Source of the DNA: an uncultured Chitinophagales bacterium | GTDB lineage: Bacteria; Bacteroidota; Ignavibacteria; UBA10030; UBA6906 | NCBI GenBank assembly: GCA_964444145.1 | Contig: CAYUFU010000005.1 | Coordinates: forward strand, 1,667 to 65,666 | Length of the DNA stretch: 64,000 nt | Reading direction: 5' to 3' | Made by a program: the position numbers and the translations under genes | Part shown: positions 1 to 64,000 of the stretch, piece after piece | Position numbering within the stretch: position 1 is the stretch's first letter | How the letters are laid out: each line of letters starts with the position of its first letter | The notes under the pieces: generated by a model | What the model saw: the letters and a program-made list of their open reading frames with translations, nothing else | Database searches by the model: none | Told to the model about the DNA's origin: nothing

Positions 1-954
1 TGCTGCATGCGCCGGGCACGCAACATGGCAGCGTCCACACTTCGTGCACGCGTCGAGATCGAGCAGTTCCTTCCACGTAAAGTCGGTGATTGTGCGGTAG
101 CCGGGCTTCGGCGCGCCTTCCGCCGGGCGCGGCAATCGTCGCGCAGCCATTGGGTCTTTGAAGATAAGATTCGCCAAGTCCGTGAAGATGTGCATCGCTT
201 TGGAATAGGGAAGGTACGCGAGGAACACCATCACGAGAACGGCATGAACCCACCACGACGCGAGATGCAACGGCACAACGTGAGTATGCAATCCTATTCC
301 ATTCGTCGCCTCGGCAAGCATCCACCCGACGGGTGACCATCGCTCGAACTCCGGCATGTGCTCGGCAATGCGAAACCCTTCGATGAGATAGCCTGTGACG
401 CCAATGAGAAAGAGTAATGTGAGAAACATTTTGTCGTCGAGCGCGTACCCTGTGCGGTTGTACTTTCCGTTTTGGGCATCTGCGCGATGGTAATCGAGTT
501 GCGGTAAATGGAACGATGAGCGCCGCACCATCATCATCGCGAGCCCGATGAGGAACAGCACACCAAAAATATCCAGTACGACGGAGAACCAAAGGTAAAA
601 CGTCCCTTGCAGTATCTTCATGCCGAAGAAGCGGAGGATGTCGTGATCAATTGCGACGAGCACCGTTCCGATGAAGAGCACCACGAATCCCCAGAAGATG
701 AGGAAATGTGAAAGCCCCGCATACGTGTCGCGATGGAAGATGGTTCGGTTCTGCGCGATCGCCACTAGTGCACGGCGGATTCGTTCTCCGATATTGTTGA
801 GACGATTGACAGCGCGGCCGCGGCGATATTTTTTGTAGCGACGATAGAAGCCGTACAGAAACGCGAGAGAAGTAATTCCCGCAACGGCATAGAATGTCCA
901 CTGCATCCAATCGGGAAAGTGAGCGAAAATTTCGCGGGTCGGTGTATCGAACAT
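1..954 (-). CDS. Membrane-anchored Fe-S oxidoreductase, EMO/HdrD-like; 5' part only, gene runs off the window start
   Basis: Absent from the ORF track because there is no stop inside the window. My translation of the minus strand from ATG 954..952 gives MFDTPTREIFAHFPDWMQWTFYAVAGITSLAFLYGF... It has several hydrophobic helices with conserved His (b-haem membrane-domain style), then DACTKCGRCHVACP (4Fe-4S motif) at the window edge. The junction TAGGAGACATCATG with the upstream gene supplies an SD. Confidence 0.75.
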   Translation of the reverse strand, partial: MFDTPTREIFAHFPDWMQWTFYAVAGITSLAFLYGFYRRYKKYRRGRAVNRLNNIGERIRRALVAIAQNRTIFHRDTYAGLSHFLIFWGFVVLFIGTVLVAIDHDILRFFGMKILQGTFYLWFSVVLDIFGVLFLIGLAMMMVRRSSFHLPQLDYHRADAQNGKYNRTGYALDDKMFLTLLFLIGVTGYLIEGFRIAEHMPEFERWSPVGWMLAEATNGIGLHTHVVPLHLASWWVHAVLVMVFLAYLPYSKAMHIFTDLANLIFKDPMAARRLPRPAEGAPKPGYRTITDFTWKELLDLDACTKCGRCHVACPAHAA

Positions 955-962
955 GATGTCTC

Positions 963-2099
963 CTATGCTGCGATGAGTTCTTCGTTCAGCGCAAGGCGGA
1001 GCGACGAGTCGTCACCATCGCGTTCTGGCAGCAGCCCAACGCGCTCGTGGATTTCCGGCAGCAGCTTCATGCCGCTCTCGAAGTCAACGATGCGATTGAT
1101 GAGATAAAAGAGATACATCGTCGTCAGCCAGTCGGTGAACTCCTGCTTCGAGCCAAGGTGTTTTCGCATGTTGAGCATAATCCAGGAGAAATGTTCCCAT
1201 GTGTCGAAGCAGGTGGCGCAATCGCGCGTGTTGCCGGTACAGCACCGCCGTGTGGTGAAATCGGCGTTGTATGCGCGAAAGTGATGACTGAAGGGGTTTC
1301 CGTTCTTCACGCGTTCGCGGTTGATGTTGTTGTCCGGACTGATGCTCGTACACACGTCGTAACCCCACTGTTCGTTGTAGAGACGTCCCGTGGAGATGAC
1401 ATGGCTGAGATAACTCGTCATCAGAATGCGATCGGGATAGCGCGCAATCATCTTGTTGATTTCGCGCCGCGCCGCAGCAAAACCGATGTTGTTATCGAGT
1501 TCGCCGCCGAGGCTGCACAGGTCGCCGTAAAAATTGAAGAGCACGGGATTGCCATTCGCGACGCATTGCTCGACGACGGACGCGATTTCATGAGCGTTCC
1601 CGGGAGTAACCGTGTAATACCAGAACGCTCGCGGGTCGTTCCTGTAATTGTGCAGTGCCTTTTCAAAAACATCGAGTGAGCCGCTGCCGCGCAGGCGCGT
1701 ATCCGTTTCATGGCTGCCCCAAACTGCAACGCCGATGGGCAAGTTCTCGAAACCATCGTATGGAATCGTACGCAAGCCGTTCGTTGCAACGTTCATCCAA
1801 AAACTTTCATACAGCTTCTTCATACGATGCAATGCGAGACTCGGCTCGCCGCCGACGACCGTGACGAAATTCGTCCCGCGAGCTTTCTCTCGTGCGATGA
1901 AGGCATCAAACTGTGCATCGTCCTTTGGCGCATGATGCGTATCCATCGCTTCCGCAAAAAAATAGCAACCGGCGCAGCGGATGGTGCACGCGTGCGTGAT
2001 GTCCAAGGCTATGGACTTTAGCGGACCTGCATCGCGAATTTCTCGATAGAGACGATTGAGGAATGGGTCTTCGAGATATTCCTTCAAACTGCTGGGCAT
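963..2099 (-). CDS. Radical SAM protein with C-terminal Cys-rich (SPASM/twitch-like) region, function unknown
   Basis: 378-aa ORF. CxxxCxxC triad in ITHACTIRCAGCYF, a GGEP motif, and a C-terminal cluster RRCCTGNTRDCATCFDTW. Overlaps the upstream ligase gene by 16 nt and lies 8 nt from the EMO-like gene. Confidence 0.8.
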   Translation of the reverse strand: MPSSLKEYLEDPFLNRLYREIRDAGPLKSIALDITHACTIRCAGCYFFAEAMDTHHAPKDDAQFDAFIAREKARGTNFVTVVGGEPSLALHRMKKLYESFWMNVATNGLRTIPYDGFENLPIGVAVWGSHETDTRLRGSGSLDVFEKALHNYRNDPRAFWYYTVTPGNAHEIASVVEQCVANGNPVLFNFYGDLCSLGGELDNNIGFAAARREINKMIARYPDRILMTSYLSHVISTGRLYNEQWGYDVCTSISPDNNINRERVKNGNPFSHHFRAYNADFTTRRCCTGNTRDCATCFDTWEHFSWIMLNMRKHLGSKQEFTDWLTTMYLFYLINRIVDFESGMKLLPEIHERVGLLPERDGDDSSLRLALNEELIAA

Positions 2100-3106
2100 A
2101 CTTCTCTATCACCGTGCATGAGGGAGCGTGTTCGTTCTTCCCAATCGTGTACCGATACGCCCTGTAATCCTCGCTCTACAACGTCCCAATTGCGAGCGGG
2201 ACTTGATTCCAGCCTCGCCTCTTCGATGACATTGTCGAGAACGCGGAAGCTTGCACGAACAGAGTGCCTATCGAGTTGGGCTTCTGTGGCGTGAATCCAC
2301 GCGCGTGCGGAAACCTTGAGTCTGCGCATCGGGCCCGAGGATTGGCTGTCGTTATGCAAGTTCAAATACTCAGGGGACGCCATTCGCTTCGCAATTGCGA
2401 TCGAGCGCCTTTCTTCCTCGGATGAGAGTTTTCCTTCTTCAAGGGGTCGCTGGAACGCGTTGGAGAATTCTTCAGCCAAGAGGCGTCCGAGCGTGTCGAA
2501 CTCGAATTGCCCAAACTCGCGCAATGTTGCGATGCGTTCACGCATCGTCTCAAGTGCAAGTGCGCGAAAGGATTCAGAAGGGACGCGCCACACCGCCGCC
2601 ATGCTTGCATAATCAAACGCAAACAGAACGTTACCGACAACGACTGCCGCTTCATCAATCCGTCCGCCGCCAATGCCCGCAATGCGTTTGCCGCCGACTT
2701 CGATTTCGTTGAGGTCATACAATTGCGCTTCCAACCCTACTCGTCGCAACGCAGCCACCGGAGCGGCGAGCATTCGCTGATACACATCCTTCAGCATAAC
2801 GGGCGCGCGCGAGTGATGAACGATGCACTGATAAAACAACTGATTCGCATCGAGATACGTCGCGCCGCCGCCGAGGCGCCGGCGAAACACAGGCAGCCCT
2901 CGAAGCTCCAGTTCTGCGCGGTCGAACGTCGCGTCATACACTTGATGATAACCCAGGCAGACGTACGGCGTGCGCGGTCTGCAGAAGATGATCGTGTCGG
3001 GAGAATCCTCGCGCATCAACTCCGCGACTGCGTGATACACGGCTTGCGTTTGCCACGCGTCGGTCAAGCCGAGATCGAGCAGACGGATTGTTGTCGTTTT
3101 TGACAT
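2084..3106 (-). CDS. Lipoate-protein ligase A-like protein (sLpl-type), paralog 1
   Basis: 340-aa ORF with BPL/LplA catalytic-domain motifs RRLGGGATYLD and VGGKRIAGIGG (candidate catalytic Lys). Confidence 0.8.
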   Translation of the reverse strand: MSKTTTIRLLDLGLTDAWQTQAVYHAVAELMREDSPDTIIFCRPRTPYVCLGYHQVYDATFDRAELELRGLPVFRRRLGGGATYLDANQLFYQCIVHHSRAPVMLKDVYQRMLAAPVAALRRVGLEAQLYDLNEIEVGGKRIAGIGGGRIDEAAVVVGNVLFAFDYASMAAVWRVPSESFRALALETMRERIATLREFGQFEFDTLGRLLAEEFSNAFQRPLEEGKLSSEEERRSIAIAKRMASPEYLNLHNDSQSSGPMRRLKVSARAWIHATEAQLDRHSVRASFRVLDNVIEEARLESSPARNWDVVERGLQGVSVHDWEERTRSLMHGDREVCPAV

Positions 3107-3120
3107 AAGAGCAGGCGGTT

Positions 3121-3161
3121 TGGATAACTGGATTGTTGGATGAATGGAGTATTGGAGTCCA
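3121..3161. repeat. Partial, inverted copy of the intercistronic repeat (CCATTCATCCAACAATCCAGTT core)
   Basis: The reverse complement of 3124..3148 contains CCATTCATCCAACAATCCAGTT, identical to plus-strand 14862..14883. Lies between a radical SAM stop and a ligase start. Confidence 0.6.
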
Positions 3162-4271
3162 TTACTCCATTACTCCATTGCCCACGACTCCATCAACCAA
3201 TCGTAACTGTTTTCTTATTACCACCAGGTCGTCATCGTTGGGAAGAACAGGATAATCGCGAAACTCCTCGCCTGGACGATATGATCCATAAGGGCGATTG
3301 CATGTCATGCTTCCTTCTCGGTCGGGGCAGCCGTTGGTCATGAACGGCACGCCGCTTTCAATGGCTCTATCAATTAGATCGTCTGCGGCAGCGAGCCGCT
3401 CGATATTTCCCTGCTCGTCGAACTCGATTGCGTCAGCAGAGAGACTTCGCTCTTCGATAAGATGTTTCGCAAGCTGAATGCGCCGCCAGCGATGCATCGG
3501 CGCGCGCGGCACATGCTGCATGGATGTTCCCGGCTCCGGATTGAACGAAAAGAGATAACAGGCAATCTGCTCAGACTTCAGCTGATAAAACATATTCACA
3601 AGCTCGCGGTCTGTTTCCCCAAGCCCGACGATGATGTGACAATTCACCTTCATCGGACCGAAGATGCGGCGCGCTGCACGAACAATGTGCCAGTGATGGT
3701 CCCAATCGTGCGGACCGCGCGCCTTCTTGCCGCGCGTGTTGGAAAAAACCTCCTCCGATGCTGCGTCCAAGCCAACGCCGACGATGTCTGCGCCGGCTTC
3801 CTGAATCTTGTACAAGCGCTCCTCGTTCAGCGTTGTCGCACTGACGAGCGCGGAGATTGGGACACTCGGCGCGGCGCGGCGAACGCGGTTCGTCATCTCA
3901 ATCAGGTCGTCATACGCTCGATGGTCTTGCACCTGCGCGATGCACACGCGTCCGACGCCGCTCGTAGCTTCCTTCTCCGCGATCTTCTCCGCGACAAGGT
4001 CGGTAGGGAAGAGGGGCCATGAGACGCGAATGAACGTGTTGTCTTCCGGAGTGCCGGGTCGCTCACGCGCGAGTCCGCAATACGTGCAGTTAGCGAAGCA
4101 GCCTTCGGGATAATTCTGCAACAAATTGATGCAGCCGCAACGGCAATCGCGCATGATGCGTCCGGGCTTCAGCCGCAGTTCAATCGCCGCCGCCATGCTG
4201 ATGCGAACATAGTCCGGGCTGATTTGATATTGCTCGGATTGGAGGTTTGAAGGAATGTGTACTTTTACCAT
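3162..4271 (-). CDS. Radical SAM enzyme, LipS1/LipS2-type lipoyl synthase component (candidate)
   Basis: The track ORF 3162..4298 starts at TTG; I prefer ATG 4271 (MVKVHIPSNL). Radical SAM triad CFANCTYCGL plus upstream CRCGC cysteines. Embedded between ligase genes, as in sLpl-LipS1-LipS2 clusters. Confidence 0.7.
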   Translation of the reverse strand: MVKVHIPSNLQSEQYQISPDYVRISMAAAIELRLKPGRIMRDCRCGCINLLQNYPEGCFANCTYCGLARERPGTPEDNTFIRVSWPLFPTDLVAEKIAEKEATSGVGRVCIAQVQDHRAYDDLIEMTNRVRRAAPSVPISALVSATTLNEERLYKIQEAGADIVGVGLDAASEEVFSNTRGKKARGPHDWDHHWHIVRAARRIFGPMKVNCHIIVGLGETDRELVNMFYQLKSEQIACYLFSFNPEPGTSMQHVPRAPMHRWRRIQLAKHLIEERSLSADAIEFDEQGNIERLAAADDLIDRAIESGVPFMTNGCPDREGSMTCNRPYGSYRPGEEFRDYPVLPNDDDLVVIRKQLRLVDGVVGNGVME

Positions 4272-4359
4272 AACGTGCTTGATACTGTAGAGCAACACTC
4301 CAGTGTCGCTCCTGTTGGCGCATATGAGCGATTCTGGAGAATCGCTCTACAAGAAATTC

Positions 4360-5355
4360 CTACCACATCACCCCGCAGCACGCGTTGACAAAGTGCGGCT
4401 CCAACGAATGCCCGCGTGCAAACTCCACGATTCCCTCCGCCGGATAGGCGATGCCATTCAACCCGGCTTCAATTGCGAGACGGTCTATCTCATACTTCAT
4501 CACGCCCAACGGACGAGCGCAGCCGAGCATGACAGGTGTTCGCGGCAGCGCTTTGCGCGTCGTTTCAAAGAATTTTCCAATTTCATCGAGCGGCGGCGGA
4601 GCGACATTCGCCATTGGCGTGTTGCTCAACGGCATGAGAATGACAAGCACGAGCAGCTTCGGCGGATGACGCTCGACCATTTCAAGCGCGCGCCATTCTC
4701 CTACCATCCGACCAAAGTGCAAGCCTAAAATGATATGGGGTACTGTGGGCACATTGTATCGGTGCAAGCATGCAAGAGCCTCTTCATAATCGTCGGGCGT
4801 TATGCCGCCGAGATGGTACACCTCTCGAATTGTTGCCTCGTGACCGATGAGGTCAATCATCGCGCCGTCAATACCGACCTCACCCAACGCAGCGCAGGTC
4901 TCTTCGTCCGGCAGGCCGGTGTGCACGCGAATCGTAAGCTGAAGCTCGCGGCGAACGCGCATCAAATCTGGAATGTGTTTCAGCAGCGGCACCCGCCCCT
5001 TGTTGTCGCAGCCGCCGGAGATGAGCACACCGCGAGCTCCCCGTTCTGCCAGCCGTTCGCACAACTGATACAAAGAAGCCCCTGCGTATGGCAGCGACGT
5101 CATGCCTTTGAGCACACTCATGTTGCAGTGTTCGCAGCTCAACGCGCAGGCTGTTCCTGTGATGCTGATGGAAACGAACTCCGCCGCATTTTGCTCGACA
5201 TACGCTGAAGTTTTGTACCTCTTCAATCCCGGCGCATGAAACGTGATGCTGTCGTCAAAATGCTCGCGGCGTATCGCCATGCATTCAGGGTCAACCATGA
5301 TGCGCGTGGATTCATCGCCAGAAGCAGGATGTGAGAGCAGCTCAAGCATACGCAC
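4360..5355 (-). CDS. Radical SAM enzyme, LipS1/LipS2-type lipoyl synthase component (candidate)
   Basis: 331-aa ORF with triad CALSCEHCN and a GGCDNKG motif. Overlaps the upstream ligase gene by 14 nt. Confidence 0.7.
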   Translation of the reverse strand: MRMLELLSHPASGDESTRIMVDPECMAIRREHFDDSITFHAPGLKRYKTSAYVEQNAAEFVSISITGTACALSCEHCNMSVLKGMTSLPYAGASLYQLCERLAERGARGVLISGGCDNKGRVPLLKHIPDLMRVRRELQLTIRVHTGLPDEETCAALGEVGIDGAMIDLIGHEATIREVYHLGGITPDDYEEALACLHRYNVPTVPHIILGLHFGRMVGEWRALEMVERHPPKLLVLVILMPLSNTPMANVAPPPLDEIGKFFETTRKALPRTPVMLGCARPLGVMKYEIDRLAIEAGLNGIAYPAEGIVEFARGHSLEPHFVNACCGVMW

Positions 5356-6460
5356 GTTCGGGATGAGGGTTCACAAAACAACCGTACGGCTGATTTCTCT
5401 CGAGACGTGCAAGGGCGTCTTTTGTCGCGCAATGAATCACTGTTAGCATTCGCTCAACCGGAATCATTCTCAGCTCGTCTTCCCATCGAGCGAACACGTT
5501 CAGCACTGTTGCAGTAAGTGCATCAGGTTCACTGGTGTGCCAGCGTAAACTTCGCTCGAGGTCGGCGATGGCGTCATCGGACGTGAAAAAATCGCCGTTG
5601 ATATGAACTGACTTTAGCATTCGTCCTGCGAGAGCGACTCTAACGTCAAGCAATCCTCCGCTGGTTTTCATGTGCGCAACGCCCGCCAAATCGCCGATTG
5701 CCGTCGTCTGAAATATCCATTCGGGCGTGAGATATTTTTCCTTTTCGAGTACCGCAATCGCAGCACGCTCATCGGAGGAAAATTCGCCGCGCGTCAGTTC
5801 GACGTTGAACGCAGCCGCGTAGCCTTCGGACACTTTGTTGCGAACATCGTTCATCGCAATGGCGCCGCCGATTTCGCACCGCACTGTTGACGTGCGCGCT
5901 GCGACGGTTCGAATTACTTTGTCTGAGATTTTTTCCAGCGGGGTTGAAAGCACGTGCAACATCAGCTCGACATCCAAATCAACGAGCAGCGAAGCATGAA
6001 ACAACAACCCGCCACTTGGCGCGCGATGGAGTCCGAGTCCTGCAATCTTCCGTCCGTTCACCTCGAGGTCGTTCTTGCGACGAAACGCCGCCTCGATGCC
6101 GAGCGCATGCAGCGCCGTGAGCAAGCCTTCGGCGAATTGCGTCATGAGCGCGCGAGCATTCCCGTACACGTTCTCCGCGCGGCTCGCAATCATCAACGCA
6201 ACGCCCAGTTGGTCCGCACCCATGATGATCGCGCCGCCGCCCGTGGGACGGCGATTGATTGGGATGTTGTGCTCGCGGCAGAAGTCAATATGAATCTCGT
6301 TCTCCGCTCGCTGAAATCGTCCAACTAACGCGCAGTGAGAGCGATAGGTGTAGAGTCGCAACGTCGGGGGCGACTCGCCCGAGCCAGCGCGGCGCGCGAG
6401 CGTCTCGTCGGCGGCGAGACCGAAGGAGGCGGAGACGTTGTTGTCAGTTATGAGGCGCAT
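5342..6460 (-). CDS. Lipoate-protein ligase A-like protein (sLpl-type), paralog 2
   Basis: 372-aa ORF with motifs RRPTGGGAIIMG and VNGRKIAGLG (LplA-type catalytic Lys context). Confidence 0.8.
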   Translation of the reverse strand: MRLITDNNVSASFGLAADETLARRAGSGESPPTLRLYTYRSHCALVGRFQRAENEIHIDFCREHNIPINRRPTGGGAIIMGADQLGVALMIASRAENVYGNARALMTQFAEGLLTALHALGIEAAFRRKNDLEVNGRKIAGLGLHRAPSGGLLFHASLLVDLDVELMLHVLSTPLEKISDKVIRTVAARTSTVRCEIGGAIAMNDVRNKVSEGYAAAFNVELTRGEFSSDERAAIAVLEKEKYLTPEWIFQTTAIGDLAGVAHMKTSGGLLDVRVALAGRMLKSVHINGDFFTSDDAIADLERSLRWHTSEPDALTATVLNVFARWEDELRMIPVERMLTVIHCATKDALARLERNQPYGCFVNPHPERAYA

Positions 6461-6476
6461 TTTGTATTTTGGAGTT

Positions 6477-6532
6477 ACGCCTTCAGGCGTTATCCTCTTG
6501 TTAGGGTGAGCCTGAAGGCTCGACTACGAAAA
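6477..6532. repeat. REP-like palindromes (pair, opposite orientations)
   Basis: ACGCCTTCAGGCGT at 6477..6490, and GAGCCTGAAGGCTC followed by GACTACGAAAA at 6508..6532. Confidence 0.7.
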
Positions 6533-6538
6533 CATACT

Positions 6539-7141
6539 TCAAAACATATCCCACTTCTCACCATAACCCTTGATTGGATACTTCCTCCAAATCTCCACCA
6601 ACCAATCGCGCCCCTTCTCGCGCAAATACCAATTGAAACTCGACCATTCCCATTCGTCCAACCGTTTCACATAGCCGTGCTTCACAGGGTTCCAGTGGAT
6701 GTAATTGAGCGTCGAATAGTAGTGCGCTTCGCCGCGAATCATCCGGTCGGCGAATTGGTACCAGACCTTACGCTTTCCTGTCAAGCCATCTTCCAGATTC
6801 CACCCCCGTGAAGTTGTGCCATGCAAGCTGTTGAAAAGCTCCGACAGCTTTGGAAACGCTGGAACGAACGCAAGTACATGATAGTGATTCTCCAAAAATA
6901 CCCATCCGTCAATTTCGATTTCAGCATCGCGAAGTTTTTCCAGAACGAGCGTTTGAAATTCGGTGCGACGCTCAGGTGTTGCCATGATGTGTTTGTGCTC
7001 GAAGTTCGCGGCGGTGAGGAAATAGTACGTCTTCTCGTTGAATGGATGCGGAGGCGCGTGGAGTGGATAGCCTCTTGACTTTCTTAATCGCACAACTGCT
7101 TTGCGCTGTTCTGGCGTCATGCGACGGTATTCGTAGGGCAT
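6539..7141 (-). CDS. REP-associated tyrosine transposase (RAYT; IS200/IS605 TnpA-like HUH/Y1)
   Basis: 200-aa ORF with HUH motif in ENHYHVL and Tyr motif YIHWNPVKHGYV, typical of RAYT/COG1943-like proteins. Confidence 0.85.
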   Translation of the reverse strand: MPYEYRRMTPEQRKAVVRLRKSRGYPLHAPPHPFNEKTYYFLTAANFEHKHIMATPERRTEFQTLVLEKLRDAEIEIDGWVFLENHYHVLAFVPAFPKLSELFNSLHGTTSRGWNLEDGLTGKRKVWYQFADRMIRGEAHYYSTLNYIHWNPVKHGYVKRLDEWEWSSFNWYLREKGRDWLVEIWRKYPIKGYGEKWDMF

Positions 7142-7157
7142 ATGCTTTCCTCACTTC

Positions 7158-7182
7158 AACGCCTGAAGGCGTTCCTACGAAA
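7158..7182. repeat. REP-like palindrome
   Basis: AACGCCTGAAGGCGTT followed by CCTACGAAA. Shares GCCTGAAGGC-N4-CTACGAAA with 6508..6532. Confidence 0.7.
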
Positions 7183-7183
7183 C

Positions 7184-7627
7184 TTAAACCCATCCTTGCA
7201 ACCGATACCGCTGAATTTCACTTTCGACCCAACGTGGAATCGCGCTCCCAGAAACCAACGCCGCAGATTCTTGCTTCCAATCTGTCGCGTCGAACGATGC
7301 AATCCAACCGTCGTTGTAGGGATCACGGTTGACGAGTGTTGGATCGTGCACAACGTTCACATTGCATCCGATGAGAATTCCGCTTACAGGTGCGATGATG
7401 TCTCCGGTCATCTTCGCCGCTTCGAATGTACCAAATGCTTCACCGCGCCCGACGGGCGTTCCGACTTCTTTGAGCGTTACATACACAAGGTCGCCAAGCG
7501 CCTGCAAGCCAAGTACATCAATGCCAACAATGATTCGACCTGTCGCATCATCTGCCCGCGCCCACATGTGGTTGACGGAGTCATAATAGCGATCGTGGGG
7601 AATGTAAATTGCGGTTGAAGAGGACAT
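7184..7627 (-). CDS. lbpA: GcvH-like lipoate-binding protein LbpA (copy 1)
   Basis: 147-aa ORF with lipoyl-lysine context FEAAKMTGDIIAPVSG (compare GcvH VESVKAASDIYAPVSG). Confidence 0.85.
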   Translation of the reverse strand: MSSSTAIYIPHDRYYDSVNHMWARADDATGRIIVGIDVLGLQALGDLVYVTLKEVGTPVGRGEAFGTFEAAKMTGDIIAPVSGILIGCNVNVVHDPTLVNRDPYNDGWIASFDATDWKQESAALVSGSAIPRWVESEIQRYRLQGWV

Positions 7628-7665
7628 ATAGGTCTCCGGTGCAAATGCTCAAGGAATGAGTTGTT

Positions 7666-7690
7666 GAGTGTGTCCGCTTTCGACACACTC
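7666..7690. other. Intra-operon hairpin (9-bp stem)
   Basis: GAGTGTGTC-CGCTTTC-GACACACTC between the etfA stop and the lbpA start. No U-tract on either strand. Confidence 0.4.
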
Positions 7691-7701
7691 AGGGTCAAGT
7701 G

Positions 7702-8670
7702 TCATGCCTTTGCCTTCTCAATAAGCAGCGGCACGATGTCGAACAAATCTCCTGCAACGCCATAGTGCGCGTAATCGAAAATCGGAGCGTTTACATCGGA
7801 GTTGATTGCAACAATCGTCTCGGCGTCTTTCATGCCTTCGATATGTTCAGGCGCGCCACTGATGCCGAGTGCGAGATAGAACCTCGGTTTCACTTTCACC
7901 CCGGACTTTCCGACTTGCCGCGTCTTCGGCAGCCACTTGCTGTCCACGATAGGACGTGAACAGGAGAGCGCGCCGCCGAGCGCGTCGGCAAGTTCTTGCA
8001 TCTGCGGAATGTTGTCGGCGCTCTGAATGCCGCGCCCGACACTAACGAGGATTTCTTTTGTGGTAATGTCCACACCGCCGCCTTCCGGCTCGATGAGTTT
8101 CTTGAAGCGAACCTTCGGCGTGTTCAACGCGGCGGGCGGCACGAAGTCTTCGACCGTCGGCGAGCCGCTCGCGCGTCCTTTGTCCGACGGCGAGGCACCA
8201 GCCAACATGCAGACGATTACGCCGTCGGCGGTGAACTGCGATTCAACGTTGAGCTTGCCGCCGTACAACTGGCTCGTCGCTACCACCGAGCCATCTTCCA
8301 CTTTCGCGTCGAGCGCGTATGCGACCAACGGCAGATTCGCTTTCACCGAAAGCGATGCCGCAAGGTCCATGCCCATGGAAGAATTGGCAATGAGCGTAAC
8401 GGCAGGTGCGTGTGCCTTGACGACTTCCGTCAAAGCAATGGTGTACGTTTCGGGATTGAAGTTGTCCAAACTTCCATGCTCGACGGCGATGATCTTGTCG
8501 GCGCACCCCATCTCTGCAGTAAGATTCTTCACACCGTTGCCGAGCAGTACACCAACGAGTTTGCCGCTTTTCGCATTTGCAAGCTCGCGACCTTTGCCAA
8601 GCAGTTCGAACGTTACATCGGCAAGCTTCCCTTTCAGGTGCTCGGCGACCACGAATACATCATTGCTCAT
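7702..8670 (-). CDS. etfA: Electron transfer flavoprotein alpha subunit
   Basis: 322-aa ORF with C-terminal FAD-domain motif YLALGISGAPEHIEGM. Overlaps etfB by 4 nt. Confidence 0.9.
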   Translation of the reverse strand: MSNDVFVVAEHLKGKLADVTFELLGKGRELANAKSGKLVGVLLGNGVKNLTAEMGCADKIIAVEHGSLDNFNPETYTIALTEVVKAHAPAVTLIANSSMGMDLAASLSVKANLPLVAYALDAKVEDGSVVATSQLYGGKLNVESQFTADGVIVCMLAGASPSDKGRASGSPTVEDFVPPAALNTPKVRFKKLIEPEGGGVDITTKEILVSVGRGIQSADNIPQMQELADALGGALSCSRPIVDSKWLPKTRQVGKSGVKVKPRFYLALGISGAPEHIEGMKDAETIVAINSDVNAPIFDYAHYGVAGDLFDIVPLLIEKAKA

Positions 8671-9434
8671 CGTTTCACTCCCTTTGCCTTCATCAAGTCC
8701 ATAATTCTTGCTGCAATATCCTCAGCACTGCCATCAATCATTTGTGCCTGCGTTCCTTTCTCGGGTTTCATAATGCGGCGTACGCGCGAGCCAACTTCAA
8801 CCGCAATGGCGCCTGCCTCCGCATCATCCAACGTTGCTTCCTTCTGTATCTGACGAACGCGGCTCACAGCTACATAACGTGGAGTCTCTCGTGCAGCTTG
8901 AATGCCCAACACCGCTGGTAAATCCACCTCCAGTTCAGCCATCATACCGCCCTGGTATTCCTTGTGCACAATCGCTTTGCGCCCGTCCACATGCACGCCC
9001 GTCACGACGCTGATATGCGGCACGTCAAGATAGCTGGCCAACAGAACTCCCATCTGACCGTCGCGATCATCTACCGCTTGCACACCAGTGAGAATCAAAT
9101 CGTGCGGCAAGTTCTTCGCGACATTTGCAATCGCCTTCGCAGCGACATGCGACGCAACTCCGCCCGAAAGATCGCCCATCACTTTCACTCCTTTGTCCGC
9201 GCCTTTCGCTATTGCCGTGAAAAGAAGTTTGTCGGTTTCATCGCCATCGAGCGCGAGGACCGTCACCGTTCCGCCTAACGCGGCTTTCAATTGCAGCGCT
9301 TCTTCCAACGCGTGATCGTCGAACTCATTGATTTTGTATTTCACCGAGTCGCGATTGATGTCGGTTCCCTCTTCGTTGATCTCTAATTCTTCAACGAGGT
9401 CAGGAACTTGTTTGATGGGCACGAGGATGTTCAT
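8667..9434 (-). CDS. etfB: Electron transfer flavoprotein beta subunit
   Basis: 255-aa ORF starting MNILVPIKQVPD, with the typical EtfB layout. Translationally coupled to etfA. Confidence 0.9.
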   Translation of the reverse strand: MNILVPIKQVPDLVEELEINEEGTDINRDSVKYKINEFDDHALEEALQLKAALGGTVTVLALDGDETDKLLFTAIAKGADKGVKVMGDLSGGVASHVAAKAIANVAKNLPHDLILTGVQAVDDRDGQMGVLLASYLDVPHISVVTGVHVDGRKAIVHKEYQGGMMAELEVDLPAVLGIQAARETPRYVAVSRVRQIQKEATLDDAEAGAIAVEVGSRVRRIMKPEKGTQAQMIDGSAEDIAARIMDLMKAKGVKR

Positions 9435-9497
9435 GGACTCTTCTTCTTAGTGTACGTTTGAGATTTCACGGATATATTCTGGATGGATTGACGGAGT

Positions 9498-9516
9498 AGT
9501 GAGGCAATGCCTCACT
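9498..9516. other. Hairpin spanning the stop codon of the HdrD-like gene
   Basis: AGTGAGGC-AAT-GCCTCACT (8-bp stem). No U-tract. Confidence 0.35.
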
Positions 9517-10798
9517 GTTTAGCCATTGCTTCATCCAACAACTCTACAATGTCGCGCACAAGGAGTCTTCCTTCGTTGCCTGTGGACTTCACAGCGTCCT
9601 CGAAGCGCGAAACTTCGTATGGGCAACAAATCGCCAGCACTTCGGCACCTGTTTCCGTTGCCTCGCGAACGCGTCGCTCGGACAGGCGCTCGCTGACATG
9701 GTCTGCCATGAAACCATCCAACCACATGCCGCCTCCACCGCCGCCGCAGCAGTAGCCGTTCTCCTTGCAGCGCCACATCTCGATAAACTCGATGCCGGGT
9801 ATGGCGTGCAAGAGTTTGCGCGGCGATTCATACTCGCCGTTGTGTCGTCCTAAGTAACACGGGTCGTGGAAGGTGACCTTGTGCTTCAGTTCGTTTTTCA
9901 GCATCGGCTGAAGCTGATTCAGGCGCGACGCGAGGAACGTCGTGTAATGCTCGACCTCAAACTGGCCGCCTAACTTCGGATATTCTTTTCGGAATGCGTT
10001 GAGCGCGTGCGGGTCGGTAACAACAATCTTTTTGAATTTGTATTTCTTCAGCATCTTGATGTTGTGCGCCGCTAGCTCTTCAAACAAGCCCGGCTCGCCG
10101 GCGAGTCGCTGCGAGTCGCCGTCGCATTTTTCTTCGATGCCGAGAATGCCGAAATCAACGCCCAGCGCGGTGAAAACCCGCGCAAGCGCCTTCGATGCAT
10201 CAATGCCTCGCTTATGATAGCTCGGATAGTCGCTCACGAACCACAGCACATCCACAGGCTTCTTAGTTTGCGCCATGATCGGCACCGGAACGCCGGCGGT
10301 TTTCGTCCAATCGGCGCGCTTCTTCGGCGACTCGCCGAGCGGGTTGCCATACTCCGCACAGTTCTGAAACATCTGCTGCAGCTCTTTCGGTACTAAGCCC
10401 CTCAACACCGCTTGCTCGCGCACGGCGGGCATGACTTTGACCAAGTTCACTTCCTTTGGACAAACACGCAGACAGTTCATGCACGTCGTGCATTTCCAAA
10501 GCTCCGGGCTTTCAAACAAATCCATGCCCGTTTGCACTTGACGGAAAAGCTTACGCGGTCCGTAACTGCCGACGATATCCACTGGACACACAGGCACGCA
10601 TTGCGCGCATTGATAGCACCATCCAAACGACTCGGCATTGTCGAGCGCAGTGATTTTTTCCATCAGCTCCGGAGTATAATCCCACAAGACTCGTTGCTCG
10701 AACATCCGGTTCCAGTGGCCCGAAATATCCAAGCCCTCTTGAACGACATGCTCCTTTTCAATGATGCGCTCTTTGTCAACTGTAAGCAGTGAACCCAT
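9512..10798 (-). CDS. HdrD-like fused ferredoxin + 2xCCG protein (sHdrB3-type)
   Basis: The track ORF extends to 10945, but that part lies inside the sHdrH-like gene. I use ATG 10798 (MGSLLTVDKE), which overlaps the upstream stop as TGATG. Motifs: CYQCAQCVPVCP, CTTCMNCLRVCP, KCDGD, HDPCYLGRH, YCCGGGGG, CCPYE. Confidence 0.8.
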   Translation of the reverse strand: MGSLLTVDKERIIEKEHVVQEGLDISGHWNRMFEQRVLWDYTPELMEKITALDNAESFGWCYQCAQCVPVCPVDIVGSYGPRKLFRQVQTGMDLFESPELWKCTTCMNCLRVCPKEVNLVKVMPAVREQAVLRGLVPKELQQMFQNCAEYGNPLGESPKKRADWTKTAGVPVPIMAQTKKPVDVLWFVSDYPSYHKRGIDASKALARVFTALGVDFGILGIEEKCDGDSQRLAGEPGLFEELAAHNIKMLKKYKFKKIVVTDPHALNAFRKEYPKLGGQFEVEHYTTFLASRLNQLQPMLKNELKHKVTFHDPCYLGRHNGEYESPRKLLHAIPGIEFIEMWRCKENGYCCGGGGGGMWLDGFMADHVSERLSERRVREATETGAEVLAICCPYEVSRFEDAVKSTGNEGRLLVRDIVELLDEAMAKQ

Positions 10799-11577
10799 CA
10801 GGGACACTCCGTCATTATTCCGTTTTCGATTCGATACACACCCAACAGTCTCCGCGAGAACTCCGGTAGACCCGGCATGACCTTGTTGAATTCCTGCGTC
10901 ATCCGCATGCGTAAGACCGTGTACACGTACACGACATAGACACAACTCAAGAACACATCGGTCCCGAACAGGTTCTTGCTGATGGTCTGGAATCCCGTAG
11001 CCTCACCTACCTGGTGAACAAACGCGACCGCCTCACCGACACGCAAATAAATGTCTCCGGCGGTTTTGCCGCTGAGGTCGAATGCCTCAACAGTTACCAA
11101 TGGCAGCGCTCCTGTTCGTGTTTTCGGGTCCCACATCCAGCGTGTCCAGAGCCAATAGCGTTCGGGGTCAGTGAAGTGAAGTATCTCGCTGGCGATGTCG
11201 CGACGGATGTTGTCTTCGAGAGGTTCGAGCTTATCCACAAATGTTTGGAACCGCGATTTTGTCGGGTCGCTACCGTAGAGCAGTTCCCACGTCCACGCGC
11301 GCAAGTCATCCGGTCGAAATTGCTTCATGATTGCGTCCGTCTTTCGCCGCGCAGAAAAAATTCGCCGCAGCAACGAAAAGTAATCCGCCGATGCAAGAGA
11401 GGGGAGCGCCTCACGACTGAGTTTTTTTTGAAACCATAGCGCCTTCAATTCCACTTCTGCGCAGATTTTTTGCAGCTCCTCTGCTGCAACTTTCTCCAGC
11501 GCCTGGCGCATGAATTCTTTTGCGGTTTCCGTGTCAACGACTTGGCTCACCCTGAAACCCGATTTGATTTCACGCAA
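10798..11577 (-). CDS. shdrH: Conserved hypothetical in the sHdrH position
   Basis: 259-aa ORF (TTG start in the track; the start is uncertain). No recognisable motif; assigned only by its position between the HdrA-like gene and the next Hdr subunit. Confidence 0.55.
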   Translation of the reverse strand: MREIKSGFRVSQVVDTETAKEFMRQALEKVAAEELQKICAEVELKALWFQKKLSREALPSLASADYFSLLRRIFSARRKTDAIMKQFRPDDLRAWTWELLYGSDPTKSRFQTFVDKLEPLEDNIRRDIASEILHFTDPERYWLWTRWMWDPKTRTGALPLVTVEAFDLSGKTAGDIYLRVGEAVAFVHQVGEATGFQTISKNLFGTDVFLSCVYVVYVYTVLRMRMTQEFNKVMPGLPEFSRRLLGVYRIENGIMTECP

Positions 11578-11761
11578 AGTCGCAAAGCCGCTAAGTTTGT
11601 TTTGAGAAAGTTGAGGAAAGAAGATTTACCTTGTCGGTGGAAGCGCATGAACAGTTCGGGAATCCTCTTCCTCATGTTTTGTTTCTTTTTCGTTGCGTCT
11701 TGCCTGCCCGCCTCACTGTGCTATGATGGCAGGCGGGGCGCCTTTGCGTGAGAATCTCGCG

Positions 11762-12838
11762 CTATGCCGCCGCGTGAACGCCATGCTTGCGCACGATGGC
11801 AATCGCCTTCATCGCCGCCGCCGCCGCGGATGAAACCGAATCTTCGAGGTCGGCGGGACCTGTAGCAGCGCCGCATGCAAACACGCCGGGCACACTCGTC
11901 GTCACGGTATCGAGTGCGCCGCCGACGGCTTCGATGAACTGGTATTTGTTAAGCTGCAACCCGAAAACGCTCGCCATCGCGCGCGTCCCCGCACTCGGCT
12001 CCATCCCAACCGAGAGCACAACGATATCCATTGGCACTTCCATCGGTCGTCCCATCGTCGTGTCTTCGCCGCGGATCAATAAGCGGTCGCCTTTCTTCAA
12101 TACTTCGGTAACAATGCCTTTAACGTAATTGACCTTGTGCTTCTCTTGCGCGGGCCAGTAGATTTGATTTTCCCAGTAACCGTACATGCGCATGTCAATG
12201 TAGAAGATGAAGACCTTGCAGTTAGGGAGGAGCTGGCGAACTTCGATTGCCTCTTTGGAGGCGACGCCGCAGCAGACCTTCGAGCAATACTCGTTGCCGA
12301 TTTGTCTGTCGCGCGAACCGACGCACTGAATGAAGCACAAGCGCTCCGGCGGTTTGCCGTTCGATGGACGCACGACGTTGTGTGCGCGCAGCATTTTCTC
12401 TAAGTCCACCAGTGTGATGACGTCGTCGAACTCATAATAGCCGTATTGCTGCGTTTCACGTCCCGGATCGAAATGTTGGAATCCCGTTGCGATGATGACA
12501 GCGCCCGCTTTCACTTTTTCCTGTCCCATGCCGTTCTTAACGGTGATCTCGAAATTGCCGACGGAGCCGCTTGCCGCTGTCACGGTGGAATTCAGTCGAA
12601 TGCCAACCAGTGGATTGTTGTCAACGCGCGCAACCATTTCGGCAATCGCGCTGTCTGCGCTGCGGAAATCTGGCGTGAGCGCGGCGTAACCCGCTTCGTC
12701 CGGCGTGCCGCCGAGGCGCGCGCGTTTTTCGATGAGTATCGCCGTATAGCCAAGCTCAGCGACGCTGCGCGCTGCTTCCAAGCCCGCAGGTCCGCCGCCA
12801 ATAATCATGATAGGCAAGACTGATTCAGGCATTAACAT
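11762..12838 (-). CDS. shdrA: sHdrA-like FAD/Fe-S flavoprotein
   Basis: 358-aa ORF with IIGGGPAGLEAA dinucleotide fold and Cys cluster CVGSRD...CSKVCC. Overlaps the HdrB-like gene by 14 nt. Confidence 0.85.
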   Translation of the reverse strand: MLMPESVLPIMIIGGGPAGLEAARSVAELGYTAILIEKRARLGGTPDEAGYAALTPDFRSADSAIAEMVARVDNNPLVGIRLNSTVTAASGSVGNFEITVKNGMGQEKVKAGAVIIATGFQHFDPGRETQQYGYYEFDDVITLVDLEKMLRAHNVVRPSNGKPPERLCFIQCVGSRDRQIGNEYCSKVCCGVASKEAIEVRQLLPNCKVFIFYIDMRMYGYWENQIYWPAQEKHKVNYVKGIVTEVLKKGDRLLIRGEDTTMGRPMEVPMDIVVLSVGMEPSAGTRAMASVFGLQLNKYQFIEAVGGALDTVTTSVPGVFACGAATGPADLEDSVSSAAAAAMKAIAIVRKHGVHAAA

Positions 12839-14018
12839 CCTCCCACGTCAGGTATTGTTTTTCACCGCTCTTCAACCGTTCGGTCGCTGCTTCAAATTCC
12901 TTCCAAGCTTTCTCGTGATCGATTCCGACTTTCTCCAAGAACGCCGTGTTGTCCGTACTGTGCCAGTGGAGTTGCAGCACTTTGTAGGGATGTGCGCCCA
13001 TGGCAAGCGCCGCAATCTGCGAATCGGACATGACGGGAACACCGACATTGCGTCCGTGCGCCTTCGCGGCAAACTGACTTTGGTCGAGCGTTGTCACGCA
13101 ACCCGTGTCGTGCGTGACCGTGACATCGGGATTGGCTTCTTGTTTCATCACTTCGATTTTCCGCATCGTTGCAAACGAGCGGGAGAAATCGCGCGACACA
13201 AGAATGTGGCGGAACCCGAAGCCGCAGCAATCGAACCATGTGGAATAATCCTTCACGTCAATACCCAGGGCTTTCAGTGTTCCGGTAATAATTGCAGACC
13301 GCTGCGCGCCGTAAATTTCCGGATCATACACTGCATCTTCTGCAATGAGCTTATGATAGTGACATGCAGGATGGACCGTTGCGCGTATCATGCTCATGTC
13401 GCGCACCTGATGCGCTGCAATCCTGTCGCGCACGGCGTGCACCCATTCGCTGTAGTGAACAATCTCTTCAGGTATGACGAATTTCTTTCCAAGCCGCGCC
13501 AGAATGTCGCGCACTTGCTTGCGCAGCGCGGCGCTGTGCAAGAGCTGCTGCCGCGTTTCTTTGTAATGTCCGAAGCTCGTGCCGCAATGAATGATGGGGA
13601 AGTATCCCGTTTCAGCCGCCGCCGCAAAGTTGCGCATGGCAACCGCCGCTTGTGCCGCCGCATTCGAGGTTGCTGAGGCATAGTAATTCCACGCCGTGCA
13701 CGACGTCTGGTCGGTCGGGTCAATGTAATCGAGCCCAAGTTGGCGGTTTATCCAAAAGATAGAAGTCGAGTAGCCGGGGATGTGCCCGCACTGACCGCAG
13801 CTCTTGTGATGCCAGGTTTTCTGCACCGGAATCTTTTTCTTCCGCCCGTACTTTGTCTCGACTTCGATGTACGGCTCGGGCACGCGCTGAACCTCCCACT
13901 CACCCTCTTTTTCTAACTCGAAGAGGTGCTCATGAAAATCGTCGGTGGGTGCGTTCTTGACATCGCGAACAAACTCTCGGTCCTTCGCCTGCTTCACTAA
14001 CGCTTCCTGTGGTATCAT
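12825..14018 (-). CDS. shdrB1: sHdrB1-like CCG-domain subunit
   Basis: 397-aa ORF with CCG motif in FDCCGFGFRH and a further Cys-rich region. Confidence 0.8.
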   Translation of the reverse strand: MIPQEALVKQAKDREFVRDVKNAPTDDFHEHLFELEKEGEWEVQRVPEPYIEVETKYGRKKKIPVQKTWHHKSCGQCGHIPGYSTSIFWINRQLGLDYIDPTDQTSCTAWNYYASATSNAAAQAAVAMRNFAAAAETGYFPIIHCGTSFGHYKETRQQLLHSAALRKQVRDILARLGKKFVIPEEIVHYSEWVHAVRDRIAAHQVRDMSMIRATVHPACHYHKLIAEDAVYDPEIYGAQRSAIITGTLKALGIDVKDYSTWFDCCGFGFRHILVSRDFSRSFATMRKIEVMKQEANPDVTVTHDTGCVTTLDQSQFAAKAHGRNVGVPVMSDSQIAALAMGAHPYKVLQLHWHSTDNTAFLEKVGIDHEKAWKEFEAATERLKSGEKQYLTWEDVNA

Positions 14019-14072
14019 GTGGTTTGCTCCTGACTAGTTCTTTCCCAACCTTCTGTGTGCAGAGAGTTCTCC

Positions 14073-14777
14073 TCACTCAAAGCTGACAGCATAGCCCGCT
14101 TCCTCGAGTCGTTCTTCCATCACATCCTGTAAAATCATGAACAACCCCTCGTCCACTTCTTTGATCATATCCATCACGCCAGTCATGTGCCAAATCAAAT
14201 ACAGTTCAATGATGGTCTTCTCGTCCACCTGCCATCCTGTTTCTGTGGTGTGCAATGTTTCGGGCGGCAGTGCGCGGCGCCAAACATCGAGGTTATCCGA
14301 AATCGCTTTCACGTGGGGTCCCCAATCCGGGAACGCGTTCGGCTGCAGCATATCGGGGGAGACTTGCGTGCCGGTTGACATGATCTTGTAGACGACGCGC
14401 CCGTAGCCTTCGAGCGCCTCCTGTGCGGTTGCCAAGCCGTTCTTCACAGCGACTTCGCGCATGATCGTGATGATGCCGCCGGGCGAATTCTTGCGCGGGC
14501 AGCGGTCGCACGAAAAACATTGCGAGCAGTCCCAGATGCTGTCGTTCATCAATGTGTACACGAGGTCCACATCCTCGCGGGCAACGGCTTGCGCAATCTT
14601 GCGCGGACTGAAATCATAGAACCGCGCCGAGGGGCACGCGGCTACACAAATGCCGCATTCATAACAGCCATACAGATACTCCTCATAGCGCAGGTCTGCC
14701 TTGACCTGCTCGAAGAGCCGTTCTTTCTCTTCGTAGGCGACGCTCGCGTATTTTCTCCCTGTCAGGTCGAGAGCCAC
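14073..14777 (-). CDS. shdrC1: sHdrC1-like 2x[4Fe-4S] subunit
   Basis: 234-aa ORF (GTG start) with CYECGICVAACP and CSQCFSCDRCP. Confidence 0.8.
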   Translation of the reverse strand: MALDLTGRKYASVAYEEKERLFEQVKADLRYEEYLYGCYECGICVAACPSARFYDFSPRKIAQAVAREDVDLVYTLMNDSIWDCSQCFSCDRCPRKNSPGGIITIMREVAVKNGLATAQEALEGYGRVVYKIMSTGTQVSPDMLQPNAFPDWGPHVKAISDNLDVWRRALPPETLHTTETGWQVDEKTIIELYLIWHMTGVMDMIKEVDEGLFMILQDVMEERLEEAGYAVSFE

Positions 14778-14820
14778 GATGTATTTTCCTTTTCCTCTTC
14801 AACTAACCGAAGCGAAGTGT

Positions 14821-14927
14821 CTCCACCCATTTGAGGTGATGGATTATTGGATTGGTGGATTCCATTCATCCAACAATCCAGTTCAAGATCATTCGTCCCG
14901 CTTTGCGGGACGCAGGGTTCAGTGAGC
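14821..14927 (-). repeat. Intercistronic two-hairpin repeat, copy A
   Basis: Read on the minus strand: AACCCTGcgtCCCGCAAAGCGGGACGAA...GAATCCAcCAATCCAATAATCCAT, matching 37094..37200. GC hairpin at 14895..14911. AT-rich hairpin arms at 14848..14860 and 14868..14880. Confidence 0.7.
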
Positions 14928-15398
14928 CTACGCCTCAAATCCCTCCACGTGAGCGCATGCCTTGAGATTTTCTTTTTCAATCTTTTGTCGGTATGCTTCC
15001 ACTGCGGCGTCGCCTGTTGACATCGCCGCAAGATCTGCTTGAAGATTCGATGGCTGCATTTTTACAATCCACCCTGCGTTGTAGGGACTTTGATTGATGA
15101 GCTTCGCGTTCTGTCCGACCTTCGCATTGACCTCGATAATCTCTCCTGAGACGGGGGATTTTACGGGACCAACCCATTTGCCGCTTTCGACCGTCGCAAT
15201 TGGTTTTCCTTTTTCGCGCTTCGTGCCGACGCCTTTTGCTTTTGCGTGGAGCAATGGTCCGGCGAGATTTTGCGCGACATCGGTCATGCCTACGAGCACC
15301 GTTCCATCGTCATTGAGTTTTATCCAGGTGTGGTCCTCAACCGCGTAGTAGAGGTCTTTGAGAATGACACAACCACGGACTTCGTCTTTTTCGGGCAT
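14928..15398 (-). CDS. lbpA: GcvH-like lipoate-binding protein LbpA (copy 2)
   Basis: 156-aa ORF with lipoyl-lysine context VESGKWVGPVKSPVSGEI. GGAG SD upstream. Confidence 0.85.
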   Translation of the reverse strand: MPEKDEVRGCVILKDLYYAVEDHTWIKLNDDGTVLVGMTDVAQNLAGPLLHAKAKGVGTKREKGKPIATVESGKWVGPVKSPVSGEIIEVNAKVGQNAKLINQSPYNAGWIVKMQPSNLQADLAAMSTGDAAVEAYRQKIEKENLKACAHVEGFEA

Positions 15399-15500
15399 TG
15401 CTTTTTCTCCTGCTCACTGGTATTAGGCAGCGATTAGCACACCACCGCGTTCTGCACCGCTGTACAATTTGCACCCGCCATTGGTATCCCTTACACTACG

Positions 15501-15878
15501 TCAAAAGTACATCACATGATCCGATTCGAGCGCCAAATCTATGATGCTCGTTGCGCCCAGAATCTCAACGCCGGGAATCAAGTCCTCAGACTGCATGTTC
15601 CACAATGCCATGCTCTGCTGGCAGACGCGCAGCTTCACGCCGGACTCCATCGCCTGCTCAAGCATCGTTTTGAGTGTTACGTCGCTTGTCGGGTCGAGCT
15701 GGACTTTTTCCGCTGCGCCTTGCTTCAATTGATTGGTTCCATCCATCGTGAACCAAACCATCACCTCCATCTCCATTGCCGCCGCCGCCATCGCATAGAA
15801 AAGGGGAGAGTAGGTTCGGCGCGGCGTCTCGACCCCATGGGTTTGTATCACCAAAATTTTTTTCCCTTCGGCATCCAT
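15501..15878 (-). CDS. DsrE/DsrF-family sulfur-carrier-like protein (small)
   Basis: 125-aa ORF with DsrE-like layout (KILVIQTHG...) and a candidate active Cys in LRVCQQS. Confidence 0.7.
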   Translation of the reverse strand: MDAEGKKILVIQTHGVETPRRTYSPLFYAMAAAAMEMEVMVWFTMDGTNQLKQGAAEKVQLDPTSDVTLKTMLEQAMESGVKLRVCQQSMALWNMQSEDLIPGVEILGATSIIDLALESDHVMYF

Positions 15879-15977
15879 CGGGTTATTCTCTGTTGTCGTT
15901 TCCCATTCGATTACTGTTCTCTACCCTCTCGGCGTTCTTTGCAGTCAATTCATTTTCCTGTTTTCGGACAAGTTGCT

Positions 15978-16265
15978 CTAAGGATTGATTTCACACGGCT
16001 TGTTCGGGTCAGCGAGAACGATGAGATACTTCTTGTTCCATTCCCACCCGTCGTGTTCGGACATAAATTCATGCAGCTTGTCTTTTTCGGGATGATGCGT
16101 ATGAAGCTTGAGTGCAAGAGGAATGTTCCGTTCGTCCGTTGCGAGTATCTCCATCAAGAGCCATTCACCGGCGAGATCGTGATAAAGCTGGCTCAACTCA
16201 CTGAGCGCAAGTTCCTTCCCCGTCCAATCATCATTCGGCGCTGGAACCTGTAGCGTCCGTCTCAC
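15978..16265 (-). CDS. Hypothetical 95-aa protein, translationally coupled to the DsrE3-like gene
   Basis: The track ORF 15978..16331 overlaps the dsrE3-like gene by 70 nt. An in-frame GTG at 16265 overlaps the dsrE3-like stop as GTGA. No motif recognised. Confidence 0.5.
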   Translation of the reverse strand: MRRTLQVPAPNDDWTGKELALSELSQLYHDLAGEWLLMEILATDERNIPLALKLHTHHPEKDKLHEFMSEHDGWEWNKKYLIVLADPNKPCEINP

Positions 16266-16780
16266 ACAAACAAACTCACGTTCGCGTTTGCCGCGTATTC
16301 GAGGAACGTCGCCGCTCCGCCGATCTCGCACTCCGGAATAAAATCTTCTCTGGTGAAGCCGAATACATCCATCGTCATCTGGCAGCCAATCATGCGGACG
16401 TCCATTTCAACACATGCACTGCGCAAGTCCCCAACGGTCGCGACGCCTTTCTTTTTGAATGTCTGCTTCATCAGATTCGTGGCGACGTTTTCAAAGCCGG
16501 GTATGTTGCCCATTAACAAGTTTGGAATGTGCCAATTGATTTTCTGGAATCCCTCTGGTCCGAACGGCATCTTCATCGGCATCGCCGGGTTACCGACGGG
16601 CGTTACGGTTGCATGAAGGTCCTTCTTCAGCAACGGCAAGCCATAGAACGTGAAAAAGATTGCAACTTCCCAATCCATCGAGGCTGCCGCGCTCGCGAGA
16701 ATGAAGGGAGGGTACGCCCAATCCAGCGTTCCCTTGCTGGCAATAAGTGCCAGACGATGTTTTCCATTACTCTGTGCCAT
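16262..16780 (-). CDS. DsrE3-type (COG2210-like) sulfur-carrier protein
   Basis: 172-aa ORF with conserved Cys context MIGCQMTMDVFG and a GGAG SD. Confidence 0.75.
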   Translation of the reverse strand: MAQSNGKHRLALIASKGTLDWAYPPFILASAAASMDWEVAIFFTFYGLPLLKKDLHATVTPVGNPAMPMKMPFGPEGFQKINWHIPNLLMGNIPGFENVATNLMKQTFKKKGVATVGDLRSACVEMDVRMIGCQMTMDVFGFTREDFIPECEIGGAATFLEYAANANVSLFV

Positions 16781-16867
16781 AAGGATTCTCCTTCAATGCA
16801 ATGAAAAGAATTCTCAACCGAGAACGGAATAGTTGCCGCTTGAAGAGAGCCTCGCTCGATGCGTTTG

Positions 16868-17110
16868 TTAGTGAGTTACCTTGATGAGGAAGCGGAATTT
16901 TCCGTTGTCTTCTTTCTGCGCATGAAGCAACTCATGCTGCGTTTGCCGCGCCCATGCTTGCATGTCAGGAATGGACCCAGGGTCGGTTGCAACCATCTCG
17001 AGGACTTCTCCCACGTGCATTTCTTTGATGACCTTCTTGGTCTTGACAACAGGCATGGGACACAGTAAGCCGCTGCAATCGAGAGTTTTGTTAGGTTTCG
17101 TTTCGTTCAT
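16868..17110 (-). CDS. tusA: TusA-family sulfur carrier
   Basis: 80-aa ORF with canonical LDCSGLLCPMPVVKTKK (CPxP motif). Its ATG overlaps the upstream stop as ATGA. Confidence 0.9.
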   Translation of the reverse strand: MNETKPNKTLDCSGLLCPMPVVKTKKVIKEMHVGEVLEMVATDPGSIPDMQAWARQTQHELLHAQKEDNGKFRFLIKVTH

Positions 17111-17394
17111 GGTCGTGACTCCTGAACGGATTTGCGGATGTAGAAAGTGAATTCGTTCTCGCGTTCCCTCACCTCAATCAACTCGTGGCCCGTGCTCCGA
17201 CACCACGCTGGGAAATCGGAGACCGCGTTGGGGTCGGTGGAGATCAATTCCAATACCTCATACGCTCGAAGTGCGTTCATAGCGCGGTGCAGTTCAACTA
17301 CTTGCATGGGACCGAAGGTCTCACGACAATCAAGTTGCTTGCTTATCACAAGATGATTGTTGAACACGATTGGAAGGTCTGAACCTGGCTTCAA
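17107..17394 (-). CDS. TusA-like protein lacking the CPxP cysteine
   Basis: 95-aa ORF (TTG in the track; a GTG 27 nt downstream is an alternative start). It aligns by eye to TusA, but the motif reads LDCRETFGPMQVVELHR, so Cys becomes Gly and the second Pro becomes Gln. Confidence 0.7.
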   Translation of the reverse strand: MKPGSDLPIVFNNHLVISKQLDCRETFGPMQVVELHRAMNALRAYEVLELISTDPNAVSDFPAWCRSTGHELIEVRERENEFTFYIRKSVQESRP

Positions 17395-17417
17395 GATTCT
17401 GAGCTATGCAGATTCTT

Positions 17418-17433
17418 GGCAAACAACATACCA
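17418..17433 (-). promoter_or_regulatory. Candidate sigma54 (-24/-12) promoter for the tusA-dsrE-lbpA-shdr genes
   Basis: The minus strand reads TGGTAT-GTTGT-TTGC with exact GG-N10-GC spacing, 24 nt upstream of the TTG at 17394. Confidence 0.55.
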
Positions 17434-17605
17434 GTCGGACGGATAAATTGCAAGTAGAAGTTTTTTGCTCTCTTTTCGAAAAGGGGGATAATTTTGCGAG
17501 GAATCAATTTGCCAAGCGCGTGATGGGGAAATAGAGGTCATAATTCTTTGGCTACTTTTTATGGTGGAAAATATGGTTTGTGGCATTGCAGCCCTGAAAG
17601 GTCCG

Positions 17606-18622
17606 CTACACCTTCACAGCCGGCAATCCACTAACGCTGCTGAAACTCACCTTCGCGCTCTCGTCGGGATGGATGAACTCAAGCGCGCTTTTCACCGCCA
17701 TCGCCGCTTCGGCAAATCCGGTCGCGATGAGCTTGATTTTCCCGGGATACGTTGCCACATCTCCCGCGGCAAAGACGCCGGAAACATTCGTGCACATGCG
17801 CGGGTTCACTTTGATATGTTTGTCTTCCAGCTCAAGCCCCCACTGCGCGAGCGGTCCAAGATTGATTTTGAATCCAATCATGGGAAGAAGCACATCCGTC
17901 TCCAGCGTGCGAGTGTTCTGACGCCAATCGCGAATCGTGACGGCTTCCAAACGCTCGGTGCCGTGCAGCTCTTCGACGATAGTGGAGGTAAGGAGGCTCA
18001 CGCGTCCGCGACCGGCAAGCCGTTGGATTGCGCGCATCGTGGAGGGATGCGCGACAAAACCATCGGAGCGATGCACCATCGTAATCTCCGCGGCGACGTC
18101 GGCGAGGTTCAGCACCCAATCCGCCGCCGAGTCGCCGCCCCCCATGATGACGACGCGCTTGCCGCGGAAATCTTCCTTTCGCTGTACGGCATAGAAGATT
18201 CCTTTCCCTTGAAATTCCTCAGCGCGCTCATGCGTCAACTTGCGCGGCGTGATGATTCCGTTGCCGCTCGTGATGATGACGGCGCGAGAAACGTACGCAT
18301 CTCGTTCGGTGGCGACTTCGAAGAGCGTATGGCTTCCGTTCGGTTCGATGCGTCGGAGCGAGACGGCAAGTTCATTGAGATGCACGTCGGGATGAAACTG
18401 AAACGCCTGCTCTTCTAAATTTTTTACCAAGTCACGCGAGAGAATTTTCGGCAAGCCAAAGACATCGAGGACATATTTTTCCGAATAGAGCGCGGTCATC
18501 TGTCCGCCGAGCGCTGGCAGCACTTCGACAATGCGAGAAGTCGCTTCGTGCATTCCGGCGCGGAACGCCGCCGCTAAACCAGCAGGGCCGCCGCCGATGA
18601 TCGTGAGGTCGCGAACTTCCAT
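17606..18622 (-). CDS. Thioredoxin-reductase-type ferredoxin-NADP+ reductase (FNR)
   Basis: The track ORF extends to 18871 over the CBS gene. I use ATG 18622 (MEVRDLTIIGGGPAGLAAA). A second nucleotide fold is GKRVVIMGGGDSAADW, and the C-terminal motif is GVFAAGDV. Confidence 0.8.
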   Translation of the reverse strand: MEVRDLTIIGGGPAGLAAAFRAGMHEATSRIVEVLPALGGQMTALYSEKYVLDVFGLPKILSRDLVKNLEEQAFQFHPDVHLNELAVSLRRIEPNGSHTLFEVATERDAYVSRAVIITSGNGIITPRKLTHERAEEFQGKGIFYAVQRKEDFRGKRVVIMGGGDSAADWVLNLADVAAEITMVHRSDGFVAHPSTMRAIQRLAGRGRVSLLTSTIVEELHGTERLEAVTIRDWRQNTRTLETDVLLPMIGFKINLGPLAQWGLELEDKHIKVNPRMCTNVSGVFAAGDVATYPGKIKLIATGFAEAAMAVKSALEFIHPDESAKVSFSSVSGLPAVKV

Positions 18623-18629
18623 CGGCTCG

Positions 18630-19052
18630 CTACTCGCGCCCTGTCGCCTCGCCGTTTTCCAGCGTGACGAAATCATCCTGCACGTAGGCGCGCAGAATGT
18701 CGCCGCGCGAAACGACTCCCACCAACTTGTCGTTGCGAACCACGGGCAGGCGAATGAACCGACGCTCGCGCATAAGACGGATTGCTTCGTCCACCTCGGC
18801 GTCTTCCTCGATGCACACAGGATCCTTGCTCGTGATGTCTTCGGCGACGGCGGAACAAAAGCCGTACTCATCGCGATGCTGCAGCACTTTGAGGATGTCG
18901 AACTCGGTCACGATGCCGATGACGCGCTGTTGCTCATCAACCACAGGCAAGCCGCTGAAAAAACCCATAAGCATTTTCTTGGCGAGGTCCTGACAGTTGA
19001 CATTTTTCGTCGCCGCGACAACACGGCGGCTCATCACCTCACCGACTTTCAT
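18630..19052 (-). CDS. CBS-domain pair protein
   Basis: 140-aa ORF with two CBS-like halves (VVDEQQRVIGIVTEFDILK and VVRNDKLVGVVSRGDILR). Overlaps the cbbS end by 14 nt. Confidence 0.8.
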   Translation of the reverse strand: MKVGEVMSRRVVAATKNVNCQDLAKKMLMGFFSGLPVVDEQQRVIGIVTEFDILKVLQHRDEYGFCSAVAEDITSKDPVCIEEDAEVDEAIRLMRERRFIRLPVVRNDKLVGVVSRGDILRAYVQDDFVTLENGEATGRE

Positions 19053-19362
19053 GGTTCGCTCCCAACGGTTGATACACTACGAAGCTCAACACCTGACCCT
19101 GGCGCCGATTGTCGTAGCCATTGATCTTCACGTAGCAGCCGGGGTTCGCCGCTTTGCACGCTTCGATCTCGGCGAGAACATCGGCTGACGTTCGCGCGTT
19201 GAATAACGGGAGTCTCCAAAAACTCCAATAGGTGTTCGTTGGTCCGGGCTGGTCGGTGTACTCGATGTTCGGAATCCAGCCGTTCTCAAGAACGTATTGG
19301 ATCTGTTTCGCGACTTGCGCTTCGGTCATCGGGGGCAAGAAGGAAAAAGTTTCAGTTTTCAT
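19039..19362 (-). CDS. cbbS: RuBisCO small subunit (form I)
   Basis: 107-aa ORF with FSFLPPMTEAQVAKQIQYVLENGW...YWSFWRLPLF, typical of form I small subunits. Confidence 0.9.
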   Translation of the reverse strand: MKTETFSFLPPMTEAQVAKQIQYVLENGWIPNIEYTDQPGPTNTYWSFWRLPLFNARTSADVLAEIEACKAANPGCYVKINGYDNRRQGQVLSFVVYQPLGANHESR

Positions 19363-19404
19363 GTGGATGCTCCGTAATAGAAAAGGATTTGTTTTGTCGC
19401 CGCT

Positions 19405-20868
19405 TCACACCGCGACAGGCTCGATGGCGTCAACGGCTTTGTAGTCGAACGTGATTTCTTTCCACGTCTCCATCGCGACGCGCAGCTCTGGCGATCGCCG
19501 CGCCGCGGCTTTGAGAATGCTCGGACCTTCCGCGACGAGCGCGCGACCTTCGTTGCGCGCCTGGACAACGGCTTCGAGCGCAACGCGATTCGCCGTCGCG
19601 CCCGCGGCGCTTCCCCACGGGTGACCGAGCGTGCCGCCACCAAATTGCAGCACGACATCGTCGCCGAAAATCGCCACCAGCTCCGGCATGTGCCACACGT
19701 GAATACCGCCCGACGCGACGGGAAACATCCCCGGCATCGAAAGCCACGGTTGGCCGAAATAAATGCCGCGGCTCTTATCCGCCTTGACAAAACTCTCGCG
19801 CAGCAAATCGTTCGCCCCCAATGTCGAAGCCCGGTCGCCTTCCAACTTGCCGACGACGGTGCCGTTGTGCACATGATCGGCGCCGACGATGCGGCACCAT
19901 TTCGCGAGCACGCGCCAGTGAATGCCGTGATTGCGCTGGCGATCAATCACCGCGTGCATTGCGCGATGCGCGTGCAGCAACATGCCGTTGGCGCGACACC
20001 ACTTCGAGAGCGATGCGAACGCCGTGAATCCAACCGTCAGGTAATCAACCATGATGATGCGCGAGCCAAGCTCCTTCGCCAGCTCGGCGCGTTTGTACAG
20101 TTCTTCCATATCGCCGGCGGTGACGTTGAGATAGTGCCCCTTGCGCTCGCCGGTTTCCGCTTCCGCTTTGTGCACTGCTTCCATGACGAACTCGAAGCGG
20201 TCGCGCCAGCGCATGAACGGCTGCGACGTGATGTTCTCATCGTCTTTCGTGAAATCCAATCCTCCACGCAGCGCTTCGTACACGACGCGTCCATAATTCT
20301 TCGCCGAGAGTCCGAGCTTCGGCTTCATCGTCCCGCCCAGGATTGCGCGACCGTATTTGTTCATGCGATCGCGTTCGACTTGGATGCCGTGCGGCGGACC
20401 TTGAAACGTATTGAGCAGCACCGGCGGAATCCGAATGTCTTCCAGTCGTAAGGCGCGCAGCGCTTTGAATCCGAAAACATTCCCGACAATGGAGGACATC
20501 AGATTCGGCATCGAGCCTTCTTCAAAGAGATCGAGCGGATATGCGATGTACGCGATGAACTGATCGTCGCAGCCCGCGACCGGCTCGATGCGATACGTTC
20601 TGCCCGCGTAGCGCGCCATGTCCGTCAACAAATCCGACCAGACTGTAGTCCACGTGCCCGAGGAAGATTCCGCAGCAACCGCCGCCGCGGCTTCCTCCCA
20701 CGGAACACCTTCCTGCGGCGTTACGCGAAATGCAGCAAGCACTTCCGTTTCTTTTGGCGTGTAGCCGGGATCGTAGTAGAAGCGTCCGGCGGAACTGTAC
20801 TCTTTGACTCCGGCGTCGAACAATGCTTTGCCGTTCGGACCCTTTACAGATTTTGTTTGATCGTTCAT
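19405..20868 (-). CDS. cbbL: RuBisCO large subunit, form I (green-type signatures)
   Basis: 487-aa ORF with [25 protein letters not shown] (carbamyl-Lys), [17 protein letters not shown] and GGIHVWHMP. Confidence 0.95.
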
Positions 20869-20896
20869 AAGCGTGCCTTTGCGTTTTGGTGATCAC

Positions 20897-21937
20897 TCAT
20901 CTTGTGTGCTGTGTGCTCGAGGAGCGGACTTTCTGCGCCGTACGCGGCACCGAGCTCATCCTGCTAAGCGCTGCGACAGGCGGAGCAAACGGTACGTTCT
21001 CTATGTCGCTGTACTGACGCAGCAAGTGGTACGTGAGCAAGAGTTGTGTGAGCGCGAGCGGGTGACTATGCCGCACCTCTGTCTGGTCAACGTAATCGCC
21101 GAATTGATCTTCGCCTACAGGACGCAAGCCGTTCAAGTGGAGCCATATCGCCTGTTCGAGCCGTTCAGCTTGTCCGGCGTTTACATTGCCGTCAACGTTG
21201 AGAAAGTCCACCGGGCGCCCGCAGTCGCGTCCCAAATCCAATCGCACGCCTCCCGCCGTTGAGCGGTTGCCGTTGGTGAGATAGCTCAGATCCGGATGAG
21301 GAATCGTCGGTCGCAGCACGAGTTGCACGTTGAGATTGGGTCCGGCGTTTTCGGGCGCGACGCCCTCCGATGGATGAAAGCGCACGACGACGTCTGCGTG
21401 CTCGCGCTGCGGTCGGATGAAATCGCGCGAGTCCGGCTCTCGCTTCACCATCTCGGCGCGAACCTGCTCGGAGGTATAGCCGCGCTTCGTGGTATCGCGC
21501 TTGATTTTCCATACGGTCCGCAGATCCTCCGGTGGATCGAGATACACTTTGACGTCGTAAAATTGTCGCATCACCGGCGTGAAGAATCCGAGCAAGCCTT
21601 CGACAATGATGAACTCTGTCGGCTGGATGTATTCGGGTCGAACAAGAGTTCCGTTAGAATGATCATAGACCGGTTTCAAGATAGGCTGACCGTAATGCAG
21701 CCGCTCGAGATGCAGCTCCATGACGTCGAGGTAATTGCAATCGGGATGCAGCGCGGTGATGCCTAACTGCGCGCGTTCCGTGCGATCATATCTGTGATAG
21801 TCGTCGGTGCAAATGCGTGTGACGCGCTCGGTTCCTAAAATATTCGCGAGTCCAGCGCTGATGGTCGTCTTGCCCGCGGCGCTGTCCCCCACAATGCCGA
21901 TGATGATAGGACGTTTTGCTCGCATCGCTTTGTTCAT
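20897..21937 (-). CDS. prk: Phosphoribulokinase (long, cyanobacterial/plant-like form by eye)
   Basis: 346-aa ORF with P-loop GIVGDSAAGKTT, then CTDDYHRYDR and WKIKRDTTKRGYT. Confidence 0.9.
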   Translation of the reverse strand: MNKAMRAKRPIIIGIVGDSAAGKTTISAGLANILGTERVTRICTDDYHRYDRTERAQLGITALHPDCNYLDVMELHLERLHYGQPILKPVYDHSNGTLVRPEYIQPTEFIIVEGLLGFFTPVMRQFYDVKVYLDPPEDLRTVWKIKRDTTKRGYTSEQVRAEMVKREPDSRDFIRPQREHADVVVRFHPSEGVAPENAGPNLNVQLVLRPTIPHPDLSYLTNGNRSTAGGVRLDLGRDCGRPVDFLNVDGNVNAGQAERLEQAIWLHLNGLRPVGEDQFGDYVDQTEVRHSHPLALTQLLLTYHLLRQYSDIENVPFAPPVAALSRMSSVPRTAQKVRSSSTQHTR

Positions 21938-21969
21938 GAATGTTTTTTCTGGAAGTGTTCATGAGAAGA

Positions 21970-21984
21970 GCGAACTCCATGCCA
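21970..21984 (-). promoter_or_regulatory. Candidate sigma54 promoter upstream of prk-cbbLS
   Basis: The minus strand reads TGGCAT-GGAGT-TCGC with exact GG-N10-GC spacing. The GC lies 32 nt upstream of the prk ATG (21937). Confidence 0.5.
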
Positions 21985-22245
21985 GCAAACTTACGAATCG
22001 TGAATTGCGCAAATGCAGTGTGTTTCGTGAAAGTGAATGTCGTCGCGGCGAAGAGCCGCGACAAGAATGACGCAGCGAGACTGGTTCCGCTGTCAACGTT
22101 CGTTCCGCGTCGTGATGCGAGATGACATTCAGAATTGTCTTCTGCAAGCGAAGAATCTCGAAATGGGTGGGATTCTGAATCAGGAAGTAGTGGTGACACG
22201 CGTGTCGCAGCAAAGTGTGACGAGGATGTCGCAGAGAAAAAGCAA

Positions 22246-23706
22246 CTACTCTTCGCCAGCCGTCTTGAACACCTCCGAACCGATGCTGTGTTTTGCCATG
22301 AGCCGCTGAAACGTCCGTCGCGGAACTTTCGCTGCATCGGCGGCGCGAGAGATATTCCCTCCACTTTCGGCAAGGTAGCGGCAAAGAGCTTGATGCTCGA
22401 ACTTGTCAATCATCGTTCCCTTCAGCGACATCAAGCCGTCGCGCAGCGCGTGCACGTCCAAACTTTCGCCGGCATGTTGTGGCTGGAGGACAAGCGGCAG
22501 ATGCTCGATGCCGATCTCATCCGTTGTCGTGAGCACCACCGCGCGTTCGATGACATTTTCCAGCTCGCGCAAGTTGCCGGGCCAATCGTACATCGTCAAC
22601 GCCGAAAGCGTTTCAGGAGAGATTTTGCTTACACGCTTGTTGACTTTCGCCTGCGCAGATTTCAGGAAGTGGTACGCAAGCATGGGAATGTCCTCGTGGC
22701 GCTCGCGCAAGGGAGGCAGGTGAATCGTGAATGCATTCAAGCGATAGAAAAGGTCGGCGCGAAACTCGCCGCGCTCGATCGCGTCTTCAAGCTTTCGGTT
22801 CGTCGCGGCGATAATGCGCACCTCCACCTTCTTGGTCTGAACGTCTCCGACGGCACGAATTTCTCCGGACTGCAAGAAGCGCAGCAGCTTCGCCTGCATC
22901 TCCATCGGCATGTCGCCAATCTCATCGAGAAACACCGTGCCGTTGTGCGCCATTTCGAGGAGTCCGATCCGATCGGACGCCGCGCCTGTAAACGCGCCTC
23001 TCTTGTAGCCGAACAATTCGCTTTCAATCAACGAGGGACTGAACGCCGTGCAATTGACCGTGACCAACGGCTTGTCGCGATGTGGGCTGCTTTTGTGAAT
23101 CATGCGGGCGACGACTTCTTTCCCCGTTCCGCTTTCACCGCGAATGAGGACGGTGGTCGGCGTCGGCGCGACTTTCGCGATCAGGCTTGCTGCCTCGCGC
23201 ATCGGTTCCGTTTTGCCAATGACGAACTCGCCCGCGGCATGACGCTCAAGCTCGCGCAGCATCAAGCCGTAGCGGTCTTCAAGAATTTCGCGTTTGCCAT
23301 ACTCGTCCAACAGCGTCCAGACGAAGAGCGCGCCAACGCCTCCAATCAGCTCCGTCTGCTGCGGTTTCTCGCGGAGCAACTCCTCCTGCAATTCGCAGCT
23401 ACCCGTGACGTTGATGATCAGATCCAATGCATCGTTGTGAATGAACTCGCGGTAGTCCAGTGACACAGGCACGCCGCGTTGTCGCGCAAGCGACATTCCC
23501 GGCGCGTTCGCATTGATATCAACCACCCCGACGATGGTGATGCCCGGATCGTTTTGGATGAGCTGCAAGAGCATACTGCCAGCTTTCCCCGCGCCGATGA
23601 GCAGCACGTTGACGACATGGTTGGTCGCGCTGAAGTTCCGTTTGGTGTCTGGTTCAATCATGAGTTTCGAATCAAAAACTTTCGACGTTCGAAATTCGAT
23701 GTTCAT
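22246..23706 (-). CDS. Sigma54-dependent transcriptional activator with N-terminal Rossmann-like (GxGxxG) domain
   Basis: 486-aa ORF. AAA+ motifs GESGTGKE and ESELFGYKRGAFTGA, plus a C-terminal HTH. The N-terminus reads VLLIGAGKAGSMLLQLI...GVVDIN...DLIINVTG instead of REC, GAF or PAS. Confidence 0.85.
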   Translation of the reverse strand: MNIEFRTSKVFDSKLMIEPDTKRNFSATNHVVNVLLIGAGKAGSMLLQLIQNDPGITIVGVVDINANAPGMSLARQRGVPVSLDYREFIHNDALDLIINVTGSCELQEELLREKPQQTELIGGVGALFVWTLLDEYGKREILEDRYGLMLRELERHAAGEFVIGKTEPMREAASLIAKVAPTPTTVLIRGESGTGKEVVARMIHKSSPHRDKPLVTVNCTAFSPSLIESELFGYKRGAFTGAASDRIGLLEMAHNGTVFLDEIGDMPMEMQAKLLRFLQSGEIRAVGDVQTKKVEVRIIAATNRKLEDAIERGEFRADLFYRLNAFTIHLPPLRERHEDIPMLAYHFLKSAQAKVNKRVSKISPETLSALTMYDWPGNLRELENVIERAVVLTTTDEIGIEHLPLVLQPQHAGESLDVHALRDGLMSLKGTMIDKFEHQALCRYLAESGGNISRAADAAKVPRRTFQRLMAKHSIGSEVFKTAGEE

Positions 23707-23782
23707 TATTCGTTATTCATGCCACATATCGAATATCGAACACCGAATAATGACCCGATTATGTCCTATCCACCGTGAACGC

Positions 23783-24085
23783 TTATGAAGCAAGCAATCG
23801 CATCGCCACTGCGACAAGAGCAAGCGCGAGAAGCCGCACGATCCATAGCCCGCGAATGTGTTGCGCAACTGCCGCGCCGAATTGCGCGCCGACGATGACT
23901 GCCAAACCAATTGCGATGGCAAGTGTCGGCAGAACGTTCCCAAGAAGCACGTGACCGAGCGCTCCAACACCCGATGAAATCGTGAGAATGAAAAGAGACG
24001 TCGCTGTCGCGACGTGCGCCGGAAAACGAAGAAGACGCACCATCGCCTGCAACAAGCACCCCTGCGCGTTACGACCCCATTTCAT
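23783..24085 (-). pseudogene. TauE/SafE (TSUP) sulfite-exporter-like C-terminal half; remnant or half-size gene
   Basis: 100-aa ORF matching only the last ~4 TM helices of TSUP proteins (HVATATSLFILTISSGVGALGHVLLGNV...GAQFGAAVAQHI). The N-terminal half is absent. The start overlaps the SulP gene end by 17 nt. Confidence 0.45.
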
Positions 24086-25775
24086 AGTCCGTTCCTACCT
24101 TTGCATTGACGTGCTCCATTGCGCGCGCAAGCGCCTGACGAGTGGAGTTGAGTATCGTTGCATCTGAGAAAAAGAGGTTCTTGCGCCCGATAATCTGGTC
24201 GAAGCCTGAGCGACGGAAGATGGTTTCCACGTCGCCCGTTACGCCGGAAATCAGCAGCATCTTGTCTCGTTTGGTCATCTCCTCGGTGAGTTTCTGGATT
24301 GCGAGAAGGAATGTCGCGTCAATGGTTCCGGCCCGCTTGATGCGAAGGATGAGGACATGCAAATGTTCCTGACGCGCCACACGAGCGATTTTTTCCTCTA
24401 CAAGGTCCGCGGCACCGAAAAACACATTGCCCTCGATATGCAGAATGGCAATCTCCGGCGTCGCTCGCTCGAGTGAAGCATCCCGCTCGTGAAAGCCGGA
24501 TGCAGCGTCATACACCAACTCCTGCACCTGCGGCATTTGTGCTTTTCGAAGGAACAACACGAGCGACACACCGACGCCGATGTACAGAGCGTAGTCGAGA
24601 GGAAAGATGAATGCGCTTGCAAATGTAGCAACCATCGTGATGGCGTCCGAGCGCGTCGTCCGCATGACCATGTGCACGCTGCGCCAGTTTACCATGGTGA
24701 ATGCGACGACGATGAGAATGCTTGCAAGAGCTGCGATGGGAATAGAGCGCACCAGTGGATGAAGAACGAGCACGGCAAGCAGGAAGAACAACGCCGCCGA
24801 GGTATTGCCAAGCTTGGTTACGGCGCCAGTTTGGTAACTCAGCATGGTGCGCGTCAGCGAGCCTGAAACGGGCATACCACTGAAGAACGCAACGCTCATA
24901 TTCGCGAGACCTTGTCCAACTAATTCGCGATTGGCGTCCACGCGATCGCCCGAGAACGCGGCGACGGACTTCGCAATGGAAATAGACTCAGCTACGCCAA
25001 TGAGTGCAACTGCGAATGCACCGGGCAGGAGCGCACGCGCAAGCGATGCATCAACGAGAGGGAGGCTCAGCGGCGGAAACGCGCCGGGTAACTCGCCGAG
25101 TACCCGAACTCCACGCTCGTCCAATTTCCAGAATGCGGCGGCGCCCGCTGCAAGAAGCAATGTAATCAGATACGTCGGCACATAGGGAACGCCGCTCGGA
25201 GATTTTGGAATGATTCTGTTGAGCAAGAGCACCGCGGCGATCGTTCCCATGCTAACTGTAACGGCAAGCGGTTGCAGTTGATGCGCGCCGGAAATCAGGT
25301 GTGCGGCTGCTTCGAGAATCGAAGGCTGTGTGCTGCCTGGAATTCCTAAAAGGTTCGGCAGTTGATTGATGACGATGGATAATCCCGCGCCGGCAATGAA
25401 CCCCTCCAACACCGGACGCGAAATGAAATGTGTCAGCGTTCCCCAGCGCAGCAAACCGGCGGCGAGTCGAAGCGCACCGGCGAGAAACGTGAGCAACAAG
25501 ACGACGCCCATGAACTTGTCGTGATGAACGTACGACGCCAAAACGCTTGCGACGACGATCGCAGTCGCGTTCGTCGGTCCGGTTTGCAGATGCCGCGACG
25601 AGCCGAAGAACGAGCCGACCACCGTGCTGACCATGAACGCGTAGAGTCCGTATTGCGGCTGGATGCCCGCGAGCAGCGCGTAGGCAATCGCTTGCGGCAG
25701 CGCGAAGAGCGCCACCGTGAGTCCGGAGAATAAATCGCGGCGAAGAGTTTCGCGTTTATCGTGCTGAGATGTCAT
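24069..25775 (-). CDS. SulP-family anion (sulfate) permease with C-terminal STAS domain
   Basis: 568-aa ORF, polytopic, with the typical SulP N-terminus (DLFSGLTVALFALPQAIAYALLAG) and a STAS-like tail. Confidence 0.9.
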   Translation of the reverse strand: MTSQHDKRETLRRDLFSGLTVALFALPQAIAYALLAGIQPQYGLYAFMVSTVVGSFFGSSRHLQTGPTNATAIVVASVLASYVHHDKFMGVVLLLTFLAGALRLAAGLLRWGTLTHFISRPVLEGFIAGAGLSIVINQLPNLLGIPGSTQPSILEAAAHLISGAHQLQPLAVTVSMGTIAAVLLLNRIIPKSPSGVPYVPTYLITLLLAAGAAAFWKLDERGVRVLGELPGAFPPLSLPLVDASLARALLPGAFAVALIGVAESISIAKSVAAFSGDRVDANRELVGQGLANMSVAFFSGMPVSGSLTRTMLSYQTGAVTKLGNTSAALFFLLAVLVLHPLVRSIPIAALASILIVVAFTMVNWRSVHMVMRTTRSDAITMVATFASAFIFPLDYALYIGVGVSLVLFLRKAQMPQVQELVYDAASGFHERDASLERATPEIAILHIEGNVFFGAADLVEEKIARVARQEHLHVLILRIKRAGTIDATFLLAIQKLTEEMTKRDKMLLISGVTGDVETIFRRSGFDQIIGRKNLFFSDATILNSTRQALARAMEHVNAKVGTDYEMGS

Positions 25776-25798
25776 GCGGCGTTCACAAGTTCCTCATC

Positions 25799-27916
25799 TC
25801 AGCGAACGAGAAGCATTCTTCCGGTCTGCATCGTTGTCGGCGCCGTGAAGCGATAGAGGTACACGCCGCTGGGGTGCTGCGACGCGTCCCATTGTACGAC
25901 GTATCTGCCGGGTGCGCGTAGATCGTTGACAAGCGTCGCCACTTCACGCCCCGTAACATCGAATATGTGGAGTTGTACATGTCCCTGTTGGGCAACCTGA
26001 AACCGGATACTCGCAATGCTGTTGAACGGGTTGGGGTAGGTGTGCTCGAGCGCAGTCGGCTGCGGCCTGCTCGGCTCTACAACTGACATCGTGATTCTCT
26101 CGTTACGATAATAGTGGATGCCGCCGCGCCGCACACCGAAGAACAAATCTTTATCGCCGTCGCCGTCAATGTCGGCAAACGTTGGAGAGGCTTCCAGCGC
26201 AGGCTCGGTATTGGCGTAGTGATTCGTTCGCCGAACGAACTGCGCGTTCGAGGGACTTCCCGTGTTTTCATAGAACTCGATTCTGCCTTCATCCGTGCCG
26301 ATAAACAGATCGGCATCACCGTCGCCGTCCACGTCGGTGAATGCTGGGGCGGCGTTCCGGCTTACTTGAGTGTTCTGAAAATTCGTCGAGACGAGAGCAG
26401 GCCGGAAGTTCGACGCGGTCCCGTTGTTTCGATAGAAGCGAAGTTGACCGGCAGCGTTGCCGACGAACAAATCCAGGTCGTTGTCCGCGTCAATATCGGC
26501 GAATGCGGGCGCGGCATTGAATCCCACGCGAACCGTGTCCACGGGGGAATTCGCGCGCACGAATTGCGCTGCCTGCGGCGTCCCGACATTGCGATAGTAT
26601 CGCATCGTGCCATCGAACAGACCGAGGAACAGGTCCTTCTTGCCATCAGCATCGATGTCCGTGAACGTTGGCGCGTAGGAAAATCCCCCCGCGATATTTT
26701 GATACACCGAATCCACAAAAAGAAATGACGGCGACGCGGGTGTTCCGACGTTTCGAAAATAGGCAAGCTGTCCGTTCAAGTTGCCGACGAACAAATCGTG
26801 CGTGCCGTTCGCGTCAATGTCAACGAACGTGGGATGTGCGCTCATGCCGACGTCAATCATGGTGAGGAAGTTATGTGTGTGGAGCTGCAGCAGCGGCGCG
26901 CTCGGCGAGCCGTTGTTTCGATAAAACAAGAAGCCGTCCCGCTGCGTTACGCCTCCCAGCACGCCGACGAACATATCAAGGTCGCCGTCGCAGTCAATGT
27001 CGGCAAAGGTTGTGTGGTTGAAGCCAGCGGTAGCGACTGGCTGGTTCGTCGGAAAATGCGCGGTGTTGCATTCCATCCGCGGGTCTGTCGGTGTGCCGTT
27101 GTTGAGAAGCAGGAACAGGCCAGTCGAAAACAGGTCGCCGATGAACAGATCGTACGTCCCGTTGGCATTGAAGTCGGCAAAGCGATAGGAGCTTGCGCCA
27201 TGGTGGGAACTCATTACCAGCCCTATCGTGCACGAATCGCCCGTGATGAGGATTCCTGCCCAACGCGTTGTCCTGAACACGAGCCGAAGCGTCGTCGCGT
27301 TGCCGATGTTCTGATAATAATTTACCGTGCCGTCGTTGTTGCTCGAGAAAAAATCATAGTCGCCGTCGGCGTCAATATCCACCAGCGCGGGTATGCTGTT
27401 CTGACCGGGAAACACTACAAAGCCACTCGAATCTCTCAGCAACGGACTTACTCTTGTGAACTGGGGCGAGTGTGGCGTGCCAATATTTTTGTACACGCTT
27501 GTGCCTACCAGTGTACTGTCCTCTGTCAAGAGGTCGCGCAAGCCATCGCCATCAATATCGTAAAACAACATCCAACGCGAGACCGGTGGCAGCGCAACTG
27601 CTCCGTTGCGGAGTCTATAAAGGGGAGCAAACCGCGTTCCCTCATTGCGATAAAACTCCACCGGCGGGTCAACATCGAGCACGAAAAGGTCTAGGTCGCC
27701 GTCGCTGTCAATGTCCACGAATTGATGTTGCGGCGAATTGACGCCCCCGCCGAACGGCAGCACGAGTGGTGCGCCGTTCACCACAACGGGGATGCTTTCG
27801 ACGTGTCGTGAGAACGGCTGCGCGACCAGGGGACGAAGAGACGGCACGAAAGGGAACAACAACATTGGCGCGAAGCGAATGATGTATAAGAAAACCTTTG
27901 TCGAATTATCACTCAT
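25799..27916 (-). CDS. FG-GAP/VCBS-repeat secreted protein with T9SS C-terminal sorting domain
   Basis: 705-aa ORF with more than 10 repeats of the F(A/V)DIDxDGxxDLF type. C-terminus: YPNPFNSIASIRFQV...SGVYLYRF...GRMLLVR (Por/T9SS CTD pattern). Confidence 0.85.
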   Translation of the reverse strand: MSDNSTKVFLYIIRFAPMLLFPFVPSLRPLVAQPFSRHVESIPVVVNGAPLVLPFGGGVNSPQHQFVDIDSDGDLDLFVLDVDPPVEFYRNEGTRFAPLYRLRNGAVALPPVSRWMLFYDIDGDGLRDLLTEDSTLVGTSVYKNIGTPHSPQFTRVSPLLRDSSGFVVFPGQNSIPALVDIDADGDYDFFSSNNDGTVNYYQNIGNATTLRLVFRTTRWAGILITGDSCTIGLVMSSHHGASSYRFADFNANGTYDLFIGDLFSTGLFLLLNNGTPTDPRMECNTAHFPTNQPVATAGFNHTTFADIDCDGDLDMFVGVLGGVTQRDGFLFYRNNGSPSAPLLQLHTHNFLTMIDVGMSAHPTFVDIDANGTHDLFVGNLNGQLAYFRNVGTPASPSFLFVDSVYQNIAGGFSYAPTFTDIDADGKKDLFLGLFDGTMRYYRNVGTPQAAQFVRANSPVDTVRVGFNAAPAFADIDADNDLDLFVGNAAGQLRFYRNNGTASNFRPALVSTNFQNTQVSRNAAPAFTDVDGDGDADLFIGTDEGRIEFYENTGSPSNAQFVRRTNHYANTEPALEASPTFADIDGDGDKDLFFGVRRGGIHYYRNERITMSVVEPSRPQPTALEHTYPNPFNSIASIRFQVAQQGHVQLHIFDVTGREVATLVNDLRAPGRYVVQWDASQHPSGVYLYRFTAPTTMQTGRMLLVR

Positions 27917-27972
27917 GCCTCATCCGTTTGAGAGAGTTTCACGCCGCGGTTGATGTTGAACCATCAGCAATG

Positions 27973-29376
27973 TCACACCGTCTCCTTGAAATCCCACTTA
28001 CTCAGCCCATGCCGCTTCATCTTCTCGAAAAAATTCTTGTAGTCCAGCTCGGCGTCGTGCGCGGCGTTCGTGATGTTCCCTTTGTGCTTCTCAAGCAAGC
28101 GGCTGATGTATTTTTTTTCGAAGTGGTCGAGCAAATCCTGTTTCGCTTTGCCGAACGGAATCCCGTCGTACACGAGGAACTGAAAACTGGCGCGATCTTC
28201 GGGCAGCAAGCAATGGGTGATGGTTTCCTTGCCGAGCACGTCTCCCTTTTCGATGATAACAGCTCGTTCGATGACGTTCTCCAACTCTCGAACATTGCCC
28301 TGCCATCGTTGGTGTGCGAGCAACTGGATTGCGTCAGGCTCGATGCTCTCGATGGTTTTGTTGAAGCGCTCCGCGTACATGCGCAAGAAATGAAACGCGA
28401 GCAGCGGCAAATCTTCGAGCCGCTCGCGCAGCGGCGGCAGCGTAATCGGTACGACGTTCAGCCTGTAGAACAAGTCTTCGCGGAAGGTGCCTTGTTGAAT
28501 CGCCTTCCGCAAGTCGCGGTTGGTTGCGGATACGAGCCGCACATCAACACGCACGGTTTCGTTACCGCCGATACGCTCGAACTCGCGCTCCTGCAGCACG
28601 CGCAAGAGTTTTGCCTGCGTTTGCAGCGGCATGTCGCCAATTTCGTCGAGGAACAGCGTTCCGCTTTCGGCAAGCTCGAAACGTCCTTGCCGCGTTCGTA
28701 GCGCGCCCGTAAACGCGCCGCGCTCGTAGCCGAACAACTCGCTTTCCAAGAGCGTGTCCGGTATTGCCGCACAGCTCAAGCCGATGAACGGCCCGCCGGT
28801 ACGGCTGCTATTGTAGTGAATCGCTTTTGCAATGAGCTCTTTGCCCGTTCCCGTCTCGCCTTGAATCAGGACTGTCGCATCCGTCTTCGCGACATCGGCA
28901 ATCAAGTCGTAGATCTTCTGCATCGCGGGAGACTTGCCGATGATGTTGCTGAACCCGTGCCGTTCGCTCAGCTCTTGGCGCAAGCGCGCCACCTCGCGCT
29001 TGAGAAGATTTTGCTCGAGTGTTCGTTTCAGTACCATCATCAACTCGCTATAGTTGATGGGTTTGCACAAGTAGTGCGCTGCGCCGAGTTGCATCGCCTT
29101 TACCGCATGCTCGATGGAGCCGTAGGCGGTGATGATGATGATGGGAACATCGAGACCCATGGTGCGCACCTTTTCGATGAGCGCGATGCCGTCTAAGTTC
29201 GGCATCATGTAATCGACAATGATGACGTCGAAGTTTTGTGTTGCGACATATAAGAGTCCCGCTTGTCCGTCGGCGGCGAGGCTTACGGCATATCCTTCAC
29301 GCCGCAGGTTTGCCTCCATCACCTTCAGGGTTGCAGGCTCGTCATCTATAACCAAAATGGCGGGCTTCGGTTTCAT
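27973..29376 (-). CDS. NtrC-type sigma54-dependent response regulator
   Basis: 467-aa ORF with a REC domain (ILVIDDE...DYMMPNLDG), AAA+ motifs GETGTGKE and GAFTGA, and a C-terminal HTH. Confidence 0.9.
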   Translation of the reverse strand: MKPKPAILVIDDEPATLKVMEANLRREGYAVSLAADGQAGLLYVATQNFDVIIVDYMMPNLDGIALIEKVRTMGLDVPIIIITAYGSIEHAVKAMQLGAAHYLCKPINYSELMMVLKRTLEQNLLKREVARLRQELSERHGFSNIIGKSPAMQKIYDLIADVAKTDATVLIQGETGTGKELIAKAIHYNSSRTGGPFIGLSCAAIPDTLLESELFGYERGAFTGALRTRQGRFELAESGTLFLDEIGDMPLQTQAKLLRVLQEREFERIGGNETVRVDVRLVSATNRDLRKAIQQGTFREDLFYRLNVVPITLPPLRERLEDLPLLAFHFLRMYAERFNKTIESIEPDAIQLLAHQRWQGNVRELENVIERAVIIEKGDVLGKETITHCLLPEDRASFQFLVYDGIPFGKAKQDLLDHFEKKYISRLLEKHKGNITNAAHDAELDYKNFFEKMKRHGLSKWDFKETV

Positions 29377-30856
29377 ACACTTTGAGGCGAGTCGGGAACG
29401 TCAGCACGGCGCGCGTTCCTCTCCCGTCGTTCGGTTCGAGTCGCGCCTTGCCTTGGTGACTTTCCATTATTTTACGAACGATGAACAACCCCAAACCTGT
29501 GCCTTGCAGCTTTGTTGTGAAGAACGGCTTGAAGAATTCGTCAGGGTCGCGGTTGCCGATGCCCGGACCATCGTCGGCGATCACGACTTCGATTTCCGTC
29601 GCGGCTTCGGTGCCGCCAGCATGGCGCGCAGAGATGCAGAGGTTTCCGCCTGTTGACATGGATTCAAGCGCATTGTTGAGCAGGTTGATGATCGCACGTT
29701 CCACCTGCGCGGCGTCCATCGGAAACATCGGCAAGCCTGCTTCGATGTCTTTCTGAAGGTGGACGCGCTTTTTTCGAATCTGACGCTCGACTTGGGCGAG
29801 CGCTTGGTCAATCACAGGCATTATCGTCTGCTGTTGAAACTCCACCACCAATGGTTTGGCGAAGTCGAGCAAGTTCGAGGTCACGTTCGCGACCCGTTCA
29901 ACTTGTTCTTCCATCAGCCTGAGATACGACACAATATTCTCTTCGGTACATTCACCTCTGAGATAATGTACAGCGCCGCGAATGGCATTCAGTGGATTGC
30001 GGACTTCATGCGCGACGACCGTGGCAATGTTGCCGATTTCCGCAAGGCGCTGTGCACGCTCCAAGTTCTGCTGCATCTTTACTGCGTCGGTGACGTCTTT
30101 GACGTACTCGATCACGTGTTCGACTTCTCCCTTTTCATCGAACAACGGAAAGTCATAAATCTCCAACATGCGGCCCTCTTGACCGGCGAACGCAGGCTTT
30201 GTACAGAAGGTCGAAGCACGGCCGCCGAGTTGAAACACCGTATCGGCCCGGCAGAACGAGCAGCGTCGCTCCGTTCCTTGACACATCTCGAAGCAATGCT
30301 CGCCGCGTACTTGCTCAAGTGTCCTCCCCATGAATTTTTCAATGACGGGATTGACATGGACGATACGGAAGCTTCGGTCAACAATCATCACCCCGTCGGG
30401 CAAATGATCGAACATGGCGTTCAGCCGTCGGTTGCTCTGCTCGAGCTTCGCGGAGTATTCTTCCGCTTGCACCTTCGAGTGTTTGAGTGCTTCGATACTG
30501 CTGCGGAGGTCGCGCACCATTTGTGCGAAGCCGCTCATCAGCTGATTCAATTCGTCGCCCGAGTCACGCAATGCGCTCACGTCTATTTCCGTGTCGAGAT
30601 TCCCGCGACGCACTTCTTCGACTTTCGCGGTGAGAGAGACGACCGGTTGCACCATGATGCGGGTGATGAGAAGTATTCCTGTTACTCCGACCGCGATATA
30701 AAAAATCGTAACGATGATGAGCGCCATCAGCAGATTCGCAGGGTTAGCGCGTACCAGCACAAGCACCAGCGCGCTCCCGGCTAGCGCCATCACAATGACG
30801 GTGGCGATCGTGCTCACCAAAAACTTGCGCTTGAGTCCTGCGTTCTTAAGCCACAT
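29342..30856 (-). CDS. Sensor histidine kinase (2 TM-HAMP-PAS-HisKA-HATPase) with Cys-rich PAS
   Basis: 504-aa ORF with H-box VVAHEVRNPLN, an ATPase region (DDGPGI, GTGLGL), and a PAS domain containing CFEMCQGTERRCSFC. Confidence 0.9.
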   Translation of the reverse strand: MWLKNAGLKRKFLVSTIATVIVMALAGSALVLVLVRANPANLLMALIIVTIFYIAVGVTGILLITRIMVQPVVSLTAKVEEVRRGNLDTEIDVSALRDSGDELNQLMSGFAQMVRDLRSSIEALKHSKVQAEEYSAKLEQSNRRLNAMFDHLPDGVMIVDRSFRIVHVNPVIEKFMGRTLEQVRGEHCFEMCQGTERRCSFCRADTVFQLGGRASTFCTKPAFAGQEGRMLEIYDFPLFDEKGEVEHVIEYVKDVTDAVKMQQNLERAQRLAEIGNIATVVAHEVRNPLNAIRGAVHYLRGECTEENIVSYLRLMEEQVERVANVTSNLLDFAKPLVVEFQQQTIMPVIDQALAQVERQIRKKRVHLQKDIEAGLPMFPMDAAQVERAIINLLNNALESMSTGGNLCISARHAGGTEAATEIEVVIADDGPGIGNRDPDEFFKPFFTTKLQGTGLGLFIVRKIMESHQGKARLEPNDGRGTRAVLTFPTRLKVYETEARHFGYR

Positions 30857-31334
30857 GAGAGGAGGTTGAATGGTTTGAATCGAGATGTAAAAAACTTCGT
30901 CCGTCCTGCATCAATCTACGCAATGCCGAAACAATTGTAAACGACATGCATCCGAAATAGCGTCGCGCAAAATCCCACAGCCGCCAGGTCTCTTTAGGAA
31001 AATTGGAAACGTCACCTCGTTGGATAAAAACTCTCGAAGATTCCCGAATCGGCTTCTGACTTCTTTCTTTGTGCCTTCGCGTCTTGGCGAGAGTTTTCTG
31101 TATTGGATTGCAGAAAAGACAAGATTCATGCCGCCATGGGCATGAACGATGGCAAACACTAGCGCATCAAAACTCGCATCAACTTCAGCTTGGGATTGGC
31201 ATTCGTCTATGTATGAAAAATGTTTATGGTAGTTCAACCATTTTCAAAACCCGCTGCCAGAAATTTTCTCGATGTCCCTTATGGCTCTGGCTCAAAAATA
31301 TCCAATTCCATCCCACTAAGCGGAAAGCTAACAC

Positions 31335-31350
31335 TGGCATTTGAATTGCC
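31335..31350 (+). promoter_or_regulatory. Candidate sigma54 promoter for the FadL-like operon
   Basis: TGGCAT-TTGAA-TTGC with exact GG-N10-GC spacing, 151 nt upstream of ATG 31501. Divergent from the NtrC-type two-component genes. Confidence 0.6.
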
Positions 31351-31500
31351 TTTCAATTGCACCAACCTTTCAAACCGTACTCTCGATTCGACGCCAAGGG
31401 TAGATTCCGCAACGGATCTATCTTGACTTCCGATTAGTCCATCAGTCAAAAAAGACGCTTACACGGCTTCTACATCACTCACTCAACGAGGAGGACAACA

Positions 31501-32769
31501 ATGAAACACGAAAGCCTTAAGATTTTTTTCGTGGCGCTTGGTGTAGCATTGTGCGCGAGCAACCTGTACGCGACCAACGGATATTTCTCACATGGGTTCG
31601 GACTGAAGCAGAAGGGAATAGCGGGCGCGGGTGTAGCGCTGAGTTTTGGACCGCTCGCGACAGCGACGAATCCCGGCAGCATAGCGTTCGTTCGAGCTGG
31701 CTACGACGTGAGCGTGTCGCTGTTCAATCCGAACCGACAATACACTGTAACCGGCGCACCTTCGATGCAGCCCGGCACCTTCGGCTTGGCACCCGGTACA
31801 ATCGAAAGCGGCTCGAAGATTTTCGTCATCCCCTCGCTCGGCGCAGTCTGGCAGGTTGATGAAAACAACTCAGTCGGTGTTGCGATTTTTGGGAACGGAG
31901 GCATGAACACTAACTATAACGCGCCCACCTTTGGCTTTACGCCGACAGGCGTTGATTTGGCGCAATTGTTTCTTACGCCCACGTACGCAATTAAGGTCGC
32001 GGAAAAGCACGGTTTTGGAATAACGCCTGTTCTCGCGTTTCAACGCTTCAAGGCAACAGGCTTGAAGGCGTTTGGTGGGTTTTCCAGCAGCGCAGCGAAC
32101 CTTTCCGATAATGCGTACAGCACCTCGCTCGGTTTCGGTGCACGCCTCGGCTATCTCGGACAGTTGATGGATTTCCTTTCGGTCGGTGCATCGATCCAAA
32201 CAAAAATCTCCATGGGGGCATTCGACAAATACGCGGGGCTCTTCGCGCAGCAGGGCGACTTCGACATTCCGACGAATTGGACTGTCGGCATCGCGCTCGG
32301 CTTCGAGCAAATGGGTCTCGCGTTCGACGTGCAACAAATCCTCTATAGCGGAATCAAATCAATCGCGAATCCCCTGCTGCCGAATCTTCAGCAATCTCCT
32401 CTCGGCGGTGATGCAGCCGCGGGTTTCGGTTGGAAAGACATGACGGTGTTCAAAGGCGGCGTGTATCTGCAAACCGAAGGCGGGTGGACGTGGCGCGCGG
32501 GCTACTCATACGGCAAGCAGCCGATTGAAGGCGGCACGAATCCGTTGACCTCGCAGGTTCTCTTCAACATCCTTGCCCCTGGCGTGGTTGAACAACACTT
32601 GACGATTGGCATTTCGAAAAAGGTGAGCGATGACCAGGAAATAGATGTTGCCGTGATGCGCGCGTTCCCTAAAAGCGTCATCGGAGTCAACCCGTTAGAT
32701 CCACTCGCCGGGCAAACGATTGAGCTGAAGATGAACCAGTGGGAGTTCAGCGTCGGGTTCGGATTCTGA
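31501..32769 (+). CDS. FadL/TodX-family outer-membrane transport protein
   Basis: 422-aa ORF with strong SD GAGGAGG, a signal peptide, N-terminal NGYFSHGFGLKQKGIAGAGVA, and a C-terminal beta-barrel ending ...FSVGFGF. Confidence 0.85.
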   Translation: MKHESLKIFFVALGVALCASNLYATNGYFSHGFGLKQKGIAGAGVALSFGPLATATNPGSIAFVRAGYDVSVSLFNPNRQYTVTGAPSMQPGTFGLAPGTIESGSKIFVIPSLGAVWQVDENNSVGVAIFGNGGMNTNYNAPTFGFTPTGVDLAQLFLTPTYAIKVAEKHGFGITPVLAFQRFKATGLKAFGGFSSSAANLSDNAYSTSLGFGARLGYLGQLMDFLSVGASIQTKISMGAFDKYAGLFAQQGDFDIPTNWTVGIALGFEQMGLAFDVQQILYSGIKSIANPLLPNLQQSPLGGDAAAGFGWKDMTVFKGGVYLQTEGGWTWRAGYSYGKQPIEGGTNPLTSQVLFNILAPGVVEQHLTIGISKKVSDDQEIDVAVMRAFPKSVIGVNPLDPLAGQTIELKMNQWEFSVGFGF

Positions 32770-32907
32770 TAACATCCTGAGTTCCGCAAGGCGGACGGAG
32801 AAGCGAGCAACGAGTACTCTCCGCGACGTTCACGAAGAACAACAATGCAAAATCTTTCGTTCAAGGAAATCAGAGAAAAGAATAATACTGGGTTGCGACC
32901 TTTGTGT

Positions 32908-33948
32908 ATGATGAGAAAACCAGCAATCTCACACCAAGCTACACGTCAACTGGCTTGGATGCTTTCTCTCTTGCTCCTCGCCCTTGGAGTTGCCACACAA
33001 GCAGCCGTCAGCGGGGAGAAGGAGTATGGAGTGTACCAGTACGTGATCGAGTCCGCTCACGGGACCTTCGAGGCAATCTCGTCTTCAATTGAGAACAGCG
33101 CACGCGCTGCAGGTTGGAGTGTCGTAACGAAAGTCAACGCCGGTGTGCCCGATGGATGCATGTACAAAGCGCGTGTCTTCGTACTTCACAAGTCTTCGTA
33201 TGCCGACAATGTCATGGCGGCGAATCGTACTACGGGACCGTTTGCAGTCGTTGACAGAGTCAATCTGTTCGAAGACGAGAATGGAATTCACGTTGCTGTC
33301 GTGAACCCGCATTCGATCAATCGCACGATTCTGATGGACGATACGAAATACGAAGCGATGACTCAGGCGCATCTGCAGGCGCTGCGCAGCATGATCGCGA
33401 GCGCAGTGAAGGGGAACCCGAGTGAGAGGCAATACGGACAGATGCGCCATGTCGGTTACATCAGCAAGACAATGGGCGTGATGGCGGGCGGCAGCTTCGA
33501 CAGCAAGCTCGTGGAGCTAGCGACCGTGAGCGGAGGCAATTGGAAAGAGGTTGCCGCAAAAGTCCGGGATGGCTTGAGTCAGCAAAGTAAGAAGTGGGGT
33601 ATGCATCGTGTGTACGAACTGGAATTGCCGCCGTTCGAAACCGTGTTATTTGGAACCACCGGCACGCCGATGGACGGCAAATCATTCGACATCGTAGGTG
33701 CGGGAGCCGATGAGTCACGCGAAAATCTGAAGTACCCCGGGTTGGCACACGCCGCCGCGTATCCGATTGAAATTGTTGTGGCGAAGGAAGGCGATGCAGT
33801 AACGGTGCGTACGGTGGAAGTGATGTTTCGCATGAAAATGTATTTCGAAGACGCGGGCAACTGGGCGTTCATGAAAAACGTGCGGATGCCCGGCTCAATC
33901 CAAGATGAGCTGACGGTGCAAGTCAAGTCGGGTTTGGGAACCAAGTAG
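32908..33948 (+). CDS. Secreted hypothetical protein, possible tandem DUF302-like domains
   Basis: The track ORF starts at 32845. I prefer the ATG at 32908 because the signal peptide (LAWMLSLLLLALGVATQAAVSG) follows directly. Two halves each resemble the DUF302 pattern by eye (low certainty). Confidence 0.6.
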   Translation: MMRKPAISHQATRQLAWMLSLLLLALGVATQAAVSGEKEYGVYQYVIESAHGTFEAISSSIENSARAAGWSVVTKVNAGVPDGCMYKARVFVLHKSSYADNVMAANRTTGPFAVVDRVNLFEDENGIHVAVVNPHSINRTILMDDTKYEAMTQAHLQALRSMIASAVKGNPSERQYGQMRHVGYISKTMGVMAGGSFDSKLVELATVSGGNWKEVAAKVRDGLSQQSKKWGMHRVYELELPPFETVLFGTTGTPMDGKSFDIVGAGADESRENLKYPGLAHAAAYPIEIVVAKEGDAVTVRTVEVMFRMKMYFEDAGNWAFMKNVRMPGSIQDELTVQVKSGLGTK

Positions 33949-33978
33949 GAGTTAACAGATCCAATATCCAAGCTCCGA

Positions 33979-34016
33979 GTTCCAAATCCGTTTGGGATTT
34001 GGAACTTGGGTTTTGA
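33979..34016 (+). terminator. Rho-independent terminator
   Basis: GTTCCAAATCC-GTTTG-GGATTTGGAAC (11-bp stem) followed by TTGGGTTTTGAG. Confidence 0.7.
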
Positions 34017-34065
34017 GATTTGGAGCTTACAACCGTGTTCTTTTCCATCAAGTAAGGAGGTATCC

Positions 34066-35196
34066 ATGAAGCAACTGATTCTCGTGTGTCTGTTGACCCT
34101 CACGGCTTGCGCTCTCGGGCTCTGGGGCTGCGACGTGCTTCCATCCACGTCGCAATTCGTGCCGGCGAATATGGAACTATGGGTCGCCGACCAGGGCTTG
34201 AACAAGATTCATGTGCTTGACTTGACTACGCTGCAGCAGAAACTCGAAATCACGATACCAGCGCCTGCAAGCAAGCCGCACATGGTTGTGTTCAGCGCGG
34301 ATTTCCGATTCGCGTACGTCGCATGCATCGGCGGGTCAGGGTACACGCTCGCGATCCGCGCCAGTGATTATTCCATCGTGGCAACGCTTGCGACAGGAGC
34401 GAGCACACACGCTGCGATTCCCAACTGGCACGGGAGACAAGTATGGGTGGCCGTCATCGGCGAGAGAAAGTTAAAGGAAATCGTTGTGGACCCGGACGCG
34501 CAAACATTCACCCTCGGCAGAACGTTGGACCTCACGCAAGCACCTTTGAACAACACGACCGAATTCCCGGACAACGCGCCTATCTGCCATATGTTCACCT
34601 ATGACACCCGCGCGGCATACGTCACGCTGCGTGGCGGCGGCTTGGCTGTCGTTGATGCAACGACGATGCAAGTTGTGAGGTCATATCCCGTTTCGCAAAT
34701 TGCACGGGCCGGCTGCGGCTTAGTGAATGGACCTCCCGGGAGCAACATCATGTTTGCCAACTCCGGCACGCTTACGAGCGGCAACTTCTACATGTTCGAA
34801 AGCCAAAACCACTCGCTCATGAATACGATGGGCACCGGCGCGGACGGCTTGGATGCGCACGGCGTGGCAGTGACGCCGGATGGGCGGCAGCTTTGGATGG
34901 TGAACCGTTTGAGTGACAACGTAAAGGTCTTCGACCTTCAACGTGGCAGCTTTGTCGAGACGATTGCCAACGTCGGCGACGCGCCGGACTTAATGGTGTT
35001 TTCTCCTGAAGGAGGCCGCGCATTTATCACGCTGCGTGGACCGAACCCTGCAACGGGCACGCACGATATTCGCGGCACAACGCCCGGAGTCGCAGTCATA
35101 GACGTGGCAACTCGTCGGCAGAGCACCATCATCCCGCTTGGGGCAGCGAATCCCTTGAGCGATCCACACGGCATTGCGCTACGACCGCTTCAGTGA
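34066..35196 (+). CDS. YVTN-type beta-propeller lipoprotein
   Basis: ATG 34066 is preceded by AAGGAGG. Lipobox-like MKQLILVCLLTLTACALGLWGC. Repeated beta-propeller blades (AYVTLRGGGLAVVD, DGRQLWMVNRLSDNVKVFD). Confidence 0.75.
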   Translation: MKQLILVCLLTLTACALGLWGCDVLPSTSQFVPANMELWVADQGLNKIHVLDLTTLQQKLEITIPAPASKPHMVVFSADFRFAYVACIGGSGYTLAIRASDYSIVATLATGASTHAAIPNWHGRQVWVAVIGERKLKEIVVDPDAQTFTLGRTLDLTQAPLNNTTEFPDNAPICHMFTYDTRAAYVTLRGGGLAVVDATTMQVVRSYPVSQIARAGCGLVNGPPGSNIMFANSGTLTSGNFYMFESQNHSLMNTMGTGADGLDAHGVAVTPDGRQLWMVNRLSDNVKVFDLQRGSFVETIANVGDAPDLMVFSPEGGRAFITLRGPNPATGTHDIRGTTPGVAVIDVATRRQSTIIPLGAANPLSDPHGIALRPLQ

Positions 35197-35225
35197 GTCA
35201 TCAGTCTATTCGACGTTAGCGCTCA

Positions 35226-35283
35226 GCGCTGCGGCAGTCACACTCGTACGATAATGGTTTCTGTCGCAGCGCCTTTGTATCTT
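35226..35283 (+). terminator. Possible terminator hairpin
   Basis: GCGCTGCGGCAG...CTGTCGCAGCGC (12-bp stem with 1 G-U pair and a 23-nt loop) followed by CTTTGTATCTT. Confidence 0.4.
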
Positions 35284-35437
35284 AAGCCCCACGATGCAAG
35301 CTCCACTATTCACGTTCCAATATCCAAGTGATGTCTTTTAGAAAAGAAGCCCTTTGCAATGCGGAGATTCGTACCGTTTTGAACTTGAGCCTTAGAGTTT
35401 CATTGGTACGTTGAACTTGGGCTTTGGAGTCTAATCC

Positions 35438-37093
35438 ATGAACTTCGGTTTCATCATAGATAATCGCAAGTGCATCGGCTGTCATGCCTGTACTGTCGCG
35501 TGTAAAGCGGAGCACGACGTCCCCATCGGCGTTAACCGCACGTGGGTGAAGTACCTTGAGAAGGGAGAATTCCCGAACACGCGGCGACTCTTCTCGGTGA
35601 TGCGATGCAATCACTGCGCCGACGCGCCCTGCGTTACGATTTGTCCCGTTACTGCGCTCTTTACGCGCAACGATGGCATCGTTGACTTCGACAATCGCCG
35701 CTGCATCGGCTGCAAAGCCTGCATGCAAGCCTGTCCGTACGATGCACTATATATTGACCCCGAAACGGAAACCGCCGCCAAATGTAACTACTGCGCGCAT
35801 CGCATAGATATTGGGCTTGAACCTGCGTGCGTGAATGTTTGTCCCGAACACGCCATCATCTCCGGCGACCTCGACGACCCGCTGTCCGAGATTGCGCACC
35901 TTGCCGCACGAGAGCAAACAAGCGCGCGCAAAGTGGAAAAGGGAACTCATCCCAAACTGTTCTACATCGAAGGCGATAGAGCGTCGCTCACGCCACTGGC
36001 TGCGGAGCAATCACACGCGTACATGTGGAGTTCACAGGCGACGGGCGTCGGGCACTTTGCCCATTTTGCCGAAGCGCGTATCAGGCAATCGGACCCGACG
36101 AGAATGAAACAAGAGTTGATGGGAAGAACGGGCGATGGGGAGAACGGGCGATGGGGCGATGAAAGAGTTTTGATTCCGACGAGCGGAGACCAACAGAAGG
36201 CGGAACAAAAAGCGCAGGCCGTGGTGCGCGAACAAGCGCGCCGCGTGTACGACGCGCCGAACAAAGGCGCCGTCTGGGGATGGGAGGTTTCCACATACGT
36301 GTGGACGAAGGCGATCGCTTGCGGCGCGTTTCTCGTTCCGTTCCTCGCTGCGCTGTCGGGAGTCGTCGTCCCGGAATCAACGCAATGGTTCGGCTCGACG
36401 CTCGCGCTTTTCTTCCTGCTATTGACGGGTGTGTTCCTTGTGAAAGATTTGGACCAGCCCAAGCGTTTCGCGTACGTGCTGCTGCGACCGCAATGGGGTT
36501 CGTGGCTTGTACGCGGCGGCTACATCATTGCAGCGTACGGAACGTTACTGTCGTTGTGGAGTGCGGCGAAATTTTTCGGATGGTTTGACCTCATATCGCT
36601 GGCGACGTGGAGCGGCGCGGTGTTCGCCATCCTCACTGCGGTGTACACCGCGTTTCTGTTCGCGCAGGCAAAAGGGCGCGACTTCTGGCAAAGCCCGGCG
36701 CTCTCGCTGCACATGCTCGTGCACGCGTTGATGGCAGGCGGTGCACTCTTCGCTCTGCTCGCGCCGTTCATGAGCGAAACGGGGGAATGGTCTCAATACC
36801 TTCGACTTGTATTGATTGGCAGTATTGCATTCAATCTTATAGTCATCGCACTAGAGCTGATTACGCCGCATCCAACGGAGGACGCCCGAGCAACCGTGAA
36901 GATGATTGTGGCGGGGCGCTTTCGCAATCACTTGTGGCTCGGCGTGCTGCTTGCCGGCAACGTTTTGCCATTAGTCATGCTGTGGTTGGGCGGTTGGTCT
37001 CTACTGCCCATCGCAGGGTTGCTGGTGCTCGCGGGCATCTACGTCACCGAGCACGTCTGGGTGCGGGCGCCGCAGTTGATTCCGTTGAGCTGA
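35438..37093 (+). CDS. Fused 4x[Fe-S] ferredoxin subunit + NrfD/PsrC-like membrane quinone-binding subunit
   Basis: 551-aa ORF. The N-terminal ~190 aa carry CIGCHACTVACK, CNHCADAPCVTICP, CIGCKACMQACP and CNYCAHR...CVNVCP. A ~95-aa linker follows, then ~8 hydrophobic helices starting AVWGWEVSTYVWTKAIACGAF. Confidence 0.85.
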   Translation: MNFGFIIDNRKCIGCHACTVACKAEHDVPIGVNRTWVKYLEKGEFPNTRRLFSVMRCNHCADAPCVTICPVTALFTRNDGIVDFDNRRCIGCKACMQACPYDALYIDPETETAAKCNYCAHRIDIGLEPACVNVCPEHAIISGDLDDPLSEIAHLAAREQTSARKVEKGTHPKLFYIEGDRASLTPLAAEQSHAYMWSSQATGVGHFAHFAEARIRQSDPTRMKQELMGRTGDGENGRWGDERVLIPTSGDQQKAEQKAQAVVREQARRVYDAPNKGAVWGWEVSTYVWTKAIACGAFLVPFLAALSGVVVPESTQWFGSTLALFFLLLTGVFLVKDLDQPKRFAYVLLRPQWGSWLVRGGYIIAAYGTLLSLWSAAKFFGWFDLISLATWSGAVFAILTAVYTAFLFAQAKGRDFWQSPALSLHMLVHALMAGGALFALLAPFMSETGEWSQYLRLVLIGSIAFNLIVIALELITPHPTEDARATVKMIVAGRFRNHLWLGVLLAGNVLPLVMLWLGGWSLLPIAGLLVLAGIYVTEHVWVRAPQLIPLS

Positions 37094-37200
37094 CACCAAA
37101 CCCTGATGCCCGCAAAGCGGGACGAAGGGTATGGAAATGGATAATTGGTTTGATGGATGATCGGAATTCAGGAATCCAACAATCCAATAATCCATTTATC
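37094..37200 (+). repeat. Intercistronic two-hairpin repeat, copy B
   Basis: AACCCTGatgCCCGCAAAGCGGGACGAA...GAATCCAaCAATCCAATAATCCAT. GC hairpin at 37109..37121. AT-rich arms at 37137..37156 and 37176..37195 (20 nt, 3 mismatches). Confidence 0.7.
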
Positions 37201-37232
37201 CATTTCACGTACGTTTTGTTCTGGGAAGGTCT

Positions 37233-40127
37233 ATGTCAACAATTCACACACCAGGTTTTATCGAAAAGATTGCGGAAACACTCCGCCTCATTCCAAATCT
37301 CCACGACGACCTCGGCGAACAGCTACCTCGTTTGACGGCGCCTTCCGTTCTCTCGAACTACCCGCCACCCGAGCAGTGGGACGATTGGGTGGAGTATGAG
37401 GCGAAGCGCTGGCCACGGCGCGTGGCGAAACACTACATGATCGTTCCGACTACCTGCTTCAATTGCGAGGCAGGCTGCGGTCTGTTGAGTTACATTGACA
37501 AAGAAACACTCCGGGTTCGTAAGTTCGAAGGAAACCCTTATCACCCCGGCAGCCGTGGACGCAACTGCGCGAAAGGTCCCGCCACGATAAATCAAATCAA
37601 CGACCCCGACCGCATTCTGTATCCGATGAAACGCAAAGGCAAACGCGGCGACGGCGAGTGGCAGCGCGTTTCTTGGGACGAGGTGTTGGGTGATATCGCC
37701 GACCGAATTCGCGCTGCGCTCCAGGAGAAGCGAAACAACGAAGTCGTCTATCATGTCGGGCGACCGGGCCATGAAGGTTACATGGATCGGATTCTGCAAT
37801 CATGGGGCGTGGACGGGCACAACAGTCACACGAACATCTGCTCGTCGGGAGCGCGCTTTGGCTACGCACTCTGGCAATTGTACGACCGACCTTCGCCGGA
37901 CCACGCCAAAGCGCATTTCATCTTGCTGATCAGTGCGCATCTTGAATCGGGACATTACTTCAACCCGCACGCGCAACGTATCATCGAGGGGATGATGAAT
38001 GGCGCGAAGCTTGCAGTGATGGACCCGCGGCTCTCCAACACTGCAAGCATGGCGGACTATTGGATGCCGACCTACCCGGGCAGCGAAGCTGCCGTCCTGC
38101 TTGCAATGGCAAAGGTTCTTCTTGACGAAGAATTGTACAATGAACCATACCTTCGCGACTGGGTGAACTGGCAGCAATTTCTCGAAAAAGATTTTCCCAC
38201 CGTTGCCATCACGTTCGAGAATTTTATCGCCGCGCTGAAGGAGGTGTATAAGGAATACACGCCGGAGTTTGCCGAAAAAGAGAGCGGAGTGAGTGCGAAC
38301 ATGATCGTCGAAGTAGCGCGGCAGATCGGCAAGGCGGGCACGCGTTTCTCCTCGCACAACTGGCGCTCGGCTGGTAGCGGCAACTTGGGCGGCTGGGCGG
38401 TTGCGCGCTGTCTGCATTTCCTCAACGTGCTCACAGGCAGTGTCGGAACCGTCGGCGGTACGTCGCCGAGTGCATGGAATAAATTCAAGCCCACCTTCTT
38501 CGACAAGCCGCCTGCTCAACAATTCTGGAACGAGCTGCATTTCCCCAACGAGTATCCCCTCGCGCATTACGAGATGAGTTTTCTGCTTCCGCATTTTTTG
38601 AAAGAGAATCGCGGCAAGCTTGCCGTCTATTTCACGCGCGTCTTCAATCCCGTCTGGACCTATCCGGATGGTTTCTCATGGATCGAAGCGCTCTCGGATG
38701 AAAACAAAATCGAATTGCACGCCGCGCTGACGCCGACATGGAACGAGACCGCATATTTTGCCGACTACGTGTTGCCGATGGGTCATGCCGGCGAGCGGCA
38801 CGACATCATCAGCTACGAGACGCATTCAGGCATGTGGATCGCGTTTCGGCAGCCTGTGCTGCGCGAAGCGAGACGCAAATTAGGGAAGCCCGTGCGGTTT
38901 ACCTACGAAGCGAATCCGGGCGAAGTGTGGGAGGAAGACGAATTCTGGATCGAGCTATCGTGGCACATTGACCCGGACGGCGCACTCGGCATCAAGCAGC
39001 ATTTCATTTCACCATACCGTCCCGGCGAAAAAATCACTATTGATGAATACTATCAATACATCTTCGAGCACACGCCGGGGTTGCCGGCGAAAGCTGCCGA
39101 GCACGGTTTGGCGCCGCTCGAATATATGCGGAAGTTTGGCGCGTTCGAAGTGGAATCCACTTCATACAACAAGCATCGCCGCTTGCTGTCTGCGTCGGAA
39201 CTTCAAGACTCACAGACCGATGCAAAGACCGGCGTCATCATCAGAAGCGGCAAGCGTATCGGTGTGATGGTGAATGGCGCGGCGTATGAAGGATTTCCCA
39301 CACCTTCGCGCAAGCAGGAATTCTATTCGCAGACGATGGTAGATTGGGGATGGAGCGAGTATCGGATTCCCGTGTACATCAAGAGCCATTTGCATCCTGA
39401 AAAAATGGATCGAAGCAAAGGAGAGTTTCCGCTTGTCCCAACGTTTCGGTTGCCGACATTGATTCACTCGCGTTCGGGTAACGCAAAATGGTTGTATGAA
39501 ATCTCCAATCGCAACCCCGTGTGGATGCACACCTCCGATGCCCAGCGGTTAGGACTGAAGACCGGCGATTTGATTCGCGTAACGACCGACATTGGCTACT
39601 TCGTCGATCGCGTCTGGGTGACGGAGGGAATGAAACCCGGCGTTGTCGCGTGCTCGCATCATCTCGGGCGCTGGCGCCGATCAAATGACGCGCCGGGAAA
39701 TCGCTGGGCAACAAGTTTGGTCTCGATCTCCGAAGAGGCGAAAGGGCAATGGCGCATGCGGCGCATTGATTCCATTCGCCCGTTCATGAGTGCTGATCCC
39801 GATACGGCGCGCATCTTTTGGAGCGACGGCGGCGTGCATCAGAACATTACCTTTCCTGTCCACCCCGATCCTGTAAGCGGTATGCACTGCTGGCATCAGA
39901 AGGTGCGCATTACCAAAGCCCTGCCCGACGACCGCTACGGAGACGTCTTCGCAGATACCGAGAAATCGTTTGCAATCTACAAGGAGTGGTTGCGTATGAC
40001 GAAGCCTGCGCCGGGACCCGGTGGGTTACGGAGACCGCTGTGGTTCAATCGGCCGCTGCGACCTGCCGACGAAGTGTTCTTGATACGCCCATCGGCAAAT
40101 GCTCCGGCTGACTCGCCTCGCCACTGA
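37233..40127 (+). CDS. Molybdopterin (bis-MGD) oxidoreductase catalytic subunit without Tat signal, Psr/Phs/Soe-family (SoeA-like candidate)
   Basis: 964-aa ORF with FS0 motif CFNCEAGCGLL...C and a candidate Mo-ligand Cys in HTNICSSGARFGY. The first 60 aa contain no RRxFLK twin-arginine motif. Confidence 0.85.
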   Translation: MSTIHTPGFIEKIAETLRLIPNLHDDLGEQLPRLTAPSVLSNYPPPEQWDDWVEYEAKRWPRRVAKHYMIVPTTCFNCEAGCGLLSYIDKETLRVRKFEGNPYHPGSRGRNCAKGPATINQINDPDRILYPMKRKGKRGDGEWQRVSWDEVLGDIADRIRAALQEKRNNEVVYHVGRPGHEGYMDRILQSWGVDGHNSHTNICSSGARFGYALWQLYDRPSPDHAKAHFILLISAHLESGHYFNPHAQRIIEGMMNGAKLAVMDPRLSNTASMADYWMPTYPGSEAAVLLAMAKVLLDEELYNEPYLRDWVNWQQFLEKDFPTVAITFENFIAALKEVYKEYTPEFAEKESGVSANMIVEVARQIGKAGTRFSSHNWRSAGSGNLGGWAVARCLHFLNVLTGSVGTVGGTSPSAWNKFKPTFFDKPPAQQFWNELHFPNEYPLAHYEMSFLLPHFLKENRGKLAVYFTRVFNPVWTYPDGFSWIEALSDENKIELHAALTPTWNETAYFADYVLPMGHAGERHDIISYETHSGMWIAFRQPVLREARRKLGKPVRFTYEANPGEVWEEDEFWIELSWHIDPDGALGIKQHFISPYRPGEKITIDEYYQYIFEHTPGLPAKAAEHGLAPLEYMRKFGAFEVESTSYNKHRRLLSASELQDSQTDAKTGVIIRSGKRIGVMVNGAAYEGFPTPSRKQEFYSQTMVDWGWSEYRIPVYIKSHLHPEKMDRSKGEFPLVPTFRLPTLIHSRSGNAKWLYEISNRNPVWMHTSDAQRLGLKTGDLIRVTTDIGYFVDRVWVTEGMKPGVVACSHHLGRWRRSNDAPGNRWATSLVSISEEAKGQWRMRRIDSIRPFMSADPDTARIFWSDGGVHQNITFPVHPDPVSGMHCWHQKVRITKALPDDRYGDVFADTEKSFAIYKEWLRMTKPAPGPGGLRRPLWFNRPLRPADEVFLIRPSANAPADSPRH

Positions 40128-40206
40128 CCGCTCAAAAAAATAAATCTTAATCCGCAGCTTCTTGCAACTCAGATAGAAGTTCGTTAGCTTCCATTGCCTT
40201 CAGAAG

Positions 40207-40230
40207 TAGCCCGTAACGGGCTATTTTTGT
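40207..40230 (+). terminator. Rho-independent terminator
   Basis: TAGCCCG-TAA-CGGGCTA followed by TTTTTGTTT. Confidence 0.75.
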
Positions 40231-40273
40231 TTGCGTGATCGCAGCGTATCTCAAACCTTCTGCTCGATTGGGA

Positions 40274-40714
40274 ATGATTAGCAAGGATTTGTATCCGGTG
40301 GTCGAGCCGTGCTGTGAAACGCACGGTGCTCATCTGATAGGCATCGTGCTGAGAGGGAAGCAAGCGAAGCCCATCGTGGAAGTTTTTGTTGATGCGGAAG
40401 CTGGAGTTACAAGCGACTTGTGTAGTGCGATTAGTCGCGACGTTGCAAAGCAGTTGGATGTGCGAGATTCGTTTCCACAGTCCTACACTCTCATAGTCTC
40501 CTCCCCGGGCATTGAGAGGCCGCTCACGTACGCGTGGCAGTATCGAAAGCACGTTGGACGCACACTCGTGGTAAAGACGAGAACGGATGAGGGAGAGATG
40601 ACGGGAAAGCTGCTGGATGCTCTTGATGATGCCATCATTCTGGAGGTGGATGCCGTTGCGAGAACTCTTCGCCTGGAAGTGATTGAGGAAGCGATAGTGA
40701 AGCCGCCGTGGTGA
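40274..40714 (+). CDS. rimP: Ribosome maturation factor RimP
   Basis: SSPGIERPL motif. The track start GTG 40235 abuts the terminator, so I prefer ATG 40274 (MISKDLYPVVE). Confidence 0.8.
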   Translation: MISKDLYPVVEPCCETHGAHLIGIVLRGKQAKPIVEVFVDAEAGVTSDLCSAISRDVAKQLDVRDSFPQSYTLIVSSPGIERPLTYAWQYRKHVGRTLVVKTRTDEGEMTGKLLDALDDAIILEVDAVARTLRLEVIEEAIVKPPW

Positions 40715-40750
40715 GCGGTCAAAGTTTAGAAATTATTCGGAGATTAAGAC

Positions 40751-42139
40751 ATGAACGCAGAGATTGTTGATTCCTTCGGCTCGATGGTGCGGGAGAAGGG
40801 GATTGATAAGGACACGCTCGCGTCGATAGTTGAGGAAGTGTTCGCGATGATGGTCCGCAAAAAATACGGACAAGAGGCGAAGTTCGATATCGTCGTGAAC
40901 ATGGAAAAGGGCGAGATCGAAATCATGCTCAAGCGAGAAGTGGTCGAGGCGGTCGTAAACCCTGAGACCGACATCAGCGTGCAAGAAGCGCGCGAACTAT
41001 CGGGTGAATCGCTCGATGTCGGGGAAGAGTATGTGGAGATTGTGCCGTTAGAATCTTTCGGCCGCAGACTCGTCATTAGCGCGAAGCAGAACCTGAATCA
41101 GCGCATCAAGGAAATTGAACGCGAAAATATGTTTGCGGAATACAGTCAATCCATCGGCGAGATCGTCGTCGGCGAGATTTATCAGTTGCGGCGAAACGAG
41201 ATTCTTATCAATCATAACCGCAACGAATTGATCATGCCGAAGAGCGAGCAGATTCTCAAAGAGCGTTACAAGAAGGGGGAGAGCATCCGTGCTCTTGTCA
41301 AATCGGTAGAAAAGAAAAATGGTACTCCGCAGGTGATCGTGTCGCGCTCCGACCCGAAGTTTTTGGAAAAGTTGTTTGAAATGGAAATTCCCGAAATCTA
41401 CGACGGCATTATCGAGATCAAGCGCATTGCGCGTGAGCCGGGTGAGCGCGCGAAAGTTGCCGTCGAATCGCACGATGACCGCATAGATGCCGTCGGCGCG
41501 TGTGTCGGCATGAAGGGCGTTCGTATTCACACCATCGTTCGGGAATTGAACAACGAGAACATTGACGTCATCAATTACAGCGATGAACCAATCGTCTTCA
41601 TCCAACGCTCCCTTGCGCCTGCGAAACTCAAGAGCATCGAGTTGGATAACGAGCACAAGACTGCTAACATCCTTGTCGCTGAGGACCAGGTTTCGCTCGC
41701 CATTGGGCGTAACGGTCAGAATATTCGTCTCGCGTCGAAGCTTACCGGTTACGAACTGAACCTCATCAAGGAAGGCGGCGATGATGAATACGATATTGAG
41801 CTGGTGGAGTTCAAGCCGGAACTTGGGGAAGAATTGTATCTGAAGCTTATTGACAAGGGGCTTGAGACAGCGAAGGATGTCCTCAAAGCGAAGCTCGATA
41901 CGTTGCTTGAGATCGAAGGTTTGACCGAAGAAAAGATTCGCGAGATGCGTGAGAAAATGCAGCGTGATCTCGATGAGGCAGAAGTCGAAGAGGAGGAGGT
42001 AGAAGAAGAAGCGGGAGAAACGGATGGGATCGAAGAAGAAGCGACAGGTGAGAAGGCTGAGGCAGCGATAAGCGATGGAAATGTTGCAGCGCAGGATGAG
42101 AAGTCCACACGAGAGGAGCTGCCGGCAGAGAAACAGTAG
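40751..42139 (+). CDS. nusA: Transcription termination/antitermination factor NusA
   Basis: 462-aa ORF with S1 and KH domains (GERAKVAV, ACVGMKGVRI, AIGRNGQNIRLA) and an acidic tail. Confidence 0.95.
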   Translation: MNAEIVDSFGSMVREKGIDKDTLASIVEEVFAMMVRKKYGQEAKFDIVVNMEKGEIEIMLKREVVEAVVNPETDISVQEARELSGESLDVGEEYVEIVPLESFGRRLVISAKQNLNQRIKEIERENMFAEYSQSIGEIVVGEIYQLRRNEILINHNRNELIMPKSEQILKERYKKGESIRALVKSVEKKNGTPQVIVSRSDPKFLEKLFEMEIPEIYDGIIEIKRIAREPGERAKVAVESHDDRIDAVGACVGMKGVRIHTIVRELNNENIDVINYSDEPIVFIQRSLAPAKLKSIELDNEHKTANILVAEDQVSLAIGRNGQNIRLASKLTGYELNLIKEGGDDEYDIELVEFKPELGEELYLKLIDKGLETAKDVLKAKLDTLLEIEGLTEEKIREMREKMQRDLDEAEVEEEEVEEEAGETDGIEEEATGEKAEAAISDGNVAAQDEKSTREELPAEKQ

Positions 42140-42176
42140 TTGTTGTGCACGGTGACTTTCTCAACGAAGGTATGGA

Positions 42177-44900
42177 ATGTCAGAAACGGTAGAAAAGAAA
42201 AAGAAGATCTATAACATTGCGAAAGAACTGAATCTTTCGCACGAAACCGTTGTCGCGTTCTTGAAAAAGAAGGGGCACGAGGTGAAGGGCCACATGTCGC
42301 CGGTGGACGATGAGATGATGCGCGACATCCTTCAGCATTTCAAGAAAGAAAAAGAGACGGCTGAGAAGCATCAACGAAAAGTTTCGGAGATGCGTGAGAT
42401 CAAGCGGAAGGTCGAAAAGAAGGCCGAAGAGTCTCTGCCGCGTCGTGTGGAAGAAGCGCCGCGCCGGGTCGAGGTGGAAGAAGTGCGACGCGAGCCGGTT
42501 GCTCCTCCGGCTGTCGTGGAAGAGGTGGCTCCTGCGATCGTCACACCCAGTGTTGAAGTGCAGCCGGTCCAGGAGGTTGCTCCGCCTGTGGGTGTTCCCG
42601 AACCAGTGCCTCTCACGGTCGTCGAAGAGCCTGTCGAAGAAGTTGCCGTACCTGAAGGGCGCGTACCAGAGGTGAAGGAAGAGAGTGAGTACGTGTCACC
42701 ACTCGAAGAAGAGCGACGAAAAAAGGTCGGCCTCACCGTCAAAGGCAAGATTGATCTCACCCCGACGCGACCACCGAAACGGCAGGCAAAGCCAAACGCT
42801 CCGGTTGCTGGCAAAGGACGAGCGGTTGTACAGAAACAGCCGGTTGCGCCGGCGGTCGAGCTGCCCAGCGAGGATGCTGAGCACAAACGGAAGAAAAAGA
42901 AAAAAATTCGTCTCGGCGAAGTGCCCGAAGCGCCGATCGAAGTTGATACGCTCGAGCGTAAAAAGAAGAAAAAGAAAAAGCTCCGACACACCGAAGTCAG
43001 TCAGGAAGAAGTGAAGGACGCGATTCGACGCACGTTTGCGACGATGGACGATACGCCGATGGTCAGCCGCGCCCTCTTCAAGAAAAAGAAGCGGAAAGAA
43101 CGCGAGGAGGAGGAGCATCGCCTGCAGGAAGAAGCCCAACGCGAGGCGGGCAAGCTGCGCGTGACGGAGTTCGTTTCAGTCAGCGACTTGGCGAACCTGA
43201 TGAAGGTCAACGTTGCCGATGTGATCAAAAAGTGTATGGAACTCGGCATCATGGTCTCGATCAATCAGCGGCTGGACAAGGATACGATTACGCTGGTTGC
43301 AGACGAGTTCGGATATCAGATTTCGTTCTATGAAGAAGTGACGGAGGAGGAAGTTCTTGCCGATGTCGAAGACGCACCGGAACTCCTCGCTCGTCGTCCG
43401 CCTGTCGTTACCATCATGGGACATGTTGATCACGGCAAGACGTCTCTGCTCGATTACATTCGACGAGCGAATGTCGTCGCAGGAGAATCGGGGGGCATTA
43501 CGCAGCACATCGGCGCGTATGAAGTGACCACGAGTTCAGGCAATCACATTACGTTTCTTGACACGCCCGGTCATGAGGCGTTCACGGCAATGCGCGCCCG
43601 CGGTGCAAAGGTTACGGACATTGTCGTTCTCGTCGTTGCCGCGGACGACAGCGTGATGCCGCAAACGCTCGAAGCGATCAGTCACGCCCAAGCCGCCGGT
43701 GTTCCCATCATCATCGCTATGAACAAGATTGACAAACCGGACGCCCACCCTGATCGCATTCGCCAACAACTGTCCGAGAAAAATATTCTCGTGGAAGAAT
43801 GGGGTGGCAAATATCAATCGGTCGAGCTCTCGGCAAAAACCGGAAGGAATGTTGACGTCCTTCTGGAAAAAATTGCACTTGAAGCGGAAGTGTTGGACTT
43901 GAAAGCGAACCCGAACCGCGCTGCGCGCGGCACGATCATCGAAGCGCAATTGGATAAGGGAAAAGGTGTGACGGCGACCGTGCTTGTGCAAAAGGGAACT
44001 CTGCGTATCGGCGACCCGTTCCTCGCGGGAATTTACAGCGGGCGCGTACGCGCAATGTTCGATGAACGAGGCAACCGCGTCGAAGCGGCAGATCCCTCAA
44101 CGCCTGTCCAACTGACCGGGCTTGACGGGTTTCCGCAAGCGGGCGATACATTCATCGTGATGGAATCGGAGCGTGTTGCGCGCGAAGTCAGCCTGCGTCG
44201 CCAACAACTGAAGCGTGAGCAGGATTTCCGCCAGATTCGCCTCACGACGCTTGATGACATCTCGCAGCAAATCAAAGAAGGGCAAGTCAAAGAGCTTAAC
44301 GTCATCGTCAAAGGCGATGTCGACGGCTCGGTCGAGGCGCTCTCCGATTCGTTGATGAAGATTGACCACAAGGAGGTGAAAGTGAAGGTGGTGCATAAGG
44401 GCGTCGGGTCGCTCTCGGAGTCGGACATTATTCTTGCTGCGGCTTCGCGTGCGATTATCATCGCGTTTCGTGTGCGACCGAATCTCAACGCACGACGCCT
44501 CGCCGAAAAAGAGAACGTGGACATTCGTTCGTACTCGATCATTTACGACGCGATCAACGACGTGCGCAAAGCGCTGGAAGGATTGCTCGCGCCGGAAACG
44601 AAAGAGGAAATTACCGCCACCGTCGAAGTACGCGAAGTCTTCAAGGTTCCGAAAGTCGGTAACATTGCAGGCTGCTACGTGCAGGACGGCAAGATTATGC
44701 GCAACAACAAAGTGCGCCTTGTCCGTGACGGCATCCAGATGTTTGAGGGTGGAATTTCGTCGCTCAAGCGTTTCAAAGAAGACGTGCGCGAAGTGGAAGC
44801 AGGCTTCGAGTGCGGTATTGGGCTGGAAGGGTTCAACGATATCAAAGTGGGCGACTCTATCGAGGCGTTCAAAATTGTCGAGACAAAACGGAAGCTGTAA
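42177..44900 (+). CDS. infB: Translation initiation factor IF-2
   Basis: 907-aa ORF with a low-complexity Lys/Glu/Pro N-terminus and a G domain ([24 protein letters not shown]). Confidence 0.95.
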
Positions 44901-45271
44901 TGTCAATTCGTACCGAGCGCGTTGCGTCGCTCATCAAGGAAACGGTCGGCGTGATTGTGTCGCGCGAGTTCAGCGGGTCGGAGTTTGGGTTCATCACCGT
45001 GACGGAAGTGCGCATGTCGCCCGACTTGAAGATTGCGAAAATCTACTTCAGCATTTTCGGATCGGCGGATAAGCAGGCAAGCACGATGGCGATGCTCGAA
45101 GAGCAGAAACAGCACATTCGCGGCGAAGTTGCTCATCGCGTGCGGCTGAAGTTCGCTCCCGCGTTGCAATTCTATCACGACGCAACGATGGATGAAGTGG
45201 ACCGGATCAATAAGCTCATCAACAAGATTCACGAGGACGATGAACAGATTCACGGTAAGTCAACATCGTGA
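44900..45271 (+). CDS. rbfA: Ribosome-binding factor A
   Basis: The ATG overlaps the infB stop (TAATG). Sequence [14 protein letters not shown]...VTEVRMSPDLKIAKIYFS. Confidence 0.9.
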   Translation: MSIRTERVASLIKETVGVIVSREFSGSEFGFITVTEVRMSPDLKIAKIYFSIFGSADKQASTMAMLEEQKQHIRGEVAHRVRLKFAPALQFYHDATMDEVDRINKLINKIHEDDEQIHGKSTS

Positions 45272-45349
45272 TGGTTGCGAAGGAATGCTCTCCCTTCTCG
45301 CCACGCCCATCGGCTTGTTGCTGGTCGAACGCTTCATCGCAATGGCTGC

Positions 45350-46324
45350 ATGATTCTCGCACGCTCCATCGGTGAGTTGACACGAGAGAAGAACTCTGTT
45401 GTAACGGTGGGGACGTTCGACGGCGTGCATCGCGCACATCAAGAAATCGTTCGCGAGGTTGTGCATCGGGCGAAGACGAAGGAGGGACGAAGCGTCGTCG
45501 TCACGTTCGATCCACATCCCAAAGAGGTCGTCGGCGAATTCGCGGAGCCGATTCAACTGCTCACAACGATTGATGAGCGGGCCGAATTGCTCGATGCCCT
45601 GCAGGTGGACGTGCTGTTCGTTATCGAATTCACGAAGGAGTTCTCCCGTCAGACGGCGCGTGAATTCTTCGAGCGTTACCTTATCAACGGAACTGGTGTG
45701 AGCGAAGTCGTTGTTGGGTACGACCACAAGTTTGGGACGAAGCGTCAAGCAAGCACCGAGGCGTTGGTGCGAATGGGAGAGGAATTCGATTTTTCCGTCT
45801 TCGCGTTTCATCCCTACACGGTGAATGGAGAAGTCGTCAGCAGCACCGTCGTGCGTCGTGCGCTGTTGAAGGGAGACGTGGAACGGGCGAACGCGTTCCT
45901 CGGACGTGCGTACTCGATGCGAGGAACAGTGGTGGCGGGCGACGGGCGCGGACGTACGATTGGCTATCCGACGGCGAACATCGAGCCTGAGACGCGCAAG
46001 AAACTCATTCCGGCAAATGGCGTCTATCTGGTTGGCGTTCAAGTAGGCGAAAAGGAATACTTCGGGATGATGAACATCGGCGTGCGACCGACAGTGACCG
46101 ATGGAACGCGCCATGTGATGGAAGTGTACGTGTTCGACTTTTCAGGTGACCTCTATGGGAAACGCCTTCGGGTTTCGTTTCTCCGGAAGCTGCGCGACGA
46201 ACAGAAGTTTGCATCGTTGCAGGAGTTGATTACGCAACTTGGCAAGGACGAGACTATTTCTCGGAAATACATCTCCGAGATTATACAACGACAAAAAGAC
46301 AACTATTCAGTTTCAAATCCATAA
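45350..46324 (+). CDS. ribF: Bifunctional riboflavin kinase / FMN adenylyltransferase
   Basis: Internal ATG 45350 (MILARSIG...). Motifs [15 protein letters not shown] and [10 protein letters not shown]. Confidence 0.9.
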
Positions 46325-46334
46325 GGAACGTTCA

Positions 46335-46604
46335 ATGGCAATAACAAAAGAAATGAAAGCGGAGATCATCAGAAAATACGGCAAGACGCCGCAGGACACG
46401 GGCACGCCGGAAGTGCAAGTCGCTTTGCTCACGGCGCGCATCAATGATCTTACGCCGCACTTCGACAAGTTCAGCAAGGACCATCATTCGCGGGTCGGCT
46501 TGCTTCGGATGGTTGGGAAACGCCGTCGCTTACTCGATTACCTACAAGAGAAGAATATCGAGCGATACCGAAAACTGATTGCTGATCTCCAGATCAGAAA
46601 ATAA
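46335..46604 (+). CDS. rpsO: 30S ribosomal protein S15
   Basis: 89 aa starting at ATG 46335: [16 protein letters not shown]...[22 protein letters not shown]. Confidence 0.95.
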
Positions 46605-46641
46605 TCTCCATACACTCATTCAAGAAAGTTGATAGAGCAGA

Positions 46642-48756
46642 ATGAAAGTCACAAAAGAAATTACGATCGGCGGAAAACCGTTCTCGCTTGAAACGGGACG
46701 TTTTGCCAAGCAAGCCGACGGTGCGGTGATGGCTCGCTTTGGTGAGACGATGGTGCTTGCCACCGTCGTTGCGGCGAAGGAAGAAAAAGAAGGCTTCGAC
46801 TATTTTCCTCTCCAGGTAGAATATCGTGAGAAGGCGGCGGCGGCAGGGAAAATTCCCGGCGGCTTCCTCAAACGCGAGGGTCGCCCATCGGAGAGCGAAA
46901 TCTTGTCGGCGCGGTTGATTGACCGCCCTATTCGTCCAATGTTCCCCGAGTGGTTTCGGTGCGAAACGCAAGTCATCGTTACCGTCTATTCGTCCGATCA
47001 ACAACACGATGGGGATACGATCGGTGCTGTTGCGGCATCGGCAGCGTTGTGCATATCGGATATTCCGTTCGAGGGACCGATTGCCGAAGTGCGCGTCGGT
47101 CGCATCAATGGGCAGTTTGTCATCAACCCGACCTACACCGAGCTGCAACAAAGCGATATGGATGTGACGGTCGCAGGAACGGAAGATTCCATTGTGATGG
47201 TGGAAGGGGAATCGTCTGAAATTTCGGAAGGTGACTTGCTTGCCGCGCTTGCGTGCGGGCATGAGCACATCAAAGCGCTGTGTCGGCTGCAAGTGGAACT
47301 CATGCGCGAAGTTGCCAAGCCCAAGCGCGTACCACCCGCAACGAGTGACACGTCGGACTTGACCAACGCTGTGAAAGAAGTGGTCGGCGATACGTTGCGC
47401 ATACTTGCGCATACGCCTCTTCTAAAGGAAGAGCGAGCTGCCCGGACCTCTGCCATTTACCAAGAAACTCAAACCACTTTAGCCGAACGATTCCCCGAAC
47501 AGGAACAAGCAATTGCCGATGTGCTGCATCATCTCGAGTACGTCGAGATGCGCGAGATGATTCTCAGTCAGAAAAAGCGCCTCGATGGGCGCGGCTTGGC
47601 GGACATCCGTCCGATCGCCATCGAAGTCGGATTGCTTCCTCGCACGCATGGCTCAGCACTCTTTCAGCGCGGTGAAACGCAAAGTCTCACCACAATCACC
47701 TTAGGCACAAAACTCGACGAGCAAATTATTGACGGCTTGATGCCGGAAACGTCGAAGAAGTTCATGCTGCATTACAACTTCCCGCCGTTTTCCGTCGGTG
47801 AAGTTGGCAAACTCGGCACAACCGGACGGAGAGAAATCGGACACGGCAATCTTGCCGAGCGCGCGCTGAAGAAGATGATGCCGAGCGAAGCGGAGTTTCC
47901 CTACACGGTCCGCATTGTCTCGGATATTCTCGAATCCAACGGCTCATCCTCGATGGCGACGGTCTGCGCCGGAACGCTTGCACTGCTCGACGGCGGCATC
48001 CCGATAAAAAAATCTGTCGCTGGTATCGCGATGGGATTGGTGAAAGAAGGTGAGCGCATTGCAATTCTGAGCGACATTCTTGGCAATGAGGATCATCTTG
48101 GCGATATGGATTTCAAAGTGGCGGGAACGCAGGACGGCATCACGGCATTTCAGATGGATATCAAGATTCGCGGCATCTCACTGGGGATCATGAGCGAAGC
48201 CTTGGAACAAGCGCGCACAGGGCGGATGCACATTCTTGGCAAAATGAACGAAGTGATTGCCAAGCCGCAGGCAGACCTCTCGCCGTTCGCGCCGCGATTG
48301 ACCACCCTGAAAATCCCCGTTGACCTGATCGGCGCGTTGATCGGACCCGGCGGAAAGAATGTCCGTCAAATTGTGAAGGATAGCGGCGCAGAAGTGAACA
48401 TCGAAGACGATGGAACTGTTGTCGTCGCGGCAACATCGAAGGAATCTGCGGACAAAGCGATCCGCGAAATCAACAAGATCACGGACACACCGGAAATTGG
48501 GAAGGTCTATCGTGCGAGGGTAACAAAGGTCATGGACTTTGGTGCGTTCGTCGAATTCTTGCCCGGCAAAGAAGCCCTCGTTCATGTTTCGCAGCTTGAC
48601 ATCAAACGCGTTAATAAGCCATCCGATGTTGTCAAAGTCGGTGATGAGTTCGACGTGAAGATTACTGACAAGGACGACCAGGGACGCTGGAAACTCAGCC
48701 GTAAAGTCTTGATGCTGGAACAGCAGAAGCAGGAAAAAACGCCGGCACAGGTTTAG
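46642..48756 (+). CDS. pnp: Polyribonucleotide nucleotidyltransferase (PNPase)
   Basis: 704-aa ORF with two RNase PH domains, then KH and S1 domains (GKVYRARVTKVMDFGAFVEF). Confidence 0.95.
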   Translation: MKVTKEITIGGKPFSLETGRFAKQADGAVMARFGETMVLATVVAAKEEKEGFDYFPLQVEYREKAAAAGKIPGGFLKREGRPSESEILSARLIDRPIRPMFPEWFRCETQVIVTVYSSDQQHDGDTIGAVAASAALCISDIPFEGPIAEVRVGRINGQFVINPTYTELQQSDMDVTVAGTEDSIVMVEGESSEISEGDLLAALACGHEHIKALCRLQVELMREVAKPKRVPPATSDTSDLTNAVKEVVGDTLRILAHTPLLKEERAARTSAIYQETQTTLAERFPEQEQAIADVLHHLEYVEMREMILSQKKRLDGRGLADIRPIAIEVGLLPRTHGSALFQRGETQSLTTITLGTKLDEQIIDGLMPETSKKFMLHYNFPPFSVGEVGKLGTTGRREIGHGNLAERALKKMMPSEAEFPYTVRIVSDILESNGSSSMATVCAGTLALLDGGIPIKKSVAGIAMGLVKEGERIAILSDILGNEDHLGDMDFKVAGTQDGITAFQMDIKIRGISLGIMSEALEQARTGRMHILGKMNEVIAKPQADLSPFAPRLTTLKIPVDLIGALIGPGGKNVRQIVKDSGAEVNIEDDGTVVVAATSKESADKAIREINKITDTPEIGKVYRARVTKVMDFGAFVEFLPGKEALVHVSQLDIKRVNKPSDVVKVGDEFDVKITDKDDQGRWKLSRKVLMLEQQKQEKTPAQV

Positions 48757-48784
48757 GGAAATGATGTTCTCTCTGGGAGGAATC

Positions 48785-50332
48785 ATGAGAATTTCGTGGC
48801 TTGCCGTCGGCATTCTCACGGCGCTTGCGGTTGTGGGTCCGATACACGGTCAGAGTTTTCATGAAAAATTTTCTTACGGTGCTCGCCTTGGTCCCAACCT
48901 TTGGCTGAACGACTTGAACGACCGACGTGTCGGCTTTGGGGCGGAAGCCTTTGCCCGTTGGGGAGTCACACGCAGCGCGGCGGTAGGGGTGGCGCTCTCC
49001 TTCGAATCGCTCAAGTCCGCTCAGGTGCCGCCAACGGCGCCGGTGCCCTACCTCGGCCTCTCTGCATTTCAAGGAGCGGCAACAAGCTGGATTTTCCTTT
49101 CCTCGTCAAGGAAGTTCGTTCCTTATCTCAGCGCCGGTGTTGGAGGCATGATCTACGCGCGCAAAGCAGGGGATGGGTTGGTATATCCCGGTGAGCGGGC
49201 TGGCTTCTCACTCGTCATACCGGTTGCTGTCGGCTTCGAGGCGTTCGTGAAAAAGGACTTCTCCATTTCGTTCGATCTCGGCTATCGCATTCTCAATAGC
49301 TCCACGGACGACAATCCCGCCGGTTCCGACTCGTATCCGACGGTGAAGCTTGGTATCGGCTTCTTGGTTGGTTCGAACGCGGATGACGATGATGATGGCG
49401 ATGGACTGACAAATGGAAAAGAGGCTGATCTCGGGACCGACCCTGAAAGCACGGACAGCGATAGAGATCTTCTCAACGACGCCGATGAAGTGCGTACGTA
49501 CAAAACGCTCCCGCTCAAAGCCGATACCGACGCCGACGGGCTTGTGGATGGTGACGAGGTCTGGCGATTCAGAAGTGATCCTCTCAAAGCCGATTCCGAT
49601 GGCGATGGATTGAATGACGGCGATGAGATTTACAAGCACAACACAGATCCTCTCAAAGCGGATTCCGACACAGATGGCTTGAGCGATGGTGAGGAAGTTC
49701 TTGGCTACAAGACCAATCCCCAGAAAGCCGATTCGGATGGCGACACGGTCAGCGACCAAAATGAGATTTTCCTGTACAAGACCAATCCCATCAACGCCGA
49801 CACAGACGGCGGTGGGGTTGATGACGGCGTCGAGATCCGTCGAGTAACAAATCCGCTGAACCCCTCAGACGATTTGGGCAGGCGCGGAGAGGCTGCTAAG
49901 GTGCCTGCCCCACCTGCGCCGGCAAAAATGGACACAGCAAAAACGGCACCCGTCGTCGTGCCGCCAAAGGATACCAGCAGTGCAGAAATCGGAAAGCCGT
50001 ATGTGATCGAAGGGTTGACGTTTAGGCCATGGGGATCGGAGATTACTTCCGAGAGCGAAGGGTCTCTCGAAAAACTCTTACAGCTGATGTCGTTGAACCC
50101 GACGATGGAAGTAGAAATCCGCGGACACACGGACGGAGGCGGTTCTCGTGAGCAGAATATCACGTTGTCGCGTAATCGCGCTCGCGCCGCGCGCAACTGG
50201 CTCGTGAGGCAAGGCATCGAGCGCTCGCGCATTTCGGTGAAGGGCTTTGGTCCGGACCAGCCGATCGCACCCAACGACACCGACGAGAACAAAGCGAAGA
50301 ATCGCCGCATCGAGTTTGTTCGAACGAAATAA
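48785..50332 (+). CDS. OmpA-family outer-membrane protein with thrombospondin type-3 repeats
   Basis: GGAGG SD before ATG 48785, then a signal peptide. Repeats of the DSDGDGLxDGDE type, followed by a C-terminal OmpA domain (GHTDGGGSREQNITLSRNRA...NRRIEF). Confidence 0.85.
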   Translation: MRISWLAVGILTALAVVGPIHGQSFHEKFSYGARLGPNLWLNDLNDRRVGFGAEAFARWGVTRSAAVGVALSFESLKSAQVPPTAPVPYLGLSAFQGAATSWIFLSSSRKFVPYLSAGVGGMIYARKAGDGLVYPGERAGFSLVIPVAVGFEAFVKKDFSISFDLGYRILNSSTDDNPAGSDSYPTVKLGIGFLVGSNADDDDDGDGLTNGKEADLGTDPESTDSDRDLLNDADEVRTYKTLPLKADTDADGLVDGDEVWRFRSDPLKADSDGDGLNDGDEIYKHNTDPLKADSDTDGLSDGEEVLGYKTNPQKADSDGDTVSDQNEIFLYKTNPINADTDGGGVDDGVEIRRVTNPLNPSDDLGRRGEAAKVPAPPAPAKMDTAKTAPVVVPPKDTSSAEIGKPYVIEGLTFRPWGSEITSESEGSLEKLLQLMSLNPTMEVEIRGHTDGGGSREQNITLSRNRARAARNWLVRQGIERSRISVKGFGPDQPIAPNDTDENKAKNRRIEFVRTK

Positions 50333-50336
50333 CTCT

Positions 50337-51239
50337 ATGCGCTACTGCAGATTGATTTGGGGGATTGCTCTGCTTACAGCACTCAGGTTCTCGAGCGCAA
50401 CCGCCCAACATCAAATCGGACGATGGATGTTCGGCGCACATGCCGATGCGAACATGTGGTTCAACGATTTGAATCAGCGCATCGTTGGCTTAGGTGGAGA
50501 CGCAACGGTACGCTACGGGGTGGCGCGCGACCTCTCCTTCGGTGTCGAATTCGGTGCCGAGCGACTGAAGACGGGGCAAAACCCAGTTACCGTACTTAGA
50601 CCGTACGACTATTTCCGTCTCGACGCGATTCATTTCACACTCCTCGGGTATTATCATTTCCTGCCCGGTAATCCGGCGGCGCCCTATGCCTTTGTCGGCA
50701 TCGGCATTTCTCCCTATTCATCACACGCACCAATCAACAACTTCACGTGGAGGCAGACCTCCGTTCGCATTCCGTTCGGCATAGGCATCGAGACCTTTAT
50801 TCAACGAGGTGTTGCCTATGATTTCAATGTCGGTTATGTCGTGCTCGAAGACCGGACGGAGGCGTTCCTGAGAGGGCTCCCCGACGGCTACATCAACGTG
50901 AAGTTCGGAATGAATTTCTATATCGGCAGCAGCGACGATGAAGATGACGATCGCGACGGGTTGACGAATGCTCAGGAGCGTGAATTACGAACGAACCCGA
51001 CGAATACCGATACCGATGAAGATGGTGTGTCGGACAAAGACGAAGGAATCCTCGGGACGGATCCGCTTCTGGCTGATACGGATAAGGACAGACTGAAGGA
51101 CGGAGAGGAGATCAGAAAGTACTTTACCAATCCCTTGAAAGCCGACAGCGACGGCGATGGGCATGATGATGGGGACGAAGTTTTTCGGGGAAGCGACCCG
51201 AAAAATGCGAAGAGTATTCCTCAGCCAAGGTCCGAATAA
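50337..51239 (+). CDS. Outer-membrane beta-barrel protein with thrombospondin type-3 repeats, no OmpA domain
   Basis: ATG 50337 (MRYCRLIWGIALLTAL...). The N-terminal barrel is paralogous to the previous gene. TSP3-like DTDEDGVSDKDE and DSDGDGHDDGDE. Ends without a peptidoglycan-binding domain. Confidence 0.75.
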   Translation: MRYCRLIWGIALLTALRFSSATAQHQIGRWMFGAHADANMWFNDLNQRIVGLGGDATVRYGVARDLSFGVEFGAERLKTGQNPVTVLRPYDYFRLDAIHFTLLGYYHFLPGNPAAPYAFVGIGISPYSSHAPINNFTWRQTSVRIPFGIGIETFIQRGVAYDFNVGYVVLEDRTEAFLRGLPDGYINVKFGMNFYIGSSDDEDDDRDGLTNAQERELRTNPTNTDTDEDGVSDKDEGILGTDPLLADTDKDRLKDGEEIRKYFTNPLKADSDGDGHDDGDEVFRGSDPKNAKSIPQPRSE

Positions 51240-51307
51240 GCATTCGGAAAAACTCAAACACTTCTCTATCAGCACGGCATCGTGTCAACCCCAACGTGCC
51301 TCTACAT

Positions 51308-53008
51308 CTACAATTTCAATAATTGGTGCTTGAACGCTGCAATATCCAACTCGCCGCTTAACCACTTCACCAATTCCATCCCGTACTTGTTCATGTAATA
51401 AATGATATTGATCTCGCGTTCCTGCAGGTTGCCGTTCGGAAGAAGTCCGCTTGCCGCTTTTTCGATCTGACGGATGGATGTTTCGTTGCGTCGCTTTTGC
51501 GCGGAGATGGATTTTTCTTTGAGGACGTTCAGATTGCCTTCGATCTTGGATTGCACATTCTCGAGGGCCGCAATGAGTGTCGGGTCAATTTCTTTCAAGC
51601 CAAATTTCATCTCGTTGAGCGCCGAGCGCAACGCGTTGCTCGAATTGCCGAACATTTCGTCGAGTTTGATGCTCGAAATCTGCTCGGATACCTTCATGGT
51701 AACTTTGTCGATGTCTTCCAGGAACTCGGTGAAATCCAATCCGTACTTCTCCATTGCCCGCAACAGCCGCTCCTCAACGAACGACGCGCTGGCGCGCGGA
51801 TAAATCACCGGCTGCACAGCGCCGAAGTATTCGTACACAGGCTTCAGTTGTGCATGATACGCCACCTCCGACGGTCCCGCGACGTATGCAACAGTCGGGA
51901 GCAGCATATCTTGGGCGATGGGACGGAGAATAACATTCATGCTCAGCAATTCCGGTGAGTCGGAAGCGATCTTGAGCAACTCTTCCGGCTTGAGGAAATG
52001 CCGCGTCCCCTTCAAGCTGAAATCATTTTCCCCTTCCCTCGGCTGAATAAGATAGCGCCCGCCTTTGTGGAACATGAAGAGGTTGAGCGATTTGGGTTTT
52101 ACCTGAGCATGGTAGTGTTCTTCCAGTTCAGCACTTTGCGCGATCACCATCTGCGTCGTTCGGGGAAACTCGGAAATCTCTTTGAGAAAAAGCGGGGAGA
52201 GAATCTTCTTCAACTCCGGATTGTTCGGCGAAAGAAAGACCAAGCCGTAATCCGCAAAGAGGAAGTTCATCCAATTGGCGAAAGCGTAATTGAATGTTTT
52301 ACCTGCCGCGTAACAATGCTTGATTGCCGCGAGCAGTTGAGGCGAAAAATCACTCTTTTGCATCACTGCCTCTATCTGCGTGTACGTCTGCTCGATGTTG
52401 CCGTCGAAGGCTATCTCGCCAACGGCGCCGAGGTTACGTTCCGGCATCTCGCCGCCGTGGAGGTATTCGACGCGCGTCGGCTTGCTGTCGGCGTCGAGTA
52501 ACGAGACATTGTTCATCTCCGCAAAATCGTGATCCTCGCCTTCGAGCCAAAAGATCGGAACGAAATCGAGCGAGGGATACTTCGCTTTCAGCCGCTCGGC
52601 AAGCTTTATCGCGGTCACTGTCTTGAACACCGTGTAGAGCGGACCACCCATCAGACTTACTTGCTGTCCCGTGACGACTGCATACGTGGTCGGCTTCTCG
52701 AGCAAGTTAATATTGTCGTATGTTCGTTGCGAGGCGCCGTATCCTGTGTTCTGCTCGCGCAAAACTTTCACCAGCGTTGCGCGATTGTAAGACTTCCTTT
52801 CAATGGCGTTGAGAACACTATCGTACGCGTTGTTCTCGCGAAAATTCGAGGGAAAATAGTTCCGCACCTCGTTGAAATCGTACACATAGTCGAAAAACAA
52901 TTGAGAGAATCCGCCCGCTCCGGCGGGGAGCTGACGATAATCTATCCAATCCATCGAGAGGCTAGGAAGTGAGAGCTGTTCTTGACGTGAAGCCTTAGGT
53001 GAGGTCAT
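51308..53008 (-). CDS. bshC: Bacillithiol biosynthesis cysteine-adding enzyme BshC
   Basis: 566-aa ORF (alternative start ATG 52954) with VVTGQQVSLMGGPLYTVFK, which I recognise as the BshC signature, and a coiled-coil C-terminus. Confidence 0.8.
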   Translation of the reverse strand: MTSPKASRQEQLSLPSLSMDWIDYRQLPAGAGGFSQLFFDYVYDFNEVRNYFPSNFRENNAYDSVLNAIERKSYNRATLVKVLREQNTGYGASQRTYDNINLLEKPTTYAVVTGQQVSLMGGPLYTVFKTVTAIKLAERLKAKYPSLDFVPIFWLEGEDHDFAEMNNVSLLDADSKPTRVEYLHGGEMPERNLGAVGEIAFDGNIEQTYTQIEAVMQKSDFSPQLLAAIKHCYAAGKTFNYAFANWMNFLFADYGLVFLSPNNPELKKILSPLFLKEISEFPRTTQMVIAQSAELEEHYHAQVKPKSLNLFMFHKGGRYLIQPREGENDFSLKGTRHFLKPEELLKIASDSPELLSMNVILRPIAQDMLLPTVAYVAGPSEVAYHAQLKPVYEYFGAVQPVIYPRASASFVEERLLRAMEKYGLDFTEFLEDIDKVTMKVSEQISSIKLDEMFGNSSNALRSALNEMKFGLKEIDPTLIAALENVQSKIEGNLNVLKEKSISAQKRRNETSIRQIEKAASGLLPNGNLQEREINIIYYMNKYGMELVKWLSGELDIAAFKHQLLKL

Positions 53009-53041
53009 GCGCTTTGTCTTTGTGAGAAATATAAGTTTATG

Positions 53042-53070
53042 TTGACTTTATATCAATGGATGCCTATATT
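53042..53070 (+). promoter_or_regulatory. Candidate sigma70-type promoter
   Basis: TTGACT (53042..53047), a 17-nt spacer, then TATATT (53065..53070), in the AT-rich spacer upstream of the Rieske gene. Confidence 0.4.
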
Positions 53071-53292
53071 TTGAGTGGTCGGCTGAGGCAATTGCGTACC
53101 ACCTTTCCTGTTTTCGATTCTTCAATCAAATTTCGAATACAACTGTTCTAAACATTTCATGCTGATGTTCGCGCGCAGCAGTTTTGCTCCTGCATATCCC
53201 TGCATTGTTGTTCCAACAACTCACTCACGCTTTTTCATTCGTTCCTTTCACCATTATCCGGCGAAGTCCCTGTATTTCGCGAGGGAAGAAAT

Positions 53293-54138
53293 ATGGCAGA
53301 CGACAATGAAGTGAAGAGAGATGAGCCTAAGTCGCTCCCGCCGATAGGGTCGTCGAAGCCTGTGGGTGGAGCGAAGACGCTGCCGCCCCTCACAAGTGCG
53401 AAGCCTGTTGGCGGTGCAAAGCTGCCACCGCTCGCGTCAGCAAAGCCGGTCGGCGTTGCAGCAACCACGCCTGCACCAACGGCGAAGCCTGTTGCCCCTC
53501 AGCAACCTGTGCAGCCTGCGAGTTCACCAATTGTCCCTACTACCCATGCCGTCTCAACACCACCAGCTCCGCAGCCGCGCGCTGCTGCAGTCCCAAAAGC
53601 CGAACCACGCAAAGCCAAACAAGACAAGCCACCGGAAAACGATAACGGCATCTGGCGTATGAGCCGGAAGAATTTTCTGAATGTGGCAGGGTGGTTTGGC
53701 TTCATAAGTTTTCTCGTGACCGCAACGTTGGGTGCAATTCGCTTGATGGTGCCGCGTGTTCTGTACGAGGCGCCGTCCGCATTCAAAGCCGGCTTTCCCG
53801 AAGATTACATCATCGGCGAAGTGAATGAGAAGTACAAAGATGAATTCCGTGTATGGATCGTGCGCGACACCGAGGGCTTTTACGCGCTCTCGGCGATTTG
53901 CACACACCTCGGCTGCACTCCCCGTTGGGCGCCGTCGGAGAATAAATTCAAATGCCCTTGCCACGGCAGCGGTTACCACAAAGACGGTGTTAACTTCGAG
54001 GGTCCAACCCCTCGACCACTCGAGCGCCTGAAAATCACCTTAGCCGACGATGGACAGATTCTGATTGATCGCAACATCAAGTTCTTGTACGAGAAACAAG
54101 AGTGGTCAAAACCGGATGCTTTCTTGAAGTATTCATGA
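53293..54138 (+). CDS. Rieske [2Fe-2S] protein with long N-terminal Pro/Ala/Lys-rich extension
   Basis: Cluster boxes [10 protein letters not shown] and CPCHGSGY. A Tat-like [10 protein letters not shown] plus TM helix begins at about aa 123. An alternative start at ATG 53659 would remove the extension. Confidence 0.85.
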
Positions 54139-54154
54139 ATTACCCGGGGTTTCA

Positions 54155-54946
54155 ATGTTAGGCATACTCGATCAGTTAAAGGCAAAATTCGAGCGGACGG
54201 ACGTTTACAAATCCATCTTCCGTCACGGGTACGAGGATACGCAACGCAATCGCGCACTCGCGATTGTGGATAATGTGTTCTTGCACTTGCATCCCGTTCG
54301 GGTTGGGAGACATGCGACGAATATCGGCTTCACATGGGGAATGGGAGGAATCACGTTCTTGCTTTTCATCGTTCTCACTATCACCGGCGTGATCCTGATG
54401 TTCTATTACCGTCCCGCCGCCGAGTACGCCTACGATGATATGAAATTCTTGATGAATGATGTTGCCTTTGGCCCGCTGATGCGCAACATGCACCGCTGGG
54501 CAGCCCACGCTATGGTCATCACGGTTATGTTGCACATGTTCCGCGTCTTCCTTACGGGCTCGTACAAACCGCCGCGGCAATTCAATTGGGTCATCGGGGT
54601 TCAGCTTCTCACGCTGACGCTCTTCTTGAGTTTTACCGGCTACTTGCTTCCGTGGGACCAGCTTGCTATTTGGGCGGTGACGGTGGGAACGAACATGGCT
54701 CGTGCAACGCCGTTGCTCGGCCACGAAGGTCCCTTTGGGCCCGAACTTGGAATGCGTATTGACAACGACGTTCGCTTCGTTCTTCTTGGCGGGACGCAAG
54801 TAGGTCCGCCAACGCTGCTACGGTTTTATGTCTTGCATTGCATTTTCCTTCCGCTCGTAGCAGCGATTCTGATGGTTGTCCATTTCTGGCGCGTACGAAA
54901 AGACGGCGGAATATCGGGACCTGATGTGACCACGAAGAAATTCTAA
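54155..54946 (+). CDS. Cytochrome b (b6-like, N-terminal 4-helix part)
   Basis: 263-aa ORF with haem-ligand His contexts ([21 protein letters not shown]) and the split-cytochrome-b layout. Confidence 0.9.
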
Positions 54947-54949
54947 TCC

Positions 54950-55834
54950 ATGGAACACCTGCTCAAAATAATTTCCAAGCCCGATAATCTTCCGATAATC
55001 CTCATGCTCGTTCTGACGATCTTCTACACATGGCTTGCCATGAAAAAAGCGCTGAAGAACGATCGTCAGGAGATTTCTGAAGAAGCAAAGCAATCCGACA
55101 AGGTTCAGGTCTGGCCCTATCTCGTCAAAGTTGAATTCCTCGGGGCACTTGTCGTGATGGTGATTCTCACTTTCTGGTCGTTTCTGCTCGATGCTCCGCT
55201 GGAGGAGCCAGCTAACCCCGCACTCACGCCGAACCCATCGAAAGCGCCATGGTATTTTCTCGGCTTGCAGGAAATTTTGGTTTACTTCGATCCATGGATA
55301 GCGGGCGTCGTGCTGCCAACGTTCATCATTCTTGGGCTAAGCGTCATTCCTTACGTTGACATCAACCCCAAAGGCAACGGGTATTATACCTTCAAGGAGC
55401 GGAAGTTCGCGATACTCACGTTCTGTTTTGGTTTTCTGATTCTGTGGGTTCTGCTCATCGTGCTCGGTACATTCTTCCGGGGACCCGGATGGAATCTCTT
55501 CTGGCCCTGGGAATACTGGGATACGCATCGCGTTGTTGCGCTCACCAACATTGATTTTACCGAGTTATTCGGTGTACCAACGCGACTCTATGACGATTCA
55601 CTCAATCCTTGGGCAATGGTCTTCGGCAGCGCTGTCGTGTTGGGGTGGTACGGTTTGGCAGTTGCATATTGGTTCTGGAAAAAAGACACCGATATCATGA
55701 AAAAGCTAGGACCGATTCGCTACAGCATTGTTGCATTCTTTTTTATGACCATGATGGCGTTGCCGGTGAAGATTATTTTGCGACTGACTCTCAACGTGAA
55801 GTATATTTTGGTCACTCCGTTTTTCAACATCTAA
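54950..55834 (+). CDS. Cytochrome b C-terminal part / subunit IV-like, extended
   Basis: 294-aa ORF with the PEWYF-equivalent KAPWYFLGLQEIL and additional TM helices beyond a typical PetD. Confidence 0.8.
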   Translation: MEHLLKIISKPDNLPIILMLVLTIFYTWLAMKKALKNDRQEISEEAKQSDKVQVWPYLVKVEFLGALVVMVILTFWSFLLDAPLEEPANPALTPNPSKAPWYFLGLQEILVYFDPWIAGVVLPTFIILGLSVIPYVDINPKGNGYYTFKERKFAILTFCFGFLILWVLLIVLGTFFRGPGWNLFWPWEYWDTHRVVALTNIDFTELFGVPTRLYDDSLNPWAMVFGSAVVLGWYGLAVAYWFWKKDTDIMKKLGPIRYSIVAFFFMTMMALPVKIILRLTLNVKYILVTPFFNI

Positions 55835-55861
55835 CGTATTCTCTTTTTGCCTTAGCATCCT

Positions 55862-58471
55862 TTGTTTAGCAAACGATACAACACGCCAATCGAACAGCGC
55901 AATTACAGCACGTACTATCTTGTGCTGTCGGGCTTGCTATTCCTCGGCACGATGTGGGCAGTCGTAGATGAGATCGCGACGCGTCGTCCATGGAAAAACT
56001 ACCAAAAGGATTATTTCGCGATGGCGGATACGCTCGTGCAGCAGCGCATTGATCAAGCTGCAGCGGAGCTTGACTCGTCCGCACTCCATCAAGCGCAAGT
56101 GGAATTGCAAGCCCTCGAAGACTCACTTGAGGGAGCGCCCTACAAAAGCGCCGTCGCGGCATTTGCAACGATATCGCAAGAGCTGATTGACGAAACACGG
56201 GAGTATCAATTCGCGAAAAGTCGTGGCGATGAATGGTACTACTTTTGGAAAAAATCCATCCACGAGGGGAGAGAGGATCTCGGCTTGAAGGGGAAGCTTG
56301 ACAAAGAGTTGGCACAAATGGCAGCCCACCAAGAAAAGATGAATGTCTTGCAGGCAAAAAAGGATTCTGTCAATGCTGTCCTGCTCTCCTACCGCGATGC
56401 CATCAAGAAGAAACGAGCAGAGATTGCGGAGATGCTGAAGCCTGTCGAGAAATGGCAGACAAAGAAAGCGCGGCTCGACAAGATGCCGGTCGAAATTCGT
56501 CAAGTAATGATGCTCGACTATGACCGCAATCCTTTCAATGATCCCAAAGCACGAATTGATCGCTGTCAGACCTGTCATATCTCATGGAATGAAGAATTCA
56601 CGGAGGAAGCCCCACAGCCGTTCAAACGGCATCCCGTTCCCGAATTGCTTCAAGCACATAATCCTGAAAAGTTTGGCTGCACTCCCTGTCATCGCGGACA
56701 GGGCGCGGCGCTGACCGCCGGTACAGCGCACGGCGAAGACGATCATTATTGGGAAAACCCGCTCCTCAGGGGGAAAGATGTTTGGGCGTCGTGCACGGAA
56801 TGTCATGAGAACGAAAGCGCTCTGAACTTTGCACCCGAGTACACAAAAGCCAAACGCCTGATGATCGAAAACGGCTGCCACGGCTGCCATGAGATCAAAG
56901 GCTTCACGGATTTGCCAAAGATCGGTCCCGAATTGAATCGTCTCGCATACAAAACCAACGCGCATTGGATTTTCGAGTGGATCAAGAAGCCTGAAGCATA
57001 TAATCCGCAAACTCGGATGCCGAACTTCCAATTCACCGACGAACAGGCGGAGGCAGTGACCGCGTTTTTGATGGATGTCTCGAAGAAGAATCCTTTCGAC
57101 TTCACTGCTGCCAAGGGTGCCTACGGAGGAGGAAACGCGCAGCGCGGCAAGCAGGTGTTCGAGACCGTCGGTTGCCAAGCGTGTCACGTCGTAGGGGAGA
57201 TGACCAAGGTGCGTGAAACACGCGGCACGAGTTACGACATTGCCCCCGAATTGTCGCGCGTGGGGAGCAAGGTTTCTCCCGATTGGATGTACGATTGGGT
57301 TCGCAACCCACGTCACTACAATCCAACAACCAAAATGCCCAGTCTTCGATTGACCGATACCGAAGCGAAGGATATTGTTGCATTCTTGGTGACTATGAAA
57401 GATGAGCGCGACCTGCCAAGGACGGAACTGAATCTCTCGTCCGAAGAACGAATTGTGCGAGGTCAAAAGCTTGTGCGCGAGTATGGATGCTACGGCTGCC
57501 ATGCCATTCAAGGGTTCGAGAAAGAAAGCCGCGTCTCCGTCTCACTGTCGAACTTTGGCAGGAAGAAGGTCGAGGAAATGGATTTTGGCGACACGAAGGT
57601 GTCGCACACGTGGGGTGACTGGGTCTTCAACAAACTGAAAAATGCCCGGGTCTTTGCAACCGACCGCATCGAACAGAAAATGCCGGTTTTTTCTTTCACC
57701 GATGACGAGGTGAGATTGTTGCGCGCATTCTTGCTCTCGCAGACGAAGGACATCCCCGATCCAAAATACGTTCGAACCTTCGACAAGAAGCAGATGAATA
57801 TCGAAATGGGCAGACGCGTTGCAATAGTGTACAATTGCCAACAGTGCCACCAATTGGAGAAGGAAGGTGCGTACATTACCTCCATCATCGAGGAGACAGC
57901 ATATCATCCGCCGATCATCACTGGCGAAGGCGCGAAGGTACAAGAACATTGGCTTCACGATTTCTTGAAGCGGCCCTCTGCTATCGGACAAAATTCCGTC
58001 CGTCCGTGGATTCCGACGCGTATGCCGACCTTCAACCTCAATGAAGATGAGATCAACAGGTTGCAGAAGTACTTTCTCGGTCTGAGCAATCAGGAGTACG
58101 AGATTCGTGATTACACTGCATACCGACCCAACGCAGAAACGTTGCCGATTGGGAAACAGGTGTTCGACGACTTCCAATGTTTGAAATGTCATCCATCGGG
58201 GAATGCCGCCGCAAAAGCAGGCGACGTTTCGACGAGCGATCTTGCTCCGAACTTACAGCTTGCGCATTCGCGTTTGAAGCCGGAATGGATTGTGGATTGG
58301 CTTGCCGACCCGGGGAAGATTCAGGAAGGTACGCGCATGCCGACTTTCTTCCCTGACGGTCAATCGCCGTTGCCCGATGTGTTGGGCGGCGATGCGAGGA
58401 AACAGATGGAGGCAATACGCGACTATGTGTGGACGTTGGGGAACGGACGGACGACCGTTGCGAAGAAATAG
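55862..58471 (+). CDS. Membrane-anchored octahaem c-type cytochrome
   Basis: 869-aa ORF (TTG start, uncertain) with an N-terminal TM helix. Eight CxxCH motifs: CQTCH, CTPCH, CTECH, CHGCH, CQACH, CYGCH, CQQCH, CLKCH. The last five are each followed by a (T/Q)(R/K)MP(x)F Met-ligand motif. Confidence 0.85.
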   Translation: MFSKRYNTPIEQRNYSTYYLVLSGLLFLGTMWAVVDEIATRRPWKNYQKDYFAMADTLVQQRIDQAAAELDSSALHQAQVELQALEDSLEGAPYKSAVAAFATISQELIDETREYQFAKSRGDEWYYFWKKSIHEGREDLGLKGKLDKELAQMAAHQEKMNVLQAKKDSVNAVLLSYRDAIKKKRAEIAEMLKPVEKWQTKKARLDKMPVEIRQVMMLDYDRNPFNDPKARIDRCQTCHISWNEEFTEEAPQPFKRHPVPELLQAHNPEKFGCTPCHRGQGAALTAGTAHGEDDHYWENPLLRGKDVWASCTECHENESALNFAPEYTKAKRLMIENGCHGCHEIKGFTDLPKIGPELNRLAYKTNAHWIFEWIKKPEAYNPQTRMPNFQFTDEQAEAVTAFLMDVSKKNPFDFTAAKGAYGGGNAQRGKQVFETVGCQACHVVGEMTKVRETRGTSYDIAPELSRVGSKVSPDWMYDWVRNPRHYNPTTKMPSLRLTDTEAKDIVAFLVTMKDERDLPRTELNLSSEERIVRGQKLVREYGCYGCHAIQGFEKESRVSVSLSNFGRKKVEEMDFGDTKVSHTWGDWVFNKLKNARVFATDRIEQKMPVFSFTDDEVRLLRAFLLSQTKDIPDPKYVRTFDKKQMNIEMGRRVAIVYNCQQCHQLEKEGAYITSIIEETAYHPPIITGEGAKVQEHWLHDFLKRPSAIGQNSVRPWIPTRMPTFNLNEDEINRLQKYFLGLSNQEYEIRDYTAYRPNAETLPIGKQVFDDFQCLKCHPSGNAAAKAGDVSTSDLAPNLQLAHSRLKPEWIVDWLADPGKIQEGTRMPTFFPDGQSPLPDVLGGDARKQMEAIRDYVWTLGNGRTTVAKK

Positions 58472-58587
58472 CGTCACAGAAAAATTCGCTGTGACGTGAA
58501 GGGATGGTTCGTGAGCAGATGGGAACGGTCTGGTCTCCCCATGAGCTGACTTTCTCTCATAATCAACTAAACAACAAAGGAGTACCG

Positions 58588-59265
58588 ATGCATCAACTCA
58601 TTAAGGTAATAATGCTTTCACTGTGTGTCGTGGGTGTTGCAATAGCAGGCGACATCAGCGGCAGCGTGAAGTTCGAGGGAGCGCCGCCGAAGAGCATGCC
58701 GCTGCGCATGGACGCGGACAAGGTTTGCAAAGCCGCACACAAGGCACCGGTGAAGGGTGAAGAGGTAGTCGTGAACACAAACGGGATGTTGAAGAATGTC
58801 CTCGTCTACTTGAAGGACGCCAAAAAATCCGATGCGCCGGCGAAGAAAGTCACCTTTGATCAAAAGGGATGTATCTATTCACCGCATGTTCTTGGAATCC
58901 AAACAGGACAAGAACTTGAAATCGTCAACAGCGATCCTACCCTCCACAACGTGCACTCGCTCTCAAAAGCGAACCCGTCCTTCAACGTTGCGCAGCCGAA
59001 GCAGGGGATGAAGCTCATGAAAAAGTTCGATAAGCCCGAAGTCTTCAAAGTGAAATGCGAAGTTCATACATGGATGGGCGCGTATATCGGCGTGTTCAAT
59101 CACCCGTACTTCGCGGTCACCGATGACAACGGCTCGTTCACTATTCCCAAGGTTCCTGCCGGCGACTACACGATTGAAGCCTGGCATGAAAAGTTTGGGG
59201 TACAATCAGCCAAGGTGAAAGTGGACGCAGCAGGCAAAGCGACGGCGGCTTTCACCTTCAAGTAG
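58588..59265 (+). CDS. Secreted cupredoxin-like (type-1 Cu pattern) protein with beta-sandwich C-terminus
   Basis: GGAG SD before ATG 58588, then a signal peptide. Ligand pattern PTLHNVHS...KCEVHTWM (H...C-x2-H-x2-M, amicyanin-like spacing). C-terminus: DDNGSFTIPKVPAGDYTIEAW. Confidence 0.65.
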   Translation: MHQLIKVIMLSLCVVGVAIAGDISGSVKFEGAPPKSMPLRMDADKVCKAAHKAPVKGEEVVVNTNGMLKNVLVYLKDAKKSDAPAKKVTFDQKGCIYSPHVLGIQTGQELEIVNSDPTLHNVHSLSKANPSFNVAQPKQGMKLMKKFDKPEVFKVKCEVHTWMGAYIGVFNHPYFAVTDDNGSFTIPKVPAGDYTIEAWHEKFGVQSAKVKVDAAGKATAAFTFK

Positions 59266-59414
59266 TTCAGTTCAGTGGTATCCCGAAACTTCAGCGAAGA
59301 GAAAGAACGTTCTCTCATCCTGATGTGAAATCGGCTTCGACACAATACGAGATATTTACCAATCGAGTTGCAGCGTGACTTCTCTGCTGCACTCAGAATT
59401 TAGAAAGGACAGTC

Positions 59415-61229
59415 GTGTCAGACGAAACCTTCAAACATAAATCGCAGAAGCAGATTGAGGGAGTTGGTATCGGTACACATGCCCATGTCCATCACGAAGA
59501 GCATGCGCACCACGACGTGGGCTTTTGGCGCAAATACATTTTTTCAACGGACCACAAGGTGATCGGCATTCAGTACGGGATCACATCGCTGCTGTTCTTG
59601 CTCTTCGGTTTTTCGCTGATGATGATCATGCGCTGGCAACTTGCCTATCCGGGCGAGGCATTTCCGTGGAAGTGGCTCGCTGATTTGATGGGCGCCGAAA
59701 ACATGCCGGACGGCGTCATGCTCCCCGAGTACTACAACCAACTCGGCGCGATGCACGGCACGATCATGGTCTTTCTCGGAGTTGTTCCGCTTGCCGTAGG
59801 GGCGTTTGGCAATTACGTCATGCCGCTGCAAATCGGTGCGGTAGATATGGCGTTCCCGAAACTGAACATGATGAGCTACTGGGTCTATTTTCTTGGCGGC
59901 ACGACGATGCTCGTGAGCTTCTTCCTGCCCGGCGGCGCCGCAAACTCCGGCTGGACGAGCTACGCGCCCCTCTCCGTTATTGCGACAACGGGACAAACCT
60001 TCTGGCTCATCGGCATGGTGTTTCTTATTACGTCTTCGCTGCTTGGCTCGATCAATTTCATCGTGACGATCATTCAATTGCGCGCACACGGGCTGACGTG
60101 GATGCGTCTGCCGTTCTTTGTTTGGGCACAGTTCGTCACGGCGTTTTTGCTGTTGCTTGCGTTTCCGCCGTTGGAAGCCGCAGGAATTCTTCAACTGATG
60201 GACAGGCTGGCGGGGACCAGTTTCTTCATGCCCAGCGGCCTCGTGGTGAGCGGGGTTCCGCTGGCGAACACGGGAGGCGGAAGTCCGTTGCTCTGGCAGC
60301 ACCTGTTCTGGTTTCTCGCGCATCCCGAAGTGTACGTTTTGATTCTCCCCGCAATGGGTATCGTTGGCGAGATTCTGGCGAACAATACACGCAAGCCCTT
60401 GTGGGGCTACAAGTCGCTCGTGTATGCCATAATTTTTCTCGGCTTCATGTCGTTCGTCGTCTGGGCGCACCACATGTTCATGACCGGTATGGGCACGACG
60501 ATCAGCACCTTCTTCCAGACGACGACGATGATTATTTCGATTCCGTCCATCGTCATTCTTACAGCCTTCTTTCTATCGCTCTGGGGTGCGAGCATCCGCT
60601 ACACAACGCCGATGCTATTCGCCCTCGCATTTATTCCAATGTTCGGCATCGGCGGTTTGACCGGCTTGCCGCTTGGGCTTGCGACGCCGGACATTCATTT
60701 GCACGACACATACTACGTCATCGGGCATTTCCATTACGTTGTCGCGCCAGGAACGTTGCTTGCGCTCTTCGGTGGAATCTATTATTGGTATCCTAAAGTA
60801 ACGGGTCGCAAAATGAACGACATGTTGGGTAAGCTGCACTTTTGGGGCTCGTTCATCTTCCTCAACGGCGTCTTTATGCCGATGTTCATTCAAGGTCTTG
60901 CTGGGGTGTCCCGACGATTATACGATGGCGGCGCACAGTACGCACACGCGCAAGGTGTGCTGCAATGGAATGAATTCATGTCCATCTCGGCATGGTGCCT
61001 CGGTCTCGCGCAAATTCCGTTTATTATCAATTTCTTCTGGAGTATGAAGAAAGGCAAGAAAGTAGCGGACAACGTCTGGGAAGCGACGACCTTGGACATG
61101 GCAGCAACAACCTCGCCTCCGCTTGCGCACGGCAACTTCGAACATGTTCCTGAAGTGCATCGCGGTCCGTACGAGTATAGTGTTCCGGGCGCATCACGTG
61201 ATTTCATTCCACAGCATGAGAGGGCATAG
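59415..61229 (+). CDS. ctaD: Haem-copper oxidase subunit I (A-type)
   Basis: 604-aa ORF (GTG start) with YNQLGAMHGTIMVF, GNYVMPLQIGAVDMAFPKLN, WFLAHPEVYVLILP and WAHHMF. Confidence 0.95.
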   Translation: MSDETFKHKSQKQIEGVGIGTHAHVHHEEHAHHDVGFWRKYIFSTDHKVIGIQYGITSLLFLLFGFSLMMIMRWQLAYPGEAFPWKWLADLMGAENMPDGVMLPEYYNQLGAMHGTIMVFLGVVPLAVGAFGNYVMPLQIGAVDMAFPKLNMMSYWVYFLGGTTMLVSFFLPGGAANSGWTSYAPLSVIATTGQTFWLIGMVFLITSSLLGSINFIVTIIQLRAHGLTWMRLPFFVWAQFVTAFLLLLAFPPLEAAGILQLMDRLAGTSFFMPSGLVVSGVPLANTGGGSPLLWQHLFWFLAHPEVYVLILPAMGIVGEILANNTRKPLWGYKSLVYAIIFLGFMSFVVWAHHMFMTGMGTTISTFFQTTTMIISIPSIVILTAFFLSLWGASIRYTTPMLFALAFIPMFGIGGLTGLPLGLATPDIHLHDTYYVIGHFHYVVAPGTLLALFGGIYYWYPKVTGRKMNDMLGKLHFWGSFIFLNGVFMPMFIQGLAGVSRRLYDGGAQYAHAQGVLQWNEFMSISAWCLGLAQIPFIINFFWSMKKGKKVADNVWEATTLDMAATTSPPLAHGNFEHVPEVHRGPYEYSVPGASRDFIPQHERA

Positions 61230-61232
61230 CGC

Positions 61233-61823
61233 ATGAACATTCCCTATACCTCAACAGCGCGCCCCGACACAGGGCTTTGGAACGCGAAGGTGGGCATATG
61301 GCTCTTTCTCGCGAGCGAAGTGATGCTTTTCGGTGCGCTCTTCTCGACCTACGTCCTCCTGCGTGTGAACGCTCCCTCGTGGCCCCACGGCTACGAGATG
61401 ATGAACATTCCGCTTGGGACAGTCAACACCATCATTCTCATCGGCTCCAGCGTCACAATGGTGATGGCTTGGGCGTCGCTCATGATGAAAGATTTTGGCA
61501 AGTACAAACTCTACATGGGCTTGACGATCCTTGCCGCCGTGATCTTCCTCGTCAACAAATACTTTGAGTACTCTGCGGAGTTTCATCATGGTCGCTTCCC
61601 AAGTTCGAGCACGTATCTCGCTACTTATTTTACCCTGACGGGCTTGCACGGCTTGCACATTCTTGGCGGCATCATCGTCAACGCATATCTTTGGGGACCG
61701 GGCAGCAAAATGTGGAAGACCGACCCTCAGCGTTTTACGAACCGCGTCGAAGTCGCAGGGTTGTATTGGCATTTTGTTGATCTGGTGTGGATTTTTCTTT
61801 TTCCCGTTCTGTATTTGCTGTGA
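61233..61823 (+). CDS. ctaE: Cytochrome c oxidase subunit III
   Basis: 196-aa ORF with WLFLASEVMLFGALF and YWHFVDLVWIFLF. Confidence 0.9.
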   Translation: MNIPYTSTARPDTGLWNAKVGIWLFLASEVMLFGALFSTYVLLRVNAPSWPHGYEMMNIPLGTVNTIILIGSSVTMVMAWASLMMKDFGKYKLYMGLTILAAVIFLVNKYFEYSAEFHHGRFPSSSTYLATYFTLTGLHGLHILGGIIVNAYLWGPGSKMWKTDPQRFTNRVEVAGLYWHFVDLVWIFLFPVLYLL

Positions 61824-61870
61824 GCGGCACTCGAGTGCTGTTCCCATACTCAATTATATAAGGAGAAACG

Positions 61871-62179
61871 ATGGACTCTACTCACGTTGAAGACATCAAA
61901 AAGCACGTACGGAAGTATATCATGGTGTTCGTCGCGCTGATGGCGCTGACGGTCGTGACGGTCGCGATTTCTTATTTGCACCTGAGTGTCGGCGCCGCGA
62001 TTACCGTTGCATTGATGGTCGCAACAGTGAAAGCATCGCTGGTCGCAAGTTACTTCATGCACTTGATCTCGGAAAAGAAGCTCATCTACGCGACCCTTTT
62101 GCTCACTGCTGCGTTCTTCGTGTTGCTGATGCTCTTACCGACGCTGACGGAAAACGGAAGCACGAAGTTATTACCGTGA
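61871..62179 (+). CDS. Cytochrome c oxidase subunit IV (prokaryotic small subunit family)
   Basis: 102-aa ORF with 3 TM helices and KHVRKYIMVFVALMALTVVTV, typical of bacterial subunit IV. GGAG SD. Confidence 0.75.
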   Translation: MDSTHVEDIKKHVRKYIMVFVALMALTVVTVAISYLHLSVGAAITVALMVATVKASLVASYFMHLISEKKLIYATLLLTAAFFVLLMLLPTLTENGSTKLLP

Positions 62180-62186
62180 ACTACCT

Positions 62187-62393
62187 ATGTCCCTAAAAGC
62201 ATTTCATATCGCATTCATCATAGTCTCGACTGTGCTCGCGATTGGATTTGGGATCTGGGAGTTGAAGGGCTACGCGACGAGCGACGATGTTCTACAGCTT
62301 ACCGCGGGTATTGTCTCGTTGCTTGCCGCCGCCGGTTTGGTTGTGTACGGCGTTCGTTTTATGCGCAAATTGAAACATGTGAGTATGATATGA
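62187..62393 (+). CDS. Small 2-TM membrane protein, unknown
   Basis: 68-aa ORF with two hydrophobic helices. Its stop overlaps the next start (ATATGA). Confidence 0.5.
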   Translation: MSLKAFHIAFIIVSTVLAIGFGIWELKGYATSDDVLQLTAGIVSLLAAAGLVVYGVRFMRKLKHVSMI

Positions 62394-62650
62394 AAACACA
62401 GTCTGAGCGAGTGAAAAACCTTCTGCGCTGGTTGAGTGTCGTGCTCGTGGTCTGCAGCGCCGAGACCGTGCTTGCGTGCCCGAGTTGTTTCGGGGACCAG
62501 AATTCCGCGGAAGTGCAAGGTATGAAATGGGCTATCCTCAGTTTGCTCGGTGTAACGGGGGGCGTGCTCGCAGCGCTCACGGCGTTTATTTTTTTTCTTC
62601 GCCGCCAAGCAACGCGATTCGACAATCGCTTCTCGGACCGGCTGAACTGA
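62390..62650 (+). CDS. Small signal-anchored protein with CPSC motif and C-terminal TM helix, unknown
   Basis: 86-aa ORF with a signal-like N-terminus, ACPSCFGDQ, then the TM helix WAILSLLGVTGGVLAALTAFIFF. Confidence 0.55.
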   Translation: MKTQSERVKNLLRWLSVVLVVCSAETVLACPSCFGDQNSAEVQGMKWAILSLLGVTGGVLAALTAFIFFLRRQATRFDNRFSDRLN

Positions 62651-62679
62651 TTTTGTTTCTCTAGCAAAGGACAACGAAT

Positions 62680-63630
62680 ATGCACGAATGGCTCAAGCTC
62701 CCGATTGATGCATCCGCACATGGGCATGACATTGACCACCTCATTGTCGTCATTCATTGGTTGATGGCGGTACTGTTTGTCGGATGGGGCACTTTCTTTG
62801 TGTACACTCTCATCCGCTTTCGCAAGAAGGCGAATCCCACGGCGGACTACGTCGGCGTGAAATCGCACGCATCGAGTTATCTCGAAGTCGCCGTCGCGCT
62901 CTTCGAAGGATTTTTGCTCGTCGGACTTTCGATTCCGATGTGGGCGAATGTTTGGACGAACTATCCCGACGAGAAGGATGCGGTCGTCATTCACGTGGTC
63001 GCCGAGCAATTTGCCTGGAACATTCACTATCCGGGGAAAGATGGTAAGTTCGGCGAGCGGGATATCAAGCTCGTGACGGCAGAGAACCCGCTTGGGTTAA
63101 ACCGCGAGGATGCCGACGCGAAAGACGACATCGCGACGATCAACACGCTTCACATCCCTGTCGGGAAGAAGATTTTGATCAAGCTCTCCAGCAAAGACGT
63201 TATCCATAGTTTTGCGTTGCCGTTGTTGCGAGTGAAGCAAGACGCGATTCCCGGACAACAAATCCCGATCACCTTTACGGCTACGATGACAACCGCAGAG
63301 ATTCGCGCTAAACTCGCGTCGTCATTTTCGCCCTCACAGCTCAGACTGGCTGAGGGCGCAACACCCTCCATGATTGCTGATGCCGATTACAAAGCGGCAG
63401 ACGGTTCGGCGCTGCTGACCAAGGGAGATCTCATTACGAACGACGTTCTCACGAAATTGACGGAGGCGGGGATTACGACCGTTCAGGCAACGCAGGATAC
63501 ACCAGCAGAAATTGCGTGCGCTCAATTATGTGGTCTTGGACATTACCGCATGCGCGGTACGGTCGTGCTCGACACGCCGGAACAATATGAAGCATGGTTA
63601 GCTGAGGAAGCGAGTTATCTTGAACAGTAA
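62680..63630 (+). CDS. ctaC: Cytochrome c oxidase subunit II (CuA), with a large insertion in the cupredoxin domain
   Basis: 316-aa ORF with 2 TM helices and CuA ligands DVIHSF...CAQLCGLGHYRM. There are 103 residues between the His and the first Cys. No cytochrome c domain. Confidence 0.9.
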   Translation: MHEWLKLPIDASAHGHDIDHLIVVIHWLMAVLFVGWGTFFVYTLIRFRKKANPTADYVGVKSHASSYLEVAVALFEGFLLVGLSIPMWANVWTNYPDEKDAVVIHVVAEQFAWNIHYPGKDGKFGERDIKLVTAENPLGLNREDADAKDDIATINTLHIPVGKKILIKLSSKDVIHSFALPLLRVKQDAIPGQQIPITFTATMTTAEIRAKLASSFSPSQLRLAEGATPSMIADADYKAADGSALLTKGDLITNDVLTKLTEAGITTVQATQDTPAEIACAQLCGLGHYRMRGTVVLDTPEQYEAWLAEEASYLEQ

Positions 63631-64000
63631 AAACAATATCGCACTACATTGGTTTGCTGTCGCGACTGCCTGCGCGACATTCTTGCTCATTATTGCCGGC
63701 GGGTTAGTAACGAGCACCGATTCGGGGCTCGCGGTTCCCGATTGGCCCCTCTCGTACGGGCAGCTCATGCCGCCGATGGTCGGCGGAATCTTCTATGAGC
63801 ACGGACATCGCATGGTGGCGACCTTTGTTGGCTTGCTCACCACGATTCTCGCCATCTGGCTCTGGAGGGCAGAGGAGCGACGCTGGGTGAGAAATCTCGG
63901 CTGGATCGCTTTGCTCGCTGTTATCGCACAAGGTGTGTTGGGAGGCATCACGGTGCTGTACTTGTTGCCGACCTGGGTTTCGACCACGCATGCGACGCTT
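63620..64000 (+). CDS. ctaA: Haem A synthase (CtaA/COX15), 5' part; continues beyond window end
   Basis: Not in the track (no stop in the window). My translation from TTG 63620: LNSKNNIALHWFAVATACATFLLIIAGGLVTSTDSGLAVPDWPLSYG...HRMVA. The start codon is uncertain. Confidence 0.75.
   Translation, partial: MNSKNNIALHWFAVATACATFLLIIAGGLVTSTDSGLAVPDWPLSYGQLMPPMVGGIFYEHGHRMVATFVGLLTTILAIWLWRAEERRWVRNLGWIALLAVIAQGVLGGITVLYLLPTWVSTTHATL

What the first reader, a model, noticed from the sequence alone, without database searches (positions are those of the whole stretch)
17606..19362. RuBisCO small subunit gene translationally linked to a CBS-pair protein and a TrxR-type FNR
**Seen:**
- The cbbS end overlaps the CBS-protein start by 14 nt.
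- The CBS stop is 7 nt from the FNR start (MEVRDLTIIGGGPAGL).
- No cbbX/cbbQ/cbbO activase or carboxysome genes are present in the window.

**Established:** CBS pairs bind adenosyl ligands. TrxR-type FNRs interconvert NADPH and ferredoxin.

**Inference:** this may be a previously undescribed energy/redox-sensing accessory module of a CBB operon. Alternatively, the FNR may supply reduced ferredoxin to the downstream radical SAM/sHdr machinery.
Basis: partly seen in the sequence, partly recalled or inferred. Interest (0 to 1): 0.6.

Follow-up and report, generated by a model that had tools for sequence, protein, structure and literature searches.

The report
Conserved CBS–FNR pair in Calvin-cycle operons
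A small nucleotide-sensing (CBS) protein and a ferredoxin–NADP reductase sit inside this bacterium's CO2-fixation operon, and the same two genes recur next to Calvin-cycle genes in at least four bacterial phyla, which points to an undescribed control-and-redox accessory set for non-photosynthetic carbon fixation.

Summary
On the minus strand the genes PRK, cbbL, cbbS, CBS and FNR are packed with gaps of 28, 42, −14 and 7 nt. A 211-nt spacer then precedes a type II sHdr sulfur-oxidation cluster. No activase or carboxysome gene was found in the window.

The arrangement is not a one-off. The CBS protein belongs to one clade of 30 non-redundant sequences, and 27 of them lie beside Calvin-cycle or pentose-phosphate genes. 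None of 58 homologues outside the clade do.

CBS→FNR→cbbL-cbbS-cbbX-PRK occurs in about 13 Acidobacteriota species and one Verrucomicrobiia species. Zhuqueibacterota have PRK-CBS-RPE-TAL-TKT-FNR instead.

The same PRK/CBS/FNR set accompanies three different RuBisCO types. CBS orthologues also sit beside RPE or RpiA in loci without RuBisCO. The link is therefore to the pathway (the ribulose-5-phosphate node), not to cbbS.

A σ54 activator with a Rossmann-like N-domain, and σ54 promoters, are conserved upstream.

The FNR is a true TrxR-type FNR: no CxxC, and both flavin-stacking residues are present.

Function is inferred only: an adenylate sensor plus an NADP(H)/ferredoxin link. I found no RNA data and no prior description.

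The parts
22246..23706 (-). sigma54-dependent activator (EBP): N-terminal Rossmann-like domain with GxGxxG, an AAA+ sigma54-interaction domain, and a Fis-type HTH
   Evidence: Pfam Sigma54_activat E=1.5e-69, with weak GFO_IDH_MocA and DapB_N hits at residues 32-103. Orthologues (56-79% identity overall, N-domain 38-67%) lie directly upstream of CBB clusters in 16 other loci. A profile of the N-domain hits NAD(P)-binding Rossmann domains only marginally (E=8e-4 to 0.05, including Rex).
22040..22064 (-). terminator-like hairpin after the EBP gene
   Evidence: 10-pair stem with 7 G-C pairs. Terminator-like sites as a class are not enriched over shuffles (13 found against 11.3 expected), so this is weak evidence.
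21970..21984 (-). sigma54-type promoter candidate TGGCATGGAGTTCGC, ending 32 nt upstream of the PRK start codon
   Evidence: Found. The same motif type, TGGCA(T/C)GGnnTTCGC, stands between the EBP gene and the first cbb gene in L005 and L020. TGGAACGGGAATTGC-type sites (9 of 10 consensus positions) lie about 190-215 nt upstream of CBS in Acidobacteriota loci.
20897..21937 (-). phosphoribulokinase of the cyanobacterial/plant type, with no Cys in the P-loop
   Evidence: Pfam PRK E=2e-41. NCBIfam NF005655 at 419 bits against a cutoff of 236. The P-loop reads GDSAAGK in all relatives.
19405..20868 (-). RuBisCO large subunit, form I
   Evidence: Pfam RuBisCO_large E=1e-132. The best PDB match is 7QSW, followed by cyanobacterial enzymes; red-type enzymes score lower.
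19039..19362 (-). RuBisCO small subunit
   Evidence: Pfam RuBisCO_small E=9e-39.
18630..19052 (-). stand-alone CBS-pair (Bateman) protein of 140 aa; its start overlaps the cbbS stop by 14 nt
   Evidence: Two CBS motifs, E=4e-31. Both G-h-h-(T/S)-x-x-D nucleotide-site motifs are invariant in the ten closest orthologues: G46, V48, E50-D52 and G112, S115, R116, D118 (T49 is Ser in some). The AF2 model has pLDDT 92. Foldseek top hits are AcuB with AMP/ADP, MJ0922 and CBSX2 with AMP. It is a member of the CBB/PPP-linked clade.
17606..18622 (-). thioredoxin-reductase-type ferredoxin-NADP+ reductase of 338 aa; starts 7 nt after the CBS stop
   Evidence: PDB matches 3AB1 (1.9e-84), 2ZBW and 3LZW score far above true TrxRs (1e-27). 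There is no CxxC. The si-face Tyr, the GGGDSA motif and the C-terminal Phe are conserved. It falls below the NCBIfam TrxR cutoff, 154 against 343 bits.
17395..17605 (-). 211-nt spacer between FNR and tusA, holding the sigma54-like element TGGTATGTTGTTTGC (17433-17419); the probable operon boundary
   Evidence: Seen. The motif TGGTAT-N5-TTTGCCAA is conserved in the otherwise diverged 345-360-nt spacers of L017, L177 and L178.

Best explanation
The finding is the 3' half of a five-gene Calvin-cycle operon (PRK-cbbL-cbbS-CBS-FNR) in a member of the FCB-group candidate phylum Zhuqueibacterota. The operon is probably driven by a sigma54 promoter and by an adjacent activator whose N-terminal Rossmann-like domain may sense NAD(H).

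CBS and FNR are not RuBisCO factors. They are a conserved, horizontally shared accessory pair of CBB / pentose-phosphate gene sets.

Most likely mechanism (inferred, not shown):
- The CBS-pair protein binds adenine nucleotides at its two intact canonical sites.
- It passes the cell's energy state to an enzyme of the ribulose-5-phosphate node. PRK is the ATP-spending committed step; RPE and RpiA are its suppliers.
- This would replace the thioredoxin/CP12 control that this PRK cannot have, because it lacks the P-loop cysteine.
- The TrxR-type FNR couples the NADP(H) pool to ferredoxin or flavodoxin, so that reducing power for the cycle is made together with its enzymes.

Shown here: the gene order and overlaps, the family memberships, the conservation of the association, and the promoter motifs.

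Inferred: co-transcription, the ligand, the target, and the direction of electron flow.
For: Gene packing is 28, 42, -14 and 7 nt, against 211 nt before tusA.

The CBS orthogroup (46-87% identity) forms one NJ clade of 30 non-redundant sequences. Of these, 27 have CBB, PPP or FNR neighbours; none of the 58 homologues outside the clade (anammox, Nitrospirota, Nitrospinota) do.

The association survives at least eight different gene orders:
- EBP-CBS-FNR-cbbLSX-PRK in Acidobacteriota and Verrucomicrobiia.
- rbcL-PRK-CBS-RPE-TAL-TKT-FNR in Zhuqueibacteraceae.
- GlpX-CBS-RPE-FNR-hydrogenase.
- TAL-CBS-FNR-cbbLSX-PRK-TKT, and others.

Identity to the window is high for PRK (69-75% in most CBB-linked loci; 51% in KSB1 L020), CBS (46-87%) and FNR (54-76%). 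cbbL is only 54-63% except in the loci that share the window's RuBisCO type (77-80% in L020, L097 and L099), and the RuBisCO type differs between loci: SSU-bearing green-like here, SSU-less 6URA-like in L001/L177, and red-type with CbbX in L005 and Acidobacteriota.

CBS orthologues lie beside RPE or RpiA in loci without RuBisCO or PRK.

A different, His-type FNR subfamily follows PRK in the closest cbbL relatives L097 and L099, which looks like an independent recruitment.

A housekeeping-type FNR at 47% identity (Gemmatimonadales) has no CBB context.

Conserved sigma54 promoters and the EBP lie upstream of the CBB clusters; in Acidobacteriota, Verrucomicrobiia and this window CBS and FNR lie between or after the cbb genes of that unit.

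Precedents: CBS-CP12 inhibits PRK in an AMP-dependent way (PMC6142219). The nearest structural neighbours, AcuB and CBSX2, are nucleotide-bound.
Against: There is no transcript evidence: no RNA run holds the locus or a relative.

No ligand or partner has been shown. No ferredoxin or thioredoxin gene lies in any of these clusters.

CBS occurs without FNR (L003, L007, L009, L020, L078) and an FNR-like gene occurs without CBS (L097, L099), so the two are not an obligate pair.

Many Acidobacteriota loci may descend from a single transfer, so they are not fully independent observations.

In CBS-CP12 the CP12 part, which is absent here, was needed to pass the AMP signal to PRK.

The Rossmann assignment of the EBP N-domain is marginal (E=8e-4 at best).

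Sigma54-like patterns are not enriched in the window as a whole (47 found against 71 expected). The promoter calls rest on position and cross-locus conservation.
Confidence: 0.55

Rival explanations
1. CBS and FNR work as a pair. The CBS protein is an adenylate-dependent regulator of the FNR itself, in the way plant CBSX proteins modulate the thioredoxin/NTR system. It would gate NADPH-ferredoxin exchange according to energy charge.
For: CBS and FNR are directly adjacent on the same strand (7-206 nt apart) in this window, in 13 species-level genomes of Acidobacteriota and Verrucomicrobiia, and in L180. CBSX1 and CBSX2 are among the closest structural neighbours, and FNR has the TrxR fold.
Against: In Zhuqueibacteraceae the two genes are separated by RPE, TAL and TKT. 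CBS overlaps RPE instead, by 8-26 nt. CBS-clade genes exist without FNR within 10 kb (L003, L007, L009, L020, L078). The FNR lacks the CxxC through which Trx-system regulation works.
Confidence: 0.15
2. The FNR belongs functionally to the downstream sulfur-oxidation cluster. It would take the place of LipT as NAD(P)H-dependent electron donor (via ferredoxin or flavodoxin) for the radical-SAM lipoyl synthases LipS1/S2, or it would feed sHdr.
For: FNR is followed by tusA-tusA-dsrE-lbpA-shdr in the window, L017, L177 and L178. The window's lipoate-assembly genes (two sLpl-like ligases and two or three radical-SAM proteins, 963-6460) include no LipT-like flavoprotein. LipT is proposed as such a donor and is present in only about 53% of bacteria that have LipS1/S2 (PMC10332631).
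Against: sHdr genes are absent within 10 kb of the FNR orthologues in about 17 loci of Acidobacteriota, Verrucomicrobiia and others. In L002 and L005 the FNR is followed by a NiFe hydrogenase. A spacer of 211-360 nt with a conserved sigma54-like element separates FNR from tusA. The FNR lies about 11 kb from the lipS genes, at the other end of the cluster.
Confidence: 0.12
3. The CBS protein is a RuBisCO-specific factor (an assembly, activation or inhibitor-release helper) that makes up for the missing CbbX/CbbQO activase.
For: There is a 14-nt overlap with cbbS and no activase gene in the window. In L078 CBS lies directly upstream of cbbL.
Against: Most CBS-linked clusters do have CbbX. The same CBS clade accompanies three RuBisCO types, including an SSU-less one, and occurs beside RPE or RpiA with no RuBisCO within 10 kb. 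The closest cbbL relatives of the window (L097-L099) have no CBS gene. The protein has no AAA+ or chaperone-like domain.
Confidence: 0.07
4. There is no specific function. A generic CBS protein and a housekeeping FNR were carried along with a mobile CBB gene cassette.
For: The high PRK, CBS, FNR and EBP identities across phyla indicate horizontal spread of a cassette. Both families are ubiquitous and often of unknown role.
Against: The association persists through at least eight different gene orders and RuBisCO replacements. Hitch-hikers would not be expected to survive that. CBB-linked CBS sequences form one clade, and no out-clade homologue is CBB-linked. A second FNR subfamily was recruited independently after PRK.
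Confidence: 0.08

Closest known systems
CBS-CP12 fusion proteins of cyanobacteria (Microcystis aeruginosa; PDB 5NMU; PMC6142219)
   Same: A CBS pair is dedicated to the Calvin cycle. [quoted passage not shown] It is encoded in a conserved gene cluster.
   Different: The window protein has no CP12 domain and no Cys pairs. In CBS-CP12 that domain was required for hexamer formation and for passing the signal to PRK. Sequence similarity is low (E=3e-6). The cluster partner here is an FNR, RPE or PRK, not TrxA. The host is a non-phototroph.
Plant chloroplast CBSX1/CBSX2 (PDB 4GQV, 4GQY, 3SL7)
   Same: Stand-alone single CBS-pair proteins of similar size. They bind AMP, are among the best structural matches (TM about 0.75-0.78), and act on the redox system that controls Calvin-cycle enzymes.
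   Different: Identity is only 25-28%. Their partners are thioredoxins, and no Trx gene is in these clusters. The neighbouring TrxR-fold enzyme here lacks the dithiol.
AcuB of Bacillus (PDB 9S4V, 9QS7 and others)
   Same: It is the best structural neighbour. It is a small CBS-pair protein crystallised with AMP, ADP, ATP or Ap4A, and it is encoded in an operon with the enzymes it is thought to control.
   Different: AcuB has an extra C-terminal domain (about 200-220 aa). Its pathway, acetoin / acetyl-CoA synthetase control, is unrelated. Identity is about 30%.
Thioredoxin-reductase-type ferredoxin-NADP+ reductases (Chlorobaculum tepidum FNR 3AB1; Bacillus subtilis YumC 3LZW; Thermus thermophilus 2ZBW)
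   Same: Same fold and length, with E=1e-80 to 1e-84. There is no CxxC. The si-face Tyr and the re-face aromatic in a C-terminal extension are both present. The CBB-linked clade has Phe or Tyr there; this window has Phe, as in the C. tepidum enzyme (PMC12786658).
   Different: The known members are stand-alone housekeeping or photosynthetic enzymes. None is described as part of a cbb operon. The CBB-linked clade has its own C-terminal signature, KV(K/R)V-x-(F/Y)SS-x-x-G-(L/I/V)-P.
Classical cbb-operon accessory genes and regulator (CbbX, CbbQ/CbbO, CbbY, CbbZ; LysR-type CbbR)
   Same: Non-enzymatic or auxiliary genes kept inside cbb operons and co-regulated with RuBisCO and PRK.
   Different: There is no homology: CBS and FNR are not AAA+ proteins or phosphatases. 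The regulator here is a sigma54 enhancer-binding protein with a Rossmann-like N-domain, not CbbR.
LipT of sHdr/LbpA lipoate-assembly clusters (PMC10332631, PMC11094781)
   Same: An FAD-containing NAD(P)H-dependent oxidoreductase encoded with sulfur-oxidation genes and proposed to deliver electrons to radical-SAM enzymes.
   Different: LipT lies inside lipS1-lipT-lipS2 sets, whereas this FNR lies at the far end of the cluster behind its own spacer and promoter motif. Orthologues of this FNR occur without any sHdr genes. Homology to LipT could not be tested here.

Membership tests
Stand-alone CBS-pair (Bateman module) proteins | Two tandem CBS motifs (PF00571) that make up essentially the whole protein | tested here: met
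   Pfam CBS E=4e-31 with two stretches in a 140-aa protein.
Stand-alone CBS-pair (Bateman module) proteins | Bateman fold (beta-alpha-beta-beta-alpha, twice) | tested here: met
   AF2 model with mean pLDDT 92 and pTM 0.81. Foldseek TM 0.77-0.80 to MJ0922, AcuB, CBSX2 and MJ0100.
Stand-alone CBS-pair (Bateman module) proteins | Ribose-phosphate motif G-h-h-(S/T)-x-x-(D/N) in the nucleotide sites | tested here: met
   GIVTEFD (residues 46-52) and GVVSRGD (112-118). G46, V48, E50, F51, D52, G112, S115, R116 and D118 are invariant in the ten closest orthologues.
Stand-alone CBS-pair (Bateman module) proteins | Actual binding of an adenosyl ligand | not testable with these tools
   Needs ITC or DSF on purified protein.
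CBS-CP12 | C-terminal CP12 domain with conserved Cys pairs | tested here: not met
   The protein ends at residue 140 with a short beta-hairpin. Pfam reports only CBS. It is not a member.
CBS-CP12 | AMP-dependent inhibition of PRK | not testable with these tools
   An enzymatic assay is needed. The only evidence here is genomic adjacency to PRK in Zhuqueibacterota.
Plant-type CBSX regulators | Functional partner is a thioredoxin | tested here: inconclusive
   No WCGPC-type gene lies within about 10 kb in any CBS-linked locus. A Trx encoded elsewhere cannot be excluded.
TrxR-type ferredoxin-NADP+ reductase | Two-domain TrxR-like flavoprotein that is closer to characterised FNRs than to thioredoxin reductases | tested here: met
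   3AB1 at 1.9e-84, 2ZBW at 1.7e-83 and 3LZW at 1.8e-80, against the best TrxR at 1.5e-27. The TIGR01292 TrxR model scores 154 bits, below its cutoff of 343.
TrxR-type ferredoxin-NADP+ reductase | Absence of the redox-active CxxC of TrxR | tested here: met
   The only Cys is in RMCTNV. The TrxR CxxC position reads ITPRKL.
TrxR-type ferredoxin-NADP+ reductase | Flavin-stacking residues: a si-face Tyr (Tyr57 in CtFNR) and a re-face aromatic in the C-terminal extension (Phe337 in CtFNR) | tested here: met
   ALYSEKY aligns with ALYPEKH, and VSFSSVS aligns with NVFSSVK. The residue roles are taken from PMC12786658.
TrxR-type ferredoxin-NADP+ reductase | NADP(H)-binding GGGDSA and HR-x-x-x-F motifs | tested here: met
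   MGGGDSAADW and VHRSDGF are conserved in all CBB-linked orthologues.
TrxR-type ferredoxin-NADP+ reductase | Ferredoxin/flavodoxin:NADP+ oxidoreductase activity | not testable with these tools
   Needs an enzyme assay. No ferredoxin gene is encoded nearby.
RuBisCO activases (CbbX, CbbQ/O, Rca) | AAA+ ATPase domain | tested here: not met
   Neither CBS nor FNR has an AAA+ domain. tblastn with CbbX finds nothing in the window.
LipT (sHdr-associated flavoprotein) | Encoded within the lipS1 / slpl(AB) / lipS2 gene set | tested here: not met
   The FNR is at 17606-18622, while the lipoate-assembly genes are at 963-6460.
LipT (sHdr-associated flavoprotein) | Sequence homology to LipT | not tested
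sigma54 enhancer-binding proteins (for the upstream regulator) | Central AAA+ sigma54-interaction domain plus a C-terminal HTH, and a -24/-12 promoter at the target operon | tested here: met
   PF00158 at 1.5e-69, with AAA_lid_14 and HTH_8. GG-N10-GC elements are conserved upstream of the cbb operons in 16 loci.

The most novel reading that the evidence does not exclude
Non-phototrophic Calvin-cycle bacteria of several phyla share a previously unrecognised three-part control system. It would replace the CbbR and CP12/thioredoxin logic known from proteobacteria, cyanobacteria and plants. Its parts would be:
- a sigma54 activator that reads NAD(H) through a Rossmann-like domain and switches the operon on;
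- a stand-alone CBS protein that reads AMP/ATP and directly throttles PRK (or RPE/RpiA) at the ribulose-5-phosphate node;
- a dedicated TrxR-type FNR that supplies or balances NADPH and ferredoxin for the cycle.

The set would travel horizontally as a unit, independently of the RuBisCO type.
Probability: 0.3. Interest if true: 0.75.

Novelty: new variant of a known kind. Interest (0 to 1): 0.6.

Why it matters
Control of the Calvin cycle is well understood in plants, cyanobacteria and proteobacteria (thioredoxin, CP12, CbbR and the activases). It is hardly understood in the newly recognised soil and hot-spring chemoautotrophs, such as Acidobacteriota, Verrucomicrobiota and Zhuqueibacterota. 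These organisms fix CO2 using H2 or sulfur compounds.

A conserved CBS sensor, a dedicated FNR and a sigma54 activator give three concrete, cloneable candidates for how these organisms match CO2 fixation to energy and redox state. They may also be useful parts for engineered CBB pathways.

The finding also shows that this accessory set is kept while RuBisCO itself is swapped. That says something about what the stable core of a transferable CBB cassette is.

Tried and rejected
- **Transcript evidence.** Three searches for RNA runs (the whole locus, cbbL alone, and an acidobacterial relative) returned none. Co-transcription therefore stays inferred.
- **Generic promoter and terminator scan.** Neither class is above shuffled expectation: 6 promoter-like sites against 4.1 expected, and 13 terminator-like sites against 11.3. 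I did not use it, apart from noting one hairpin.
- **Window-wide sigma54 pattern.** It is not enriched (47 found against 71 expected). Only positional and cross-locus conservation was used.
- **Reverse survey from cbbL** (metagenome scan). Only three loci (77-80% identity) resemble the window. They have an FNR-like gene of another subfamily and no CBS. All hits at 76% identity or less lack CBS and FNR, and most show a cyanobacterial/plastid-like cbbL–gap–cbbS layout. The module therefore does not track this RuBisCO lineage.
- **Search for ferredoxin, rubredoxin or thioredoxin genes in the clusters.** None were found.
- **Small ORFs between CBS, TKT and FNR in L180 and L005.** They have no cofactor motifs and were dropped.
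- **C-terminal hairpin of CBS as a clade-specific partner peptide.** Rejected, because the EF-x-VF / DF-x-TL strand is also present in anammox homologues.
- **CBS homologues of anammox bacteria.** They sit beside hemerythrin and HslUV genes, which is unrelated. This sets the limit of the orthogroup at about 50% identity.
- **N-domain of the activator against PDB.** Only marginal Rossmann hits. The domain is reported as 'Rossmann-like', not as a proven NAD sensor.
- **Literature.** Ten searches found no paper describing CBS or FNR genes in cbb clusters. The Zhuqueibacterota paper (PMC11683472) draws the CBB cluster without mentioning them.
- **Unused tools.** The third homologue search and the representative-library search were not used, because nothing decisive depended on them.


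Full report
**1. What is in the window**

Between 17606 and 23706 all genes lie on the minus strand. In order they are:

- A sigma54-dependent activator (23706-22246).
- A 308-nt spacer.
- Phosphoribulokinase (21937-20897).
- RuBisCO large subunit (20868-19405) and small subunit (19362-19039).
- A 140-aa protein made of two CBS motifs (19052-18630).
- A 338-aa flavoprotein (18622-17606).

The gaps are 28, 42, −14 and 7 nt.

The 14-nt overlap is ATGAAAGTCGGTGA.

The upstream ATG of the CBS gene is the true start. M1-K2-V3 is conserved in orthologues that lie in quite different contexts.

After the flavoprotein comes a 211-nt spacer and then a sulfur-oxidation cluster:

- tusA, tusA, dsrE3, a hypothetical gene, dsrE and lbpA.
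- shdrC1-B1-A, a hypothetical gene, and a fused HdrC2/B2-like protein.
- etfB and etfA.
- A second lbpA, a REP-associated transposase, two lipoate ligases and radical-SAM genes.

This matches the type II sHdr layout described in PMC11094781.

Pfam scans of nearly all ORFs of at least 110 aa found no CbbX, CbbQ or CbbO and no microcompartment protein. tblastn with a CbbX from a relative also found none.

Contigs of two independent metagenome runs cover 16500-20226 with 0-2 differences. The cbbS-CBS-FNR-tusA order is therefore not a mis-assembly. The only break is inside cbbL, with equal depth on both sides.

**2. What the two proteins are**

*The flavoprotein is a thioredoxin-reductase-type ferredoxin-NADP+ reductase.*

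- Its best solved relatives are Chlorobaculum tepidum FNR (3AB1, 1.9e-84), the Thermus enzyme 2ZBW and Bacillus YumC (3LZW). They score about 57 orders of magnitude better than any real thioredoxin reductase.
- It scores far below NCBI's TrxR cutoff.
- It has no CxxC.
- It keeps the si-face Tyr, the GGGDSA and HRS-x-x-F motifs, and the C-terminal Phe that stacks on the flavin in the C. tepidum enzyme.

*The CBS protein is an ordinary Bateman module by fold.*

- The AF2 model has pLDDT 92.
- The nearest structures are AcuB with AMP/ADP, MJ0922, CBSX2 with AMP, CBSX1 and MJ0100.
- Both ribose-phosphate motifs (GIVTEFD and GVVSRGD) are essentially invariant in its orthogroup; T49 alone varies to Ser.
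- It has no CP12 domain.

**3. Is the arrangement conserved?**

Yes, and this is the main result.

A homologue search shows a tight orthogroup (54-87% identity, about 140 aa). It is followed by a step down to anammox, Nitrospina and Nitrospira proteins at 50% identity or less.

I read the gene neighbourhoods of these proteins. I also read 80 species-level genome loci, scoring them with tblastn for CBB and pentose-phosphate genes.

In a neighbour-joining tree of 88 non-redundant sequences, all CBB/PPP-linked proteins fall into one clade of 30.

- 27 of the 30 have such neighbours.
- The three exceptions include a 948-nt contig and a gene at a contig edge.
- None of the 58 sequences outside the clade has such neighbours.

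The gene orders differ by lineage:

- **Acidobacteriota** (Acidobacteriaceae, Ca. Sulfotelmatobacter, Terriglobales, Pyrinomonadaceae) **and one Verrucomicrobiia MAG:** EBP-(x)-CBS-FNR-cbbL-cbbS-cbbX-PRK(-TKT). Variants have TAL between CBS and FNR.
- **Zhuqueibacteraceae** (Ca. Coneutiohabitans thermophilus, 86% CBS identity, and relatives): rbcL-PRK-(second CBS)-CBS-RPE-TAL-TKT-FNR.
- **Other FCB contigs:** EBP-cbbLS-cbbX-PRK-CBS-RPE-TKT-FNR-hydrogenase, and GlpX-CBS-RPE-FNR-hydrogenase.
- **A KSB1 MAG:** EBP-cbbLS-PRK-TKT-GlpX-CBS-RPE.
- **Loci without RuBisCO or PRK:** CBS is still next to RPE and/or RpiA.

CBS overlaps RPE by 8-26 nt in three lineages. Tight coupling to whichever cycle gene is adjacent is therefore the rule. 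The coupling to cbbS is special to this window.

**4. Pathway, not RuBisCO**

The window's RuBisCO is an SSU-bearing form. It is closest to 7QSW and to cyanobacterial enzymes.

Its nearest relatives by CBS, FNR and PRK have different enzymes:

- L001, L013 and L177 carry an SSU-less enzyme closest to 6URA.
- L005 and the Acidobacteriota carry a CbbX-associated form.

PRK (69-75%), CBS (46-87%), FNR (54-76%) and the activator (56-79%) are well conserved between these loci. KSB1 L020 is the exception for PRK, at 51%. cbbL is only 54-63% identical, except in the loci that share the window's RuBisCO type.

The reverse survey from cbbL found only three close relatives (77-80%). They have GlpX-cbbLS-PRK, no CBS gene, and two of them (L097, L099) have a TrxR-type FNR of a different (His-type) subfamily directly after PRK. 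That looks like an independent recruitment of an FNR to a cbb cluster.

A 47%-identical FNR of Gemmatimonadales has no CBB context.

**5. Regulation**

The activator has a characteristic N-terminal domain:

- GxGxxG and an Asp at the end of the second strand are invariant.
- There are weak Pfam GFO_IDH_MocA and DapB_N hits.
- Profile hits to NAD(P) Rossmann domains, including Rex, are marginal (E=8e-4 to 0.05).

Orthologues of the whole protein and of this domain lie directly upstream of the CBB clusters in 16 other loci.

GG-N10-GC elements close to the sigma54 consensus stand between the activator and the first operon gene:

- TGGAACGGGAATTGC-type sites lie about 190-215 nt before the CBS start in Acidobacteriota.
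- TGGCA(T/C)GGnnTTCGC is found in the window (21984-21970, ending 32 nt before the PRK ATG), in L005 and in L020.

In Acidobacteriota, CBS and FNR are thus the first genes between the promoter and cbbL.

The FNR-tusA spacer holds a second sigma54-like element, TGGTAT-N5-TTTGCCAA. It is conserved between the window and the otherwise diverged spacers of L017, L177 and L178. This marks a separate sulfur-oxidation transcription unit.

No RNA data could be found, so operon structure is inferred.

**6. How it most likely works**

*Shown:*

- Family membership.
- Intact nucleotide and flavin sites.
- Conserved association with CBB and pentose-phosphate genes.
- Independence from RuBisCO type.
- Conserved sigma54 control elements.

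*Inferred:*

- The CBS protein reports adenylate status to an enzyme of the ribulose-5-phosphate node. PRK is the most attractive target. It is the ATP-spending committed step, it is adjacent in Zhuqueibacterota, and it is of the cyanobacterial/plant type (NF005655, 419 bits). It lacks the P-loop cysteine (GDSAAGK) that, from established knowledge of plant PRK, forms the thioredoxin-regulated disulfide.
- The precedent is CBS-CP12, which inhibits PRK only together with AMP (PMC6142219).
- The FNR links NADP(H) to ferredoxin or flavodoxin in step with the cycle. The direction of flow cannot be told, and no ferredoxin or thioredoxin gene is encoded nearby.

*Rivals:*

- CBS regulates the FNR itself. 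Adjacency in about 15 loci supports this, but the two genes are separable elsewhere.
- The FNR serves the sHdr and lipoate-assembly genes as a LipT substitute. The juxtaposition is conserved in four loci of this lineage and LipT is absent from the window. However, there are no sHdr genes near the orthologues elsewhere, and the sHdr unit has its own promoter motif.
- CBS is a RuBisCO-specific helper. Section 4 contradicts this.
- The two genes are mere hitch-hikers. This is unlikely given persistence through at least eight gene orders.

**7. Comparison, novelty and verdict**

Each protein is a clear member of a known family: the stand-alone CBS pair and the TrxR-type FNR. The CBS protein is not a member of CBS-CP12, because it has no CP12 domain.

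What appears to be new is the association. A specific CBS clade, a specific FNR clade and a sigma54 activator with a Rossmann-like sensor form a conserved accessory set of cbb clusters in non-phototrophs.

Ten literature searches found no description. The paper that defines Zhuqueibacterota shows the CBB cluster without mentioning these genes.

I rate it a new variant of a known kind: nucleotide- and redox-linked control of the Calvin cycle. It is moderately to clearly interesting and fully testable with standard biochemistry.

Noticed in passing
window 22246-23706 (-), promoter candidate 21970-21984 (-); L005, L020, L022-L036, L078: A sigma54 enhancer-binding protein with an N-terminal Rossmann-like domain (invariant GxGxxG and Asp) is conserved directly upstream of CBB clusters in at least three phyla, together with -24/-12 promoter elements. 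CBB operons are classically controlled by LysR-type CbbR, so this looks like a different, possibly NAD(H)-sensing, regulator.
   Followed up: yes
L001 7216-8583, L177 1831-3162, L013; L005 4822-6956; window 19039-20868: Close relatives with nearly the same PRK, CBS and FNR carry different RuBisCO types. One is SSU-less and 6URA-like (form I'-type), one is red-type with CbbX, and the window has an SSU-bearing green-like enzyme inserted between PRK and CBS. RuBisCO was replaced within a stable operon frame.
   Followed up: partly
window 963-17394 (-): A type II sHdr-like sulfur-oxidation cluster: tusA x2, dsrE3, dsrE, lbpA x2, shdrC1B1A, a fused HdrC2/B2 (sHdrB3-like) protein, etfBA, two lipoate ligases and two or three radical-SAM proteins. 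No EMO gene and no LipT-like flavoprotein were recognised in the window. A REP-associated tyrosine transposase (6539-7141) sits in the middle of it.
   Followed up: partly
window 17419-17433 (-); L017, L177, L178 spacers: A sigma54-like element, TGGTAT-N5-TTTGCCAA, is conserved just upstream of tusA in otherwise diverged spacers. This suggests that the sulfur-oxidation unit is also sigma54-dependent. A second sigma54 activator (response-regulator type, 27973-29376) and a PAS histidine kinase (29342-30856) lie nearby.
   Followed up: partly
L011 2065-2496, L012, L013, L177 4483-4923, L180 6463-6936: A second, different stand-alone CBS-pair protein (143-157 aa, C-terminal EIxxLxxYI helix) sits between PRK and the 140-aa CBS gene in some Zhuqueibacteraceae, and upstream in L180. 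It is absent from the window.
   Followed up: partly
L097 6817-7776, L099 6461-7420: The closest cbbL relatives of the window have a TrxR-type FNR of another subfamily (His at the re-face position, 41% identity) directly after PRK, and no CBS gene.
   Followed up: partly
window 20897-21937 (-): PRK is of the cyanobacterial/plant type but has Ala-Ala in place of Gly-Cys in the P-loop (GDSAAGK). It keeps the second Cys (RICTDDYH). The window's copy has a unique 19-residue Ser/Thr/Arg-rich C-terminal extension.
   Followed up: partly
window 24069-25775 (-); L007 7755-9920: A SulP/STAS anion transporter lies just upstream of the activator and CBB operon. Another SulP gene lies directly upstream of CBS-RPE-RpiA in L007. 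SulP members include bicarbonate transporters, so this could be a DIC uptake gene.
   Followed up: no
window 58504-59265 (+); L036 9180-9920, L030 4934-5830: A protein of about 250 aa has a cupredoxin-like H..H...C..H..M pattern and a CarboxypepD_reg-like C-terminal domain. In some Acidobacteriota it is the first gene between the sigma54 promoter and CBS. Its homologue in the window (43% identity) sits between a multihaem cytochrome c and cytochrome oxidase genes.
   Followed up: partly
L024 2403-3392: The FNR gene of this Acidobacteriaceae MAG aligns only at its two ends. The middle reads out of frame, which means either a frameshift or pseudogene, or an assembly error.
   Followed up: no
window 20200-20230: Logan assemblies of both runs that hold the locus break at the same 30-nt stretch inside cbbL, with a local depth bump (125x against 94x). 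This is probably a graph branch caused by other RuBisCO genes in the community.
   Followed up: partly
window 25799-27916 (-), 35438-40127 (+), 53293-63630 (+): Several other features were noted. An FG-GAP repeat protein has a T9SS sorting domain, which supports FCB-group origin. There is a molybdopterin oxidoreductase with a fused 4Fe-4S/NrfD subunit. There is also a Rieske / cytochrome b / multihaem c / cytochrome oxidase gene set. Together these indicate an aerobic respiratory chain next to the autotrophy genes.
   Followed up: no

Follow-up and report, generated by a model that had tools for sequence, protein, structure and literature searches.

A putative sigma54-dependent activator with a Rossmann-type sensor domain upstream of a prk-cbbLS operon

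We found that a gene lying directly before a prk-cbbL-cbbS operon probably encodes a one-component sigma54-dependent activator of this operon, in which genes for a CBS-domain protein and a thioredoxin-reductase (TrxR)-like flavoprotein may also be included, and that its N-terminal Rossmann domain would be the sensor, likely of NAD(H). This reading was drawn from sequence: the domains of the gene product, the candidate activator sites and the predicted -24/-12 promoter in the spacer before prk, and the recurrence of these elements before RuBisCO operons in other phyla. Transcriptional control of the bacterial Calvin cycle is, in textbooks, the task of the LysR-type regulator CbbR, with RegA/PrrA and CbbRRS as add-ons. 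The features are collected in Table 1; the window is the whole stretch of DNA that was analysed, 64 kb in length.

Table 1. Features of the regulator gene, the spacer and the putative target operon (res, residues of the regulator)
Feature	Position	Strand	Basis or remark
Enhancer-binding protein gene	22246..23706	-	Longest ORF, 486 aa; Sigma54_activat, AAA_lid_14, HTH_8 (translation, Pfam)
Rossmann-fold sensor domain, N-terminal (predicted)	23332..23616	-	res 31-125, about 95 residues
GAGKAG loop of sensor domain	23578..23595	-	res 38-43
Long linker helix, sensor to AAA+ domain (predicted)	23230..23340	-	res 123-159
AAA+ sigma54-interaction domain	22720..23223	-	Pfam PF00158, res 162-329, 1.5e-69
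Walker A of AAA+ domain	23116..23139	-	Motif position
GAFTGA of AAA+ domain	22981..22998	-	Motif position
Walker B of AAA+ domain	22915..22932	-	Motif position
Fis-type HTH, C-terminal (HTH_8, PF02954)	22291..22404	-	res 435-472; helices in full-length model
Candidate activator site 1	22216..22233	+ TGTGACGAGGATGTCGCA, - TGCGACATCCTCGTCACA	Perfect TGNGAC-N6-GTCNCA
Candidate activator site 2	22192..22209		GGTGACACGCGTGTCGCA; 1 mismatch; 24 bp from site 1
Candidate activator site 3	22057..22074	-	TGCGTCATTCTTGTCGCG as read on the - strand; 2 mismatches to family dyad
Sigma54-type promoter (-24/-12), predicted	21969..21984	-	TGGCATGGAGTTCGCT, GG-N10-GC; 3' end 31 nt before prk ATG at 21937
prk (phosphoribulokinase), first operon gene	20897..21937	-	Pfam PRK; NCBIfam NF005655, 419 bits vs cutoff 236
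cbbL, green-type form I RuBisCO large subunit	19405..20868	-	Best PDB relatives 7qsw_A, cyanobacterial form I entries
cbbS, RuBisCO small subunit	19039..19362	-	Pfam RuBisCO_small, 8.7e-39
CBS-domain protein, likely operon member	18630..19052	-	Gene call, Pfam CBS
TrxR-like flavoprotein, likely last operon member	17606..18622	-	338 aa by gene call

The regulator and its predicted sensor domain

Judged from its predicted domains, the regulator is a sigma54-dependent bacterial enhancer-binding protein (EBP). The AAA+ domain carries Walker A (GESGTGKE, residues 190-197), the GAFTGA loop (237-242) and Walker B (FLDEIG, 259-264), AAA_lid_14 is also matched, and the C-terminal HTH_8 scores 21.5 bits, slightly below the 22-bit cutoff. 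These Pfam matches confirm the AAA+ motifs and HTH that the earlier note had read from the translation, and the cognate sites expected of an EBP (predicted from sequence) and a GG-N10-GC promoter at the target gene were found as well. Against the NCBIfam equivalogs the protein stays far under every cutoff (best PrdR, 353 bits vs 795); these matches begin at residue 148 or beyond, therefore the N-terminal domain is covered by none of them. The NCBI copy of the identical protein (P0212) starts at M16 (ATG at 23661, 471 aa) and homologues start shortly ahead of strand beta-1; M16 is the probable true start.

As predicted from sequence and model, the N-terminal domain is an NAD(P)-type Rossmann fold, and profile search, AF2 and Foldseek agree on it. 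Compared as a profile with the PDB, it matched DmpF best (1nvm_B, E=3e-5), followed by Gfo/Idh/MocA proteins and Rex (5zz5, 6.6e-4). The AF2 model has block-mean pLDDT values of 88-98 for residues 31-120 and 78 for residues 121-130, with the elements E32-37, H41-50 and E56-62, and Foldseek again ranked 1nvm_B first. Foldseek probability reached 1.0 for 1nvm_B, 6nor (NAD-bound GenD2) and 3wgi (Rex-family RSP with NAD+), and 1nvm_B and 6nor superpose on about 95 residues of the domain with an rmsd of 1.9-2.7 A. Thus the likeness to acetaldehyde dehydrogenases, which had been noticed by eye, was recovered by both kinds of search. The linker behind the domain is one helix in the N-domain model, and its second half is less confident in the full-length model.

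The beta-alpha-beta unit, with its GxGxxG loop and an acidic residue ending beta-2, is seen in the AF2 model, in the Foldseek matches and in the conservation among homologues. Besides the GAGKAG loop, the conserved features are Asp63 ending beta-2, 20 residues further on, an APG motif at residues 68-70 and a VTG motif at residues 100-102; G38, G40, G43, D63, A68-P69-G70 and T101-G102 are each conserved in at least 90% of the homologues. Pfam found no REC, GAF or PAS domain here, in agreement with the earlier note. The dinucleotide-binding character proposed in the earlier note was upheld in part: residues 32-103 match NAD-binding Rossmann families only, and all of these are sub-threshold (GFO_IDH_MocA, 22.9 bits vs cutoff 24; DapB_N, 21.9 vs 25.6), so that the curated scores for NAD(P)-binding Rossmann families are not reached. 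Relatives match the same two families at E<=1e-4 in 17 and 12 of 84 cases, respectively, and the NCBIfam acetaldehyde dehydrogenase models score 19-20 bits on the domain, vs cutoffs of 166-282.

GxGxxG together with an Asp ending beta-2 is the classical ADP-binding fingerprint of NAD/FAD proteins. From the predicted fold and this fingerprint, a dinucleotide, chiefly NAD(H), is a plausible ligand. The nearest relatives in sequence and structure, the domains of DmpF and Gfo/Idh/MocA proteins, have the GxGxxG loop in common with it, as well as an acidic residue behind beta-2 and a T/S-containing loop that follows beta-4. In contrast to these proteins, the N-domain is confined to the nucleotide-binding half of roughly 95 residues and has no catalytic/dimerisation domain with an active-site cysteine; therefore the regulator is not an enzyme.

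The spacer before prk and the operon behind it

The spacer between the regulator gene and prk is 308 nt long and contains three TGNGAC-N6-GTCNCA-type dyads and the predicted promoter. Sites 1 and 2 follow directly after the stop codon of the regulator. Site 1 is the sole perfect TGNGAC-N6-GTCNCA in the window and aligns with the first site before RuBisCO in a related locus, L010, with equivalent first sites in loci L091 and L093; site 2 likewise aligns with a site of L010, and the 24-bp spacing of the pair recurs in all three loci. Site 3 lies about 135 bp beyond this pair and is similar to the third sites (TGCGTC..GTCGCA) of L091 and L092, with about 90 bp between it and the promoter, which is under the 110-127 bp of the relatives. 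A G+C-rich hairpin at 22040..22064 overlaps site 3. As a terminator (22064..22040) it was rejected: it is without a proper T-run, overlaps the site and is absent from the relatives. A comparison of the window and of four related loci with Rfam gave no matching family.

The earlier note had pointed to a GG-N10-GC site before prk, and such a site stands at 21984..21969. Counted loosely (TGGCACN5TTGCW at 2 mismatches), the window holds 24 matches vs 35 expected, that is, no enrichment. A pattern with fixed GG and GC has 11 matches on the two strands together (128 kb), which gives 0.026 expected in the spacer on this strand. Since the loose consensus is not enriched, the single match is weak, and we therefore base the promoter call on conservation at related loci: near-identical promoters precede RuBisCO in L093 (TGGCATGGACTTCGCA), in L092 and in L091/L010. 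A simple scan of the spacer, with non-canonical promoter types outside its reach, detected no sigma70-like promoter. A further sigma54-like site was seen upstream of the regulator gene, at 23808..23793.

The two likely operon members behind cbbS have counterparts elsewhere. CBS genes also occur within the cbb operons of L053, L063 and L093, and homologues of the TrxR-like gene lie between promoter and cbbL in L030, L053 and L063. The window contains no copy of rpoN.

The sulfur operon had been suggested as a second target of the activator, and this idea was not sustained. No dyad with 2 or fewer mismatches was found in 12976-20222, none lies near 17395..17605, and the site that the earlier note would have had in view there (TGGCAAATTGATTCCT) is without the GC. 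The spacer of the sulfur operon holds a sigma70-like TTGGCA-16-AATTAT, and a separate sigma54-like site at 17433..17418 is without a matching enhancer.

Conservation of the regulator, the sites and the promoter

Homologues were gathered by exhaustive search of representative proteins, and for the genome scan for loci the alignment had to stretch far enough to include the subfamily motif [KR]VAPTPTTV. A word-indexed protein search with the N-domain alone gave 1 partial homologue only, and the one locus from a metagenome scan with the protein as sole query, L090, is truncated and gives no view of the downstream genes. The earlier note had called for a search for the same fusion beside cbb genes: of 69 informative species-level loci, 51 carry cbbL behind the regulator gene and in its orientation, the median distance being 503 bp. 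The nearest relatives are from KSB1 (75-80% identity) and precede red-type cbbLSX-prk in L092 and L093 and form I' RuBisCO plus prk in L091 and L010; the Rhodocaloribacter and SAR324 loci are likewise linked to RuBisCO.

The cis elements are concentrated at the same place. Dyad density is 8.86 per kb from 20 nt before to 150 nt after the stop codon vs 0.051 per kb elsewhere, a 170-fold difference (77 loci), with at least one dyad in 62 of the 77; a sigma54 site stands 184 to 257 nt after the stop codon in 60 of 76 loci (7.18 vs 0.097 per kb). The cassette is found after the regulator gene or directly before RuBisCO in KSB1/Calditrichota, Acidobacteriota, Verrucomicrobiota, Rhodothermales and SAR324, and the linked operons encode green-type form I, red-type form I, form I' and another RuBisCO without small subunit. 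In L010, L091 and L081, inserted genes part the regulator from RuBisCO, and the sites and promoter remain with RuBisCO. The link claimed earlier between the activator and a sigma54-type prk-cbbLS promoter is thus well matched by conservation of regulator, sites and -24/-12 element before RuBisCO operons.

We consider it most improbable that the -24/-12 element and the dyads are coincidental, or serve autoregulation or control of the upstream SulP transporter, while prk-cbbLS is transcribed from a sigma70-type promoter under a CbbR encoded elsewhere. It is true that a lone sigma54 match lacks significance under the loose consensus, that the SulP-EBP synteny is kept in the KSB1 clade, and that our LysR search was confined to the window and the locus tables. 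However, the sites and promoter keep their position, order and sequence across phyla, loci with a displaced regulator gene retain them at RuBisCO, and they stand behind the regulator gene and face the cbb genes. Also, no LysR-type gene was found among the scanned ORFs of the window or in the gene tables of nine related loci. In acidobacterial cbbL leaders, a conserved hairpin showed no compensatory changes.

Sister regulators precede other genes of carbon metabolism: malate synthase and isocitrate lyase in L012 and L014, isocitrate-lyase-family genes in Methylomirabilota, and a porin plus SSF-type symporter pair in L066. Since they precede glyoxylate-shunt and isocitrate-lyase genes, the family would be one of carbon-assimilation regulators rather than of cbb regulators only. 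These neighbourhoods also bear on the ligand. The Rossmann site of DmpF takes both NAD+ and CoA, and some members of the family precede genes of C2 assimilation; therefore, the ligand could be CoA or acetyl-CoA. With the same regulator and regulon, the domain would then sense carbon status through one of these or another adenine metabolite, e.g., NADP(H), and activation would tell whether C2 units or organic carbon are scarce or abundant. The rank of DmpF as best match in sequence and fold, the genes behind the sister regulators and a short form of the family lacking AAA+, which is also found upstream of isocitrate lyase, are consistent with this. Yet the beta-2 Asp with GxGxxG speaks against NADP(H), and Rex and NAD-bound Gfo/Idh/MocA proteins match almost as well as DmpF, and we regard carbon-status sensing as rather unlikely.

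The N-domain belongs to a family of more than 1000 clusters at 50% identity, whose members join it to histidine kinases, diguanylate cyclases (GGDEF), receiver domains (REC), chemoreceptor signalling domains (MCP), HTH-only proteins and sigma54 activators. Its glycine-rich loop, beta-2 Asp and VTG motif are near-invariant in hundreds of divergent proteins with differing output domains, which would be difficult to account for if no nucleotide were bound, and fusion to histidine kinase, GGDEF, REC and MCP outputs is typical of sensor domains. Both facts weigh against a domain that binds no ligand and serves for dimerisation or partner docking, with control left to another protein, e.g., the CBS-domain or TrxR-like protein of the operon, or to the expression level of the activator. 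The sub-threshold Pfam scores, the company that CBS and TrxR-like genes keep with cbb operons and the sigma54-like site before the regulator gene would suit such a module, which we nevertheless judge quite improbable. NAD(H) sensing remains our preferred reading. A wider, joint reading is possible, and we hold it tentatively: the N-domain would define a large unnamed cytoplasmic NAD(H)/redox sensor family, and its sigma54 branch would be the principal CbbR-independent Calvin-cycle switch in Acidobacteriota, KSB1/Calditrichota and several other uncultured lineages, where regulator, three enhancers and sigma54 promoter form a portable cassette before at least three RuBisCO forms.

Proposed mechanism and comparison with known systems

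In the mechanism that we propose, the Fis-type HTH would bind up to three candidate dyads in the spacer. By analogy with known EBPs, the bound protein would assemble into an AAA+ ring, its GAFTGA loops would touch sigma54-RNA polymerase in the closed complex, and ATP hydrolysis would open the promoter. The Rossmann domain, without a catalytic domain, would bind a dinucleotide, most likely NAD(H), and the long linker helix would relay its state and set whether the AAA+ domains oligomerise, so that CO2 fixation is turned on according to the redox or carbon state of the cell. A high NADH/NAD+ ratio is one signal that would fit both RuBisCO and isocitrate lyase/malate synthase as targets, because the Calvin cycle uses up reductant and the glyoxylate shunt avoids steps that yield NADH.

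If this is true, lineages that abound in soil and sediment (among them Acidobacteriota/Terriglobales, KSB1, Calditrichota, some Verrucomicrobiota, Rhodothermales and SAR324) control the Calvin cycle otherwise than by CbbR: a sigma54 promoter would stay silent until it is switched on by an ATP-driven activator, itself gated by a nucleotide-sensing domain. The earlier note had called such logic undescribed, and the literature that we searched by full text, in which subscription papers are under-covered so that an earlier description is possible, likewise gave no account of sigma54/EBP control of cbb genes or of a Rossmann sensor in EBPs. The onset of facultative autotrophy in uncultured bacteria could be predicted with the help of the dyad TGNGAC-N6-GTCNCA and the promoter TGGAAC/TGGCAY-N5-TTGC, and in engineering the same elements could serve as an expression cassette that is compact, orthogonal and metabolite-responsive. 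For a sensor domain that is widespread and uncharacterised, there would also be an obvious hypothesis, NADH/NAD+ sensing.

The common plan of NorR, NifA, XylR/DmpR and PrpR, a sensor followed by AAA+ with GAFTGA and HTH_8, is also that of the present protein, and, as here, multiple upstream activator sites accompany a GG-N10-GC promoter; NorR, too, is reported to need three such sites (PMC2831303). Unlike in these proteins, the predicted sensor is a Rossmann domain, not GAF, V4R, PAS, ACT or REC, and the proposed target is a Calvin-cycle operon. CbbR likewise has the task of controlling a RuBisCO/prk operon locally in answer to a metabolite, which for some CbbR proteins is NADPH, RuBP or PEP. 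In contrast to CbbR, Pfam finds neither HTH_1 nor LysR_substrate in the regulator, its gene is co-directional with prk and not divergent from the cbb genes, and it is predicted to act via sigma54 and ATP hydrolysis, not at a sigma70 promoter; it is thus no member of the CbbR family.

Rex likewise employs a catalytically inert NAD(H)-type Rossmann domain as the sensor of a transcription factor, the ligand being predicted in our case. Rex is small, acts as a sigma70-type repressor and has its winged helix at the N-terminus and its Rossmann domain at the C-terminus. Here the order is reversed: there is no winged helix, the Rossmann domain comes first, the linker helix, AAA+ sigma54 motor and Fis-type HTH follow it, and the protein is expected to be an activator. 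The regulator is thus not a member of the Rex family; by analogy, it may act like Rex at the level of the sensor, and one member of its own family is named 'Rex' by JGI.

A sigma54 activator with a predicted Rossmann-type sensor domain

The gene in front of prk encodes a 486-aa protein (the activator), in whose translation the motifs GAGKAG, GESGTGKE and GAFTGA, named in an earlier note, are all found. Pfam assigned it a Sigma54-interaction AAA+ domain (residues 162-329, 1.5e-69), a lid domain, and a Fis-type HTH at residues 435-472 that scored slightly below the cutoff (21.5 against 22 bits); the full-length model places the domains in the order sensor, helix, AAA+ and HTH. The true start is probably the ATG at 23661, because the N-termini of homologues fall slightly ahead of strand beta-1 and the NCBI entry for the identical protein begins at M16. 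The window corresponds to a contig of a JGI metagenome, and an identical gene is present in four other samples. A sigma54-like site (TGGCGATGCGATTGCT; 23793-23808, minus strand), located in the 3'-terminal part of a TauE-like ORF, precedes the longest-ORF start by ~90 nt, and the regulator may therefore itself be expressed from a sigma54 promoter.

At residues 32-103, the only Pfam matches are sub-threshold NAD-binding Rossmann families, GFO_IDH_MocA (22.9 bits, cutoff 24) and DapB_N (21.9 bits, cutoff 25.6), as found by running the Pfam check that the earlier note had proposed. The resemblance to acetaldehyde dehydrogenases suggested there held up: a profile of activator-type N-domains matched the acylating acetaldehyde dehydrogenase DmpF best among solved structures (1nvm_B, 3.1e-5), and also Gfo/Idh/MocA oxidoreductases and Rex (5zz5, 6.6e-4). 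AlphaFold2 predicted a five-stranded beta-alpha-beta domain followed by a single long helix (123-159), with a block-mean pLDDT of 88-98 at residues 31-120 and 78 at 121-130. Foldseek against the PDB ranked DmpF, NAD-bound GenD2 and the Rex-family RSP with NAD+ at the top with probability 1.0 (for the first two, rmsd 1.9-2.7 A across ~95 residues). In folds that bind NAD or FAD, the ADP-binding fingerprint is classically GxGxxG with an acidic residue 20 positions on; conservation is 90% or more at G38, G40, G43, D63, A68-P69-G70 and T101-G102 of the N-domain, which, unlike DmpF and the Gfo/Idh/MocA-type enzymes, has no catalytic half. As a prediction the Rossmann fold is secure, and that the domain binds a nucleotide is strongly inferred.

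An exhaustive HMMER search with residues 1-161 against 1.8 billion representatives returned 1006 matches at E<=1e-3 and 289 at E<=1e-10, nearly all at the N-terminus of proteins of very variable length; JGI gave one member the name 'Rex'. Among 84 longer members, the outputs assigned by Pfam were histidine kinases (47), GGDEF (15), receiver domains (14) and sigma54 activators (9), frequently with PAS and GAF in between, and a profile search added proteins in which the N-domain is joined to HTH_8 alone, to HisKA_3 or to MCP signalling domains. By this N-terminal placement and variety of outputs, the N-domain is a modular signalling input domain. In two loci (L096 6001-8634 and L097 293-2996), a 190-aa protein with the Rossmann N-domain and HTH_8 and without AAA+ is encoded ahead of a small ORF and an isocitrate lyase gene; going by domain content, the sensor and HTH pair therefore exists also as a sigma54-independent regulator.

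Linkage to RuBisCO and other carbon-assimilation genes

The window RuBisCO is of green-type form I. Beyond the thioredoxin-reductase-like flavoprotein gene lies a separate TusA/DsrE/LbpA/sHdr-like sulfur cluster; the cluster and the green-type RuBisCO together suggest that the source is a KSB1/Calditrichota chemolithoautotroph that oxidises sulfur. Upstream of the activator, Pfam identified a SulP/STAS transporter, a type-IX-secreted FG-GAP protein and a histidine kinase/NtrC-type pair.

Features of the window around the activator gene
Feature	Coordinates	Strand	Remark
Activator gene	22246..23706	-	
Dyad 1, candidate activator site	22216-22233		Only perfect dyad within 64 kb
Dyad 2, candidate activator site	22192-22209		One mismatch; 24 bp from dyad 1
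Dyad 3, candidate activator site	22057-22074	-	Minus strand reads TGCGTCATTCTTGTCGCG; resembles dyad 3 of L091 and L092
Sigma54-type promoter	21984..21969	-	GG-N10-GC
prk	20897..21937	-	Downstream of activator, same strand
cbbL, cbbS		-	Downstream of prk, same strand as activator
CBS-domain gene	18630-19052	-	Accompanies the cbb genes
Thioredoxin-reductase-like flavoprotein gene	17606-18622	-	Accompanies the cbb genes
Large sulfur-oxidation-type cluster	7702-17394	-	Two TusA genes, DsrE-family genes, GcvH-like lipoate-binding protein, heterodisulfide-reductase-like Fe-S/CCG proteins, ETF alpha/beta pair

The search for the same domain fusion beside cbb genes, also proposed earlier, was productive. 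Scanning one genome per species revealed relatives in 153 genomes, of which the best 80, all MAGs, were retained; among these, 51 of the 69 loci with enough downstream sequence carry a same-strand RuBisCO large-subunit gene downstream, at a median of 503 bp from the regulator stop. The 51 are chiefly Acidobacteriota with CbbX (red-type form I) and include one Verrucomicrobiia and one Deltaproteobacteria MAG. Fragmentary homologues from long contigs likewise stand immediately upstream of cbbL-cbbS-(cbbX)-(prk), the regulator being frameshift-split in long-read MAG assemblies (L006 10001-11351, L007 8001-9358, L008 8001-9364). In L009 (8001-12199), a truncated copy lies beside a gene for a Tn3-family transposase, and RuBisCO follows after 6 kb.

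The closest relatives of the window protein in a full-length search belong to candidate division KSB1 (75-80% identity); in L092 and L093, the regulator is followed by red-type cbbL-cbbS-cbbX-prk, with cbbL 61% identical to that of the window. A toxin-antitoxin-like pair separates cbbS from cbbX in L093 (8779-9529). L010, which bears the label Ca. Coneutiohabitans thermophilus, and L091 each encode a 443-aa RuBisCO without small subunit, then prk; the solved structure nearest to this RuBisCO is 6ura_A, a form I' enzyme. A SAR324 MAG has the regulator, a 459-aa RuBisCO without small subunit and prk. In a Rhodocaloribacter assembly, two HAD hydrolase genes separate the regulator from cbbL-cbbS-prk-tkt, with dyads and promoter lying between the two hydrolase genes. 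With green-type, red-type, 6ura_A-like and SAR324 enzymes behind it, the regulator family, judged from sequence, fronts at least three, and probably four, RuBisCO lineages.

In the neighbour-joining tree, the window protein clusters with L010, and the next neighbours, L012 and L014, have malate synthase and isocitrate lyase downstream. Members of the Methylomirabilota/Rokubacteria clade have a gene of the isocitrate-lyase/PEP-mutase family and a permease gene downstream, and L066 has genes for a porin and for an SSF symporter. Because some members front malate synthase and isocitrate lyase rather than cbb, the family is, from its gene contexts, a local regulator of carbon-assimilation operons. 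In L015 (7368-7840) and L017 (7365-7960), of the Methylomirabilota/Rokubacteria, the first ORF past the sigma54 promoter encodes a small cysteine-rich, zinc-ribbon-like protein, behind which the isocitrate-lyase/PEP-mutase-family gene lies. CBS-domain and thioredoxin-reductase-like genes are found between the sigma54 promoter and cbbL in Acidobacteria and Verrucomicrobia, and the two proteins are conserved companions of such cbb operons; one or both occur at L053 7408-9409, L063 3113-5986, L030 7012-8082 and L093 11787-12209.

Dyads, promoter and proposed signal

Reading of the spacers revealed a dyad, TGNGAC-N6-GTCNCA. In most loci, dyad 1 lies at or after the regulator stop, dyad 2 ~20-24 bp on and dyad 3 at ~+100, with a GG-N10-GC promoter at ~+220..+250. 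At least one dyad is present in 62 of 77 loci, and the density (<=1 mismatch) is 8.86/kb from stop-20 to +150 versus 0.051/kb in the remainder of the same loci. A correct-strand sigma54-type site (consensus TTGGAACGGGAATTGCCTTAA) occurs at stop+184..+257 in 60/76 loci, or 7.18 per kb versus 0.097 elsewhere. Where genes are inserted between regulator and target, the three dyads and the promoter stay immediately upstream of the target gene, be it RuBisCO (L010, L091), transaldolase-cbbL (L081) or malate synthase (L012).

The sigma54-type prk promoter that the earlier note had read is thus found and conserved in relatives: the window site, TGGCATGGAGTTCGCT, is nearly identical to those of L093 (TGGCATGGACTTCGCA), L092 (TGGCATAGACTTCGCA) and L091 (TGGCACAGACTTCGCG), and all four have the unusual TTCGC at -12. 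The call rests on this conservation because the single match is weak by itself, being mildly unusual (0.026 expected in the spacer) and showing no excess against a loose sigma54 consensus. Over its first 65 nt, the window spacer can be aligned with the stretch before the L010 RuBisCO gene, and the remainder has diverged. Together, comparison among loci supports a layout in which prk-cbbLS is preceded by a gene for a sigma54 activator, by three dyads and by a -24/-12 promoter, the dyads and the promoter being conserved.

A 10-bp G+C-rich hairpin without a proper T-run (TTGTCGCGGC tcttc GCCGCGACGA; 22040-22064) overlaps dyad 3 and was not found in relatives. The ~220-nt acidobacterial leaders between sigma54 promoter and cbbL carry a near-invariant palindrome or hairpin, GCCGGGCCAACCAGCCCGGC, with CCGGCGAACCAGCCGG upstream (L008 9595-9720, L022 2237-2375, L023 7604-7725 and ~20 other acidobacterial loci), which has no Rfam family or compensatory base changes and is not present in the window.

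As in other enhancer-binding proteins, the HTH would bind the dyads, the AAA+ ring would assemble in an ATP-driven manner, and GAFTGA would contact the sigma54 holoenzyme so that the promoter opens. The Rossmann domain would bind a dinucleotide, and its ligand state, transmitted through the long helix, may allow or block oligomerisation, by analogy with other regulatory domains of the family. Since the family fronts both cbb and glyoxylate-type targets, the signal must suit both kinds. NAD(H) is the preferred ligand, over CoA or acetyl-CoA as the main alternative, because of the conserved-Asp fingerprint and the similarity to Rex, and because high NADH/NAD+ is a sensible shared signal: it would switch on, in the Calvin cycle, a reductant sink and, in the glyoxylate shunt, a detour around NADH-producing steps. 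Enhancer-binding proteins are well known to carry varied sensor domains, and Rex to sense NADH; as far as the searched literature shows, a Rossmann-type sensor on a sigma54 activator is new, as is the predicted sigma54/EBP control of Calvin-cycle operons, conserved over several phyla and RuBisCO forms. Both bear on carbon-fixation regulation and on the cataloguing of signal-transduction domains.

Sulfur operon and other sigma54-like sites

Neither the window ORFs scanned nor the tabulated genes of nine related loci included a LysR-type regulator. Control of the sulfur operon by the activator, raised earlier as a possibility, was not borne out: no dyad lies upstream of it, and a sigma70-like promoter does. 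One sigma54-resembling motif there was rejected, its GC dinucleotide missing. A GG-N10-GC site upstream of the TusA/DsrE/LbpA/sHdr-like cluster (TGGTATGTTGTTTGCC; 17418-17433, minus strand) has no dyads nearby and, if real, might depend on a different activator.

Among sigma54-like sites in the window, the best is TGGCATTTGAATTGCC (31335-31350, plus strand), which lies upstream of a FadL/TodX-type outer-membrane gene (nearby genes, 27973-30856 on the minus and 31501-32769 on the plus strand). This gene adjoins the histidine kinase/NtrC-type response-regulator pair, which is syntenic with SulP and the activator gene in KSB1 relatives.

Follow-up and report, generated by a model that had tools for sequence, protein, structure and literature searches.

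The locus examined here raises the question of whether a molybdenum enzyme that lacks an export signal, and whose iron-sulfur and membrane-anchor subunits are encoded as one polypeptide, works on the cytoplasmic face of the membrane and oxidises sulfite there. It lies in a window of 64,000 nucleotides, the whole stretch of DNA that was analysed, and consists of two genes, BC and A. Our analysis indicates that BC-A encodes a two-polypeptide, membrane-bound complex iron-sulfur molybdoenzyme with a predicted cytoplasmic catalytic side, most likely oxidising sulfite to sulfate, a reading to which we assign a probability of roughly 0.68. The parts of the two genes on which this reading is built are as follows.

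35438..37093, + strand: BC fusion gene, 551 aa, a four-cluster ferredoxin plus an NrfD/PsrC-type membrane anchor (ORF, translation, Pfam)
35438..35992, + strand: B domain, aa 1-185, ferredoxin without signal peptide, its 16 Cys sufficing for four [4Fe-4S] clusters
35993..36289, + strand: linker, aa 186-284, ~100 aa (conservation profile)
36290..37093, + strand: C domain, aa 285-551, eight transmembrane helices, NrfD/PsrC fold (hydropathy, model, Foldseek)
37094..37232, + strand: BC-A spacer, 139 bp, A+T-rich with AATCCA-like repeats (sequence)
37233..40127, + strand: A subunit gene, 964 aa, Mo/W-bisPGD catalytic subunit without Tat signal (Pfam)
37233..37439, + strand: N-terminal extension of A, aa 1-69, with the conserved helix IEKIAExLxLIPN and a YPPPEQWDDW motif
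37455..37568, + strand: FS0 [4Fe-4S] motif, C75-x2-C78-x3-C82-x29-C112, inside the Molybdop_Fe4S4 match (regex, Cys positions)
37839..37841, + strand: codon of Cys203 (HTNICSSG), the predicted Mo ligand (HMMER alignments)

Pfam matches in the BC protein are Fer4_11 (aa 52-144) and NrfD (aa 276-535). Its translation opens directly on the first cluster motif, and the 16 cysteines of the B domain, all invariant among 48 sequences, fall into four groups of the CxxCxxCxxxC type (C12/15/18/22, C57/60/65/69, C89/92/95/99 and C116/119/131/135). A family profile searched against the PDB aligned this ferredoxin domain (aa 3-179) with PsrB (2vpw_B, E = 2.6e-54), and the top NCBIfam match of the domain was TtrB, at 192.7 bits far short of the cut-off of 416. 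The linker begins with conserved residues (Y195, Q200, G203-V204-G205-H206), passes through a variable middle and ends in a conserved basic RRVYDAPxKG..WGWEV stretch ahead of helix 1; its length among homologues ranges from 70 to 115 aa, and the unfused B proteins of Tat-bearing relatives hold no equivalent of the GVGH motif. Hydropathy places eight hydrophobic helices between residues 285 and 540 of the C domain, the structure model of these helices has block-mean pLDDT values of 83-97, and Foldseek returned PsrC (2vpw_C, TM 0.73) and also ActC among the best structural matches. At the level of sequence, a PDB search with the C domain alone gave chance matches only, and the search with the family profile recovered B subunits and not PsrC. 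The ferredoxin and linker fall below pLDDT 50 in the fusion model, so the docking of the ferredoxin on the anchor is not readable from it. The anchor is haem-less, of NrfD type and eight-helical, and stands beside a four-cluster ferredoxin, the combination that is required of a SoeABC-type enzyme.

The fusion is a genuine and widely shared feature. More than 8000 database proteins match each of the two ORFs, and among the BC matches listed nearly all are full-length fusions of 531-580 aa with 62-86% identity. A full-length BC fusion stands upstream of A in 79 of the 92 related loci, and it recurs in independent assemblies from many phyla, finished replicons included. The sequence-only reading had described a ferredoxin joined to an NrfD-like domain by a linker of ~95 aa and encoded ahead of the catalytic subunit, and had named a sequencing frameshift as the alternative; the joined ORF and the gene order are present as described, with a linker closer to 100 aa and 139 bp between the genes, and the frameshift explanation is contradicted by the recurrence of the full-length fusion in these loci and homologues.

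The catalytic subunit carries the expected domains of its superfamily (Pfam: Molybdop_Fe4S4 70-123, Molybdopterin 127-529, Molydop_binding 737-813), and both catalytic features ascribed to it from the letters alone, the FS0 cysteine motif (C75/78/82/112) and a cysteine Mo-ligand context (C203 in ICSSG), were borne out. In HMMER alignments C203 coincides with a Cys of ArrA (6cz7, SHSSVCAEAH) and of PsrA (2vpw, SVSLCTAP), which we take to be the Mo-ligating cysteines of those enzymes. Cys203 is kept in the fused core clade and in the homologue clusters P0246 and P0286, and it is absent from P0244 and P0263. The best 120 of more than 8000 A homologues have 74-100% identity and come from several phyla. 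No NCBIfam equivalog reaches its cut-off against A (PhsA 183 of 694, TtrA 125.6 of 1750, ArrA 143.6 of 1600, dmsA_ynfE 191 of 778), no SoeA model occurs among the NCBIfam matches of the window proteins, and the closest solved relatives are the reductases ArrA and PsrA (E = 4.8e-38 for A against PsrA).

Several lines of evidence bear on the side of the membrane that the enzyme faces. The 74 residues ahead of FS0 contain neither an RR motif nor a hydrophobic core, with a maximum 15-residue Kyte-Doolittle value of 0.55 compared with 1.6-1.9 in Tat-bearing relatives, and their N-terminal consensus is ~90% conserved. A twin-arginine signal is absent from the window A subunit and present in the controls P0246, P0263, P0286 and Azoarcus; in the Tat-bearing relatives RRxFLK and a hydrophobic region precede the same YPPFExW motif. 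None of 120 A homologues examined has a Tat-like N-terminus, in agreement with the earlier claim that the window protein has no twin-arginine signal, and the cryptic signal that a corrected start might have revealed is excluded, since in-frame stop codons lie just upstream of both ATGs and none can be gained by shifting the starts. The absence of signal peptides on A and B argues that the catalytic side is cytoplasmic. The anchor points the same way, as its loops carry on average 10.25 K+R on the ferredoxin side and 1.41 on the far side, a bias found in all 118 of the 118 sequences, which by the positive-inside rule places the ferredoxin domain in the cytoplasm. A topology in which both termini of the C domain and its basic loops lie on the ferredoxin, predicted cytoplasmic, side is thus well supported. 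Among the comparison anchors, the Tat-type Azoarcus NrfD has the opposite charge bias (2 vs 7), that of the P0246 locus is weakly reversed, and that of P0263 (8 vs 7) is without clear bias; a Sulfurovum anchor was dropped as a topology control because its helix prediction, with nine segments, was unreliable.

The fusion itself is linked to this orientation. The closest Tat-bearing lineages (P0246 and P0263) and the more distant Azoarcus enzyme have the gene order B-C-A with B and C as separate genes, and fusion and loss of the Tat signal co-occur in every case examined. Together with the missing Tat signals and the one-sided charge, these unfused sister lineages support the cytoplasmic active site that had been proposed. 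The premise from which it had been derived, that a B-C fusion is only compatible with a non-exported B domain, stands as a correlation in every case examined and is too strong as a principle. The fusion may nonetheless have caused the inverted orientation of the NrfD anchor: a cofactor-loaded ferredoxin at the N-terminus of the anchor would keep the N-terminus of helix 1 inside, and NrfD would then be inverted relative to its position in the Tat-exported Psr/Phs/Ttr enzymes.

What the enzyme does must be read largely from its surroundings, and the following features of the window bear on it.

963..16780, - strand: sHdr/LbpA-type sulfur-oxidation cluster, presumed cytoplasmic sulfite source (Pfam scans)
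24069..25775, - strand: SulP/STAS anion transporter, candidate sulfate (or sulfite) carrier (Pfam Sulfate_transp + STAS)
27973-30856, - strand: histidine kinase / sigma-54 response-regulator pair, divergent from the sigma-54-like element (Pfam)
31335..31349, + strand: sigma-54-like promoter element TGGCATTTGAATTGC, ~150 bp upstream of the FadL gene (pattern search, one mismatch)
31501-32769, + strand: FadL/TodX-type outer-membrane channel, co-oriented upstream of BC-A (Pfam)
32845-33948, + strand: 367-aa protein with a hydrophobic N-terminal segment (translation)
34006-35196, + strand: beta-propeller lipoprotein-like protein (Pfam, translation)

According to the literature the sHdr system yields sulfite, and the cluster in the window comprises two lipoate-protein ligases, two radical-SAM proteins, EtfAB, HdrC/B-like CCG proteins, an HdrA-like flavoprotein, a GcvH-like LbpA and a DsrE-like protein. 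RuBisCO/PRK and a set of respiratory genes (Rieske, cytochrome b, cytochromes c and COX1) are also encoded in the window. Neither sHdr nor SulP is adjacent to BC-A, and the SulP gene lies ~9.7 kb away on the opposite strand; rimP-nusA-infB follows directly downstream of A, and TauE, DsrE and TusA are absent there. Whether the trio of envelope genes upstream (31501..35196, + strand) is tied to BC-A is uncertain. In Chlorobium sp. N1 (L075), too, BC-A has a FadL homologue upstream, and one lies nearby in two further loci (L014, L091), in the second of which a homologue of the 367-aa protein is immediately upstream of BC. Sigma-54-like matches across the window are fewer than expected by chance, and hence only the position of TGGCATTTGAATTGC is suggestive; the pattern search of the window found no such site directly upstream of BC, and scans for sigma-70 promoters and terminators stayed at chance level.

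Genomic neighbourhoods elsewhere connect BC-A to sulfur metabolism. Among the 92 related loci, a persulfide dioxygenase-rhodanese is adjacent to and co-oriented with BC-A in 31, SulP is adjacent and co-oriented in 31, and YeeE/Sulf_transp pairs are co-oriented in 13. Three loci (L056, L080, L060) have a gene for an SQR-like flavoprotein between BC and A, accompanied by a methyltransferase gene in the first two. The Chlorobi loci read BC-A-TauE-DsrE, with TusA as well in four of five; Rhodococcus RHA1 carries three MBL-fold genes, ArsR, DsrE and TusA beside BC-A on pRHL3; Thermomicrobium has a CsoR-family regulator upstream; and in one locus a histidinol-dehydrogenase/SDR/ADH/TRAP cluster resembling that of sulfonate (DHPS) catabolism adjoins BC-A. 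Genes of other kinds also occur, with PDDEXK_3 genes inserted at the position of the BC-A spacer in L002, L005 and L086, and with AbiEii (L013) or restriction-modification genes (L001) upstream of A in two loci where the BC gene is absent within 6 kb. In many loci no sulfur genes were found nearby and the BC-A module stands alone.

Sulfite oxidation as the putative role of BC-A, which had been suggested from the sequence, is supported by genomic context, namely the sHdr/LbpA, RuBisCO/PRK and SulP genes of the window and the sulfur-gene neighbours in related genomes. We infer what the substrate is, which way catalysis runs, where the quinone site lies and which carrier exports sulfate. In the mechanism that we propose, A would use its Mo-bisPGD cofactor, the Cys203 ligand and FS0 to oxidise sulfite to sulfate in the cytoplasm, and electrons from A would pass through the ferredoxin domain with its four [4Fe-4S] clusters. 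Quinol would then feed the Rieske/cytochrome b complex and the haem-copper oxidase, whose genes lie further along the window. The sHdr/LbpA system would supply the sulfite in the window's organism, persulfide dioxygenase-rhodanese or the breakdown of sulfonates would do so in many other carriers, and a transporter of SulP or TauE type would export the sulfate. BC-A may thus be the missing last step in a route from sHdr to sulfite to sulfate in this organism, delivering electrons into the quinone pool ahead of cytochrome b/Rieske and the oxidase.

The alternative that survives best, although we consider it improbable, keeps the same cytoplasm-facing enzyme and the quinone acceptor and makes thiosulfate, alone or alongside sulfite, the physiological substrate, imported through YeeE-like transporters or formed from sulfite and persulfide. 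The co-oriented YeeE/Sulf_transp pairs and rhodanese-fused dioxygenases of the related loci fit this proposal, but the rhodanese and dioxygenase domains could also make sulfite from thiosulfate, which would leave sulfite as the true substrate at the Mo site. Deletion of soeABC in Ruegeria pomeroyi impaired both sulfite and thiosulfate oxidation, in what is described as an SQR-PDO-SOE pathway, and thiosulfate oxidation was hit harder (bioRxiv 10.1101/2022.12.07.519552); that work, however, concerns the three-subunit proteobacterial enzyme, and our analysis found no biochemical example of thiosulfate being oxidised directly at a site of this kind.

Appreciably less probable is a cytoplasm-facing, quinol-dependent reductase, a 'bacterial Sre' that would consume quinol to reduce sulfur, polysulfide, persulfide or tetrathionate. 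A related complex of Aquifex was initially reported to be a sulfur/polysulfide/tetrathionate reductase (PMC4378227), so that homology does not fix the direction or the substrate of BC-A, and the reductases ArrA and PsrA as closest solved relatives, together with the TtrB-like B domain, agree with such a role. The carriers, on the other hand, include aerobes (Rhodococcus, Thermomicrobium and haloarchaea) and many Bacteroidota; the association with anion exporters, an SQR-like gene and a persulfide dioxygenase that depends on oxygen points to oxidation, and the organism of the window possesses RuBisCO and an sHdr set for sulfur oxidation. A conventional periplasmic reductase of the Psr/Phs/Ttr type, with an overlooked Tat signal or an apparent fusion due to an assembly frameshift, is very improbable, for while the NCBIfam and PDB matches (PhsA, DmsA, ArrA, PsrA) and the Tat-bearing relatives within the same superclade recall such enzymes, the stops upstream of both starts, the 120 homologues free of Tat-like N-termini, the fusion in independent assemblies of many phyla and in finished replicons, the charge bias inverted relative to a Tat-type anchor and curated family scores all far under their cut-offs contradict it.

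The sulfite-oxidising enzyme proposed here belongs to a family that is very large and is annotated merely as 'molybdopterin-dependent oxidoreductase'. The fused clade is unusually well conserved and spans Bacteroidota, Acidobacteriota, Calditrichota/KSB1, Planctomycetota and Chlorobiota at ~70-80% identity, and the fused type extends to Thermomicrobium, Rhodococcus and haloarchaea at 55-62%. Candidate division KSB1 and Calditrichaeota MAGs supply the nearest named homologues, and the 80 closest relatives to which a genome scan was limited have 68-81% identity. The five Chlorobi loci are 70-72% (A) and 52-55% (BC) identical to the window proteins and fall in one clade with them (bootstrap 87/100, neighbour-joining tree). 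The 150 best 50%-identity representatives include no Tat-less protein of ~950 aa beyond the fused-type clusters P0241 and P0244, and a plasmid tblastn search gave fused-type, Ttr-like or PhsA loci only. P0244 (42% identical, Tat-less) was considered as a classical SoeA and rejected, as its locus is a fused BC-A with persulfide dioxygenase and YeeE. The HTNICS motif in P0244 is without its cysteine.

A broader and more tentative view is one that we hold to be possible and on balance doubtful. The fused BC-A enzymes would be a separate, very large clade rather than simple SoeABC orthologues, descended from a Tat-exported B-C-A ancestor in which a single B-C fusion forced the anchor upside down and the conserved N-terminal helix replaced the Tat signal, and they would serve as the main cytoplasmic sink for sulfite and/or thiosulfate in sulfide-detoxifying heterotrophs. 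If true, this history would amount to a natural experiment in which a quinone module of NrfD type proves functional in both orientations. Independently of it, the fused type offers sequence-level evidence for an inverted NrfD/PsrC anchor, which published reviews give merely as an expectation for SoeC; the evidence is the covalent ferredoxin at the N-terminus, the one-sided charge in every sequence examined and the unfused state of the nearest Tat-bearing relatives. A single biochemical characterisation of the fused type would inform the annotation of thousands of genomes.

Set against known systems, the BC-A architecture is a rediscovery, as it is already known in the two-gene PSRLC3 of green sulfur bacteria (PMC5473276), which has been regarded as an alternative sulfite-oxidising system (PMC6338057). 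Like PSRLC3, the window locus has two genes, a PsrA-like A and a second gene with the B and C functions. In Chlorobium sp. N1 the A protein (955 aa) is ~70% identical, the fused BC protein of 521 aa contains Fer4_11 and NrfD, the order is BC-A, and a FadL-type gene lies upstream, as in the window. That this Chlorobium locus is the PSRLC3 of the literature seems probable from its two-gene architecture rather than from locus tags; an assignment of PSRLC3 to CT0494-0496 was dropped, as the papers put CT0494 in another complex. The window host differs in not being a phototroph and in its presumed sulfite source, sHdr instead of Dsr, and it has rimP-nusA-infB where the Chlorobi loci have TauE/DsrE/TusA directly downstream of the pair.

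SoeABC of Allochromatium vinosum, Aquifex aeolicus and Ruegeria pomeroyi, compared by description, shares the Mo-bisPGD cofactor with FS0 and Cys, the four-cluster ferredoxin and the haem-less NrfD anchor; it too lacks signal peptides and is predicted to face the cytoplasm with an inverted NrfD (PMC8076601), and its physiological partners are shared as well, with cytoplasmic sulfite arising from Dsr, sHdr, persulfide dioxygenase or sulfonates. SoeABC is made of three separate subunits, named in the order A-B-C, whereas the two genes of the window run BC-A; against a SoeABC reading, this order is that of ttrBCA-like clusters and not of soeABC, and the best curated match of B is TtrB. The Aquifex enzyme of the related lineage was itself first described as a sulfur/tetrathionate reductase (PMC4378227, PMC8076601). 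A review, in the part that cites Dahl et al. 2013, calls soeABC genes universal in purple and green sulfur bacteria (PMC8232776), and a 2021 survey of NrfD proteins restricts SoeC to Proteobacteria, a few Firmicutes and Aquificae (PMC8076601); the fused proteins evidently went uncounted there.

The Tat-exported PsrABC/PhsABC/TtrBCA enzymes, such as PsrABC of Thermus thermophilus (2VPW), consist of the same three modules and folds, and the order B-C-A is found in P0246, P0263 and the Azoarcus cluster, the last being Ttr-like by gene order and neighbours only. These enzymes differ in having a Tat signal on A, separate B and C subunits and often a TorD/NarJ-type chaperone gene nearby; their charge bias is opposite in the single clearly scorable anchor, and their identity to the window protein is ~28-33%. 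A parallel for the fusion itself is provided by ActB of alternative complex III, in which neighbouring modules of the Mo-subunit/ferredoxin/NrfD set also became one polypeptide (PMC6303296, PMC10100899). In ActB a cofactor-less Mo-like domain is fused to the ferredoxin, and the product is Tat-exported and periplasm-facing, whereas in the window ferredoxin and anchor form one chain, the Mo subunit retains its ligand and FS0, and the complex is predicted to face the cytoplasm.

The sequence-only reading described two adjacent genes, one for a fused ferredoxin and NrfD/PsrC-type anchor protein (BC) and one for a Mo-bisMGD catalytic subunit (A), and our analysis confirmed both open reading frames and the domains assigned to them:

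35438-37093, plus strand: BC gene, open reading frame of 551 aa
37094-37232: BC-A spacer, 139 bp between the two open reading frames
37233-40127, plus strand: A gene, open reading frame of 964 aa

The ferredoxin domain of BC belongs to Pfam Fer4_11 and contains 16 cysteines making four cluster motifs, all invariant among 48 homologues; residues 3-179 match PsrB of the Thermus polysulfide reductase (E = 2.6e-54). A stretch of ~100 residues leads from this domain to the membrane part, where residues 285-540 form eight hydrophobic helices that match Pfam NrfD. The AlphaFold model of BC, which is informative for the membrane anchor and not for docking of the ferredoxin domain upon it, is confident across these helices (block-mean pLDDT 83-97), and the modelled membrane part can be superposed on PsrC (2vpw_C, TM-score 0.73) as well as on the alternative complex III subunit ActC. 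At the start of the linker (window 36020-36094, BC aa 195-219), residues Y195, Q200, G203-V204-G205-H206, A208, A211, E212 and D219 are invariant or near-invariant in 48 fused proteins and are absent from the tails of the unfused B subunits in Tat-bearing relatives; judged by its sequence, this segment appears to be more than a mere spacer.

The A subunit carries all three Pfam domains of Mo/W-bisPGD enzymes, an N-terminal [4Fe-4S] site (FS0) with the motif C75-x2-C78-x3-C82-x29-C112, and a Cys203 within HTNICSSG that aligns with the conserved cysteine of ArrA and PsrA, which are also its closest solved structures (E = 8e-44 and 5e-38, respectively). None of the curated NCBIfam models came near its cut-off for either BC or A. 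The first 26 residues of A (window 37233-37310) include a helix, IEKIAExLxLIPN, that is ~90% conserved across 120 homologues and occupies the exact place of the signal peptide in Tat-bearing relatives. One possibility is that the helix is left over from a peptide on which a maturation chaperone docks, as in NarG; another is that it contacts the BC linker. The database gene call for a protein identical to A starts 33 residues later, which would delete it.

The fusion of B and C is genuine. Fused BC lies co-oriented and immediately upstream of A in 79 of the 92 loci with an A homologue, a set in which Thermomicrobium roseum, Rhodococcus jostii RHA1 and Natrinema are represented by finished replicons, and the best 120 of more than 8000 database matches to BC are nearly all full-length fusions (531-580 aa, 62-86% identity). 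Because the fusion recurs both among these homologues and across loci that include finished replicons, a sequencing frameshift is excluded. Seven of the remaining 13 loci are truncated by a contig end, and in six the 6 kb preceding A contain no BC; the four of these six that were inspected carry other genes at that place, such as an AbiEii toxin gene in L013 and a restriction-modification pair in L001. The spacer in the window is A+T-rich with AATCCA-like repeats, and in other genomes it is a recurrent insertion point (L002, L005, L086, L056, L060, L080, L014), with inserts comprising small PDDEXK_3 genes, an SQR-like gene with a methyltransferase, or an unknown gene with a phosphoesterase.

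Several lines of evidence converge on a cytoplasmic orientation of this enzyme. Neither an RR motif nor a hydrophobic core occurs in the 74 residues of A before FS0, or before FS0 in any of 120 close homologues (0/120 Tat-like), and both features are present in three Tat-bearing relatives taken as controls. A cryptic Tat signal behind a misplaced start had been a concern, but in both the BC and A reading frames no alternative start codon lies between the start used and the nearest in-frame stop ahead of it, and therefore no hidden signal peptide is recoverable for either. Across 118 aligned BC proteins, loops on the ferredoxin side of the membrane have a mean of 10.25 Lys+Arg versus 1.41 on the other side, with an excess in every protein (118/118); the positive-inside rule places the ferredoxin domain, together with the A subunit that docks on it, in the cytoplasm. 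The more distant Azoarcus plasmid enzyme, which has a clear Tat signal and separate genes for B, C and A, shows the reversed bias in its anchor (2 versus 7). Among the Tat-bearing sisters, the anchor at the P0246 locus tilts as in Azoarcus (4 versus 6), and the charge count of the P0263 anchor is without clear bias. In all cases examined, fusion is paired with the absence of a Tat signal and separate B and C with its presence, in line with the inference of the sequence-only reading.

Comparison with more distant relatives suggests how this arrangement may have arisen. Our homologue search covered 1.84 billion 50%-identity representatives, among which full-length relatives above 40% identity are few. 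In a neighbour-joining distance tree of 26 sequences (100 bootstrap replicates), a superclade with support of 100/100 stands apart from Psr/Phs/Ttr-like representatives and contains the Tat-less fused core (87/100), the divergent Tat-less fused lineage P0244 and the Tat-bearing P0246, P0263 and P0286. All members share a YPPxExW motif, which lies behind the signal peptide in the Tat-bearing proteins. The HTNICS cysteine, the predicted Mo ligand, is absent from two divergent lineages, P0244 (L011) and P0263 (L095); in these, Mo may have a different ligand, or the proteins may lack catalytic activity as QrcB and ActB do. At the P0246 and P0263 loci the order B, C, A is kept with separate B (212 aa) and C (287-290 aa), and the former also has a NarJ/TorD-type chaperone gene. 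Since B and C would already have been adjacent and in that order, one fusion event would have been enough to tether the cofactor-bearing ferredoxin domain to helix 1; a domain so tethered would force the N-terminus of helix 1 to the inside and flip the anchor. On this reading, the B-C fusion would be the cause of the anchor inversion.

The genes directly upstream of BC are only tentatively linked to the enzyme:

31501-35196: FadL-type outer-membrane channel, unknown protein and beta-propeller lipoprotein-like protein

A FadL/TodX-type channel also lies upstream of BC-A in Chlorobium sp. N1 (L075 2401-3786) and nearby in L091 and L014, and the unknown 367-aa protein directly precedes BC in a Neomarinimicrobiota MAG as well. 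The channel may provide an envelope route for hydrophobic sulfur species, or its presence may be coincidence. The stretch 27973-31349 encodes a two-component pair transcribed away from the FadL gene, made up of a HAMP-PAS histidine kinase and a response regulator of the sigma-54-dependent type, and it includes a near-consensus sigma-54 element, TGGCATTTGAATTGC, in the FadL upstream region; weaker sigma-54-like sites precede the sHdr and PRK/RuBisCO genes. In the Myxococcota locus L011 a sigma-54 activator adjoins a dioxygenase-YeeE-BC-A cluster.

The sulfur genes of the window lie 10-35 kb from BC-A, outside its operon, and include a hallmark sHdr/LbpA sulfur-oxidation set (cluster 963-16780):

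Minus strand: two lipoate-protein ligases, two radical-SAM proteins, EtfAB and CCG-domain Hdr-like proteins
Minus strand, further members: HdrA-like flavoprotein, GcvH-like protein and DsrE-like protein

With its EtfA/EtfB genes (7702-9434) and a long CCG/ferredoxin protein, this cluster resembles the Sulfobacillus 'hdr cluster II' with electron-transfer flavoproteins (PMC4378227), not the simpler set. The window also carries a SulP/STAS transporter, RuBisCO (large subunit, 487 aa) and phosphoribulokinase (19405-21937 and 22246-23706, minus strand), the latter two adjoining a sigma-54 activator without a receiver domain; no RuBisCO small-subunit gene was noticed among the window ORFs scanned. 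Downstream of BC-A are a Rieske/cytochrome b complex, cytochromes c, a haem-copper oxidase and a BshC homologue for bacillithiol biosynthesis (51308-53008, minus strand), because of which bacillithiol, rather than glutathione, could be the thiol carrier in persulfide chemistry. An FG-GAP repeat protein (25799-27916, minus strand) has a Por_Secre_tail (type IX secretion) sorting domain that points to a host in the FCB group, in agreement with the closest named homologues (candidate division KSB1, Calditrichaeota).

In other genomes BC-A is a conserved unit with variable neighbours, among which sulfur genes recur. An MBL-fold dioxygenase-rhodanese fusion and SulP each accompany it in 31 of 92 loci, and YeeE/Sulf_transp gene pairs in 13. 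Three Bacteroidota loci have an SQR-like flavoprotein between BC and A (two with a methyltransferase too), five Chlorobi loci have TauE/SafE and DsrE downstream (four with TusA), and on Rhodococcus pRHL3 the pair is surrounded by three MBL-fold genes, ArsR-type regulators, DsrE and TusA. A CsoR-family regulator lies upstream in Thermomicrobium, and one locus holds a histidinol-dehydrogenase/SDR/ADH/TRAP set resembling dihydroxypropanesulfonate catabolism. In Rhodococcus RHA1 and Natrinema a gene for an Mrp/NBP35-type Fe-S carrier ATPase, absent from the window, overlaps the 3' end of A (L008 10799-11968; L009 11032-12192) and may encode a dedicated maturation factor in these lineages. Culturable carriers of BC-A include Rhodococcus jostii RHA1 (pRHL3, RHA1_RS43840 and RS43835), Thermomicrobium roseum (TRD_RS12035 and RS12030), Flavilitoribacter nigricans DSM 23189, Lutibacter aestuarii and Chlorobium.

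Because the recurrent sulfur-related neighbours all make or carry cytoplasmic sulfite, persulfide, thiosulfate or sulfate, the simplest reading of BC-A is a sulfite:quinone oxidoreductase, with the substrate assigned purely from gene neighbourhood. Thiosulfate stays a live alternative because of the phenotype in Ruegeria pomeroyi, which uses an SQR-PDO-SOE pathway: loss of its three-subunit SoeABC impaired sulfite oxidation, and thiosulfate oxidation more so (preprint 10.1101/2022.12.07.519552). Overall, the interpretation of BC-A as a SoeABC-like, cytoplasmic sulfite:quinone oxidoreductase candidate is supported.

The fused architecture is already known in outline, and its novelty is modest; our analysis draws its value from a strong orientation argument and from the breadth and conservation of the fused family. 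Chlorobium genomes encode A homologues ~70% identical to that of the window, together with a fused BC gene. Early reviews by Frigaard and co-workers reportedly described polysulfide-reductase-like complex 3 (PSRLC3) as having no signal peptide and a fused PsrB and PsrC. PSRLC3 of green sulfur bacteria is encoded by two genes (PMC5473276) and has been presented as an alternative sulfite-oxidising system (PMC6338057), and proteins of Ca. Electryoneota (=AABM5-125-24) were placed as SoeA in a published phylogeny (PMC9324843). According to a review that cites Dahl et al. 2013, SoeABC genes are universal among both the purple and the green sulfur bacteria (PMC8232776). In a 2021 review of NrfD-like subunits, inverted orientation is an expectation only and SoeC is listed for Proteobacteria, a few Firmicutes and Aquificae alone, so that the fused family seems to have been overlooked there (PMC8076601). 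We file the window genes with the PSRLC3 and Soe-type enzymes, taking kinship to the studied SoeA, the weightiest of the defining features, as a candidate relationship; BC-A departs from the three-subunit organisation of SoeABC in having two genes, the sole difference among the defining SoeABC features that were compared.
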